Shown here in pieces: positions 1 through 64,000 of a stretch of DNA of 64,000 nucleotides. The DNA comes from Takakia lepidozioides (lineage: Eukaryota > Plantae > Bryophyta). Each line of letters opens with the position of its first letter. Within the stretch, counting starts at the first letter, position 1. Made by a program: the position numbers and the translations under genes. The notes beneath the pieces were generated by a model, which saw nothing but the letters and a program-made list of their open reading frames with translations, had not been told where the DNA came from and searched no databases. The stretch covers positions 69,006,001-69,070,000 of the forward strand of contig CM060731.1 of NCBI GenBank assembly GCA_030704615.1, read 5' to 3'.

Positions 1-721
1 CAACCGTCTCAAAGCTTTCGAGTTGAGAGACTATCAGACCCTACCTTTGTTTTCTTTAGTGTTCAGTGAGCGGGAGATAGGGGAGTATTGCTTTGTCTCT
101 ACCTGGCAGAAAGAGGAGGAGGGTTGGTTAGAGCGAGCTACTGTAGCTTGGGACAAGCTTAGTGGCAGTTTCTGGACATAGATATACCTCCTACACCTTA
201 CCATCATGCAGAGCGAGGCACTTTGAGAGAAGTCTGGCAGTTGATAGCATAGATCAGGATTGGATCTTGCTTGGTTGGGCTTCTATTCTTCCCCTCCATC
301 TCTGTACTATTTTCATTACCTTGTACTTGCAGTTGCCAAAGCCTCTCTTGGTGGAGGCTAGTCAGTCCGGGGTTTTGGGCTGGGATATTCTACAGGATCA
401 GCATTGCAGCTGGATTTTGGTGTGGGGGTGTTGATGTTTTGATTTCTTGTGTTTGGATCCCCCCCAACACCTGCATGCTTGACTGTGCGCCATGTTGGTT
501 TTGTGTGGGCGCTTGCTTTCATAGGGATTAGGCCGGATTTGATCACCGGTCAATCCTAGAGTATGCTGTCGATGGTGAGGCTGGAGTGATGACCAGCAAG
601 ACCACCAGTGTTTCTTCTATGGTGAGGCTGGGTTGATGACCAGCCAACCATAGGAGTTCTTGCGGTGGATGCAGGTGCAGGTGCCCTGAGCCATTGGGAT
701 ATGACCCTTAAAACTGCAACA
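1..721 (+). repeat. Probable 3' portion of the 5' LTR
   Basis: Ends in CTGCAACA just upstream of the gag ORF. The matching part of the 3' LTR is not visible in the window, so this is unconfirmed. Confidence 0.45.
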
Positions 722-772
722 GGTGCCCACCCGTGTCACTATTAGATTAGTACTAGAGCCTTATAGTGTCAC

Positions 773-3330
773 GTGGAGGAGGTGCACATTGTGAGTGTCA
801 TTACGGAGTTACCCAAGGGTGGTGAGGGGAGTACGGCTACAGGCAGTAACAGTGAGAGTGGGTTCACAAGACGAGGTATTCGGTTCAGACCACCTTCACC
901 GCCACCCTCAATTACTGTAGAGTCAGACACAGACTCGGAGGCTTCATCAACAGGTGTGCACTTTCATTCGCCATTGTTGTGGGACGACATGGAGGAGATG
1001 TATGGAGCTACCAAGGGGCCTCGTAGGTACTCTGGAGCTGTGGGCACAATCGAGTTGGATGACTTTATCCAGGAGTTCGACAGCTGGTGTGATTTGCAGC
1101 AGATGCGCAATCCACAGCTATTCACCCCATTCATGGCGTGGAAGGGACTGTTCCAACATTTGGAAGGCCCGCCTATGGACGATTACCACGAGTTCAGGCG
1201 AGGACATGAAGCAGAGATTGAGGAGTGGAGGATGTATTGGTCACCTGACTACGTCTCCATTACTCGAGGCACGACGCGACCAGTAGCTGCATCAGTACCA
1301 ATAGCTCCCACTGCCAGCACTAGTAGTGGAGCAGGTAGTGCTGGTACTTCTGCAGGTGGTACCAGTTCAAAAGGTGCTACTACTCCTCCTGCCACAACTA
1401 CAACACATGTGCCTAGATTCAACCCGGTGGTGGAGTTCTTCCAGGAGTTGCGGAGGAACTACCAAGGTGTACGGACAGAGAAGCTGCGAAGTTTGCAAGA
1501 CTTCCAGCGCAAACCCAGTGAGAGCCTGCGAGAGGCGTACACTCGTATGAGGCGCTTGATAAGTGTGACCCAAGGGGTTACTGAAGCTCAGGCAATCCAG
1601 TTTTGGTATGGAATTCTGGACAAGGAGCTCAAGAGAAGGGTGCGAGATGCAACCCTGTTACAAGCAGCCCAACCCACATTAGCAGATGTGTTTTTGCTGG
1701 CTGAGCGGATTGAGCTCAACATGGTGGAGGAGCGAGTTGTTACAATTGGATTTGGCAAGGACATGCCTGTACGGGGCACAGCTGTCAGCCCACAAGCACA
1801 AGGGACTGCCCAACAGCGTGGTCAGGGGGGCAAGGTTGCCCAGCCCAAGTTCCATGGAGCTTACAGGGGACCTCAGGTGCAGAGGCCCGTGGCATCTTTT
1901 GCAGGCCAACAGCAACCAGGGGTGATATGTTGGACATGTGGAGGACCCCATGTCAAGAGAGATTGCCCAGAGAGTGGCAGAAGGCCGGCACAAGCACAGC
2001 CTGCACAGTTGCAGTGTGGGCATTGTGGCAAGTATGGGCATGGAGATGCCCAGTGTTATGACTTGCATCCTGAGTTGCGCCCAGGCCAGTTCCAAGGGAA
2101 CAATGGTGGCCGGGGGCGAGGTGGACCAGCCCAGAGAGGACGAGGTGGTCGGGCACGAGGTGCAGGCCAAGGGCAAGCTCAACATGGCCAAGGACGCGGA
2201 GGTCAGGGCGTTGATCAAGGCATGGCCAACCGGCTTCAGCAGCTAGAGCAGAGGCTCGCTGCCATGGCTATAGCTCAGGCGGTACCGGCTCCCAGGCGGG
2301 ATGGTCCACCTCCTGCTCCTGAGGGAGGAGATATGGGAGGCATGGGATTTATGTGCGGAGCAGCACTACCACTAGAGCAGGTGGAGTCTGCTGCAGCCGT
2401 GACTCGAGGAGCAGCACGAGTTCCTGAGCCACGAGGTGCAGAGGTGGAATTGGATCCACAGCGTGGGGAGGCAAGCCGTCAGGCAAGGCTTCCTCAGTCA
2501 TTCACATTGGCGGAGACTGTGTCGACGCCATCCATGGCACCTAGTTCTCGCCCGACTGTTACCGAGGCGGAGGTTACTATGCCATTGGGGAGAGCTACAC
2601 GTGCAGCATTGACTCCTGCTGCCAAGGCTAGTGCGGCCGGTGTGTTATTGGGGGCAGCCACCTCTGTGTGTCAGGCCCCACTGTTCTCGGCAACAATGAT
2701 TGCGACGCCGGGGGTGAGACCAGCTGCAGTGTTCAGACTAGCAGCAACACTCTGTGAGAGTGGGGAGGTCACTTCATCTTCTGCGGAGTTAGTGGAAGGT
2801 GTAGTGGCAGAGGGATCCTCGGATTTGAGGGTCAAGACTGCCACGGCTGCGCCATGGCAAGTTGCAGCTGCCAGGTTGACGGAGCTGCCAGCTAGGCCAG
2901 CCATTGAGCGCGCCATGGTGACACCTGGAGTTGTCTTGTTAGACAACCAGGGAGGCATTTTCACTTTGAGTGGACCGGCAGGCAAGAAGTACCGGCCACT
3001 GCGGGTCTTGTTGGACTCAGGAGCTCAGCCACTGATGTTGGGCAGAGCTGCTATTGCAGGTTTGGGCCTCATGGAGGCGGATATGGAGCCTTGTCCTTTC
3101 CAGATACAGACATCTCTGGGAGGATCAGAGCAGGCTCGCGGCATGACACGGCATCAGTTGGCTATTAGACTGCAGCCGGATCATCCTGTAGATGGCTCAG
3201 TGATGCGAGCCAAGGCCATTGTGACAGACGCGGTCTCTTACGATGTCCTCGTTGGTGGGGCAGTGTTATACCCCATGGGCTTCACCCTGGATTTCTGGGA
3301 GGAGTCAGCATCCTACAGGCCTGGATGGCA
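773..3330 (+). CDS. gag-pro: Gag (capsid-like region, two zinc knuckles, RGG-rich) and aspartic protease portion of the polyprotein
   Basis: Knuckles CWTCGGPHVKRDC and CGHCGKYGHGDAQC; protease motifs VLLDSGA and YDVLVGGAVL. True start codon uncertain. Confidence 0.9.
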
Positions 3331-3727
3331 GTCAGGGGATGGTCGCCGTGCACAGCTCCCTGTGACATTCATTGGGGGTATTGCAGCTGCCCAGCGGGGC
3401 AAGATGCCAACACTAGCCGCCTTCACAGCTGCAGTTAGTTGGCCTGGAGAGTTGCTGGAAGGCAATGCCCATGCAGAGGATGTGCCACCTCCAGCAGAGC
3501 AGGATGACATGCATGGTACGGCGGAGTTGCCTGCCATGGTTGCTCACACTCCGTTGTGGGGTACGAGCAAGGATTTGCAGCAAGCTGCTGATGGACGGGT
3601 GCAACAAGCTTGGGAAGAAGCTTTTGTACCGTCAGGAGAGGAGGAGAGTGCGGTGATTGCACCAGGGCCACCTCAGTTGTCGCCATTGGACACCACACCT
3701 CTTGTGTGGCAGCGGCCGGATGAAGGC

Positions 3728-4680
3728 ATTTGCCTTCTGGACTTGTTTGGCGGGATCAGCACCGGATTGGCTGCTGTGCTACAGGCAGGTGTGCGGGTAA
3801 GGCGTTACCTGTATGTGGAGAGGGATGAGACTGCACGACGCGTCTCACTGCGCCATGTGGCTCAGTTGGTACAGCAGTACCCTGACTTGTTGCCTGTGTC
3901 TGCAGTTCGTGGATACCAACAAGCCTTGCCAGCAGACATTTCCTTGTTGGGGGCGCAAGATTTGGAGCAGGTTGGCTCCATTGATCTGATAGTGGCAGGT
4001 TGGCCCTGCCAAGGGCATTCATCAGCCGGGCATGGCAATGGATTGCGAGACTCGAGGACGGGTCTGTTTTGGGAGATGGTGCGGATTTTGCGCTGCTTGC
4101 AGCTTCATCAAGCTGTATCTCCAGCATACATCTTGGAGAATGTCCACTGATGGGTGATTCTCGGGCCAGGGTGATGGCCAGTGTGCATCAAGTCCGGTCG
4201 TGGCTTGGGTCAGCAGTGTTGCTGGATGCAGCTGCAGTGGGGTCACGGGCTCATCGTCCACGACTATGGTGGACTAACTTGATGCCACCCGCACTGCTCA
4301 AGCGTGCATTTGATGGGGTGCAGCGGCCAGCACACCTCACCGTGGATGGCATTTTGGACACAGGAAGGCAGTCTCAACGTGTGAGACACGATGACCGTTC
4401 GCCTTTGGCAGTGGTCAACAGGGTGGGTCAACCACGAGCAGCATTACCTACACTGCTCAGCTTCCCAGGATCCCATGCTTTTCGGGATGGTGGACCTGGC
4501 CTCTTGTGGGATGCTCAGTTGCAGCAGTTAGTGGAGCCTAATGCCGACGAGCGAGAGCGGGCTATGGGGTTTTCCACTGGGACCACGGCGGTGCCTTCTC
4601 TTTCTGAGGCATCACGTCGTCAGGTGTTGGGGCAAGCAATGGATCTCAATTGCTTGACCTGGATTGTCAGCTTGGCTATG
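3728..4680 (+). CDS. DNMT3-like C5 cytosine DNA methyltransferase domain within the retroelement polyprotein (1-bp frameshift at about 4145)
   Basis: Motif I LLDLFGGISTG, IV DLIVAGWPCQG (catalytic PC), VI YILENV, VIII AHRPRLWWTNL, IX ERERAMGF, X RRQVLGQAM. All are in canonical order and parallel the DNMT3 motifs. Confidence 0.93.
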
Positions 4681-4974
4681 GCTGAGCAACGTAGAGTGCG
4701 GAGTGCACTTCCCTTGACGGTCTCTCTGCCTACCGAGACGGTACAGGCAGCGAGTGGGGGCGAGCCGGTGAGGACCACGAGGTGTAGACATCCATGGCAC
4801 ATGTGGGAGGTGCTCGAGGTTCAGAGGGAGTTGGCAGCGAAGGCAGCTGTGATGGATGAGGTTGGGGATTCTTCTCGGGATGAGGAGGTTCTCAATGATG
4901 AGATGATGGGGCAGGATGAGGCCTTGTCATTGACTGAGCAGGAAGGGGGTACTGCTCAAGAGGTTGCAGCATAG

Positions 4975-7900
4975 CAACCACGGGACGCGTCCTCTACCTC
5001 TAAGCCCACTGGACTTAAGGTTGCAGTTACGGAGGACAATTGGGAGCCTGACATTGGACCCATTGTCACCGGAGGAGAGAGACGACGTATACGGCGGTTC
5101 CTGAGGGCTTACAGGAATTGCTTTGCCTTCAGTTTGAAGGACTTGGGAGCACTGAAGGGTCAAGAGATCCGTATTGAGTTGGCCACTGACACGCCAATCT
5201 TTCGGAGACCCTATAGATACAGTGACATGGAGAGGTCTTTGATTCAGATGAGGACTCAAGATCTCTGGGAGGCAGGTTTGGTGGAGCTCTCTGGTGGAGA
5301 GTATGCTTCAGCCACAGTGATGCCAGCTAAGAAGGATGTCTATGGCAATTGGACGGAGAGACGTATGTGCGGTGATTACCGGCCTGTAAATCGTCAGACC
5401 AAGTCCGATAGGTATGCCATGCCAACACCAGAGGAGATCTTTGATGCCATTGGGCATTCCAAGGTCTTTAGCACGTTGGATTTACGATCCGGATATCACC
5501 AGTTGCCGATCAAGGAGGCGGATAAGCAAAAGACGGCATTCTGGGGGATCAATGAGCACGGGAAGGATTGCCTATACCAGTGGCGGTTCTTACCATTTGG
5601 GCTTAAAAACGCTCCCGCTGAGTTTCAAAGAGTCATGGACAGGATTCTAGCAGGGGTGGAGTTTGCTCGGTGCTACATAGATGACATCATCATCTTTAGT
5701 GCTACGGTGGAGGAGCATGAGAGACACCTTCAGGGGGTATTTGAGCGCTTGAGGACGCACGGATTGAAGTTACATCCGGGCAAGTGCAAGTTTTTCCACA
5801 ACCAGATTGAGTATCTGGGTCACATGATATATCCTGGAGGATTGGGGGTACAGCAGACTAAGGTAGAGTCCATTGCACAGGTTCCACGCCCCACGGATGT
5901 GAGCCGAGTTCGAGCTTTCATGGGGTTAGCAAACTATTACAGACGGTTTGTTAAGGGATTTAGTGCCATTGCAAAGGCTCTAACCAAGCTGACCAAGGTG
6001 GACCAGGAGTGGCAGTGGGAAGATGAGCAAGAACAAGCTTTTCAAGAGCTCAAGGCGAGGTTGACCTCGGCGCCCATCTTGAGACGACCTATCAGGGGGC
6101 GTCCTTTTCAGCTGCATACAGATTGGAGCATGCTGGGGCTTGGAGCGGTGCTCACACAGGTGGATGATGAGGGAAGAGAGTTCGTAGTGGCTTATGCTAG
6201 CCGCTCGAACAATGCTGCAGAGTCTAAGTATAGCTCATATGAGGGAGAATGCTTAGCTGCAGTGTGGGCCGTGGCACACTTCAGGTGCTATCTATACGGC
6301 AATCTCTTCACCCTTGTCACGGATCACCAACCACTCAAGTGGTTGATGGAGTCAGACAAGCTTACGGGGAAGCTTGCACGGTGGGCACTCATCCTTCAAG
6401 AGTATGACTTTCAGGTGGTGCATCGACCGGGTTTGGTCAATCGAAATGCAGATGGGTTGAGTCGCAATCCATGCACGAGCCAGCAGGATGACACTGGAGC
6501 TCGGTGGCATGGTGAGACGGACGAGGAGATGGTGCCCGGATGGCATGCATCTGCATTTCTGTGTATCTTGGCAGCGGAAGGCCAGGTTGGACCTACAACA
6601 GGGATGACTGTAGATCAAGTGTCTGAGGACCCTGAGGCCAGCAATGAGCAGGGTGGCGCCAAAGATATACATGAGGATTCAGTTGTGTTGGACTACCTCC
6701 GCAGTGGAGACACGGCAGCCACTATGACTGCCAAGGAGAGGGATCGGATCCTACAACGAGCCAAGAGGTTCAGGTGGGAGGGGACACACCTGCTCCGAGT
6801 GTGGGAGGATGGTCGAGTGAGGATTGTGCCTCACCCAACACAGCGGGCACGGTTAGTGCGGCATGCCCATGAGGAGTTGGGGCATTTTGGGGTGCGACGC
6901 ACTCATAGTCTACTGCAGGGGCAGTATTGGTGGCGTGGTATGCACACAGAGGTGCAACAATTTGTGGCTAGGTGCATGGTGTGTGACAGGGTGCGTGCTT
7001 CATTCAACGCCCCTACTCCACAATTGCACCCTCTTCCGATCATGGGATTGGGCTACAGGTGGAGTCTTGACTTCGCAGGGCCGTTGCCACTGACCATGCG
7101 CCACAACAAGTACGTGTTGGTGATGGTGGAGCACTTCTCCAAGTGGATTGAATTGGTTCCATTGCCTGATAAGGCTAGTGAGGGAGCTGCGTATGCATTC
7201 CTGGATTGTGTGCTTAGCCGATTCGGTGCTCCAGCTGAGGTACTCACGGACCAAGGGAGAGAGTTCTTGGGGGAGTTTCAGGCTTTGTGTGACAAGGCCT
7301 TGATAGACCACCGCACCACTTCTCGGGATCATCCTGAAGCCGATGGCTTGGCAGAGAGAGTTGTTCAGACAGTAAAGAGGGGTTTGCGCAAGTATGGCTT
7401 GCAGAAGGGACACCTAGGAGATTGGGACCTTCAGTTACCTGGTTAGCCATGGGCTACAGGTTCAGCAAGCAAGCATCACTTGCCTCTTTCTCACCATACT
7501 TTCTTCTCTTTGGCCGAGAGCCGGATTTGCCTACATCCATTCGCAGAGAAGCTGCTACAGTTCTTAACCTTGACGATCCGGACGTGTGGGCACGTGCATG
7601 TGAGCAGCGTGCAGAGTTGTTCAAGAGAGTCATGCCCATGGCTTTCGAGAACCTTGCCATTGCACAACACCGTGATACGTTGAGGTATGCTACCATACGT
7701 GGTGGGGGCTATCGTCCTGGGGTTCGGAGATTCAACCCTGGTGACTATGTCTATCTGCAGCAGACTGCTCCTACGACCCTGGATGTGACTGCAGGACGTG
7801 TTATTTTGAGGGTTCGAGAGGTCTTGCCCTCAGGCGTCTTGGTCTTGGAGGGTCGGGATGGCATAACTTGGAAGGACCATGTGCGTAATTGTGCGCCATG

Positions 7901-8108
7901 TCACCTTCCGAATGTCGATGGCAGGATTGACCCAAACCTGGCAGTGGTATCTGCAGGTTTGAGGTGCATGTTGTGTGGGTCTGCTAAAGGGGCAGCCACC
8001 ATGCTGGTGTGTGATCGATGCTCTAGAGGTTGGCATATGGGGTGCTTGACTCCACCTCTTGAGATGGTTCCAGATGGGGATTGGTTATGTCCACAATGCA
8101 TTGGATAG
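4975..8108 (+). CDS. pol: Pol: reverse transcriptase, RNase H, integrase, C-terminal PHD finger (1-bp frameshift at about 7439)
   Basis: RT motifs LDLRSGYHQ, PFGLKNAP, YIDD; RNase H HTDWS, TDHQPL, NADGLSR; integrase HHCC zinc finger and D-D-E (WSLDF, TDQG, AER). PHD CMLC...CDRC...WHMGC...WLCPQC at 7965-8099. In frame with the upstream ORF across the TAG at 4972. Confidence 0.95.
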
Positions 8109-8368
8109 TGGGAGTGGATACAACCATGGGAGGCTAACAAGCAACGCAAGGCCCAGCTACTAGGAGACCTTGAACACACGAGGTCTTGGCTCAAGTTCAC
8201 AGATTGCAAGATGGCGACTAACGATGGGGCTACTCTTGTACCCGGCCTCTTGGTCTATAGAGTTTGAGTACAATAGGAACAGTGATAGAGGACTTAGTAC
8301 GGCTGTGGCTATTACATCTTGTAGCTATCTGGAGGTAGATGGACCTATCCACCAGCTAGGGGGGCGAT

Positions 8369-8889
8369 TGTGGCAGACTACTTTATTGTGCATATATGTG
8401 TGGTGTGGTTTGGACAGCGATGTAGTTGTGTAGCGATATGTATGCGCACGACAGCTGTCAAGTTAAATAAGCACAGTGTGAAAACAGCTAGAATAAAACT
8501 AGTTATTTGTATTTAACACTTGGATTTAGGTCAAGTGTTAAATCAGGTGTCAAGTTTAGTTTGACACCTGGTCCGTCTTATCTTCACGAGAGCGGCAGTC
8601 GCGCGGCTCATCTTTCTCGAGTTGAGCCTGCGCAACCGAGCTCCTGCATGTGTTTAGATTTGAGTGTGCTTATGTAGGGGTACAGGTTGTTGTGGGGTGG
8701 AGTCCCCATAGCTTGGGGTGCCCCTGGCTCGACTACTATTTCTAAGAGTGATGGTTTGGTTTTCATGTTTTGTGTCAACAGTGTGTTCGTTGGATTTCTA
8801 TCATTGTGGCAGACTACTTTATTGTGCATATATGTGTGGTGTGGTTTGGACAACGATGTAGTTGTGTAGCGATATGTATGCGCACGACA
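8369..8889 (+). repeat. Start of the 3' LTR, with an 87-bp direct duplication (8367-8453 / 8803-8889) and two adjacent hairpins (8511-8570)
   Basis: Follows the PPT; the duplicated segment has one mismatch; perfect 12-bp and 10-bp stems. Confidence 0.65.
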
Positions 8890-10770
8890 AAGCTTCTTAG
8901 TAGCTAGTATCAGCTTCCAGTACTCTAGTCTAGTTTCCAGCATTTGGTACCCCAGTTCAGTTTCCAGCATTCCAGTATTCGAGTCGAGTTCCAGTATCTT
9001 GTACTCTTGTCCATTGTTATAAAAATTATCTTGATTCATGTTATCCACCATGCATTCGGCCACGCCGACCTTGACTTCTTGTCTAGTCTTGTACCTCTAG
9101 TCTGATCTCTTGTTTGTGTTCAGTCATGTTCTCGTTCTTGACAGTTTGGCGAGACTAAAGTTTGTTCCTTAGTTAGTTAAGATGGAAGGCACATTTGCGG
9201 AAATGGTCGCCACATTGTAGAGTCTTCAGCTCCAGATGCAAGAACTTCGTACCTCTACTGCCCAACTACAAGCTGATCAGTCTCAAGATCTTGACAACGC
9301 TCTCAACAATTTGCAATAACAAATTTCAGAGTTAAAGGAGTCGAACAATGGATCTTCAACCTTACGAGTCTCTACTCAACAAATCTTACTGCAACGGTTC
9401 ATCCAAATCTTCAACAGATTACAAGCGACCAAAAGTCAGCATGCTCGAAAAATTTGATGGGACGAGATAAAGATTTCGCGGTTTTGTTCAACAAGTACAA
9501 TTGTTCCTACGACTACATCCACAACGCTACCCTGATGAAGGTATTCAAGTGGGATTTGTGGGCACCCTTTTATCCAGCACTGTCATATCTTGGTTTGCAC
9601 TGCTATTAGAGAAAAATTCGCATTTAATATATAATTTTGAATCGTTCATGTCCGAGTTCACTGCAACGTTTGGAGAAAATGATAGAGAGAGAGTTGCAGA
9701 GACAAAGATGCGAAATCTTCGACAAGGAGCACGTCCAGCTTCCGTTTATGCTACCGAATTTCGACAACTTGCGTGCGACCTCGACTGGAATGAGAAGATT
9801 CTCATTAGTCAGTTTCGATGTGGCCTAAAAGATGATGTTAAAGATTTGTTGCTGACAATGCCAAACGTGAGTACACTGAGCGAATTCATCACCCAAGTCA
9901 TTGCATGCGATAATCGTTTGTTCGAAAGACGTCAATAGAAGCGATATGGATGGTCGACGACGCACCATGCCGCTGCTACTATGGCACCAAACACAACGAT
10001 CCATCAGACATCCGGTAATGATCCTATGCAGATTGATGCTGTCCGATTCAAGCCATTGACGCCACAAGAAAAACAAAGACAGCGCTCGAATGGATTATGT
10101 CTTTATTGCAGATGATTACATAGCATTAAACTGCCCCAACAGAGAAGATTCAAAGCTCGGGGCACAATTCAAGTGTTTGATACGAGGAGGTCGGAAAACG
10201 AAGATGTCCAGCCACAGTAGGGACCATGCGGCTGGACACCCCAAATTCCTAAAAAAAAAAAGGTCTATTTCTACCTCCAGACCCTGTACCTTGTTTCACA
10301 GTTCCAGTAAAGATCAGGATGCAAAATCGAGATATCTCCGTAGAAGCACTTTTGGATTCGGGCGCTTCAGCGTTTTTTTATTGATAAAAACTTTGCGAAA
10401 CAACACAATTTAATGCTCGTAAGAAAGAAATTCTCGGCCCCTGTTGAAGTCATTGATGGACGACCGTTAGCATCAGGAAATATTGATCATGAAACTCAAT
10501 CCCTTGAAGTGAAGCTTAAAAATCAAGCATCACAGATTGTTTTCAATGTCATCCAGTCTCCAATGAATCATGTGATCCTTGGACTTCCCTGGTTTGTACT
10601 TCATAATCCTGACATCGACTGGCGATCACGAAAAATTTCGGCAAGACAAAAATGCAAAAGTACCAAAGGTATTCAACCCCTGTTTCTTGGAGCTAGAGCC
10701 TTCATGAGAGCTACGAAGAAAGTGAATATGTACATTTATTTTGCATGGGGTTTTAAAACCCCAAATTGAT
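8890..10770 (+). mobile_element. Truncated, degenerate Ty3/gypsy (Tcn1/chromovirus-like): LTR end, gag, protease
   Basis: LTR-like end CTTGACA at 9143. Gag EKFDG...FLRLHPQRYP...LRQG...YATEF and a degenerate LCLYC knuckle. Protease ALLDSGAS...VILGLPWF..HNPDIDW. Multiple stops and frameshifts. Confidence 0.85.
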
Positions 10771-10789
10771 ATCCAATCATTCAAAATCA

Positions 10790-11300
10790 TTGGGAGAGCA
10801 CTTTAAAAAATATCTAAGACTGTCATATTTAGGATCAGAAAGGCTCTCGGGTCCAACCCCAATCCGGTTCTTAACAACATAGTCTGGGACATTTAATGGA
10901 CTCTCCAGCATCCCATCAAAAAACTTTTGAAGCACCAACAAGTAGTTGTTGTCAGTCTCAATTGACTCAAATGTTTCAAGAATAATCATGACCCTACAGG
11001 ATTGAGTAGACATTTCAGAGGAGTATCATCAATCAGAAGCGTATTTTTGTCATCGAACTTTCCTCTCGTCTTCACCCATAGCCCCGCAAGTGGTTTCAGA
11101 AACACATTTGGGGAGTTTTTTAATCTATCGTTATAGTTTGGATGGACTTTGCTAGGACACGAAAGACAATCCTCCTGCGACATAATGAAGTTTGGTTGTG
11201 GTAACCCCTCCAACATGATATCAAGGACGGGCTTGAGGTTCTTTAGCTCCATGCAACTCCAAATCCCAGACGTCCTCATCAGCATGGACTAATGCCAACG
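10790..11300 (-). pseudogene. FCP1/SCP (NIF, HAD-family) phosphatase-like fragment
   Basis: SQEDC...FLKPL...NTLLIDDTPLKCLLNP matches the C-terminal NIF-domain motif; the N-terminal DxD motif was not seen. Confidence 0.6.
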
Positions 11301-11474
11301 TTTCTTTCGAGGAGTTCTTCTCCAGTATAACCAGTGTCGCTTGCATAAACTCTTGGGATGAAGAACACAATTATTTTCAGACCCAACAAATTATCAGTGA
11401 GGAAATCCCAAAACCCCTATCTAGATACTAATATGTACATAAATGAAGAAAAAGACTATTAGAAGAATGTTTAC

Positions 11475-12882
11475 CTTCCACAAGTCAGTTTCGTTCTTTT
11501 TTGCATTATCATTGTTTTTCGGCGGCTTCCCAATTGATGCATAAAAGCTTCTCAGGTGACCCAATTTTTCGCTAAAAGTTGTGTCAAACTTATGTGCTTT
11601 GTTCGGATCATTTTGAAGCTTGGAGAGCTTCACCAGTTGTAAGTACTATTTTGACCACACAATCATGGCCGGCCATTCTCCAAAGTAGTTTGTGAGCTGC
11701 TCGTCTGTATCCAAATCCTCAACAAGTTCCTACAGACACAATTCCATGTTGTAAAGATTTAATTCATTCGACGTCGACATTGATGTCGACGTTCAATTGA
11801 CTCGACGGTATCCTACTTCATTCTAATAGACGTCCATAGCATATAACGTCGACATGAATGTCGAGGTTCTAGACCAATTTCAAATCTACTTGCTGAATTC
11901 TAGAGTCAAGAGACAGATCTGGTTAGCAAGTACCTTGGCAGCCACAATCGTGTGTTGCCCTCCGATAATGAAAAATTTCGTCGATCTCCGCTGATCTCGT
12001 TGGTATCTTCTCACATACATCGTCCTCCTTCTTTGGATCAATTGGAGTGAGGTATACCGGATGTTGGGCATCCAGATGTCGGAGCTGCAGGAGTCTGGTT
12101 TTGACCTCATCTTTGTGCTTGAGGTTCAAAGGTCGGTAAACCATATGTTTAGGAGCAAGATTCATTCGCGATATCGGTATTTTGAAAGTTCTACTAAAAC
12201 CGAATGGAAGCATGTCTCATTCTACTAGATTTTTTGCCAGTTCTATTGACTTATCCTTGTCGTAAATGTCGGCTGTCTTGGGTCTCTTTACGTCGGGAGC
12301 AAAAGCTCGATCGATGGATTTCTTTGGTTTCCACTTCTTTGAGGATGATCCAGCACCTTCCTGATCTTGTTCTGTTACTGATGACCCTGCCGTAGACTTA
12401 CGTCTTCGTCTTGCTAGTGTTTCCGTTCTTTGTTCCATGTTTTCATTACCGGCTGCGAACAATACATCCTGAAAATGGCCCCAGGAGTGGATAAATGTTC
12501 TAGTATCTTGACCGATGTTGCTGTCTTCATTGAACTTGAATCTTTTTTTGATTGATTGTTTCATGAGGTTCTTGCGGACAGAATTTCCAGATGCTACGTA
12601 CCCGAATGTTTTTGGTACCCTTCCATCCTCAGCAACAAAGATCACCAGCATTGGAGATTGTATGTTCGTCTGGGTTTCCACTTCCTTCACGTATGCGTAC
12701 TTAAGCTCTGTAACATTGCTTCCCGCCTTGTACTGAAACCGGAGCTTGTGATCTGGAGGTTCCTCAGCGACTTCAATGCCCCATTCTTCTATGCTGCTCT
12801 TCAGTTTGTATATAGCTACATGCTCGGTCTTGTATCCCGGGGATCTGATAGATAAGAAATCCCCACAAATGTCTGCAGACAT
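11475..12882 (-). pseudogene. ParB/Srx-fold-like protein gene (TE-associated), disrupted
   Basis: IPISRM...YRPLN...V...HPVYLTP...FFIIGGQHTIVAAK resembles a ParB N-terminal domain. In-frame TGA at 12217, frameshift at about 12005, GT-AG intron at about 11730-11933. Confidence 0.6.
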
Positions 12883-13203
12883 TCCAGGTTGGCAGTCTTC
12901 GGGGGCCTGAGAACTGCAAAAGCCATATGTCCAATATTTGATCAGGAAAACACCTCGACATTAATGTCGACGTTAGAAAATGTTTATGATGTGACCATGA
13001 TATTTAATCACACTATCTTTTCCACATACAATGAAGGACAAACCAAATCCTACAAGGTTTGTAAGCTCAAATACATTGAAAAATCTTTGTAAATATCCAT
13101 CTTTCATTTACATCAGAGAGCAACTAAGATTTACAACACATTCCTCAACAATGAGACAACATTACTCAAATATCCAGAGACCAGTGTCTTCATCACAATA
13201 GAT

Positions 13204-13675
13204 TCAACCTAACCAAACAGGTTCCAAAAGAGGACTCATCTTTTGATCTTGACCTTGAGTTCCCGATAGCCCAAGAATCTCGGCATAGACGTTGTCCATG
13301 TGTAGCTCATATTCTTCGGGGTATGACATGCGTGGAACGTAAGTCTCTGGACTGTATGTTTCTGGACTGTAAATTTCTGGAACATATGTAGGGTAGAATA
13401 ACATGTATTCATATGGCCGTTGGATATTTCGTTTAGAGGAAGGAATGTAGTGTGGTGAGGCTGACATATATTCAGGGGAGGACGGATAATATCCAGGCGA
13501 GTCTGCTGCCTCTGAACCGGATGATGAGTAGGCTAATTTCAGGTGGTTCAATGAGGTCCGGAAGCTCGTATTCGGGAGTTCCGGGAATTGGGTAGAAATT
13601 CGATCGTTTCATCCTTTCCAGAATAATCACTCCTACACAACCACCTATGAACTGCCTCAGTTCATTGAAACACAA
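13204..13675 (-). pseudogene. Small Y/S/P-rich ORF with Pol II CTD-like heptads
   Basis: YYPSSPE-YMSASPH-YIPSSKR and YSPETYSPETY; frameshifted 5' part. Confidence 0.3.
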
Positions 13676-15069
13676 AATCTTGTTGATCCTACTTTTCCAA
13701 AGAATTGTTCTAAATTAACTCGACCTTGACATGAATGTCGACGTCCATTCGCAGAAGACCGTTTTCCTAAATTGCCTGTCCTGAGTAGACAGCCAGTGAC
13801 AGTTAGTTTCAACCTATCTCACATGACGCTTCATCATCTACTGAAATAACTGCAGTTAGATTTACGCTGCACTTAATATAACTCTATTGTTATATAGAGT
13901 TATATCAGAATCTTAACGTCGACATTAATGTCGAGGTTCTTCATCTATTGTTTATTGATTAACAATACTTGAGGTAATTGTAATCTTCAGTCCACGTAGA
14001 GTTGTGAAGAAAACTAATCTTATTGCATGAGAACGTTGACATTAATGTCGAGGTCCAATTCCCTCGTTGGACAGTCAACTAACGTGTTCATCCAAATTCT
14101 ATAAAAAAAACGTGAAATCTACAAATGCTATTACAGAAAGCTAATGTCTAGGCTTACCTCCCCCTCCTCGACACTAATATGAGAGTCCTGAACCTCGACA
14201 TTAATGTCCAGGAAGTTTAAAAGGTTCATCAGCAACATGGTTACGTACACTGGAAAACTGAGAGATGTTCAATTTATACAGGATGCCTCTAAACCTTGAC
14301 ATTCATGTCGAGGTTCCCTCCCCTTGTCGGACAGCTATAACAAAAGTGCTCATGTAGATGGTTGACAATATATGACACCCATACATGGGACCGAAACATC
14401 TACACCCATACTGGGGTCCCGAAATGCCTACATGCATTAATGTACCTCGACATCAATGTCAAAATTGTTTACAAAGAGAGTCGTCATGATGTCCACCTAC
14501 ATTGCACATTATGTTGACATTACAATAGACATACTTTGCAAAATCGGGCAACATTATGTCGAACTACATTGGAGAGATACTCCAAATTTACTCGAGATTT
14601 GTGTGTGTTTGTGATTTGCTTCAGGTGTGTGCATGTGTGTTTGCATTTTTAATTAATCCTAGGTGTGTGTGATTGTATGTTCTACTGATTTGCTCTAGGT
14701 GCGTTCATTGAGTTATATCTGGCCATGAGTCTGCTCCAACCTCACTCTCTTTAACCTGCAAACAAGGCAGACAACTGTCAATTGGTGGACCAATGAAATC
14801 AAACTAAAGAAATCCAAATCAAACTCAAACTCAAGATAATTCAAAACAAGTCATCTAATTATACATGCTGCAATGTGGAATTATGTTTGTACATCTATTT
14901 TATCTCTGCCCTGCTGGAATGTATTTGTTGCCCGTGCTGTTCCTATGCAGCTCCTGTTGCTCCTGTCCCTACTCAGCCTATTGGAGCTTAAATTGCAGGG
15001 CTAAGGTTCTGAAACCCTTATTTCAACAAGCACATGGACAAAGAGATAGAGAAGACACATGGGCAAAGA

Positions 15070-15106
<37 letters not shown>

Positions 15107-15649
15107 AACACATGGGCAACGAGAGAGAGAGAGAAGAAATTTGAAACTTGAAATCAACATTAAGAAACCATAAAATACTCAAGGCGCCTTTGAACATCAA
15201 ATAGACCTGAGAGGAACAGAAAATTGCAATTGCCCTTGTGTGTCATGAGTTCTTTCACCTGAGAGAAGCTCTCATCAAATCGGTCAAGGGTGTGTTTACA
15301 TCTTTGTTTACCAACATTCAATGTCAAGACTCCCTCCTTTACTCCCCTCTCCCTCCTTCTCTCTTTCTCTCAGGGCACAAATCCCACCTTAGAACATCAA
15401 ACAAAAGTTGAGAGGAAATGAATATGCAATTACCTCTGAGCCCGCACGTCGTCCTCCCCTGCGCACAGATGTCTCAGGTAGCCCGCCCTCTAGCTCCCAC
15501 TCCAGCTCCCTCTCTTCCCCCGCCGCGCGGCTCGCCCCTGTCGCTCTGCCCTCTCCCTCACAACACCTCGCAGCAGCTCCTCTCTCACAAATTGCTATCC
15601 CGTTGCAGCTCCTCTCCATCCTCCTCCCGTCCCCTTTGCTGTGCGGTAC

Positions 15650-16560
15650 GTGCGCCATTGGATCGTCAAGATCCAACGGCTCAGACAAACCAACAAACAA
15701 AAAACAAAAAAATCCACCCAACCCCGCGTCCGTTGGATCTTCAAAATCCAATAGCTGCAGCGCCACGCAGGGCAGCCACTCCGCGATCCGTTGGATCTGG
15801 AGATCCAACGGTTTCAACCAACAGCCGAAAAAAAAACACACATTTAAATTTGGGAGGGTGGCGGCGGCGGCGGCTAGGGTTATGGAGGGGGGCGAAGTGG
15901 CGCTCCGTTAGGGAAACCTCCCGAGCTCGCTCCACTGAATCTGAAAAAAAAAAAAAAAATCCATGGCACCTCGCCCCATGGCCTGGCGCTGCAGAATGCC
16001 CACGAGCCACATTACACACGAGCGGGTAGGCGCCATACGCTGGCGTGGGCCCACGAGGCGAGGCGCGTCAATAGACGCCGCCACCCACCAAAATAAAAAC
16101 AAAAAAAACCAATGTTTGGCGCTTCGCCACGTGGCGCCTGCCCGTCGTGCAGAACGTGGCAGGCCAGAGCTCGTGCGTGCGGGCTGTACCGCCTGGCCGC
16201 GCGGCGACGCGCCGAGCGTGCGGCTGCCACCAACCCAAAAAAAACAAAACAAAAAAACCAATGTTTGGCGCTTCGCCATGTGGCGTCTGCCAGTGCGTGT
16301 GGAACGTGGCAGGCCAGGGCGCGCACGTGCAGGCTGTACCGCCTGGCCGCGCGGCGACGCGCTGAGAGTGCGGCCGAAATCCCCAAAACAATAATAATAA
16401 ATAAAATAAAATAAAATTACGCCTCGCCACGTGGCGCCTTCCCCGCGTGTGCGGAAACTGGCCGTGCGGCTGTAGCGCCTGGCCAAGTGCGCCGAGCTTG
16501 CGGCCTGGCGTGGGCCCACGAGGCCTGGCGCTGTCAGCAGGCGCCGCCACGAAAACAAAA
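15650..16560. repeat. GC-rich region with CCGTTGGATC-Nx-GATCCAACGG inverted repeats and tandem units of about 150 bp containing GCCACGTGGC
   Basis: Inverted repeats at about 15655, 15730 and 15788; units at about 16105-16225, 16255-16373 and a partial unit at 16420-16500. The same inverted motif recurs at about 23454, 23712 and 23997. Confidence 0.7.
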
Positions 16561-17235
16561 AACACAAACAAAAAACATATTCAAAAACATGGCGCACTTT
16601 AACATTTCAATTGCTTCATATTACCTTGCTATTAATATATATTCTAGCAACGACCGAAGGTCGGAAGCTAGTTTAGTGTAGAGCAGGAATAGGGTGCCAT
16701 AGTGCCACGTTTTCGTCGCCAAATTTCATCAATCTGCCCGGACTGCCCTCCCGAAATACGCCAATAGAAATTGCCGCACCAACGTTTTCGGAACTGCCCG
16801 AAATGCCTGGATCTTGATCTTCTTGATCTGCGTTTTCCGCCCATTGTTCACCTTGCAAGTTGCAAGCTCTCAACGAATTGAGGAAATCTATGCTGAGCTG
16901 AAGACTTGCTGAAGAGATTGTCTTGGCAGCTGAAGGATCAAGCAAATGATGGGGAAGGGTGTCGCTTTTTCTTAATGTACGATCTGAAGAAGTTTGTATA
17001 TCCTTTAAAGGTGGGCTTTTGGCTCCTGTCAGTACCATGATTTGGTATTCTTCCTGATGTTTGCAAGGTTCTTGGGAGAGTCAGCTTGGTCTTAGCAGGC
17101 CGTGTTCAATCTCTACCTGCTCAGATGCACCGTGGTGGTTCTCATAGATCAATCCGTGAGTCAAAATCATGGTCGTGCAGGTTGAGTGGAGGTGGTAGAT
17201 GACTTCATGAACAAAATGCCAATCGAACCAGCTGC

Positions 17236-19255
17236 TTGGTGGGACAAATGAGGCAAAAAGGTGAATGCCTGCAGATTACCAGATATCATTCTAAAGGCTG
17301 CACACACAAGAGGTTCTTTAGGGTTGATGTTCGGTGAAATCCTCCATGGGTCATGACACAAGGTCACGGACAATGTGGTGAGTGCACCTTCTTCTTCAAC
17401 CTATTTCTGTCTGTTTTACCCTCTCATCAGACTCGGCCTTGAGATGCATATTGAACTCTGTAAGTTAGCTCGTTGGGTGGATGTGTGGTGGTTAAGAGTG
17501 ACTTTGACAAGTTACTGCTGATGTGGCAGCAGGCAAGTATCCAAAAATAGATCACACCTTCTTCAACACATTTCACCTTGTTTTCCCCTCTTATCAGAAT
17601 CTGCCCTACATTTCCATGTTGAATTAAGTGAACCTTTGGTAGTTTGGAGTGACTTTGACATGATACTGCCAATGTGACACAGAAAAGTATCCAAAAACAG
17701 GTAAACAGAGATGAGGAGAAGCTGTGGGATAAATACTTTTTTGACCCCAGCCAATGGTGGGACAAACGAGGCAAAAAGGTGAATGCCTACAGATTACCAG
17801 ATGTCATTCTGAAGGCTTCAGGCACAAGCTGCACACACACAAGGTCCTTTAGGGTTGATGTTCGGTCAAATCCTCCATGGGTCATGACAAAAGGTCAAGG
17901 ACAATGTGGTGAGGGCACCTTCTTCTTCAACCTATTTCTGTCTGTTTTACCCTCTCATCAGATTCGGCCCTAAGATGCATATTGAACTCTGTAAGTTAGC
18001 TCGTTGGGTGGATCTGTGGTGGTTAGGAGTGATTTTGACAAGTTACTGCCGATGTGGCAGTAGGAAAGTATTCAATAACAGATAACACAGATGAGGAGAA
18101 GGCACTTTCTTCAACACATTTCATCCTGTTTTCCCCTCTTATCAGAATCTGCCCTAAATTTCCATGTTGAATTCTGCAAGTTATTAGCTGTGAGTGAACC
18201 TTTAATGGTAGTTTGGAGTGACTTTGACATGATACTACCAATGTGACATAGGAAAGTATCCAAAAACATGTAAACAGAGATGAGGAGAAAATGTGGGATG
18301 AATACCTTTCTGACCCCAGCCAATGGTGGGACAACCAAGACAAAAAGGTGAATGCATGTTAGATTACCAGATGTCATTCTGAATGCTGCAGACTCGGCCC
18401 TGAGATGCATATTGAATTCTGTAAGTTAGTTCGTTGGGTGGATCTGTGGTGGTTAAGAGTGACTTTAACAAGTTACTGCCAATGTGGCAGCAGGAAAGTA
18501 ACCAAAAACAGATAACATGGATGAGGAGAAGGCACCTTTTTTACACATTTCACCCTGTTTTCCCCTCTTATCATAATCTGTCCTAAATTTCCATGTTGAA
18601 TTCTGCATGTTAGCTGGTTGAGTGAACCTTTAGTAGTTTGGAGTGACTTTGACATGATACAGCCTATGTGACAACAGGAAAGTATCCAAATTAAACAGGT
18701 AACAGAGATGAGGAGAAGCTGTGGTATGAATACTTTTCTGACCCCAGTCAATGGTGGGACAATCGAGGCAAAAAGGTGAATGCCTGTCAGATTACCAGAT
18801 GACATTCTGAACGCTGCAGACACAAGTTGCACACACAAGAGGTCCTTGTTTTACCCTCTCATCAGACTCAGCCCTGAGATGCATATTGAATTCTGTAAGT
18901 TAGTTCATTGGGTGGATCTGTGGTGGTTAAGAGTGAGTTTGACAAGTTACTGCTGATGTGGCAGCAGGAAAGTATCCAAAAACAGATAACATAGATGAGG
19001 AGAAGCTCGTTGGTCGATCTATGGTGTTTTGTAGTGATTTTGATATGTTACTGTAGGTAGGGTTGGGGTGTTTGCTGGAAGAACTTCATGCTGTCAGTCT
19101 CAGCTGCTAGCAGCAAGGCTGAGGTTGTTTTCCCTCTTATCAGAATGGGCCCTAAATTTCCATGTTGAATTCTGCAAGTTAGCTAGTTGAGTGAACCTTT
19201 GATAGTTTGGAGTGACTTTGACATGATACTGCCAATGTGACAACAGGGAAGTACC
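17236..19255 (+). repeat. Tandem array of about 4 units (430-570 bp), each with a degenerate OSB 'PDF'-motif-like coding segment
   Basis: TGGTGGGACAA recurs at about 17237, 17755, 18324 and 18752. Translation LWDKYFFDPSQWWDKRGKKVN..LPD...SNPPWV resembles the OSB PDF motif. Confidence 0.7.
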
Positions 19256-20180
19256 TCAACCATGACCACAGCTTCTGAAAGAGGATCAAGAGAGGGAGTC
19301 CACAATGCCTCTTTTGGCACTTCTGGGATGTAAAGATACTTTGTGCGGCAGGCAGACTAACAGAGGCTCTACAGACTCTAAACCAACCTGGAGGCATTTC
19401 AACAGATGCAGATATGTATGTCTGTCTCTTGTTTAAGTGCATCAAGATGGCAGGTCTGGAAGCTGGAAAGCAGGTGCACACTCACATTATCCAAAGTGGA
19501 TTCACGCCAAATGTTTTCCTACTCAACACCCTTGTCAACATGTATGTCAAGTGCGGGAGCATCACGGATGCTCACCAAGTGTTCAATAGAATGCCCAACA
19601 ATCTTTGATCAGGTGGAATATAATGTTGGCAGGATTTACTGAGCATGGGTGTGGTAGGATTAATGCTTTGGAGACCTATGAGCAAATGTTGCGTGAAGGG
19701 GTGAAGCCCTACCACATCACGTTTGTTTGTGTTTGCAATGCGTGTGCAAGCCTGGGGGCTCTGGAAAAGGGGAAAGAGGTCCACGGTAACATCGTCAAAG
19801 CTGGAATTGTACCAGATGTCATCTTGAACACTACCCTGGTGGACATGTTTGCCAAATGTGGGTGCATTAAGGATGCGAAGGGAGTTTTTAACACTCTGGC
19901 TGAACAAGACGTGGTGTCGTGGAGACTGCCCTTGTGGTCATGTATGCCAAATGTGGAAGCATGAAGGATGCATGTCAAATATGGTAGGGAGGCTCTCCAT
20001 GTATTTGAACACATGCAACAGGAAGGGTGAATGGTATCACCTTTGTATGTCTTCTATTGGCATGTAATCACGGGGGCCTACTGGATGAAGGCCAACATTA
20101 TTTTGATTCTAGTCGAGATCATGGGCTCGATGCTACTGTGGAACATTATGGCTGCATGGTGGACCTTTTTTGCCGTGCAT
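19256..20180 (+). pseudogene. PLS-class pentatricopeptide repeat pseudogene
   Basis: GKQVHTHIIQSGFTPNVFLLNTLVNMYVKCG; NACASLGALEKGKEVH...DMFAKCG; ACNHGGLLDEG...VEHYGCMVDL. Several frameshifts. Confidence 0.9.
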
Positions 20181-21894
20181 GGTGGAATCTGAACGTTGCT
20201 TTGTTACCATCCACAACGGATTTCCTCCAGGAGTATGCAGGTGCAACTCCTACCCTAAATCCTCTCGTGGACACTTGCATGCCAACTGCAAATGGCATCT
20301 TCTTGAAATTGCATGCATCACAAGAGAGACTCATCTACATTGTTTTTCACATACAATTTTTAGCCAATGTGGTAGTTTGGATTGTCATTTATCTCCCTTC
20401 TTTGCGGCAGTCATTGTGCTATTGCAGGGCATGGGGATGATGTTGGGTGTGATGGGGCACCATCCGTTTCAAGAAGCAATAGGTTTATGTTCTCCCACTG
20501 TGTGTAAGCTCAAATATGTGGTGACCGAGTAGCCTAGCTACAGAGTGCAAGTGATTTGATGGTTCATGGGGTAGAGAGGCATCAGACCTGTAAGCCAATG
20601 CACAGGCAATACTATATGCATCAAGCTCATTTTGGAAACTATTCTGCTTCACAAATAGTTAAACCTTATGAAATGCTTCCTCCAGCTTACATCAAGTGGC
20701 TTGCATGTGGGAAGTTGTGAGATGAAAAGATGAAATGGGTGGTTCTTTTTTCAGAGCCAGGATATTTGTGGTGACGGCAAGTGGATTTTTCCATGGGTGG
20801 TGCATCATTGTGGGTCCGGGATAGGAGGGCACGTGCACATTGGAGCGTGAATGTGCCCTCTTGAGAAGCACTTCTGATCAGATCTCTGCATTATAATAGC
20901 ATACAAGGTAAATATGCGATAACACTTCACTACCGAGAGTAAATTTGATGCAAGGTGGGAGGACTGGAGGTTTCAATAGAATGTCATGCACTGCTTGGAT
21001 CATATTTATTCACTAGACTTGAAGTCCAAGTATATGTCTGCACATACCAGCTCGCAAGCGCTTACACCCTTTTGGAGATGTTAAAGTAGACTTGTGCATT
21101 CACCACGCACAGGTTGATAGCCAGAGTTCAATCCATTTCCTGAGTAGGGGCAGCCTGTTACCTGTCATTGGTGCAATCCTTCTTCACTCTGTCAGTCACA
21201 GAATTGCATCTTTGCAGCGGCATAGCAGTTCCTCAGAGGTACACCTTAGTCGCCATGAGCTTAACACAGGGTATTCGAGTCCGCGCAGGCCTAGAGCTGT
21301 CATGGGTATCAACAATCAGGACAAAGAAGTGACTACAAGCATATTTCTGAGGATTTCTTAGTAGGCCCATTGACTAGATGTGATCTTGACCCTCAACCAG
21401 CAACTTGCTTATATCTGTAGATGTCTTCACATTGCAGAAAATGCACAAAGTTTGTGGGCATGATAAATGCTTGGCAAATGCCATATAAGATTAAGCCCCG
21501 AATCCAATTTACATTTTGTAACAAAGTGTATCAGGCTCTCTTCTCTGCATGCCACATCAGATATAGGCTGGTTGCACCTGTGATTCTGTACTTGACATCA
21601 CCTACATTATGCACCAAGCGTCACTGTTTTGGAGAATGGTTGGTGTCTTTGTTTTCTTTCTCTCTCTCTCTCTCTTTGTGTTCCACGCATAAGACGTTTG
21701 CTGTAGCATTGTGGCAATAGACCCCATAGCCAGTTTGGGCGGAACAGAGACTACATGAGCACATTCTCTCTCTCCATGCCCACATGGTGGCCTACTAAAT
21801 GGATGAACTTGAAGATAAATGTCTCTCTGTGAGTTCAACATGATGTGTTGTGGACCACACTACAATCAGCCTTTATGACACTATTCTTGTTGCA

Positions 21895-22128
21895 ACACGT
21901 GGTCCACTGGACCGGCCCACATGAATAAGGATTGCTCTAGGGGCAGCAAGGGGGCTGGATTACTTGCATGAGGACTCTCAGCCTTGTGTGATCCACAAAG
22001 ATTTTAAGGTATCTAATATTTTGTTGAAGTATAACTTCAATGTCAAGGTAGCAGATTTTGGACTTGCTAAGTTGGCACCTGAAGGCCAGAGCCATTATGT
22101 ATCAATGCATGTGATGGGCACTTTTGGG
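21895..22128 (+). pseudogene. Receptor-like kinase exon fragment (subdomains VIa-VIII)
   Basis: [32 protein letters not shown]...VADFGLAK...VMGTFG; an isolated exon. Confidence 0.85.
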
Positions 22129-25100
22129 TATGTTACATGCTACTGCCAACCAACATAGTTCTGGCAATGCACTTGTATCAGCCTTTCCCTTAACACACTA
22201 TCCTTAACCGATTATCTTACCGGGGATCCCTGAAAGCAAACGTCTCCAGGAAGGTAGGGTATTATCCAGAAGGTAGCTCTTTTGCATTGATCACCACCAA
22301 GTTCCCATTAGTTTTGAACTTCCATAAACGGCCAATTACTCACTACACTACAGAGCAGTTAAAACAGTTACTATAATAATTTAATCAGAATTGGCTATTG
22401 GAAGCCTGTTTGACCAGTCCTAGCTGGATTTCCTCTCATAGGCCGCCTGGACAATGTTATTATGTCACTTATTTAGCCAGAACTAATAGCCACAATGCAA
22501 AGATAATTGGGACATATCAGCCCCAATTAATGCTATAAACCACCAAACTTAGTTAGCTTGAGAAAAATCCATCTTTGCCAAGCCCAACGTCCTGGATGAA
22601 TTGCAAAACGATGAAGGATTTCACCACACCCTGAGCACTAGAAGACATGGGCACGTTGGAAACCCTTGCACATAGATGACATGGAGGTGAGAGTCAAGCC
22701 TAGATAGCTTCTACCACAATGGATGACTATTAATTCACATTTAGCATTATGATGAACGCCGGAACAAATATGCATTAAATAAAAAACAACCAAGTTTTTT
22801 CATGAAACCGTGACATTAAATCAAAATCCAAACGATTTGAAACCTAAACCAAGTGAAAATAAATATGAAAAGATATCATATAAACAACATTTATAAACAA
22901 AATCTACTTGTTGTATCAAACGAGCCAAAGTCATTATACCGGTCAAATTAATATAAAATGAAACAAGCCTCAAATTGCAATGGGCTCTCTTGCTTTGGCA
23001 AAACGTAAGAGGAAGGGAAAACTAGGGAGCATGATTCAGCATACCACAACAATCATAGGCTTGACACAGTGTAAGGTCCTTTGACCATATTTTCTCCGTT
23101 TTAGCATGATGCGTAGTCTCTCTACAAGACAGCCAATAAATGTTCATCTGTTCATAAAACTTGAATATAGCCCATCTATCTGGACGTTGTTATCAGAAGT
23201 CGTTGCTAGTAGTGCAGAGCAACGCGAAGCCCTAGTACTATAAGTAATGCATGCAGAATGTGATGTGTAGTTCGATGGTAAGCTTCCCTCTGTTTGGTTT
23301 CCTATACAGGAGGAGCTGTATAATTACTCTTATGCAGGTAATTTTGCCTTGTTTTGCACTTTCAACCTATAATAAGATATAGAAAGTAGATAATATGTAA
23401 CTAGAAAATAGAAAAATTAGAAATAGGGTATAAAAATAAGCAGTATGTCCCATCCGTTGGATCTCTACGATCCAACGGCTTCCCCGCCCTCGAAAAAAAA
23501 AACCAAAAAATCAAAAATCAGCTGCTAAGGGTTCTGTCGAACCTCGACGCACACGCCGATGTCTTCACTATTGAGCCCGCCACAACAAATAACCCCAACC
23601 GCCGTTGAGATGCACATTCAGGTAAAATAAATGGTCGATAATAAATAATAGCTAAGTGGAAAATAAGCAAATAGTATAATGGAATTAATAAGAAATCGTG
23701 GGTCCTCCCATCCGTTGGATCCTTGGCATTCACTGCGATCCAACGGCTCCCCGCTTCCCCAAAAATATATAAAAAAGAAGAATAACAATCGGCTGCGGAT
23801 GGTCACGTCGAACTTCGGCACACATGTCGAGGTCTTTGCAATCAAATGACTTTCGCCCGCCCAAAAACAAAAGACCAAAAAAGAAAATAAACGTGTTTGA
23901 CCTAACCCGTGGTTGAGAGTTAGGTCAAATGACGCTCCATCACAAAATAAAGGTAGGGTTTATGGCGGAGCCTTGGGGTTAGGTCAAACCTCACTGCCGT
24001 TGGATCGCGATAAGCCAATAGCAGAGATCTTGGCGATCGAACGGACGGTGTGCGGTTTAACTCCGCGATGCGCCCACGTCCTCCGTTCGATCGTCAAGAT
24101 CATTTGACGCGTCGCGGGCTCTCTACGTCCGTCAGATTTGTGACAGTCCTAATCAACGGTTGGAGCACTTGATCCATGTGGTGTATTCTTAATCATTTGC
24201 CTTGGCGCATTAACAGCGCCCTGACCACCGCCAGATCTGTTGGCATCTTTTTTGTGTACCTTTGCATCAGCCAATATTCTCATGAGTATTTGCCTTAAGC
24301 TTTAGGGTTTACCAAAGCATCTGTTCATGTACAGACACAAGTTCATCGTGTAGTCACATTATGTTCAAGCACAATAGTGTTTGTTTTAGGTTTTAGAGAT
24401 TTCAAGGTTTGCTTAATTTCTATTATTTTTCACCGTTACATACCTTAATCTCCCTACATTTTTACAACTATCATCCATGCCTCATCCACTTGGATGATTT
24501 ATTCATCCATTTTTTATTCATCCATAGTAACGTCGACATTAGTATCAAGGTCTGGCGGATTGTTGTTTAAATACAAGCTAAAGTCTCATACTTGACCTTC
24601 ACTCTGTCCCACATCACATCAAATACCTTAAAATACCTACTAGTGCATCTGAATATGATAACATGTCTTCTTCTTCACTTGGTTTTTTTTTTTTTTTTTT
24701 TTTTTTTTTCCTCTTTGGGTCTTCATTAACATATTTACCTGATTTATTGAATGACTATTAGGATATCCAGTAAAGGCTGCTATTTTTTTTCTATCCATCT
24801 TTATCCGTCGAGACTAAAGAACGTCGACATTCATATCGATGTTCTATTCTTTATATCATTTCTTATTTTTCTTGGTCCTCATCGACACATCCACATGACA
24901 TATTCTAATTCTCTTAATATTTCTTCCTCGGTCGGAGTTTTCTTTCTTTCTATCTCTTAATTAGGATATTCAGCTACAGTCCTTCTACTTTTCCTATTTA
25001 TCTCTATTAGTAGAGACTAAGGAACGTTGACATTCATTTCGACGTTCTGTCTTTTCTTGCAATGGATTCCTTATCATCTTGTCTCCAAATCTTCCTCTGT

Positions 25101-25699
25101 CACAAAACGTCGAGGGTTGAAGTTGCAACTGGCATTTGCCTGAATGTGACTAGTGAAGGTCAGTGTCATGAGCGTCCATTGACCTCATCAACAATTACTG
25201 TGATAATCACTACATTTGAGAATGACTATGGGACGATGCATGTCATGTGGGATTTGTGTGACATCTCTTTGGACTATCCTACCTCTAGTCCAGAATGTCC
25301 TTTCTCGTCCGAAGATGGAGATGGATCAAAAGAATCCGTGGATGGAGAAAATCCTCAGAGCCCTCTTGGAAGAAGTAATTGGAGAATTCATATGTGTATC
25401 CTCTTAACGGAAGAAGACGGTGACATCTACGATGGAAGAATATACGCATGCATTCCGGACGAGGTGGTACTTTGTGACAAACTCCAGGAGGACTATGTTG
25501 GTGTTCTCATTATCAGGGTGCAAAATTCTTGCAAAATGGAAGGTTGCTTTTAGAAGATATACAAAATTTCTACAGCTCCGAGATGGCTAGTGAGCCGGAG
25601 GATGATGAGTGTGGTATAAGGAAGGCTCCTTACAGGCATTTTCGTAGATCCAAAAGAGGTGTTGCTTTGGATGAGTCTAGGAAATAAAAAAGGTTACTC

Positions 25700-28600
25700 T
25701 CGAAAAAAACTGTGAGGTCAATTCTTTGACTGGAAGAAGACACTTGCTCTTCGCACCACATTTTGGGGATCCACCTTCAACAATAGACGAGAGCTGGGAT
25801 TTGACATTCCACGGAGACTACACAGACTCGAGGGGTCAACTCGTCGAGCATACATTACTATTGAGGGAGTGAATATTTGCGAGAAGGCGTCGTGGACAAT
25901 TCATGGAATTGGCAAGTCAATTTATATGGAGTACAAAAGACTCATCAAATAAGGAGTTATATCTTCTGTGCATGGAAATTGTGGAATGAAGCGGCCCCGC
26001 CCAAAGATTGTTCAAGCTGAGAAGAACATATTGTCTATCATTAATGGGAACAGTGATTTCATGCCACATAAGACGAGATGTATTGGTGAGGGACGTCGAG
26101 ATACACTCCATGTACTACCTCCCAAGGGCACTAGAATGACCGCAATACAGTTTACGTGGAGGTGCCGCGTCACTAATGAACTTGTTTTGAGGGCTATCGA
26201 AGTTCCGTCGACTTGGTGATGCCAATGTAGAAGCACCTCCCATCCTGGTGCTTTACAAATTACTTGTCGCAACTGCTCCAAAGATAATGAACCTGAAGTG
26301 GACATACCTACTTGTTATTTACCACCTGCCTCTTGCATGTCCAGTGCACGACCCAAACTGAGGCCAGTACCGCATTTTACAAGATATGTTTGTGTAGAGA
26401 TTTTACAATGTATAAATCTAGGCGTACGCTTTGTGGAAAAAAAATGCATTTGGACTTGGATGACATTGGACCCGTGGGCCAACAGCAGAGGCTACCCTAG
26501 AGGTCGCACTTGGGCCTCGATATAGGAGACGCACTTGCATACATAGGTTCTGGGCTCAGGGCCTATTTCTACTTGGAAACGAGTTCGAGATGAGTCCAAC
26601 GAGGTGAGTATTTTTTCTCATCTACTTCTTCATTTGAACCTCTCTATTAAGACAATGTGAATAAGATGTGATTTGGTTGAGCAAATAAATTTTTTACATC
26701 GATCGATCAATAGTCTTTATTTATCTACTACCTGTATCAGGTTGATGAGATTACTATAACAGACCTCGACATTAGTGTCAACGTTCTAATATATTTTTGG
26801 GCGCACATGACAGACCAATCAGCTTGTACGCACATCTGAAACGTGTCACGTAGTCTTCCAATGTCTATGTTCCATCCCATTTGACGTACAAGCCGAACGA
26901 GCAGTGAGTTGAATTAGAAAGAAGATGTTCTCCAACGTCGAAGTTAGAAAAAATGGAGGGACATTTGCAAAATGTACAGAGTGTGAGATGCTAAAGGACC
27001 TCATTAAGAAGTCTGTGAAAAGAAGTGCAGACCAAATGTATCATAAGAAAGCTCTTGACAAGCATTTAAAGCATCAAGAGTCTTGCCGAAGACTCTACCA
27101 TAGCTGGAGGAATGAATCGGTTATAATGCCAACATAATTTTTATGCATCATTCATGATAAGATGGATCATCGAAAGACTGCTCTTCCACGTTTGCAAACA
27201 ACGAACAAGATGATTTCAGGCTTGGGGCAGCTTCCAGTGTCTATGGGCGGGTATCATTACTCACGGTCACGGAGATGGCGCGTACGCTCAATATTGGATG
27301 GATTTTTGGCCAGCAGATCCCAACTTCGTTATAAGATCTTTGGCTAGAATTTTGCGACAATTGGAGAAACCAACATGTCGTGAATCAAGGGCCGTTTTTT
27401 ATAACCCCATGCAAACTGATTTCTTTGAAGTCATAATGAGAGGAAAATCCAAGTGTTTGGATGTTTTGAAGTCTTGTTCTGAAAAAGTTAAGAAATGAGT
27501 GCTTCCATTACCACGAAGATTGTATCTACAAATGGACAATTGTGTCAAAGACAACAAGAACAGGTGGATGTTGGCGTTCTTATCACTGCTTACTGCAAGA
27601 TGGGTGTTCGAAGAAATTCAACTCGGTTTCCTTATGGTTGGCCATACGCATGAGGACATTGATGCTTATTTTAGTTACCTCTCGAAGAAAAATTGAAAAA
27701 GAGCAGCACCTATGTTCTTTTCGATCTCATGAAAAATTTCATGGTATCTCAAGACTTACAGTTCATTCTGCAAATAATTCAAGAAGTTCCAGACTTCAAG
27801 GATTTTGTCGACGGCTTTATTTTGGAGGGGAATGAGGCTTTGGTTGGAGCTACAGAAATGCATTTATTTTTATTTTTTGTTGATTCGGATGGCTGACCTC
27901 TAATGCAATACAAAAAATCTGCAACAGATGCGGATTGGCTTCCAAAAAATGGCAATGTCAAAATGTGGAAAACAAAAGATGATGGTTCTCCAATGCTTCC
28001 AGTTGGACAGCCGAAACCGCTCCGTAAGAGACCTATTTGGGGAGATGGTGAGGAAGCATCGGAGAAACAATCTTGCATCATGTTCGGTATTAAAAAGTAC
28101 ATGGATTTTTGGAAAAAAAAAACGCTCTTTGATGATCAATATGGAAATATCATAAAACAATATGATCAATATGAGGCGGATATTCTTGAAGAACTTGACC
28201 TTCCGTTGGAGGAGCCAAATGACGAACTTATTTCATTCAAGGAAAAAAAAAAAAAAAAAAAAAAAAGGTGGACGCGTTGCCAAAGCAAGCGTAACTTATG
28301 GTGTTATTTGACCCAGAAGGGCCTACCTTCTGGTAGGAAGGTAGACACCTTTGTAACAACCAACAGGGTGGTTTGAACCCACAACCACTCGTAAGAGGGT
28401 ATATGCCCTTACCACTGGGCTACATGTTGGTTGTCTCTATTCAAGGATATTGAGAATGGATTCTTTGTACTTGTTCGTCCAAATGATACAGAGACTTTTC
28501 CTGTTTGGATGGGAATGACAATATTGGATGTTGTACGAGATAGAGAAGATCGCAATTACAAAAATCTTCTTGTGGAGTGGTGGAGACCGAAGAAAGGGGG

Positions 28601-28830
28601 CAATCCTACGGATGCGGATAAATATAAAGATTGTTGATCCAAAAATTGAAAGTTCAACCCAATGGATCCCGCTCAATGTATTCATGATGACAATGTGGTG
28701 TGGACAATGCCACCGAGAAAAAATACGACCAAAACAAGCACAAAAAAAGATAACTGCTCGAGATGCGGACAATGGTAGAGCAAATTTGGATCAGCAAATC
28801 GTCAAGATAATGAAAACTAAAATGGTATGA
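25700..28830 (+). pseudogene. Degenerate DDD-type (Sola-like / DUF7869-like) transposase gene
   Basis: FAKCTEC...H; IIHDKMD; LYLQMDNCVKDNKN...FLMVGHTHEDIDAYF; C-terminal FVLVRP..PVW...VEWW segment. Many stops and frameshifts plus a SINE insertion. Confidence 0.8.
28243..28424 (-). mobile_element. tRNA-derived SINE inserted in the transposase gene
   Basis: On the minus strand: A-box TAGCCCAGTGG, B-box GGTTCAAACC and a T-rich tail. A homologous copy lies at 44076-45183. Confidence 0.7.
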
Positions 28831-28979
28831 ATGCAGACAACTCTCCAACTTTCTTGTTTTCTTGTAATGTTTTAAATCTCAATTATTTTGAGTGATGGAT
28901 AAAAAATAATTGTTCTACTCAATTATAATGTTGTTCATTCTTCTAGCTACTTTCAATAAATTTTGTATGAATAAATTTT

Positions 28980-31150
28980 GTTAGAGTGGTTGGGATTTAA
29001 AAAAAAACCTTTTGCTTAGTAATACTTGCAAGTTTTCATATAACCTCCTAAACACTTTTCCACTTTTTGTTTTTGGATTGGTTTGGATTTTTTAATGACA
29101 TTTTTATAGGTCCTAAATATTACTCTTTCATAATATTTATTTATTATCTAATATACTTTACCTTAGCCTAGGCCCAATACCACAAAAATATCTTTGTAAT
29201 GTTTGAACCTTGATACTCGGAATTAATTATTTTTCTAACTTTGAGGTTGCATACTAGAGTGGTTGGAATATTTAATTGAAAATTTGTATAGGTCCTAAAC
29301 ACTCTCCTATCACCCCTATCATTCATACTTTTGCCGGAGACTTAACCCTATAATCTTAACCCTATAGCCTAAAACGTAGTTGCTACATTTGAAGCTCAAT
29401 TAATTGTATTTTCCAGCTTATGTGTATGACAGAGTCATCGAGATATTTACTTGGAAATTCTTACTCTTCCATATGTTTTTTTTACTTGAAGTATTTTTGT
29501 TTATCCGAAACCCTATACCGCAAAACCTCATTCAAATCAACTTTTGAGCTTTGGGTATAATACAAATTACAATGGTTAGAATATTATATTGACTAGATTG
29601 TTGAATGTTTTAAAAATTATAGGTCTCAAACATACATGCATATTTTTATGTGGTTCATACTTTTATTTCTTATAAACTTTATGCCCCTTAAAACCTTATA
29701 TCCATGTTTGAAGCTTCTTAAGAAAGCAAATTCCTACTTTGGGATATTTGATTGAAAGTTTTTATAGGTTCCATACACTGTTGTTGTTTTTTGAAAGTTT
29801 TTATAGGACCTCGTACACAAACTGTCTCTTCCATATTAGTTTCTTATTGATAATTTTGTCCACCTCATACCATGTTTGAGGTCCAAGTCCCGTTTTTGTT
29901 TTTTTTGTTTGTTTTTTTTTTCCTTGCATTTCTCAAATTTTCAGCTTTGGGGTACAATAGAGTGGGGACGTGGTCGGAACAAATTTTAATCCCAACATGT
30001 ATAAGATTGAATTCTCATTAAAACAATTGCTTAGTACTACTTGGTAACAATTTTGTATGGAACTTCCTTATAAGCATTTTTCAACCCTTTGTAAGATTGA
30101 ATAGATTTTTCTTTTTTTCTTTTTTTGGCTAGTATTAAGCTTTGGGGACTTAGTCTATAGAATTTTACGATATTTAATTGAGAGATTTTATATGTCTTAA
30201 TTACTCTTGTAAATTTGTTTGTCATTGAATAGTACTAAATTTGCTTACCCTAAATCCTAGTATGTCACCTTAAAAATCTTTTTTGATTGTTTGAAGCTCA
30301 TTATTCTTTTTCCCCATTGACTCACTTTTAATAAGATAAAGTGGTCTGGATTTTCAATTGATATTTTTGTAGATCCTAAGTTACATTCTTTCATATTTGT
30401 TCTTACCTATACTTTAGCTTAATAGCCTAAGCCCAGTACCCCAAAAATATCTATTTTGTATTGGTCCTAAACGGTATCCCATTATTTGTATCATTCACAC
30501 TTTTGCTTGTTCTAAACCCTAGTATACCCTAGAACGTAGTTTCTACATTTGAAGCTCATTGATTCATTTTATTCTAGCTTATATGTATGATAGAGTCCTC
30601 GGGATATTTACTCAGAAATTCTTATATGTTCTACACACTCGTCCAATTTTATTTTGTACTTGATAGTATTTTTACTTCTCCAAACCCCTATACCCTAAAC
30701 CTCATTCAAATATTTGAAGTTCATTCAAATCATTTTTCCATAATACAATTATGGTTAAAATATTACTTGATTGAACGTTTTTATAGGTCGTAAACTGTCC
30801 TGCATATTTGTGTGATTCATTTTTATAAATTTTCTAAAACTTTATGCTCCTAAAACCTTATATCTATGTTGGAAGCTCGTTAAAAAAACACATTCTTATT
30901 TTGGGGTACAACGTATTCAAGGTTGAGATATTTGATTGAAAGTTCTTATAGGTTCGATGCACTGTTGTTTTTTTTTTCCCCTCTTCATACTTTTTTCTTA
31001 TCCTAAACCCTACGATACCTCGAAACCTCATATCCCGAAGCGAGTCATTGAAAAAATAAATGTACATAGCTTTCAACTTTGGAGTACATTGATACATTGG
31101 TTTGGAGAAATTATTTCGATTAAAAATGTCTAGAAGTTCCATAGGTTCCA
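28980..31150. repeat. Degenerate AT-rich tandem repeat (sub-units of about 170-180 bp, higher-order duplication of about 1.2 kb)
   Basis: Recurrent TAGGTCCTAAA, TTTGAAGCT and AGAGTGG motifs; matching blocks at 29165/30424, 29374/30533 and 29690/30852. Confidence 0.6.
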
Positions 31151-34100
31151 TACATTTTTTCACATTTTATTAATGTTGATTCAGATTTCTCATGTGAGTA
31201 AGATTTTTTTATTTCGGTGTACCGTTTTGATTTTGAATACCTTTTAGTTCGCCTTCGGGCCTTGTATTTATGTGTTAGTATTCATAAATTTATATCCGTG
31301 GTTACTCTTTTGTAAGAGTCAATTTGGATTTGAGACCGACAATTTTTTTTTTTACAAAACAAAGTATTTTGTCTAAGTTCGAGTCTTCACTTTTACAAGC
31401 TACATATCTATGCGGAGGCATTTGCAAAAACATATCTTCGTGCGACGCACACCCAGTCTTCTCAATGTCAGCCTTATGTGTAGATGTTCTAGTTTCAGGG
31501 CTAGGGTGTTTGTGGATTATATATAGTGCCTTTGTATTGGGGATAACAGACTAATTGACAACATGTACTGGGTAACGATGGCTCGTGGATACTTGTGCTA
31601 ATTAGTATATATCATTTGCATTGGCTAAATTTGTATATCGTTCGATTTTTGATGTCGACGTTTAATGAATTTAAAGTCACACAAATTGTGTTATTAATAT
31701 ATATCATTTGCATTGTCTAATGTATGTCATTCGACTTTGATGTCGACGTTTAAGGAATTGGGAGTCATGCACATTCACTTGAAAACTAAATCTTGATTCA
31801 TTGTTTCATAATATTGTACTTATTTGATTTGATTTAAATGTAAAATTATATTAAGTTTTGTCCGGATTTAAGCCAAAAGTCTAGAATTAGTTAAAATTGA
31901 GTTCCATCCTTCAAGAAGCAAATGATTCCAACTGATAGAGTTCCGACTTCTAATATCTTGCCTGGCTATGCTACTTGTAGGAGTGGATTATTTAAGGGAA
32001 GCTCTTCCGGATCTCAACCTACTTTCCAGGGAAACTATGGGCAATACACGGAGGTATACAATTCTGTGAATCCACATTCTTCACTGTCTATACAACAAGG
32101 TGAACAACAAAACATTCATTTAAGAATGCTACAAAAAGATTTTCATGCCTTAAAATGGAGGAACTGTTGGCAATCGTGAGATCTGAAGAGGAACATCAAC
32201 CATTGGGGACTACATACATAAGACCTACCTCGTGCTCCAATCACTGGCAACTTCCTGTATTCAGAGAGAATACGTGGACAATGTAAAGTAAGATTCAAGA
32301 GAGGGAGAGAGAATGTACTCATAAGATGTCAATTATGTATGTAATTTCTTTGTTGTTGCATGGAAGCATGGTTTCTCGCAGGGAGCCCTACGAGACTGGG
32401 GGTTGTGGGGGTCCTACCCTTTGCACGGTCTGCAATGAATGCAGGCTACCAAGGGGCCGCTCTAGAGGGCTGGCTCTGGAGGGTGACCCCAGATTCCCAT
32501 GGGGCACGCCCTGAGAAACGCGGGGCAGTGAAGGATTACAATCGAGGGGATTTTCCCGATGGATTGAATAGAAAATTCAGGAGTACTTTCCCAACTTGAT
32601 TTAGGACGTTGGGACCGTTCCGTTTTCCCAAAAGCACACCCATTTTTTCCCCAAAATAATAAAGGTGGCAACATACAGAAAATGCACTTTGTGAACCCCC
32701 CTCTGGATCACTACAAAGCAGGTATAACCAGATCTTGTCCAAAAACTCTGAAAATTTAGGACAAGGTGGCCAACATCATGAGACATGTCCATGTAACATT
32801 TCAACTCAATTGGACTAGCCATGTAGGAATTTCGATAATATTTGTATAATGTTTTTGTACTCTGCAGAGGTTACAGAAACTTTTCATGCTCGACACCGAT
32901 ATTACTATTCTTAACTTCATCGGTCAAGATTGTGGCATCTCTCTTCGTAGGTCTGAAGATGGAAACTAAACCATCCCATGAAGGAGCTTGCTCCGTCTTG
33001 TTCGTGCAGGCACTGATCCTGGAATTTCAGGCTGGCCAACATTGTCTTCATCATCCATCCTGAAACTACCAAATTCTTCCTCTCTTCGATCAGGTGATCA
33101 TGGACAAGTGATAGAGCCCGTAACAGATGAGAACGAAAAAGATCTTCTTCTAATGCTGGATGCCAATTCTGGTCCTTCTGACACCCTGCCAAGTGACGTG
33201 GTATCTTCGCTTTTCTTTGGACTGGAATCGAATATTGGTTCCAGTAGTGAATAGTCTGCTGAAATGCAGATCAACAACGAGTGAGTGGATTGGTCGTACA
33301 AATTTCAGAGTTGTGCAACTTAATGAACATGGCTGATGACAAATATGTACGATCCTAAAGCAAACTATCAGGTTTATCAGACAGCGGCATGTCCTCATCC
33401 AACTACAACATAAACTTCCGCCTTACTTAATGTTTTCATAAACAAACCAATACCCTTGATGGAATTCAGTTTAGAACCTGCTTTGGATCTGTCAGAAGGA
33501 ATCGGGGCTTTCACGAGTATCATCTGCACAAAAGCTGGAAGACCGCCTCCGGGGATGTTTTGAAAACGGTGATGATAAAGAGACATCTTTGAAGTATACT
33601 GTGACCTTGGTACCACGAGGGTACCACCCGATAATCTCTGGAGTATGCAAAATTCAACTAGCGTCTTGTCGAGTAGTCAACAAAGGTGCAGATACCCTAT
33701 ATTCCAAAATCACCAAGTCAGGCCGAATGCAACTCTCTAACCCTGATAGTCAGTGCCATCAACTACTACAGTATGCACCTGAGCCTACAACTTCTCTAAC
33801 AAAGACGAAATAATCATCTCAACTTCCAAACGTAATAGAACATGGAGGAAGCATCCACAATGAAGGCTTCAGCGAGCCTCTCAGGATAATGATCGGCAAG
33901 CATATAGTGGTGAGAATGCCACTAGTTTGACGGAGCGCTTAATGTTGAGTAACCTGTCAAACGACGTGAACAGCATGGATTGAGAAACTATGACATATTT
34001 CGGGATCATAGCAGTTGTCTGTAGCATACTAGGTCTACATTTCTGGAAAAGGCATTATTATTACTAATAAACTTAGAATCCTTCAGCGAAATCCTTCATT

Positions 34101-37100
34101 AGGCCGATCAATATTTCAAAAGCTGGATGCCTCACTGACCCTTCTCAGTGTCGAATTACTTGCAAATTTCAAGACGAAAATAGGCAGCGTACAGACTGAG
34201 GTAGCATACCATTTACCATCGAATATAACAAAAACGCGGCATTATCTTCTCAAGTTACGTAATTCACTTGAGCTCACACTCTGGCCATCTTCTAAAGACT
34301 GCGAACAGCGCAATTCACGAAGACTGCCTACATGCGAAGTATGCGGTGTGAAGCATGCTCTGGAAAACCAGTAAATCCACAGTTCAACTAAAAGCCGACT
34401 AAAAGTGCATTCCACCTCATCTTGCCTTCCCTTGGTCTTCGGGCTTGAAAAACCTTGTATAAAGTCAAATTTCAACGACTATTCAATTTGAGTCATTGCA
34501 CGCTTGGTTGAAAATTTTTGCTCACGGTTTTTCTCCCCTAGTGTAAACATCCCCTCATAATGATAAAATTGATTGTAAAGACATAGCTTGATTCCATGGT
34601 CATAGGCGTGCGATTTCAGGTAAAAGTCCCAAAACCCATGTGCTGCCTTGGCAGCTATACCCCGCACTGTGTACCTCTGTATTCAGCAGTATACTTAAAT
34701 ACAAACAAACTGGGCACTTTTCTGACCAAACTTGTAGTTTCTACATTGCATCAAGTTATTCATGCATCAACTCCACTTCCTCATTACAAGTTCATGTTGG
34801 CATTATTCCTTCTTACTGGCCAACTACAGAGAATGACATTGGCTACATTCATGTTTTCTTCAATACGAAAGTGTTCCTGAATGGCCATTGAAGGACATAA
34901 CACTCTCAACTGGCAAGAGTGTAGCGTGCACTCTTCTCTATGTTGTCGTATTTGGTCCACAAATGGTGGGTGTCTTCATTACTTTCACATGCCCCCTTGT
35001 AGCAAAAAATTATTATCAGTGTTGTTAGTGGTCACCTGGCCAATCGGTACTTGGATACTTGACACTTGGTTGAATGGATACTGGTCAATATGCAGAGATT
35101 TTGTTGTAACTCACATAGCATTCTTGAAATGGGCCTCTGAACACCCTCTCTATACATGACATTCTTCCAACCACCCAGCTCACCCTGGAATCTGCATCCA
35201 TGATCTTATTCAATTTCTTACCATCTCCGATAGACTTTGAAATATTAAATTGATGATGGGCCATGGAATGTCCTTGTTGACTGGGAATGGACAGCGCACA
35301 TGAGATAGTCCAATGGGGATTGCTAGATTCGTATCCTACTGCTACTATTTCTAGCCACTTTGCATGTTGTTGCTATATTTGCATGTGGCCTGATTCTATT
35401 CGATTCCTTGCTACAATACACAAAGGTGGCCTCTCCTCCGAAAAAGTTTTTCGGATGCAAACATATCAGAAGTTTGTCCAAGTAACGAAGTCGTTACCGT
35501 TCTTATTTGTAGCAGGAAGAAGTAGGTTTCAATATAGATGCAGTGGAAGCAGTCGCAATGAAATTGTTGCAACGACTCAACTAGTCAGCATCGGTTATGA
35601 AGACCAGTGCTGCAGTACACCTGCAAGATGGTACGTGTCCTTGTTCTTCAGTTTCACATGTCCTGTGCAGCCCATCTCTAAGGCTTTGACAAATAGCAAG
35701 CGTCTCCTGTTCCTTTTAATACGTTCAGTGTTTTGAAGAAAGACTTGTAAGACTAATTAGCATTGGATTTACGTGTTTGTTGATTTTCGGTGGAGCACTT
35801 GAAGGTTGAGGTACGGGAATTGAAGAGGGCACTGAACATAGCTCTGGGAAATTATGAAGCTCTCTGTAAGCGGGTTGAAATGCAAGGGCCTGACTTTCTG
35901 CGAGGTACAACTCGACCGTCTTCACGAGCATCCACTACTCTTGATATAGAACTTTCATTAGGTGGAGCCTTACAACAGATATTTAGAACTGGCTCTAGTG
36001 TGGTTGATACCAGACCTACTTAGTACACAGATTATCGAGCAGATTATCATTCTAAAGTATTGAATGTATTAGAGAAACTCAAGCTTATCATAGAAATCCA
36101 TTCAGGATATTAATCTGCTGGTGCCCAACCTCTAGTCTAGGCATTTTATGCATCAGTTTCTCAGTTGTATAGTAAGAGCAAGAAAGACAAGTGAGAGGAA
36201 GAAGATATTGCCCTGAATGGGGGCGTATCCAAACAGATGCACAGGCTTGTATCATTGTAAGCTTCGAGGAAGGTTAGTGAAGGACTCCACTGGTGTAGTG
36301 TGTACAGTAGTCAAAATTTATATTAAGATCTTGAAATTTATTGCAGTTGTTGAGGTTGTTCGGGATCTTGCCAATGGCTGTGATGTTGGAAGATGTAACA
36401 AGGAAGTATGACCACAGTATGAATCCAACTCTGGAATCGATCGAACGTATTTGCCGCAGTTTTGGATGAAGAATGAGGCGATTGGCTTTGCTTGCCCTCG
36501 TTATTGTTTCCGGAAATTCAAGCCTGTTGATGGGTTTTATTAGAAACGGGAAGTTTAATCCTCAGCCATAGATGTCTTCGATGGAAGATGTGACATAGCA
36601 CAGGCTTCTTGAGAGGCTCAATGAAGAGTTAGAGTGAAGCAGTAACCTCGGCCACAGCTCCTCGAAGTGCTTATAGTAATCACAGTATAAGCTATGGACG
36701 ACCTTCTCCATCTCTGGAATCTAAGTTAGTGGCCAAAACTGCGTCCCCCTTCACTTTGCATACCGAAAGTGGTTTCATACAATACATGCCTACTATTGAT
36801 CATCAGAAGTCACACCACGTTGTTCATACAAATCCAAATTTTCTTCGTCATGCTGTACGTGATGAAATCCTGTCGGAACTTACCGGTGTCAGAGTCTTCC
36901 ACTTTACTCATCTTTGACACCGAAGTCTTCACTTTACTCATCTTTGACACCAAAGTCTTCTCAAGTGAATTCATCGAAATGGTTAAGTATTCTAATGGCA
37001 GTGATGAAGTCGCAGACAGTCACTGAGATTCTGCTGAAAGTCGGTGCACTTGGCCAGTTCTAACTTCTTCCCCTACATTTTTGCCAATAACTGGAACACT

Positions 37101-37939
37101 ATCAAAGTACAGCCGGGTCGTGGCATGCAACCCTCCTCAGCCTTGATTTTCCACATAGTCGCCTTGACTCTTGACCCAAGTTGCCGTGTGTGCTACCTGC
37201 CAATCAACTTATGATCAAAATGACCTCAACCTCAGGTCTCCGCATCAGCTCGGTTGGAACAGTAAGATAGGTACACATGTCCGCATGTTCTGCAACGATT
37301 GTCAAGTGCCAAGTGACAAGTTCGGGTACATTACTTGAGCAATCTAGTTCGTGAAGTTAGGATTGCCTAAGCATATAATCTTGGAGCTCCACTGAGGCTG
37401 CATGGTGATCCCCCATGTAGCCTGTAAAGATATGATCTCCTTTAGTAGGGCTTGGTGAAGTGTCAACCCAGGTTGCGGTTGAATAGTCTTCCTCCCTAAA
37501 ATTCTCCTCCTCAATATTATCTCCTGACCCCACCTCCTCTTCCTCGTAGTCTTCCGAGTCCAAACGCCGTGCTTGTCTGGCCAAGTATAAGTTGACTGTT
37601 GCATAATTCACCAAACAACCTCCTGCTGCTTGACATGTGTCACAAGGTCTCTTTGGGAACCTCTCATCCCAACGCACAAGCTGACACTCTCCTGATGAGC
37701 AAGAAGAATATGTTCTTTGGTATGCGGCATCAGTATATCAATTTCCCCACTGCACTTTCTCAGGATATATGACAAATTTAACTACCTAGCTTATAGGTAC
37801 TGGGAATTAGACTTGTATATATGTATGGACTGGATCTGAAGTTGCAACATGCAAACACATGTTGTGGTTCTTTCCAATTGCAAGAGCAAAAAGCACAATG
37901 GACATGAGGAACGTGGAAGAAAAAAGAGAGAGGCATACT

Positions 37940-39560
37940 CATATGTGTCCACAAGAGCTTGAAATGTTATCGTAAATGCTAGCGCATAGGAGGTAAAAGT
38001 AGCAAGCTCACTATGATTGGTGTCATGAAACGAGCCAGGTGGCCTATGTAAGGATGCCAAGGCACCAAACCTCACTCAATTTGAGTGAGTTTGGCCCTGA
38101 ATTAGAGCCTCTAATGACTTGTACTTCCTACATCGCATACAAGCCCTCATAAGAGCCCCTCCTTCATGTATTGGGGGCTTGGGGGCTTGGGTGAAAGGGA
38201 GAAAAACAAATAAGTCTGCCCATTTTCATGGTCAACTTTGAAAATATCCATGCGGAGGCTTATCTCAGTGAAGATAATTCTCTCATTTTCCCACGTCTTT
38301 CCTTATTGTTCTATTTCTTTCTTCTTATTCTCTCTTGATATTTTAAAATTCTTCAAGCAAAGGGAAGACAAAATCAAGCCCTGAACACAATAGCTAAATA
38401 GAAACCAATCCTAGCAGAGACACAAGCCGCACCGAGAGGATACGCAATTCAAAGGAAAAGAGGCAAAAGCAACTGACACCAAAGACAAATCTTTCTCCCT
38501 CCATTACACACAACAATATCTGCAAATAGATGTACAGATAGGGATGCATTTACCCGAATGCGGCACAACGAGTGCTATGTGAGACCCACAAAGTCTTCAC
38601 AAATGCTGCCACTTTTCACATATGGAAGTGATCTTTCAGTGATCAGTGATAATGGAAAATCAGCACTTGCATCTTCCTAAAAAACCTCATCGACTAAAAC
38701 CCATCCCGGCACTGAAGTCTGTCACCAAATATCGGTCTTTGTCTGCTAGTAGAAATATGGAGGTGTGGAAGGAATGTGCTATTTATAGGGTTGATTAATT
38801 TGGAAGATGTAGCCTAACAGGGTATAGAAGATTTGGCCTAGATTTTACATGGAAGTCGGATATAGCTGACAGAAATTTGATCGTAGACAATCAACTGTTC
38901 ATTTATGGGCTAGCAACAAGTACATCACTAGAACACATGAGGTTGATTCCAACACTATTCTTGACCTTCAGCTTGAAACAGAGGTGACACATGTAGAGGG
39001 GGTGACTTCCAGTCACACTGCTCAAAGTAACAGTATGTTGACATGGGGAGACACACAGGTAAAAAGAACCTTCATGAATCTCGGGCATGTCGCTCTTACA
39101 AAGATGTTTTATAGCTAGAGACACAAACATCTATATGTTTGGCAGAATCACAAAGTCAGGATGAAGCAGCCACGACTTTCCCACCGCCAATGAGGACCTA
39201 TATGCAATTTTGAGCTTAACAGCTTGAACATCACCATTAACACCTAAAAGAAACTAAAAGAGTGAGACACTTTCCATGAAAGATGATACAAATGCATGCG
39301 AGTGTGTTCCACGAACATGTATCCCAAATCATCGCCCTACATCAACATTGCTACACATGAAGCCCACACAACACCTAGCCTCTGAATGGAAGAAGGGAGA
39401 GATTAAGGGACAAAGATGATCAAACTTGTCTATCCACATACAGACAAACTAAATGATGAACCCTTCCGTGCAATCAGCCAAGATAATGGACCAACCTGGT
39501 GGCATCAAATCCTCCCAGATAGCAGGTACTTGAAGCACTGATCCCTTCATCTGGTCCCTG
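37940..39560 (-). pseudogene. NAPRT: Nicotinate phosphoribosyltransferase pseudogene fragment (4 recognisable exons)
   Basis: Exons translate to GPDEGISAS..YLGGFDAT; SNV..GR*FGI..RGTHSHAFVSSF; CEDFVGL; TNHSELATFTSYALAF..FQALVDTY. In-frame stops present. Confidence 0.85.
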
Positions 39561-40439
39561 TTACAAATGAGAGATTTGTTGTAGCATTTGAAACTAAAAA
39601 ACTAGTGTTATACCATGTGAATTCATATATGTCTGACTCCAAGATCAAAATCTAAGAACCTACAAATCCCAAATTTTGCAGTCAGTTTGACAAAAAAAAT
39701 AAAATAGATGAAGTTGGGGAGGGCAGGCGTGATTGGAGGGAGAGATGGGATCTAGCTGTCTATCTTTAATAGATGAAATCACAAAAGAGATATACTTATT
39801 TGCTTGCATGATTGTTTTGCAGCACAAACCTGCACTTGAAAGTATGGATAGAGCAGAGAAATTAAAAGGGGAAGAGGAACGTGGGAGGTAGGTAGGGCTT
39901 GGTAGGTAGGGCCAGCTGCAGCAACAACGGGGAGACGTCCGCAGGAGATGCTCACTGTCATTAGTGTCGTCAGTGTACTCCTCAGTGTGCATGATGTCGT
40001 TCAAGCAGAACAAGCAATAATTGTTGCAGGCTCTATATTGAACGAGGTGCCATCAATAGCACCAGCATCGGACGTGGACAAGGTGCCCTTACTAGCACCG
40101 CCAACATTTACCAATATCTTCTTCCCTCCAAAAATCAAAGATCGAGAGCCAGGGAAATGCTATGGGAATGAGGCATTGAGGAAAGAGTGGCATTTGCAGT
40201 ACCGCACACACATGATGAACAGAGAAATCATAAAAGGTTGGCCGAGGGAATTCCATTTCATGGAAGACATACCCAACCTCCGGGAGGATGCATCAGCTCA
40301 AACAACACTTAAGAGTGTTGTGAAAGAATGACATTTGGAATTGAATGCATTGCTCTTTGGCAACATGTGCTCTTAAAGGTGGCCCCTTGAGTATACGTTA
40401 CAGTTGCGAAGGAAATCCTACGTATACGGAGGAAAGCGA

Positions 40440-41731
40440 CAATTCAGAAAAGAAAACGAGAAAGAACATGTGTGAAATATGATAAAACGAGAAAGATGCC
40501 ATGACAACGTTGCCTCCTTCTAGTAGCAAAGAGGTAGGGTAGAGGATGGATGCTGCTTGCTTGGAGTTGGGAGCCAACATTCACTCAAAGAATACAAGTT
40601 TCTCGCTACATCAGTTCCATTTGTCTCTCGTTCACTGAAAGACAACTTTTTGGTTGTAGTTCCATCTGTTACAGTCACTCGACCGAGTTGCATCTCAAAG
40701 AATAATGCCAACTTAGCAGCTTCCGCAATCATTCGCCCTAGTGGCAGTGCAGTTACCAAAGACGACACAGGGAGTATAAAGGGATATGATGAAAATGAGG
40801 AAGAGGCCATGGTAACGTTGCATCTTTCTGGCAGCAAGGAGGTGGGGTCGCGGATGGATGCTGCTTGCTTGGAGTTGGGAGCCAATGTTCACTCAAAGAA
40901 ATACAAGTTTCTAACTACAGCAGTTCCATCTATCTTTGTTCACTGAAAGACGACTTTCCATTTGTTACAGTCACTCGGCCGAGTTGCATCTCAAAGAAGA
41001 AGCCCAAATTAGCAGCTTCCACAAGCGTTCGCCCAGTGGTGGACTGAAGACGACGCATGGAGCATCAAGGAATATGATGAAAACAAGGAATAGGCCATGA
41101 CAACATTGCATCTTTTTGGCAGCAATGAGGTGGGTCGAGGATGGATGCTGCTTGCTTGGAGTTGGGAGTCAATGTTCACTCAAAGAAATACAAGTTTTTA
41201 AATGTAGCAGATCCATCTCTCTCTCGTTCACTGATAGACGACTTTCTGGCTGCAGTTCCATCTGTTACAATCACTCACCCGAGTTGCATATCAAAGAAGA
41301 ATGTCAAATTAGCAGCTTCCGCAATTGTTCGCCCCAGTGGTGGTGCAGTCTTACGAGTGTCAGAAACGCCCAAACCCATGGGAGGACGAATAAACCTTCT
41401 GTCAGCAAGGGAGTGGGGGAGCATCAAGGAATATGATAAAAACGAGGAAGAGGCCATGGAAAAGTTGCATTCTTTTGGTAGCAAGGAGGTGGGGTTAAGG
41501 ATGGATGCTGCTTGCTTGGAGTTGGGAGCCAATGTTCACTACAAGAAATACAAGTTTCTGGCTACAGCAGTTACATATTATGTCTCTCGTTCACTGAAAG
41601 ACAACGTTCTGGCTGCAGTTCCATTTGTTAGGAAAAGGCCATTAGTAGCTGCTAGAATGGTTTGTCCTAGTGGTGGTGCAGCTACCAAAGGCGACAAGGA
41701 GCTTGCAAGGAGCATCAAAGGTATCCGATGA
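40440..41731 (+). repeat. Four tandem units of about 290-360 bp with conserved coding-like content (MDAACLELGANVHSKKYKFL)
   Basis: ATGGATGCTGCTTGCTTGGAGTTGGGAG at about 40546, 40854, 41141 and 41501. Confidence 0.8.
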
Positions 41732-44075
41732 AGTGGAACGAATGAAAAAAATGATCTCCCGATTAAAGACTACCCTAAATCAGCATTGGTAAATTCCAAT
41801 CATTTGTCTGCCTTCATATCAAACTGATTTTAATCCCTTTTTGAACACTGAGTAACACTATAAAACAATTTGTGCTGACTGTGTAGAAAAAATGATTGCA
41901 ACTCTCACCTCACGAGATTAAATGTGCATTGACAAACAAGTTTTGTTCATGTAGTTTCATTTCTTGTGTGTATGTGACAGTGAAGAGAAAAATAAGATGT
42001 CATTGAAAGAGTTTGAGATGGTCGTTATGCAAGCGTTCAATACGCACGACGTGGACCACATGTATGGTGGACTCACGAATTACATGCGCCAAAGTGTAGG
42101 AAGCATGGTCGGCAATTGTTTGGTGATTACAAGGCTATGTCCTCTGAAAAAAAAAATAGTAAAAGTTGGGGAATACTTGTTGGCCTCCTAAAAGATGTAG
42201 CACAACAGTGTATCATAGTTTTGAATCTCATGTGAAGCTCTAACTTTTGACATCACTTTGTGAAGCTTTAACTTCTGACTTCACTTTGAATATAATGATG
42301 TAAATGAACCTAGTCGTGAACTGAGGCAAAGTCATCTTGCTGGTTGTACAGTGTAGATAAGAACTGTGAACCTAAGTACAGGTTGTGGATATGCTCTAGC
42401 CCAAATGAGCTACTTGGAAGCTACTTAGAAGCATGACATGTATTTCTTCTGGCATTGTGTTTCTTTTCCCTACCATGGGATCCAAGAACAATATATCCTA
42501 CTACCTATTCTAGGACAGTCATGAATCCTTTCATAAGGCTATTCATTACAACAATCAGATAGCAGCATGCCTACATGAGGCTCTCCACCTAGAGATCTCT
42601 TGAGATGTAGTTGGTTTTGGCCCCCTTTGAGTTTTCCACACATGAAAAAAGGTTTCTCCCTTTCCAATGTCATTTCATTTCTTGCCATAGCAGAGTATGT
42701 CATATGAGTTTCATCAGTCGTCAACATATATAATTCAAATACTGGAAAATAGGTAGCTCATGAGGGGCGGCATACACTCAATTAGAAGGTGAGTGAGCAT
42801 TGATGGGCATCTAGATTTGAGATAGAAATAACAAGGGTGTAGAAACTATTGGTAGAGATAGAAACCAAAATGATCCAAGTTATTCATATGACCTCTAATG
42901 AGTGCAACCACTGATTTCTACTAGAGGCATGTAGTGTTGTTTTTTTGACAGGTAGCCCTACCTTTTTTGTGACAGGTTAATATATTTTTTGACTTTCACT
43001 GTGACAGACAACTTTGAGAAAATGCCTTTCACATGACAGGGTTGACAAATTTTTGACATTCACACAACCAATATGAAATGAAAAATGAAAAATGAAAAAA
43101 AAAAAATGACTTCTTACAGTTAGTCCAAAGGAAAAACCATGTTTGGGGGTTTTTTTTTAAGATTGATACATAATTTATTTTTAATAACCTGCAGTTCCGA
43201 TTACTTGAAATTTTACAAATTCTAATAACCTCCCAATTTTCAATAAATCTGATTATTTACACTTCGAAGACCGCCCTCAAATCCATATTCTCACTCGCAT
43301 CAAAGCATCCAAAGTATCCAACCACAAATGGCTTTTGATAGCATTTTGTTGTGTGAAACCCCTCTCACAAATTGATGTAATTGTATGAATTATAAGTAGT
43401 TTACCCTTGGAAAAAATGCCCTCTGCGCGACGTCACATATCAATAAATTATGACCTTAAAATAATGCCACTAACTCAAGTTAAGCACTTGTACATCCTAG
43501 GTGTCATTCGGTGTGTGCGACCTTGTGAACCAAATAAAGACATAATTGAAAGTTGACATGGGTTTTTCTTTGGTCTTTCCACCCTTCAATTACTTCCATA
43601 AGCCTCTCAAGTGATCACACAAAGCTGCTCCCTTGCTTAGAGCACTATACCAGTGTACCACTACTACAATCCACTAAAGTCTCCTAGTGGCGGGAGAGCT
43701 TGCTTGAGCCTTGGAGCACGTCTAGGAAAGAGGGACATGTTTTAGGATATTGAAAAGAAGTGAATGGCAGCTGGCAGTGGCTAAGGAATGACCCCAACTA
43801 GACTTACTAGTAAGATTACTAATAAATAATAATTACTAATAATATCTATATATATATTTTTTAAACCTGGGAACAACAACCCACAATTTAGGGTCAATTG
43901 AGCCCCTTGAGGAGGGGGAAAAATTAAGCCCCTTTCATTTATGGGACATGAGACCTATAGGAGGAACAACGCCCGGATGCCACCGTCACGAACAATCCAC
44001 ACATGGGGTAGGGCAGGGGGTTTGAACCCCAAACCATCATGGGACACACTATGCAATAATATTAATAATGATATT

Positions 44076-45183
44076 TGACGCCTCCCGAAGGAAGCGTAAA
44101 TTATGGTGTCTCTTCACCCAAAGGGTTATTGCCTTCCATTAGGAAGGTGGACACGAGTGTTGGACGGGTATGTATATAGGGCCTGGCCAAGTATCAACCT
44201 ATTAAATAACCAACCCGTCTAGTATTGGCTGTTGTAATACTAGGGTGAATAACCGAACTCCCTTGTATTGACAATTCCAATACCTAGGTCAATACCCTAC
44301 GTAGGCTGGTATTGACAAAGAAAATACCCATGCAATACCAACGTTATGGGCAAAAACAAGGACTACACACATTTTGATAGGGCCCACCCCCGAAAGGGTG
44401 TAGTAGCCGCAAGGCGAAGCGGCTCTTAGTTACGCAGGCCGCGGCCGGAGTCATCTCTCTATAGATATGAAATTGGAGTTACGCGGGCAACGGCCGGAGT
44501 CATCTCTCTACAGATATGAAATTGGGAGGGTCAGGGCATGTCTAGTCCCAATATTTTTCCTTTTTTTAGCACATGTCGGTAGCAATGTCGACTTGGCATT
44601 GACAACCTCGACAAATTAGTGCTAATTTTAAATTCTGGGCTGGATGACGTACGGACGGATTGCATTGTGTTGAGCAAGGGATCCGGATTTCTTTTTGTCG
44701 GAAGACAAATACGATTGATAAAGAGGAGGACCTCATTGGAGCATATGGCATGTTTGACAATGAGGCTTGCAATCAATTTTCTTTCAACAAAGCTCACTTT
44801 GTGTACTAAAATTCGCAATATTATCATGTAATGCAAATCTGAATTTTGCAACAGAATATTTACTTTGTGAAATCAAGTATGCTTCTAAATTAAAAGGCAT
44901 ATTAATGATTTGGGGGTTACTTTAATTTTAATTTAATTTATTTATATACGGATTTATTACCGGCTAGTATTAAGATTGGAATACCCGTCCACCAATAAAG
45001 AATCATACTATTATTGAGAACTGGCGGATATTAGAGTTAAGTGAATATTCCAATGCTATGGAACCGGCTGGTATTAAAAAATGTAATACCCGCCCAACAC
45101 TGGTGGACACCTTTGTGACACCAACCAGTGGATTGAACCCCAGAATCACTTGGGAGGTGGTATGCACTTGCCAGCTCAGCTAC
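44076..45183 (-). mobile_element. Second SINE copy, split by a hAT MITE
   Basis: 44076-44154 and 45103-45183 align to the 28.3-kb SINE; A-box TAGCTGAGCTGG and B-box GGTTCAATCC. Confidence 0.7.
44155..45102. mobile_element. Non-autonomous hAT-like element (MITE)
   Basis: TIRs GAGTGTTGGACGGGTAT / ATACCCGCCCAACACTG (15/17 match); 8-bp TSD GTGGACAC at 44147-44154 and 45103-45110. Confidence 0.9.
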
Positions 45184-45504
45184 CAGCCAATGTGCATGTA
45201 CTTTTAATTTTTACCTTTCTTTTGATAGGCAATTTTTCTTTTTTGCCTTTCACTGTGACAGGCAATTTTTGATGAAACCCTGTAAGACTTTATTTACAAC
45301 ATGTACAATGGGTGAACGTGCATATGATGAGAAGTTCAATTTTTGGTCATTGCCTTTCTTTTGACAGGTCGTTCTCGTTTTGCCTTTCAAGCTCACAGAC
45401 ACAATTGTCAAACAAACATAGATGTGTTGATAGCATTCAAAAATAGTCGATTGAAATCTGAGTAGCCAGAGTGCAACTTGCCTTAACAGTTTCAATCCGC
45501 AACG

Positions 45505-47767
45505 ATGAGTAGGCCTGCACGACAGCCCAAGGTGTTGGGGTGCTTCTTCGTTGCCATTCTTGCGGTGAATCAGTTGGAGGCTTTGACGCCAGATGGTGTA
45601 GCGCTCCTGGAATTCAAGCAGGGGTTGAATGCAACAGATGGGGTCGGTCTCTTGCTTCAAACTTGGAATGCTTCCGATGCATCGCCGTGCCAGTGGGAAG
45701 GCATCCAGTGCACCGGCACCGGCTTCGTGGATGCCATCTCTTTGAAAAATCTCAAGGGCGGTGTCATCTCACCCAGCCTAGGCAGGTTAGAGTTCCTCAG
45801 AGCTCTTGACCTTGAGTCTGGGCACCTGCAAGGTGATATACCTCCGGAGCTAGCAAACTGCACCCGCCTTGAAACTCTGAATCTTATGGACAACCTCTTG
45901 TCAGGACCAATTCCAGCTGAACTTGGCACTCTGCCTGTCTTCGCCAGTATGCTACTCTCTAGAAACATGCTGGTAGGGGAGATTCCAAGTGCCCTTGCAG
46001 CACCTCCCAACCTGTCAATCTTCAATGTCAGTGCAAACAATCTCACAGGCAGAGTACCGCTCGCGCTGTACAAAAATGTGAATCTCCGGGTGCTGAATGT
46101 TGGAGAGAACAACCTCACTGGCAACATCACTACAGGTACATCCCATGATGTATTTACCTTATTGCAAGGATGAGCAATTGGAGTAATGTTGTGAAGAGTT
46201 TGAGTTTTAGTGTTCGAGTTTACTGAGACGTCGTGTTGCAGACCTTGAGGAACTCTCGAAGCTGCCGAACATAATGCGCATACAGATGGACGACAACAAT
46301 TTCACGGGCACCATACCAGCATCGCTTGGAAACTGCTCCTCGCTCCAGCATCTCGACCTGGGTACAAACAATCTCGCCGGCACAATTCCAAGCTCACTCG
46401 GTGACTGCCAAAATTTGCAAAGCTTGATACTGGATACTAATCCTCACCTCACAGGAATCGTTCCTCCGGAGCTGGGCAAGCTGCAGAACCTCTCCACTAT
46501 AGTCATCTACGGCACCAAGCTCTACGGCGCCATTCCAGAGTCACTCGGCAACTGCTCGTCGCTTCGATACCTCGTCTTGTCATCGAACAACCTCACGGGT
46601 CCGGTCCCCAAGACTCTAGGCCAATGCTCTGCGCTTGAGTTCATCAACTTCGCCAACAACAACTTATCCGGCGATGTCCCGCTAGAGCTCGGCAATTGCA
46701 CCAACCTGCGCGTCCTGCAGCTCGGGAGCAACCGATTCGCAAGCGAGTGGAAAGTGGATTTCAGCAAGGTGACCTCCCCGACGCTCACTCTCTCCATCTA
46801 CAACAACTTCTTCTGGAACACCAGCGCCTTCTTCGCATCCATTGCCACGAACCCCAACTTCACCATTGTCGACGCCTGCAAGAACGACCTCCATGGAGCG
46901 CTCCCTGCGACCTACGACGTGGAATTGCTCTCCAAGCTGCAGGTTCTCATGTTAGGCTACAACAAGATGCAAGGCCCGATTCCAAAGTGGCTATGGAACC
47001 TACCCAGAATCCAAATCCTCGACGTCTCCAACAACAACTTGAGCGGCGAGGTCGTCTCCGACACATTCCACAACATGCAAGGCTTCATCAGCAAAAACGT
47101 CTCCAAAGTGCCGCACAACTGCCACGACCTCGCGAACTACTACACGCAGGACTTCGGCTTCCACCTCAAGAACCGAAACCAAGCCGTGTCGGTGAGCTAC
47201 CTTTCCTACCTCACGTACCTCGACATCTCCACCAACAAGCTCACCGGCAGCATCCCTGCCACCATCGGCGAGCTCTCAAACCTATTCTACTTCAACCTCA
47301 CGAAAAACCGCTTCACTGGCACAATACCTCCTGCTCTCGGTCGGATCTCCCCTCTTCAATCCCTGGACATGTCCTCTAATCTCCTCACAGGGTCCATTCC
47401 ATCTGGATTCGCCTCGCTCTCCATGTTGGAGATTTTTAGAGTTGGCAACAACAGCCTCTCGGGTATGATTCCGCAGAGTACGCAGCTGCAGTCGTTTGGA
47501 GAAGAGAGCTTTCTTCCTGGGAATGAAAATCTCTGCGGTGAGCCTCTTCCCAAAGTATGCGCCGCTGCTGCAAATGGCTCCACACCTGAGAGTGTTCCTG
47601 TGCAACGGAGCTCCAATGCCTTTGAGGCATACGTCTCCATTCCGGGTTTTGCAGTGGGATTTGGAGTGGGGTTTGTTTCTGTCGCCATTGCCATACATCA
47701 CATGTATTTCGGCTCTACAGGCAAGAGGGTAGCGCCTGCTTATGGATTGTACAAGTCTCCGACGTAG
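45505..47767 (+). CDS. Leucine-rich repeat receptor-like protein (no kinase), 2 exons: 45505-46135 and 46242-47767, about 718 aa
   Basis: Signal peptide, LRRNT (W...PCQWEGIQC), plant LRRs, island domain, GNENLCG cap, GxxxG transmembrane segment and short tail. The GT-AG intron keeps the frame. Confidence 0.93.
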
Positions 47768-48164
47768 CTCACTTGGCTAATCGCATCTTTTGCATTCCAG
47801 ATAGTTTTGATTAGCAAGATGTAAATAGAGAGGCATTCAAACTAGAAACTTCGGTGATCGCATCTGTAGAGTGAGTACTTTGATCTTGTTTATTTTTTGT
47901 TGGCGGCAATTTGACAATTCAGCTGTGAATATACTCACAAACAATGGCAGTAGAGTTGTTCTGTACAATGGTTGCAGCAATTCTGTTCGCTATTGAACGA
48001 TATGCTTGTAACAAAGTGGTCACAGCCTTCGGAAAAAAAAAGTGGTCAATGGCAAACTGTCGATGTTTCGAGATGGGTTGTTCAATCGTCAAGCCCAAGA
48101 AAATTCTAAATTATGTTGGTGATTTGTAGCAAGACAGTGACCTCGACAAGGAACAGATTATGTG

Positions 48165-49816
48165 TTAATGTTGGTCACTAGGACAATTGGGAGGGTTAGG
48201 GATGGTCTGAGAAAAGGAGCTGAAATCCAGGTTGCATGCGGCTTTCAAGTTCACCGCCTCGGAAGGGCCGTCAACGAATTGTCCCGACAGCGCAAATGTG
48301 GCCATCACGCGGTAGAACGCTTCCGTGCCATGGATGGAGTCCCAGTAAAGTGTGTGCTCAACATCAGAGCAGACATTCCCAAAAATCGGCGAGCCACATG
48401 CAACAACCGGGTTGAAGTTGTAAGGACCACCACCTCCACAGCACGGCCGGAAACCAGCAACATCAATCCCTGCCCAGTGCCGATCGCTAAGAATTTGAAT
48501 CAATCCCAAGTTACTCCGTGCACATACAATTGACAATGATTGCTATACAATGTGGGTGCCTTGGAGTACTCCTTACCATACTTAGCCTGGTTTTGAAGGA
48601 CTTCGTAATTGGCAGCGTACCAGTCGAAGTAGAGGACAATGGTATCAGGCCACATCTGGCGATAGTTTTCCACGGCGGCCTTCAGCTTGAGGTTGAAGGT
48701 CTGGAAAACAGCGTTGTACGCAGACAAGCAGCCGAACTCATCTTTTGCACTCTTCTCGCTGAAGAATGTGAGGTAGTCGGGGGTGCAACCCGCGGGTTGC
48801 AGGCTGAAAATGAAGAAGAATTTCGCACCTCCAGCGTGAAGCTTCTGCAATCCATGCAACCCATGAAGAGGCGAGCCAGATAATCGATCAATGCTCACAT
48901 CAAGCTCTAGAGGCATCCCCTTGAGCATTCAATAAATTGAATGATCTTACCTCTATACTCTGTTTTATGGCGCCCAGTACTTCCTCGTCAAGCTTCGCAT
49001 TCGCATCCGCAGGAGAGAGACCAGCTGTGAAAGCGAAGGTGTAGTCATTCTCACCAATCCCGAGGATCATGTGTAGTGCCGTGCTCACATTGACATCGCC
49101 TGCACTCATTCACCAAAACCAACAAAAACTGATGCCTTGGAAGAACTTCAATTCTGAATTTTCATATTCAAGGAGATTATGAAGATGCTTCCCAAGGGAT
49201 GCTACTGCGAAGGTGAACTTTTGGTTTGTGTGCAGATCAAGAAGTTACCCCTATATTCGGCTTTGAATTTGAAGTAATTCTCTACTTCACGGCCCAAGAA
49301 AAAAATTGGAGCAGGAAGTGGGCCCGTGAACCGTGCGGTTGCAGCAGAGTATGCAAAGTTGACACCATGGCTGTACGCAGACTCTTCCAAGTGTCTCGAG
49401 TATGGTTGCAGAAACGGTATTCCAAATGCTTGAGCTGCATGCATTCCAAAACCAGCACCTTGCCATAAATTTTGCTCACCTATAGTGAATCCTACAAGAA
49501 AAGGATAACTTCCAAACTTGCCCCCATTGCAATTTGATGCACCCTAACTAATGGTACCTGTGTAATCAATGATGAGTCGGCCATCAGAGAATCGTGTTCT
49601 TTCACAGGGGCGATCCGGGAAGCGGTAGGACATGCCATAAGGATATCTGGTGATAGCGTAAAAGAGCGGCGCTTCAGCATGAGCGTTGCCGGTGTCGGTG
49701 AGAGAATCGCCGAAAGAGTAGATGTACTTGGGACATACAAATGCATGTGCACCTTTGCAGGCGAGAAGGAATACTATCAGAGACAGGATCATGTGGATTA
49801 TCCTCTGAAACGCCAT
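48165..49816 (-). CDS. GDSL esterase/lipase, 5 exons (49816-49558, 49434-49249, 49099-48951, 48844-48577, 48469-48165)
   Basis: FGDSLTDTGN, RFSDGRLIID, GVNFA, GENDY, CCG and WDSIH motifs; canonical splice sites. Confidence 0.93.
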
Positions 49817-50599
49817 TATATGCACTTGAAGTTGTCCTGGAGAACACCTCCAGGTGCTGCTTTGACTCAACTTGCTCGGAGAGTTCAGCGATTGAAGTTT
49901 GTCACGGAAGATGTATATATATTTGTATTATATATCTGTATGGACCTGGGCAGTGTTAGAGTGGTTTTTCACATCAGTGTAACTGTTGCTCCCTAAATAG
50001 CAAGTTGGATATTGTTAGATACTTGCTATTCAGGTCATGACAGAAAGGTAGCTCTAGGGAAACTTCAGGTCAACAGGCAGTCGTATAATTGTTGATAACC
50101 AGCAACTGTCATTAAATTTCTGTGAGTGGGGAGTACCTCATCATTCAGCTCTCTGCCAGGAGGATGCTCTGTCTGCTGATGATTTATGCTGGAAGGGCTG
50201 TTTTCATGTCCCGACAAACTGCCCAGAAGCAGGGAATGCCTGGAAACTTGCCTAGAAAACTTGCTCCCAAATTTGTTCAAAGTAGAGACTCATAACATTC
50301 TCGAGTGTACCGGTATTCTATGTGGTGAGTTAACACCTCAGATATATATAATTAACTCCGATTACAAAGCTAATCGGCGTGAATCAAGGGCCTGTTTGTC
50401 TATAGGAATGCTGCTTGTAGACCGAAACACCTCAGACTTAGAATCAGTGATACTGGAATCAGCATCCTTGATACCAAGGATCTTTAAACTCTATTTGAAA
50501 TTATATAGCTGTAGATTGTAGATGAAGGAGTAGAGGCATTCTACTTATGTCACAGGAAAACAATGACAGACAATATAGGAGGCGGTCTGTAATGGATTA

Positions 50600-51100
50600 T
50601 TCTTACCATGTTTTCGCAGCACTAGCCTTCATGCTGGAATGTGGGACATCAACTGCTGAAGAAACCAATAAACTCAGGGCAGCTAATGGGGGTCGATACC
50701 TTGGCTTGGTTGAAAACACAAAGCAGTCAAAACGAGCGGGTTTGGTCCAATCCAGCTGGAGTCCTTCAAGGATCAAAACTTCCTCCCCTGTTTTAGTGGC
50801 TGGGGGTCTGGGTACTAGAAAACTGAATGGTTTGCTTTGCAAATGTATTTACAGTGTGTTAATTGTTGCTTAGAGTGGGAGTTGCCGTTATCACGGCAGC
50901 CACTTGGTTTGGGAAGTGGCCTTTGAACATGAGGCAAGCTTGGCCGTGGCAACGGTGCGGGATGTTTGGATGGTGCTGCTAGTATTTCCATAATTGACCC
51001 AGGACTTACTGACATTCTGGTATGTGTACCTGGCATCATGAAGCAGAGTTTCGTGAGATGTCCTGGATTCCTTAGCCACAGGTAGGTTGTGACGAATGGA
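50600..51100 (-). pseudogene. Polyphenol oxidase C-terminal (KFDV domain) pseudogene fragment
   Basis: YTYQNVSKSW...PRP...EEVLILEGLQLDWTKPARFDCFVF is similar to the C-terminus of the PPO at 57.9-59.5 kb. Confidence 0.75.
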
Positions 51101-52288
51101 TTTTGTGGGTTGCTGTCTCTCTTAGCAGGGATACATTTCTGGTTCCTGATCAAATGCCCTTGTAAATTCTGTCCTCTTCTTGATTTGTTTTGGAAAAGAA
51201 TGGGTACGTGGTGCACCCATCTTGGGAATGAGTGCGAGCAGAAATGATTTTAGTTCCCAAGTTGTTTGATGTTATACTCCTACACCAGAAAATAAGTGAA
51301 AATTGGGAGTTGGATTGTGATTGGTAAGAAAACACATGGGGAGACATGAACTGCCCTATTGGCCCTTGCTTTCCTGTTCACTGTTTGTGTACCATCTTGA
51401 GCATGATGTCTATCTCTTCATAGTTACAAAGAGTTGCATCTGAGCAGCGAGTTCTTGTCATAAATATCATCTTAACCCTTTACGTAAAAGTGATGGCTCC
51501 CATGACTATTTCACATACTCAATTTCTCAACATGTAGTCATACTCAGACATATTTGGATCACATCATTCTATTCAAAATGAAGTGCTGGAGGGGAACGAC
51601 TCTGTCATATCCTCACTGTCTGTCGCATGTGTGATGTCATTCAAACTTTTAGGCCAGATGCTGATCCTAAGTCTTTCCTCCCCATTATCATAGTATTTGA
51701 TGTCCAGTGAGCTCTCAGAATAGGAACTTAACAGACTCTGGATTTGGCTTAAGAACTTTCGAAGTTATACTAGAGCTGAAGAGAGACACTGAAACCAGTG
51801 AAGGATCTATCAACACCAATCTCAATCCAACGTGCATCATCCTTGAGCGAGTTGTAGTAAATTAAAATGCAAAACTGGTCAATATACCCGCATGGTCAAT
51901 GTATCTTCAATGTCAAAACCTCAACACAATGATTTGTGTCCGAAATCTTCCTCTATGTCCTACGTCATGGTGTCTCCTTCCGTAGATCTGCTGATAATTA
52001 TGTGGAAGGAGCCAACTGCTCATCAGTCAGTTTTCGGCCCTAATTGACTGTCTCTTCCCCAGCAGCTACAAACTACAAACCCCCATATCTTGAGGTCTCA
52101 TCCGCCATACCTCGTCAGGGTTAATGTTTTTCCTTCACAATCCTCTGACATGGTGGGAATGAATCGATATTCTCTAAGAGAATGAACGCCTCCGGCTCTG
52201 AGTCGACTTGAGAATCGTTCAGGATTGTAATTTAAGGTCCAGGATGTCAAATTCCTAGAGTTGTACAACTGATCGTCCAATTCGAGCA

Positions 52289-53350
52289 CTACCAATGGCA
52301 AGCAGTAGCTACATTCTGCTCGTTTCGTGTAGGAAAGTTTGTCCATGGTTCTCCAACTCTGCTGGCCTCATTGTAAGCCTCCATGTCAAATTCCCCAAAA
52401 CTGCAGGCCCCATCGTAAGCCTCCATGTCAAACTCCCCAATACTGCTGGCCAAGTTGCACTCCCCCATCTGAAAGTCTGGCACTTCAGTAGCATGCGCCA
52501 ATTCAGTACGTGATTGAGCGAGAAAGAGCTTATGATTGCGCACTTTCTCAATAGACATTACCAGTTGCGCCTCTATACCTTGTAGGTCCCGCCTATCCAA
52601 CCCCCACATATCTTCGCCAGAAAAGATCCGTGTGTGTCGTTGCGACATGTCGAGATCTTGCTCGAGCTTACGGACTTTTTCACGCAACACCCCTGTAGTT
52701 GTCCCAGGAGCTACATTGGTCGTTCTGCACTGGGTATACATGTCAGGAAGGTCAGTCACCAGCTCGGTAGGTGTCCCCGTCGCCTGAGCATTATGTTGAA
52801 CCGTATTGGCCAATCCACACTTCCTATACATGTCAGCAAGGGCAGATAACAGATCACTTTCTGGTACAATTCCAGCTTCAATGATGGCAGCATGGACTTG
52901 CTCGCCCTTTTCCATGTCTCCGAGGTTGGCGCACGCATTGAGAGCTTCAATGAAGTTATCATTGTCGGCCTTCTCAATACCCTGGTAAGCCTCCACAATC
53001 TCCGAGTCCGAGCATGACGATGTTGGACGTGACGACATTGTACACCGACGTTTGGGGCGACCATTAAGCACGGGGAGCGAGCTTCTCTTCCGATCACCTT
53101 TTGATCCGACTCGGCTCTCCTCCAAGCAAGAAGAATTCGCATAGCGAGCTATCACGTCTTCAACGCGACCGTTACAAAACTGGGTGAGCTTTCCTTTTCC
53201 TGGAGGGAACATGATAACTGCGACATCGATGTCACAGAGCACCGATAACTCATGCGCTTTCTTCACTAGACCACTGCTCCTCTTCAAGTATGTCACCTTC
53301 CTATTGCCAGCACCATCTATGAGCTTTATATCTATTTTCTGACGACCCAT
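52289..53350 (-). CDS. Intronless MADS-box protein (MIKC*-like MADS plus K-like domain) with an inserted PPR segment
   Basis: MADS: MGRQKIDIKLI..NRKVTYLKRSSGLVKKAHELSVLCDIDVAVIMF. PPR: FIEALNACANLGDMEKGEQVH...DMYRKCG (52814-52954). K-like: GEDMWGLDRRDLQGIEAQLVMSIEKVRNHK. Single open frame. Confidence 0.88.
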   Translation of the reverse strand: MGRQKIDIKLIDGAGNRKVTYLKRSSGLVKKAHELSVLCDIDVAVIMFPPGKGKLTQFCNGRVEDVIARYANSSCLEESRVGSKGDRKRSSLPVLNGRPKRRCTMSSRPTSSCSDSEIVEAYQGIEKADNDNFIEALNACANLGDMEKGEQVHAAIIEAGIVPESDLLSALADMYRKCGLANTVQHNAQATGTPTELVTDLPDMYTQCRTTNVAPGTTTGVLREKVRKLEQDLDMSQRHTRIFSGEDMWGLDRRDLQGIEAQLVMSIEKVRNHKLFLAQSRTELAHATEVPDFQMGECNLASSIGEFDMEAYDGACSFGEFDMEAYNEASRVGEPWTNFPTRNEQNVATACHW

Positions 53351-54325
53351 CCTTGCGGCTCGATGTGCCTCCTGTTGCACCCAATTCTTCTAGGAGGAGG
53401 AAGCACGTTTGAGGCTGTCCTGAATCTTCACCTCCCTCCCTCTCTCCTTCTCCCTCTCTCCTCTCTCTCTCTCTCACTCGCTGGCTGCGCGCAGGGACGG
53501 CCGCGATTTATACTTGAGAGGCACGTATATGTGCTTACCTGTATCTTATTCTGTCTTTCCTTTTTTCCTTATCCTTAACTTTGTCTTTTTTAGGAATAGA
53601 TAAAGTGATGATGAAAACCTGTACAGCTTTATAGATAAAGTTGTCCTTTCTTTAGAAACTTTATCTTTATCTTTAGAGCATATTTACTTTCACGTTACTT
53701 GGAGGGAGGTGGAGCAGGGCCTCAGTTGAGAATTTCGAATGATCCACAGTTTCCATGCACAGCAGCATCGTGATTGTGTGAGAGAATGGAAGCTCGTGAT
53801 CTGCCGCACAGCCAAGAAGGTCGCAGTAAGCGGATTATAATAGCAGGGGAGTATCCGGCAAGGCGTGTTAAAAGTGTAATCGCCTGTTTCCTAGTGCAAG
53901 CCCCGAGTGTTTGTGTGAGGACTAATCAAACGTGTTTTGAAAAGTCTTTTTTGTTTGAAATCGTCTTGCTTGCTGAGGCGGCCCCGAGTTGTTTTCAATT
54001 ATACAAACCTTATGTTTAATTGTTCGGTAGTCCCCTCATCGTTACAGAGCAACATGCCAGTGATGCTGAATGTCAACTTGTGAAGAGAATCTGACTTGTC
54101 AGAAGTCGATCGAGTCCTTTGTTACCTTCGTTTTTCTGATGCCCTGCATAAGCCTAGGTCAGGGCGCTTAACTGTTGCTTCTGTTCATGAGATGCTTGTA
54201 GAGCTAATGTTTTGTTCGTAGTTCTAATTGCCTTTTCCCCTATGTCGCTTGTTTGGTAGCATAAGAGCTCAGACCTTCATGACGTCCGGACGGATGCGAT
54301 ACAAGACACGTCCACAGAAAAGGAC

Positions 54326-55081
54326 ATGGAAATGGCAGCCACACACCAGGCTGAACAGGCAGACATTCGAAAGATCCAGGACCCTCCGGAGCATGGTACG
54401 GATCATGGGAGTGCAGCAGAAGATGAAGATGGACCTGGAACTCTTGTCGAGCAGAAAACCTTGTCCAAGGAGATGGAAGCCAACATTCACCTCCTCCGAC
54501 AAAAAGTCGAGCAGTTTACTCAGCAGGTCACCACTAAATTGAAAGCTATTCCACAATATCAGAGTAAAGTCTCCTGAAGGATAGTTTTGCTGAGTGTGAC
54601 ACAACTGTATGAGAGGTTCCGAAGGGGCCGGGGCAGCGGGTTAGAGCACGTGTGAAAGGGATCATTCAACGTTTGAAGCTTTTCCATAAGACAACTCGTT
54701 GTACAGGTCTCCGGATTGCTGGATACAGGGAAAGCCTACTTTCTCGATGCATCAAATGCTTTTGAGGAAGGCATCGTACAGTATCCTTTTCCCTGTAGGA
54801 CAAGCGATTATTTACAAATCTTTCAGTAGCAATCATTCCAACTATTAAGTTTGTACTCATAATAGTAATCTTTGTCTCGTGTTTTCTTAACTCCAATCAG
54901 ATTACATCAGAAGTTAGTTGAAAAGTGGGAGGAGCAAATAGAGGAGCTGCGCACTCTTGACGCTTCAAATGAAGACATTAGGAGCCGCCTTGGCAGTGCC
55001 AGGGAGCTTGTGGCCATGATACAATCCCAGAAATCCCCTCTCAGTAGTCATCTCCATCAACCTGCTGAATGTGAGGGCTGA
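54326..55081 (+). CDS. Small coiled-coil protein, probably KNB36 (knotted1-binding protein 36)-like; exons 54326-54526, 54707-54780, 54901-55081 (151 aa)
   Basis: The spliced product contains EMEANI..KVEQFTQQVSGLLDTGK...FEE..LH..VEKWEEQIEELRTLDASNE. GT-AG phases are consistent; the family name is from recall. Confidence 0.7.
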
Positions 55082-56558
55082 ATACATGTAGGAAAATACC
55101 TCCAGCCCGTATGACTTCCAATCACTTGCAACAGGCACTTCCCAGTCTGGAAATACACTATGCTTGGACATGATGACCACAGATTTCCCCAAGAAAGTGG
55201 TCAGTTCTAACAATTGTAGCAACTCAGAAACTAGAACCTCTGTGTGTTGTCTAACCTTGTTTAGACCAAGATCATTTTGCAAAAGACCATTACAGGCGTA
55301 AATTGGGTTGCAAGGGCATTACACCAGGAAGACCTTTTGCATATCCTTTCAGAACTTGCTTCATGGAACTTAGCTTCTTTTCTTCTTAGGCCTTTAGAGT
55401 CACCTACTGACATGATTCATTTTAGAAGAGTGAATGTATGGAGATCATCAACACAGAGGAGTACTTCACAGTTTCAGGATGGTACTCTCCTACAATGTGA
55501 GGACACAGCGAAAGCTCTAATAGTTTACTCCCATTTTACTAGACAATCCTGAACTCAGCCGTCCACAAGTCCTGGTTCACCTTGGCTGAAACCAAGCAAT
55601 CACTCACATACTCGGAAAAAACTCTGACATGAAGCTGTTGCATGATGAATCTTAGCCTTCTCTGACTCTGGTTTCCTGTTTTCTCTCATGTTTTTCTTTC
55701 CATTTTGTCCCATAAGCTCTATGAGCTTTCCGCAGACGTTATAAAGAACCATTTCATTTCATTTCATTTCTCCCTTCTCCTGGCAGGCTGCAGGCACTTT
55801 TTCCTATGGAAAATTCTCATAAATTGTCTGAGACTTGACACAGTGTTGCAGCACTGTGAGCCGTGCTATCATGTGAGTACCAAGACTCTGAATGATGATA
55901 CTCCCTGTACATACCCTGAAAGAATGCATCTCCTTGCTTTTTTGATAGAGGGGAACAAGGTTTCTTGAGGATGGAGACCCCTGCTTTTCTTTTGCATTGT
56001 CGCATTTGCTACTTCAATTGTCTTTGTCAATTGATTCGCCTGTGAGGAAGGAGGCTAATACACGTGACTGCCTGGAATGGAGAGGCTCCCCAGTTGTATC
56101 AATTGAAGGGCTCCACAAGGAACAAGATGAGAGAGATGCTTGGTTCAAAGACCTCGATACATCAGATTCATGGGGAATGCTGCTATCTGTTGGTAAAATA
56201 TTTTGTGGTAGCTCCTTTTCTACTGATGTCACTCTACATCTGCAGTATTATTAATCCATAACCCTGTCAAAGATTCAGTATCTTCAGCTCTTCAAGCAGA
56301 CAGAAAGCATGATGTCTGGTTGTTTCTCTATGGCTGAGTCATGAAGTGATGTGTATACTGTGTAGTGAAGACTTCTTTCCCAAGCACATGTGAATTGAGC
56401 AATGACCTGACATCCCGTACATGGATAGGCAGACAAACCCTCCCAAGCTTGTCACAATCTGCCCTTCCCCAGTGCAGGATTGAGTCATCAAGGAACACCA
56501 ATGACCCAATGAAGGACAACAGAAAAAGAGGATTTGATATGCACTCAACACGCAGTTC

Positions 56559-56771
56559 ACCATTCAGTGTTGGAGTACCCAGACCCCCACCCACTAAAAC
56601 AGGGGAGGAAGTTTTGATCCTTGAAGGACTCCAGCTGGATTGGACCAAACCCGCTCGTTTTGACTGCTTTGTGTTTTTCAACCAAGCCAAGGTATCCACC
56701 CCCATTAGATGCCCTGAATCGTTCAGCAACGTCCACATTCCGGCATGAAGGCTAGTGCTGCGAAAACATGG
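56559..56771 (+). pseudogene. Second PPO C-terminal fragment, an inverted copy of 50606-50831
   Basis: Reverse-complement match of about 200 bp with a small indel. Confidence 0.8.
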
Positions 56772-57895
56772 CGGGCAGCGCTGGGGATGAAATTGTGAAA
56801 CTTGGGAAAGACCTCTTAATGTCGTTGTTACTCTTGTGCCAAGGGGATCACCTGTCTCGATTCGATTCACTACAGCTCGGATTCAGTATGAGTCATGACG
56901 ACCGACGTGTGATGACCCAGTCTTAGAACCTTAGAAGTTGTTCAATAATGCTTCACAAGCGCCTGGCAAGTGCGCGGAAGGGAATCTCAGCTCGGTGTCA
57001 TGCAGATTAATAACGTCAATAAAGCACGTAAATCACCAGGGACAACTTAGAGACAGCTTAAAGAGAGAGGTGGATTCAGCATTAATATTCAGATCATACT
57101 AGTTACAAGATAGTCGATGTATGTACATGTTTTCTTTGTTCTGAAGTTGTCTGTGAACCATGAATCCATGATACATATAACAAAAGGAAAGTGACAAGAT
57201 CTCGAGTACAATTACTAAATCCGTCTTCAGTTGGGGCGACCCTTCTAGAGATGAGTCGGATACACGTCTTTGTTATAACTGGTCAAAGTGTTGGGTGACT
57301 CTCCTCGCCAGCTCAAGTGGCAGCTCCGGTTTCAGCTGGAAACTCACGTGCGAGAATATATGAAGCTCGGTCACTTTTATCTCGTGCTGGTTTCCAGGTA
57401 CAGTGTTCCGACGAGCAGTAAACTGTAAATCCAGTGGCTTGAACAATATGGCGTACAACAATTGGCGTACTGGTCATATGTGTGCAGTTTCCTCCCCGTT
57501 TCCTCTAGCCACGTCACGCACTGATTCTCTTCAAGTTTGCAGTTTTGGATCTGAACGCAGTCTCATTTTAGAGCCAGCCTTGTCCAACTCGATGGATCCT
57601 CTGACAATTCTAAAGACGGGTGTCCTTTTGGTTGTTGGTCTGTTATTGAGTGGTGTTTGTCCGGGGGTGGTCCGACCTAAAGATCTTTGTCAGGAAGGTT
57701 ATATTGTGTGAAGTACTCCTCATGTGCATTAGTGCCACACCTGAGGCTTGCTGGTGCACCACAAGCCTTGAAAACTTCTCATTTTGTGAAGAACATTCTC
57801 ACTTAGAGAGATGTAAAGTTCTTATAAGAGCGAATTCACCCGCCCATGTTGCCTCAGAGGCCAAATTATATTAATCATTGCGTCCACTGACTAGT

Positions 57896-59467
57896 TCACT
57901 TTTCCATCTCAATTTTTATCCCAGTGAAGGAGATCGGTGCCCCGTTTGTTCTGCCTGCAATTGTGACCACTACACAATCACAGTGCAGGGAGGTCAATCC
58001 AAGCTGCTCCATTTTCTTTCGAATTCCTGTTCTCCATGACACGCCGATCCTGTCTGTTTTCACGCTGGAAGTTACAAAGCTGAAGGAGCCTAGGTATCCC
58101 TGCGAGTTCGCGCTCAACGTTACTTTAGTCGCATTGAAGGTGAAGAGGAACACATCAAACTGTGCTGGTATCGTCCAGTCGGTCTGCACGCCTTCGACGA
58201 CCAGAATCTCCTCCCCAACGTCCGAGTTGGATATATTCCTCCAGGGTCTTGGCACGCAGCAAGTGAATGGAGAGGCACCAAGGACTGTCTTAGTGGTGGA
58301 AGCCAATGGGACAGACTTGGCTTTATCAGCCATCTCCACTGGGGACAGCATAGCATAGCGCTGCGGATTGGGTGACTTCCAGGAATTAACAACTTGTTCG
58401 TATTCATAGCCCAGAGCTCTTGAATCGAGACTGTCGGAAACCCTTACACGGACCAAGTTCTTGTTCTCGTCGTAGAAGATAAACTCGGCATCAAGATAGT
58501 CGGGGTCTATAATGTCAGTATTGTTGGGGCTAAGGCTCTTCCACATATCCCACAAGCGGTCAATGTTCGCGTGGTGCGTAAAGAAAACTGGATCTCTTGC
58601 AGAGAACTGCAAAGTGCCCATGTCAATACTATCCACATCGCTCCCTGTCCACCTGTGCACCTGCGAGTGTGCAGCATATTCCGCAACGCCCCCAGCTTGT
58701 GGAGGTGAGTCACCATATCGATAAGATTGTCCAAAGAAAAGCGATGGAGTTGTGGCACCGCCAACATAATTCTGGTACATGAAGTTATTGTTGGCAGCAC
58801 GAAGAATCTCCGGATCTGTGATCGGCTTACATCCGGAGCCAAAATTTAGATCCACCAGAGCAGGAGGCTGGTGGCAAGCAGAACGAAGCGGGTCGTACAG
58901 AGATGATGTATTATCAGCGAAACATGCAGGGAGAGTGTTTGCAAGCGGGTGGTTGCCGGAGGAGGTTTGGTTGTCCCAATTCCAGAATGGGAGAGCAAAA
59001 GTATCATCGTTGATGAGGCTGCAGAGAATGCGCTCGTGGAAGTAGAGATACCACCGGTGCCACGCCAGGAACAGCCAGCCACCATGGATGTCGAGTATCT
59101 TCCTGGTCTTGGGCTGAACAAAGGCGTTGCCGCAGTAAGCACAGTGCATGTGCCATTGCTCCTCATGCGATCGTGGATCATCGCTGGGAAGATCTCGCAT
59201 AAGCCTCACAGCTCTTTCATACTTTGCAATGTATCTCCCATCCACATTCTGGACTGCTTGCCTCCTTTTCAATGCAGAGAAATTCTGGAAACTAAAGTTC
59301 CTGATGGGTTCTGTGGAGATCGGAGGACAGCACCCTTGATTGTTGTTGCACCTCGCGAAATCCGGAGCAGGCATGGGGGCTCCATGCACGCCTCCACAGG
59401 AAAGGCTACTGCTTCCAGCCACTACAACCAATCCAATGAAAACAATACGCCAGGCACCCTCCATCAT
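57896..59467 (-). CDS. PPO: Polyphenol oxidase (catechol oxidase), intronless, with an N-terminal signal peptide
   Basis: CuA HCAYC...HGGWLFLAWHRWYL; CuB HSQVH...DPVFFTHHANIDRLW; DWL-domain DYL..FYDEN; KFDV-like QFDVF; hydrophobic N-terminus from MMEG. Confidence 0.95.
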   Translation of the reverse strand: MMEGAWRIVFIGLVVVAGSSSLSCGGVHGAPMPAPDFARCNNNQGCCPPISTEPIRNFSFQNFSALKRRQAVQNVDGRYIAKYERAVRLMRDLPSDDPRSHEEQWHMHCAYCGNAFVQPKTRKILDIHGGWLFLAWHRWYLYFHERILCSLINDDTFALPFWNWDNQTSSGNHPLANTLPACFADNTSSLYDPLRSACHQPPALVDLNFGSGCKPITDPEILRAANNNFMYQNYVGGATTPSLFFGQSYRYGDSPPQAGGVAEYAAHSQVHRWTGSDVDSIDMGTLQFSARDPVFFTHHANIDRLWDMWKSLSPNNTDIIDPDYLDAEFIFYDENKNLVRVRVSDSLDSRALGYEYEQVVNSWKSPNPQRYAMLSPVEMADKAKSVPLASTTKTVLGASPFTCCVPRPWRNISNSDVGEEILVVEGVQTDWTIPAQFDVFLFTFNATKVTLSANSQGYLGSFSFVTSSVKTDRIGVSWRTGIRKKMEQLGLTSLHCDCVVVTIAGRTNGAPISFTGIKIEMEK

Positions 59468-59533
59468 ATCTTGCCAATCCTCCACAGCCGCGCACACAAC
59501 TCCCTCAAAGTCTCGCTCTCTGTGTCTGTGTCT

Positions 59534-59567
<34 letters not shown>

Positions 59568-60395
59568 GAAAGAAGCTGCATTGGCTCTCCCTTTATACTA
59601 CTCTCTCACAAATCAGCCTCGGGGAGACAAATCAAGGCAAATAAAACTAGTTTTAAAAAACAAAATAGCTATTATACTATGCAATACCTCTCAGTGGATA
59701 ATTATTTTATCCATTATTTTCTTTTTATTATTAAATTTTTAAAGCATCTTCCACTTGGATCCCATGCTCAAGTATATTCAATTATTATCAGTTAAAAATA
59801 GTTTATCTCAATTAAGACAATTCTGAAACAAGCCGATTGTTCCCTTTCAGGGGTGGGCCCTTATGGTAGGGCTGATGTATACAGTTAGGGGAAAGGAGGT
59901 TCAGGGTTCAAATTCTGACTCTTCATATTTTCTGTACAATGGAACATCCTGTCAAATTTTAAGTGATGTTTTCAATATGAAAATGCTTGATTTTTCTCAC
60001 AACATTGCCTCTTGTGGAACCAAGTGTTAAGATTAATTTTATGTACTGCAAGAAACATGGTTATTATTTCACAAGGGCACAAGGGCACCGAAAAATATTG
60101 TGCAACTGCAGAACTTGCCATAGAGGGATCCCGCAATTTCTATCGATGGCCAAAAAACACCTAACAAAGTATGGGAGGGACCCAAACCTTCGACAGTGTA
60201 CAGTTCCGGTACGCCTTGCACGATGCACGCACTCTGACATGCTCGCAGCACGCCCGCGCATGTCCGCATTTTGGACAGTCGTGGAGTGACTGGAGTCCGA
60301 ACTACATGTCGTTCTTCCGTTGGATGTATTGGAGTCATGGAGTCGTAGTGATGGAGTTGATGGGCCTGCAGTTCGAACAACGACCATCCCCAATG

Positions 60396-63203
60396 TGGAA
60401 ATGCAGCACCGCATTTCCAATTCCGCCATCTCGACCTCCTTGTTCGACCTCCTTGTTCGACCTCTGTAAGCGTGGTGGCATCCATGCAATGAGCGGGAGA
60501 GGCCAAAACTGGCGTGTGGACAAAGGAAATTTTGGAAATGCGGCACCGCATTTCCAATCGGCCGATTACTTTTTACTATGCCAACATTGAAATGGAAAAT
60601 TTAGTCCCTCCCCTCTTTTGGAAATGCGGTGCTGCATTTCCAAAAGAGGTTTTTAGAGTTGCCAAAATTTTGGAAATGCGGTACCCCATTTCTGATTTTG
60701 GGAGCGTCGTGGTTTGGGCGATTGTGTGGCTGGAATGTACACTGGAGAGGGGTCACGAATGTCGTGGAGAATTTCCTTTATATACTCTGGAAGAGAATTT
60801 ACATTTACAGAGACTTCATTAAAATTCTATTAATCTTGAAAATCATCCGAATCCTCATCCTGTTCTAGACTGTCCTGCTCCGCCTCCACCCCCTCAGTGC
60901 CTTTCTCATCTCCAGCGGACTGCTCGTTGGCCAGGCTTTCGAAAATCCCATCTTCCCCTTGCGGAACTGTCCATCTCACCTCCGTTGGGTCGTCTTCCTC
61001 CCTGTCTGCGTCGCTCTCATCCGCTGAATCACATATGTACTTTCGTACCCGTCTACCTGTCTGAGCTGCTGCCAACTCTTTCCTTATCCTTCTGTCCTCC
61101 CTAGCCCTCTCCAAAATCTGCTCTACTTTACTGGGATTCTCACTTCTTCTAATCGCTGTATTTGCGAGTTTAGTTGCATAACTAGGAAGGGAGTAGTCCC
61201 TCACCGGGCTCGTCATGAAGTCGGCCCTCGCAAAGAACGGGACATTCTTCCTGGCAGGAAGTGTAGGCCCTACATGTTTCGACCCGGACCCTGCAATCCT
61301 GCACATGACAATCATCAACGAGACTAATGAGAACCACAGTCCGGAAATTCGTTTGACAAAAATGACCCAGAAGGCTTTGCAAACTTACAATGTTTGCACT
61401 CACTCGTATTCCGGGTTCTCCTCCGCATCAATGTCCACTGTGTCTTCCTCGGACTCCGACGAATCCGAGGAGACTTCCGCTCTGTCGGGAGCCTTAACAT
61501 TCCGTTGCAGCCCTTCCAGATGGGATCCCCACACGGATGAATCCTCCTCGTAGGCAAAGAGGTGCCGGTCGGAAAACCGCCCAGCCCACATTGAGGCACC
61601 TGTTACAATGCCATCCACACATTACAACATCGCGCTTCAGATGTTGCGAACTACATCCTAACGAGAATTTGCAGAACAACATAGATCAAGATTCTGCATA
61701 CCTGTCCCACAGATGAGGTCGAGCACTGTGCCCTCCACGTCTGTGCATGTCTCCATAATTGTCTGAATGAAGGCAGGGCTCCGAGTCCGTGAGTACCGCA
61801 GGGGTTCCGTTGAAGTGAGGCTATGAGGGAGAAGTTCCTTGGGAACGTTGTTGAACAGAACGTCGTAATCGAGGGGGTCGCAGTTCGGGTCAACCTTTCC
61901 TCCCTCCTTCCGAAAAGCAAAGGTGGAGTTCTCCTTCACAAAGCAGTATGCATCGAACTGCTTCGTCTGCATACACAAGGGGGAACGATTAGAAACCGAA
62001 TGCGGCACCGCATTTGAAAACACCCAAGCAAATGAATGGACGAGTGCCAGTGTCGTAATCACCTTCTTCCCTTCTGACCGAAGGCCCAGTGTGTTGATGC
62101 ACGTCCACTTCTTTTTCAGAATCGGGACGGCGCTCTTGCGGGTCCACTTTGCAATTCCTGTCTGAGTGTTTTTTCCTCTGCTCACCAGGACAACCACACA
62201 GCCTCTGTCGTCCAACACCAGCGGGCAAGCCCGAATCCTTTCTTCCAAAAGTCCTCCGAGTACCTGTTCCAAGATAGCAAAGCTTGCAGTCCTTCCACAG
62301 GCTCTCCATCCGGAATATCCAAGATGATCATATCGCAAGACCACTCGGTGGCATTTCCGCCCCTCCTACAATCCTTGTCTGCACACACCCTCTCAAAGAA
62401 CGAGACCATATTCTGAAATCCTGGGGTGTCGGAAGGCTCTTCGGCAGTCGCCTTCTTCAGTGCTCTGCCCTTCAGACCCTCCATGGTGCCAACTTGGCTG
62501 CCCGTCCATCCAAAGCCGCCAAGAAACTCTCATTTACACACTGGACTACTGTTTCGGGAGCCACTTTCGGCCTCTTCATTTCCACCGGCTCGAAAGGGTG
62601 CCTCCCTGGGGGGTTGAAGAGTGCCTTCTTTGCCGAGCCAGTTCTCGTGCCTCTCGTGACAACGGTGGGCACAGGGGAGGCAGCCTGCGTTTGGGGGGGG
62701 TGGGCTGGTTGCAAAGTCTCCATCGGAGTCCTCTTCCTCACCCTCTTCCTGAACAGGCTGTTTCTGCTTCTTCGTTTTGGCGGGTGTCACAACAGCTGCT
62801 CCTTGCTGGCGAGTCCTCTTCTTCGACCCCTTCTGTTGGGCCTGCACAGCTGCATCCACCGTCTTTTGTGCCATCTCAGCTGCCTTTCTGGATTCTTCCA
62901 GAGCAGCAGATTCCTTTGCCGATTTTGGCCCAGCAGGGACACGTCTTTCCTTTCTCTTCTCTTCTGCCAAGGCGTGCAGATCTTTCTCAGACTCGTCAAC
63001 AATACCGCCAGACATATCCAGGTACCAGGGGCATCCAACGAGATGCGCGGGATGCCATTGTTTCTGCATCTCGGGTGTGTAGACACAGCTTGGGCCCGCC
63101 ATATACCTGCAAGACAGTCAGCATGCGTGAGCATAAGATTGGACGAACCTACTCGCAAAGTGCCACCGAAAACATAAAATGCGAATGCGGTGCCGCATTT
63201 CCG
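60396..63203. repeat. Dispersed 24-bp palindrome family B, consensus TGGAAATGCGG(CA/TG)CCGCATTTCCA
   Basis: Copies at 60396, 60533, 60619 (extends to 38 bp, 60612-60649) and 60671, with cores at 61999 and 63184. Confidence 0.9.
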
Positions 63204-64000
63204 AGACAAACCTCGTAACCAGGCTTCGCATACAAGGGCAGCTGTGCTTCACCTGTAAACAATTTGCATTGCAGCTTTCCCCGCTCCCTCCTGGTGTGTA
63301 AACTCCACGCTCCTTCTTGCTGTCTGTAGCTCTCTGGCGAAAAGGTTGTCCTTGTACGCACATCTGAAACGTGTCACGTAGTCTTCCAATGTCTGTGTTC
63401 CATCCCATTTGACGTACAAGCCGAACGAATTTGTGTGCATTACGACTTGCTCCTTCGCATTCGACATTACCTGCGATTCCCAAATGCATTGTCACGTAGC
63501 AGTTCAGGGAATTCATTTCAGAAAAGCAAATATGGGGAAGTACCTTGAATTACCTGGAACCACCAAGTCATGCGGTTGAGCCACACATCCACTGCACGGT
63601 TGGAAACTTCGAGTGGAAAAGACCACATTGTCCTTATGCTCTCGGATGCATTCCAGATCGACAGCCACCGTGTCTGCCATTTCCGATCCAATGTCAGGAG
63701 CTGGAAGAGAGTGGCTATTGCTAGGAAGGAACTTCAGTGCATTGAAACCTCACATTCTCTTTCGCCTCAACACATGCCGTTGAGAGGTGATGCAGTTTCT
63801 CCAATTGCATGGTCGGCTGCATGGCCCGAGAATAGTGTTTTGCAATCTCGGGGATGAAGTCCTTTCCAAGTGCCGGATCTGCAATTGCCACCAGCTTCAC
63901 AAGCTTTGACTTGTATTTGGTTATGGACTTGACACCGGCTTCCTTCAAGTGCTCAGTCAATGACTGCAACGTTTTCACCTGCCCCTCACTTTCCATGAAG
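61400..64000 (-). pseudogene. Multi-exon TE-like gene with a beta-class N4-cytosine/N6-adenine DNA methyltransferase domain (5' end beyond the window; frameshifted)
   Basis: Motif IV-like CDMIILDIPDG precedes RSPAFIQTIMETCTDVEGTVLDLICGTG|ASMWAGRFSDRHLFAYEED (motif X-I-II, joined across the intron at 61600-61701). This is the beta-permuted order. Confidence 0.72.

Follow-up and report, generated by a model that had tools for sequence, protein, structure and literature searches.

A Gypsy-type retrotransposon of Takakia with a DNMT3-like methyltransferase ahead of an in-frame stop conserved in its bryophyte family

Layout of the Takakia element

The window, the whole 64,000-nt stretch of Takakia lepidozioides DNA that was analysed (GCA_030704615.1, contig CM060731.1), carries a dead Gypsy-type retrotransposon of a bryophyte family. 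All features given below lie on the + strand. The domain order is gag, two CCHC knuckles, protease, C5 methyltransferase, RT, RNase H, integrase and PHD. The capsid part of gag (989..1792) gave a weak match to Pfam Retrotrans_gag (E 0.004) and is 64-67% identical to Marchantia ORF1 proteins over their N-termini; its probable start codon is at 989, in a frame open from 767, and the Marchantia proteins begin at the matching Met. Two CCHC zinc knuckles of the nucleocapsid were read in translation at 1928..2056. The aspartic protease (2927..3361) has an LLDSG active-site motif at 3008-3022, and Asp_protease_2 was matched in the relatives L081, P0036 and P0051 (L-numbers denote related loci, P-numbers related proteins). 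A DNMT3-like C5 cytosine methyltransferase follows at 3701..4698, and ORF1 ends at an in-frame stop in type I readthrough context, TAG CAA CCA (4972..4980; motif as defined in PMC3542737). ORF2 (4975..8108) encodes RT with a YIDD motif (5674-5685), RNase H, an integrase with HHCC-DDE motifs and a C-terminal PHD finger (7950-8105), matched by Pfam RVT_1, RT_RNaseH, Integrase_H2C2, rve and PHD. The PR-RT-RH-IN order of Ty3/Gypsy elements was found downstream of gag, and the best solved relative of ORF2 was Ty3 Gag-Pol (E 1.1e-92).

The first-pass annotation had spoken of a polyprotein with a frameshift. The copy is not one open polyprotein but is interrupted by the TAG and by two one-base frame breaks, near 4143 (just past motif VI of the methyltransferase) and near 7437-7440 (in the integrase). 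The break near 4143 is not common to contigs of other copies, and the two halves of the methyltransferase are contiguous in relatives; ORF2 of L081 is a single open frame of 1047 aa.

Paired LTRs had been anticipated in sibling copies; the repeats were found to be split, with a complete A-coding-B-A-B layout in L048, L050 and L058 and B-A-B in the window, L009, L010 and L046. A polypurine tract, AGGGGGG (8358..8364; L050 and L081 have it in the corresponding position), stands directly before the 87-nt repeat B1 (8367..8453), which is 99% identical to B2 (8803..8889). B2 ends in CA and is the right end of the element, with the boundary at 8889; in relatives the target duplication comes after this end. 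Repeat A2 (8456..8802) was assigned from the layout of L048, L050 and L058. No second copy of it was found in window positions 1-10000, and its partner A1 should lie upstream of position 1, the left repeat being outside the window. At the B1/A2 junction (8447..8459) right-end and left-end sequences are joined by two bases in the palindrome CA-GC-TG; the same B|A junction occurs in L006, L009 and L081, and variants in L010, L046, L048, L050 and L058. Relatives have TG...CA ends, and 4-nt target duplications were present in five of the six loci scored at both ends (four insertions), the sixth being cut by a contig end; L015, L041, L048, L050 and L058 have both. No TGG-starting site was seen by eye in the 40 nt past A1 of seven loci. 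With split repeats, the complete LTR at each end of a Ty3/Gypsy element is lacking; the element works like a Gypsy but is an atypical one. Because the repeats are split, ordinary LTR finders would miss such elements.

The stop between methyltransferase and reverse transcriptase

The in-frame TAG at 4972-4974 separates the methyltransferase from RT in the window. Among the 52 loci with both domains, the first in-frame stop upstream of RT is at the same place in 43 (37 distinct copies); it is TAG in 32 and TAA in 11, and CAA comes next in all 43. In the distant, unbroken L081 (gag 29%, DNMT 50-54% identical), ORF1, TAG CAA TCA and ORF2 lie in one frame, and L059 and L064 have TAA CAA TCA. The exact CAR YYA is found after the stop in the window and in these loci, with three distant lineages having the exact form; CARYYA follows only 8 of the 5581 stop triplets in the window. 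Judged by these comparisons, the TAG at 4972 is a character shared by the family and not a lesion of this copy.

The 43 loci form one closely related subfamily, in which 35% of RT third positions are invariant, so that independent support for the stop comes from about four lineages. This subfamily departs from CARYYA at the sixth base, with CAA CCC in 39 of 43. In the other nine loci the RT frame has no stop at the corresponding position, and no matching stop plus CAR-YY was found at the site in L060, L063 and L080; the copies are decayed, with DNMT and RT in one frame in only 35 of 52 loci. Protein databases gave 78 proteins covering the protease and the whole methyltransferase, of which 67 terminate 63-165 aa past it without RT; these ORF1-type proteins are known by protein end, not by DNA. 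Those placed in a quick tree formed one clade (31 of 51 rows, SH-aLRT 98).

For RNA structure 3' of the stop, stretches of 60 and 100 nt gave z scores of about zero, both in the window and in six loci. A 150-nt stretch folds well in the window only (z -3.96; relatives -0.36 to -1.88), and a conserved RNA structure was rejected, this fold being absent from relatives.

Since the stop is conserved between methyltransferase and RT, ORF1 as predicted from sequence is Gag-protease-methyltransferase. The RT-integrase-PHD part is likely made by readthrough of the stop. According to PMC3542737 and PMC2194720, CAR-YYA by itself directs readthrough in plant viruses, and an in-frame stop is described as setting the Gag:Pol ratio in other retroelements (PMC2194720; bioRxiv 10.1101/2022.12.06.519325). 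The protease and methyltransferase would then be expected in Gag-like amounts, and RT and integrase in small amounts. The conserved stop also accounts for the mis-annotation of such elements as stand-alone 'hypothetical' or methyltransferase genes. The stop with its readthrough signal had escaped the first-pass annotation.

The methyltransferase and its proposed role

A DNMT3-like enzyme between protease and RT, with motifs in non-permuted order, had been proposed, and both points were borne out by domain order and by Pfam, PDB and fold matches. Motifs I-X run in canonical order over 3737-4644: I, LDLFGGISTG (3737-3766); IV, GWPCQG (3998-4015); VI, ILENV (4130-4144); VIII, RAHRPRLWW (4246-4272); IX, DERERAMGF (4546-4572); and X, RRQVLGQAMD (4615-4644). 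The motif letters quoted earlier (LFDGIATG and others) are those of DNMT3, not of the window. Pfam DNA_methylase was matched in the window (E 1.7e-11), all 25 PDB matches of an unbroken Marchantia relative were DNMT3A/B/C, and the AlphaFold model of relative P0002 had DNMT3A as top structural match (E 8.8e-16), at an identity of only about 20% in the structural alignment. Canonical motif order, catalytic Cys/Glu/Arg and the predicted DNMT3 fold thus point to the DNMT3 type.

Comparison of the window with 79 of the 80 loci gave a median pS of 0.74 and pN of 0.21 for DNMT (omega 0.08, 48 unsaturated pairs); for RT+RH the medians were 0.76 and 0.17 (omega 0.06, 23 of 61 pairs unsaturated). By these substitution patterns, the methyltransferase is under purifying selection, as RT is, with silent sites between lineages near saturation; the dN/dS check suggested earlier thus came out in its favour. 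Inside the close subfamily omega was 0.52 (DNMT) and 0.41 (RT), which is expected for decaying copies and is no mark of strong constraint. The enzyme is probably active in unbroken copies.

Named relatives among 69 protein hits were from Marchantia (21), Calypogeia (4) and Sphagnum (1), which speaks against a one-off capture. The land-plant host that had been assumed agrees with the flanking LRR gene, whose nearest named relative is from Physcomitrium (57% identity; next named <=38%). The expected streptophyte-algal relatives were found in Closterium, with the same PR-DNMT-RT order; in algal elements of Closterium and Haematococcus, related methyltransferases occupy two further positions. Haematococcus is a chlorophyte, and with relatives there too, an earlier origin or a transfer may be involved. 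The IMG/VR search gave 42 pattern matches and no relatives, and ESM Atlas added only one Streptophyta cluster (57 members). The trees were quick, with SH-aLRT only, on hand-picked sets of 51 rows (transposon methyltransferase domains only) and 23 rows, midpoint-rooted for drawing with no outgroup; with rows chosen by hand, these trees are not taken to identify a donor or the sequence of events. Since the loci were fetched by their methyltransferase, they cannot show DNMT-less siblings, and the zero found among them is no evidence.

The explanation favoured here, with a modest balance of probability on its side, combines stop-limited RT, a particle-loaded methyltransferase, methylation of the element's own cDNA and a new copy that arrives marked. 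The conserved stop would be read through at low frequency to give RT, integrase and PHD. Encoded ahead of a stop that would seldom be read through, the methyltransferase would be produced in quantity alongside the particle protein and packed into the particle at levels like those of Gag. There the protease would free it, and it would mark cytosines of the new cDNA before or during insertion, probably those in CG, as the analogy of SymbioDIRS-Dnmt3 suggests; the host maintenance enzyme would then keep the mark. The A-coding-B-A-B form would arise when the integrase cuts an end-joined intermediate at its palindromic B|A junction. The PHD finger may guide the integrase to nucleosomes. In most of the related algal elements the methyltransferase has no stop beside it; the role of the enzyme therefore does not depend on synthesis in bulk. 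The element is depleted in CpG: its C3G1 o/e is 0.31-0.50 (CHG 0.86-1.37), against 0.56-0.80 in host genes, 0.32 (CHG 0.36) in a different RT-bearing element of L018 and 0.59-0.74 in L081. This depletion does not tell self-methylation from host methylation.

An active methyltransferase might instead work mainly in trans, on host chromatin, the insertion site or older copies, and tune silencing of the family or genome. The ORF1 position would imply excess over RT and integrase, several Marchantia gene models are full ORF1 proteins (1278-1281 aa) with catalytic motifs intact, and organism A has the family in great abundance, with 99,350 contigs of run X2 aligning to window positions 1-10000. However, a methyltransferase fused between RNase H and integrase, as in 81 of the best 150 representatives, ties the domain to the pre-integration complex, and a domain search of the window and relatives found no PWWP or ADD targeting domain on it; action chiefly in trans is considered unlikely.

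It is also rather improbable that the stop is real but not read through, with re-initiation, a subgenomic RNA or splicing as the source of RT-integrase and the methyltransferase still an ORF1 product. An ATG lies two codons past the stop in 42 of the 43 loci of the close subfamily, which has CAA CCC for CAR YYA; flanks of the Candida Tca2 stop are reported to have given no readthrough in yeast, and the junction to have promoter activity (PMC2194720); and the Marchantia and Sphagnum models P0020, P0030, P0054 and P0287 join DNMT to RT over a shortened linker. These joined models differ in their junctions, as prediction artefacts would. The first Met of ORF2 is codon 85 in the window, within the RT-matching region, L081 has none in its first 100 codons, and the exact CAR YYA in three distant lineages likewise argues for readthrough.

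A low probability is given to retention of the domain for binding or RNA methylation, as a nucleic-acid-binding part or host-factor decoy, in place of DNA cytosine methylation. The Klebsormidium domain showed no activity in yeast, a result that its authors call inconclusive (PMC5890265), 69 of the best 150 representatives have ECQ in place of PCQ in motif IV, and model residues 250-306, between motifs VIII and IX, are of low confidence. Against this, the catalytic Cys motif was retained in 114, ENV/T in 116 and motif VIII HRxR in 113 of 119 domain-spanning proteins, sequence and predicted fold point to DNMT3, a DNA enzyme, and human DNMT3B also failed in the yeast test.

A one-off host DNMT3 capture, a neutral passenger or algal contamination is refuted by distribution and selection signal and so is extremely improbable: the window copy is broken and its contiguity with plant genes is that of the assembly only, but the same layout recurs in liverworts, Sphagnum and 80 metagenome loci, silent sites are saturated at pN 0.21, DNMT and RT trees are congruent, and the nearest named relatives of element and flanking gene are bryophyte.

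It has been a puzzle since 2018 why retrotransposons should carry the very enzyme by which they are normally silenced: the hosts known so far are difficult experimental material, and the Klebsormidium domain gave no activity in yeast. Marchantia polymorpha is a genetic model for which methylation mutants and methylomes exist, and since full-length ORF1 models of this family with intact catalytic motifs occur in it, substrate and purpose become testable there. Quite tentatively, and with the balance of probability against it, a wider picture can be drawn for a green-lineage group in land plants: the translational switch would have moved downstream of protease and methyltransferase; particles would be packed with a de novo methyltransferase that marks cDNA before insertion; integration would proceed via the palindromic junction of an end-joined intermediate, not ordinary LTR ends; and in high-copy hosts excess enzyme would shape the methylome. 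If so, part of bryophyte CG methylation would be written by a transposon.

Comparison with known systems

A single in-frame stop is described as setting the structural:enzymatic ratio in MuLV, Candida Tca2, soybean SIRE1 and the fission-yeast elements Tj1/Tosmo/Tcry (PMC2194720; bioRxiv 10.1101/2022.12.06.519325); in those elements it separates gag from pol (or pol from env), whereas in the bryophyte family it lies inside the usual pol, and protease and methyltransferase stay on the Gag side. The window stop has the context of the tobamovirus type I signal, UAG-CAR-YYA, as given in PMC3542737. DIRS elements use a tyrosine recombinase, the bryophyte element a DDE integrase. Membership in DIRS/PAT/Ngaro was rejected on the rve integrase, the lack of a recombinase match and the presence of target duplications, and membership in Troyka on its CG...CG ends and 3-nt duplication (PMC12440569) against TG...CA and 4 nt.

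The catalytic domain is unpermuted with a DNMT3A-like fold, as described for host DNMT3 of bryophytes and animals (PMC6453930, PMC12344493); it differs in having no PWWP, ADD or plant companion domain and no introns, and in being part of a transposon. SymbioDIRS-Dnmt3 and SymbioLINE-Dnmt of Symbiodinium are likewise retroelements with a cytosine methyltransferase, and isolated SymbioDIRS-Dnmt3 domains are reported to methylate CG de novo in yeast (PMC5890265). The EpiLTRs of Cymbomonas and Euglena also bear methyltransferases, described as sister to DNMT4 and accompanied by DAM and a chromodomain (bioRxiv 10.64898/2026.05.21.726589). The hosts of both groups are not land plants. The available text of PMC6317226 has nothing on PHD, methyltransferase, Marchantia or Klebsormidium. 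In the titles and abstracts turned up by literature searches, and in the passages of text consulted, nothing was found on a DNMT-bearing land-plant retrotransposon or on readthrough at this junction.

The closest known element, going by its published description, is KnitGypsy-Dnmt3 of Klebsormidium nitens, described in 2018 by de Mendoza et al. (PMC5890265); the comparison is by description only, as no K. nitens sequence was among the named matches of the protein searches. As described, the two share the Gypsy domain set, an unpermuted, intron-less DNMT3-like domain that retains its key residues and is under purifying selection, and DIRS-like A-coding-B-A-B repeats around a Gypsy body. The hosts are land plants here and Klebsormidium there. 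According to its authors (review file), a single ORF of KnitGypsy-Dnmt3 encodes the methyltransferase together with RT and RNase H, whereas in the bryophyte family the methyltransferase closes ORF1 ahead of a conserved in-frame stop with a CAR-YYA-type signal.

Structure, termini and host of the element

The element lies on the plus strand of the window. It encodes gag (probable start at 989) with a pair of CCHC knuckles (1928-2056), then a protease (LLDSG at 3008-3022), a C5 cytosine methyltransferase (3701-4698), a reverse transcriptase (RT; YIDD at 5674-5685), RNase H, an integrase of the HHCC-DDE type and, last, a PHD finger that runs to 8105. The first-pass annotation had described an unpermuted methyltransferase between the protease and RT of a Gypsy element; this domain order was found in the sequence, with motifs I, IV, VI, VIII, IX and X following one another in that order. 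Three interruptions were present on the same strand: an in-frame TAG (4972-4974) and one-base frame breaks near 4143, just past motif VI, and near 7437-7440 in the integrase. Both frame breaks are damage: relatives have the two halves joined, and the breaks are absent from contigs of other copies in runs of organism A and of other labels. The window copy is dead. A second, unrelated Ty3/gypsy remnant adjoins its right side (approximately 9150-10770, plus strand), with a Retrotrans_gag domain at 9471-9935 (Pfam, E 1e-12) and a protease-like part at 10344-10766.

Complete relatives (loci L048, L050 and L058) carry split terminal repeats in the layout A-coding-B-A-B, and B was seen upstream of the left A repeat in no locus. 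In the window, B is an 87-nt direct repeat found twice, as B1 (8367-8453) and B2 (8803-8889); going by L050 spacing, the left repeat of this copy is predicted to lie upstream of position 1. The relatives begin with TG and finish with CA, and a 4-nt target duplication was found at five of six scored loci, representing four insertions (L048 and L050 share one site); the sixth, L006, is truncated by a contig end. Insertion is therefore by the DDE integrase. A purine tract directly precedes B1 in the window. The inner B1/A2 junction, CA-GC-TG, corresponds to right and left ends joined through two bases in the window, L006, L009 and the distant relative L081, with variants in five further loci, and an end-joined intermediate may be cut at a junction of this type. 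Single-B copies (A-coding-B) were also observed (L015, L027, L029, L038, L041, L042, L043 and L054; 4-nt target duplication in two); these could be due to B1/B2 recombination, insertion of a one-repeat circle or short-read assembly collapse.

The best named match of the flanking LRR gene was from Physcomitrium patens (57%; other named matches at most 38%), and MADS-box, polyphenol oxidase and GDSL lipase genes are also carried in the window. The single gene searched, together with the assembly, places the host among the land plants, likely the mosses. The MADS-box gene (52289-53389, minus strand) is intron-less and has a K-box; between the MADS-box and K-box domains it seems to carry a PPR-like stretch, for which no Pfam match was obtained at E 0.01. 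An inverted duplicate (50606-50831 and 56559-56771; arms 95-97% complementary) consists of a piece similar to the terminal part of the polyphenol oxidase gene (57896-59605). Near-palindromic repeats of 36-42 nt (GTCGAC...GTCGAC type) are scattered through the window as a family, and longer degenerate repeats form two arrays (11750-14480, 24816-24857 and 26758-26799; 17237-19294; 40462-41681).

The methyltransferase and its distribution

Using the unbroken Marchantia relative P0005, 25 PDB sequences were matched, all of them DNMT3A, B or C. Relative P0002 was modelled with AlphaFold (mean pLDDT 67, pTM 0.74; residues 250-306 poor), and DNMT3A was the top match to the model (E 8.8e-16, approximately 21% identity). 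The dN/dS comparison suggested in the first-pass annotation indicated purifying selection, with omega 0.08 in the 48 correctable pairs of window against loci (79 of 80 loci compared; median pS 0.74, close to saturation; pN 0.21); RT plus RNase H gave pS 0.76, pN 0.17 and omega 0.06 (61 loci, 23 correctable). Among the close loci L001-L048 omega was 0.52 for the methyltransferase and 0.41 for RT plus RNase H, as expected of decaying copies. The catalytic Cys motif was present in 114 of 119 domain-spanning proteins, ENV/T in 116, HRxR in 113 and motif I in 109. Constraint on the domain is about as strong as on RT. The element is depleted in CpG (o/e 0.51; CHG 1.12), which fits CG methylation without singling out self-methylation.

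An apparently intron-split gene at 61403-62400 (minus strand) resembles N4/N6 DNA methyltransferases, with DMIILDIPD, then TVLDLICGTG ahead of the likely intron. Its first ESM Atlas matches were all PF01555 N6_N4_Mtase at a score of only 0.81, a lead; Pfam and PDB searches were without match. A bacterial-type 4mC methyltransferase is reported from Marchantia.

The N-half of the element's methyltransferase matched 69 proteins, those named including 21 from Marchantia polymorpha, 4 from Calypogeia fissa and 1 from Sphagnum troendelagicum. The C-half matched 146 metagenome stretches; the best 80 of 146 were analysed, most having the same domain order. Window 1-10000 was matched by 99,350 contigs of organism A run X2, a depth that does not equal copy number; in organism B a single contig of 5009 nt covers methyltransferase through PHD. 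Several full-length Marchantia ORF1 gene models (1278-1281 aa) have intact catalytic motifs. The family, of Gypsy type with split repeats and a DNMT3-like domain, is real and occurs in bryophytes. In the DNMT tree Marchantia, Calypogeia and the close metagenome subfamily cluster to the exclusion of the moss-like window copy (66-78% identity); old parallel lineages and transfer among bryophytes are both possible. L081, whose two ends overlap by 127 nt, and protein P0046 are filed in bacterial genome bins (a cyanobacterial and an Obscuribacterales bin) and are most likely mis-binned eukaryotic contigs.

A search from a distant member and a profile search, the latter with 477 clusters at E < 1e-30, revealed three layouts: Gag-PR-DNMT ending ahead of RT; PR-DNMT-RT-RH-IN in a single frame (Closterium and unnamed proteins); and RT-RH-DNMT-IN-PHD (the chlorophyte Haematococcus lacustris and many unnamed proteins; P0271-P0284 are examples of this layout). 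Of the best 150 representatives, 81 had DNMT between RNase H and integrase, 8 directly before RT and 51 no other domain; motif IV was ECQ in 69. In quick trees without outgroup the first layout formed one clade for methyltransferase (31 of 51 rows, SH-aLRT 98) and for RT-RNase H (7 of 23 rows, SH-aLRT 99), as did the third (SH-aLRT 99 and 100). The methyltransferase has thus long accompanied PHD-bearing Gypsy-type elements, and it has either shifted position one or more times or was acquired on two occasions. None of the search results carried a named Klebsormidium sequence.

The stop between methyltransferase and RT

Many relatives terminate approximately 100-140 aa past motif X. In 43 of 52 loci with methyltransferase and RT start, the first RT-frame stop upstream of RT is at the identical place (32 TAG, 11 TAA) and is followed by CAA (43/43); these represent 37 distinct copies of one subfamily. 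Among the other nine, the site was seen in L061, L076 and L077 with its CAA read as TAA, is out of frame in L047 and L059, carries an insertion in L043, and was looked for and not seen in L060, L063 and L080. A single frame was retained in only 35 of the 52 loci, all decayed, which counts against a readthrough. Invariance inside the close subfamily carries little weight, as 35% of third codon positions in RT do not vary there either.

The context is TAG CAA CCA in the window and TAA CAA TCA in L059 and L064. L081, which has no breaks (gag 29%, methyltransferase 50-54% and RT 69% identical), holds ORF1, TAG CAA TCA and a 1047-aa ORF2 in a single frame. CARYYA, which by itself is enough to direct readthrough in plant viruses (PMC3542737, PMC2194720), follows just 8 of the window's 5581 stop triplets. 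A conserved RNA structure 3' of the stop was sought and none was found, a further point against readthrough. Among 78 proteins covering protease and whole methyltransferase, 67 stop 63-165 aa later without RT (P0012 among them being an incomplete gene model in which pieces of RNase H follow), five end sooner and six continue into RT. Of these six, three are gene models from bryophytes in which the linker is shortened, and the other three are single-ORF elements outside the clade. The window TAG is a family trait, and the methyltransferase lies on the Gag side of what is likely a programmed readthrough site.

Proposed mechanism and known systems

The reading we favour, with some reserve, is that ORF1 would supply Gag-protease-methyltransferase in bulk, while occasional readthrough would add RT, RNase H, integrase and PHD. 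Inside the particle the protease would release the parts, and the methyltransferase would mark new cDNA, probably at CG by analogy with the SymbioDIRS-Dnmt3 domains, which methylate CG in yeast (PMC5890265). A new copy so marked would arrive resembling resident DNA. CHD4, PHF12 and KDM5 PHD1 have PHD fingers similar to that of the element. Those fingers recognise histone H3 tails that are unmethylated at K4, and the element's PHD may target insertion.

Action of the methyltransferase in trans on host chromatin is improbable, though the foremost of the alternatives. Somewhat less probable is RT production without readthrough: in the close subfamily the stop is followed by CAA CCC (39/43), then ATG (42/43), which permits re-initiation and counts against readthrough, but ORF2 of the window has its first Met at codon 85 and no usable Met near its start, and that of L081 has no Met within the first 100 codons. 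A non-catalytic or RNA-directed role is the least likely of these three; in yeast neither the Klebsormidium domain nor DNMT3B showed activity (PMC5890265). Presence of the family in Marchantia makes the question of what purpose a retrotransposon-borne methyltransferase serves testable there.

In the source text available, gag/pol in-frame stops are known from MuLV, Tca2 and fission-yeast Tj1 and relatives (PMC2194720; bioRxiv 10.1101/2022.12.06.519325). Those stops lie between gag and pol, whereas that of the bryophyte family follows protease and methyltransferase; the literature searched held no precedent for a stop downstream of protease plus accessory enzyme. Identity with Troyka was ruled out, that element having CG...CG ends and a 3-nt target duplication (PMC12440569). 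The searches found no land-plant report of a DNMT-bearing retrotransposon and none on this stop; 'Marchantia' is absent from the main text and three supplementary files of PMC5890265 searched, and the portions seen of PMC6317226, PMC6453930, PMC11982613, bioRxiv 10.1101/363937, PMC6890710 and PMC12859917 held nothing further on DNMT-bearing retrotransposons. The kind was described from Klebsormidium and dinoflagellates (PMC5890265), and later papers, in the passages available, treat the Klebsormidium element as a streptophyte element (bioRxiv 10.64898/2026.05.21.726589, PMC12344493). KnitGypsy-Dnmt3 has the same A-coding-B-A-B layout, 'same as that of a DIRS retrotransposon' according to de Mendoza et al. 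(PMC5890265). The Klebsormidium Gypsy DNMT shares an ORF with RT, as stated in the review file of that paper, whereas a stop separates them in the bryophyte family. What is new here, compared with the known Klebsormidium and dinoflagellate elements, is a bryophyte family with its methyltransferase on the Gag side of the stop.
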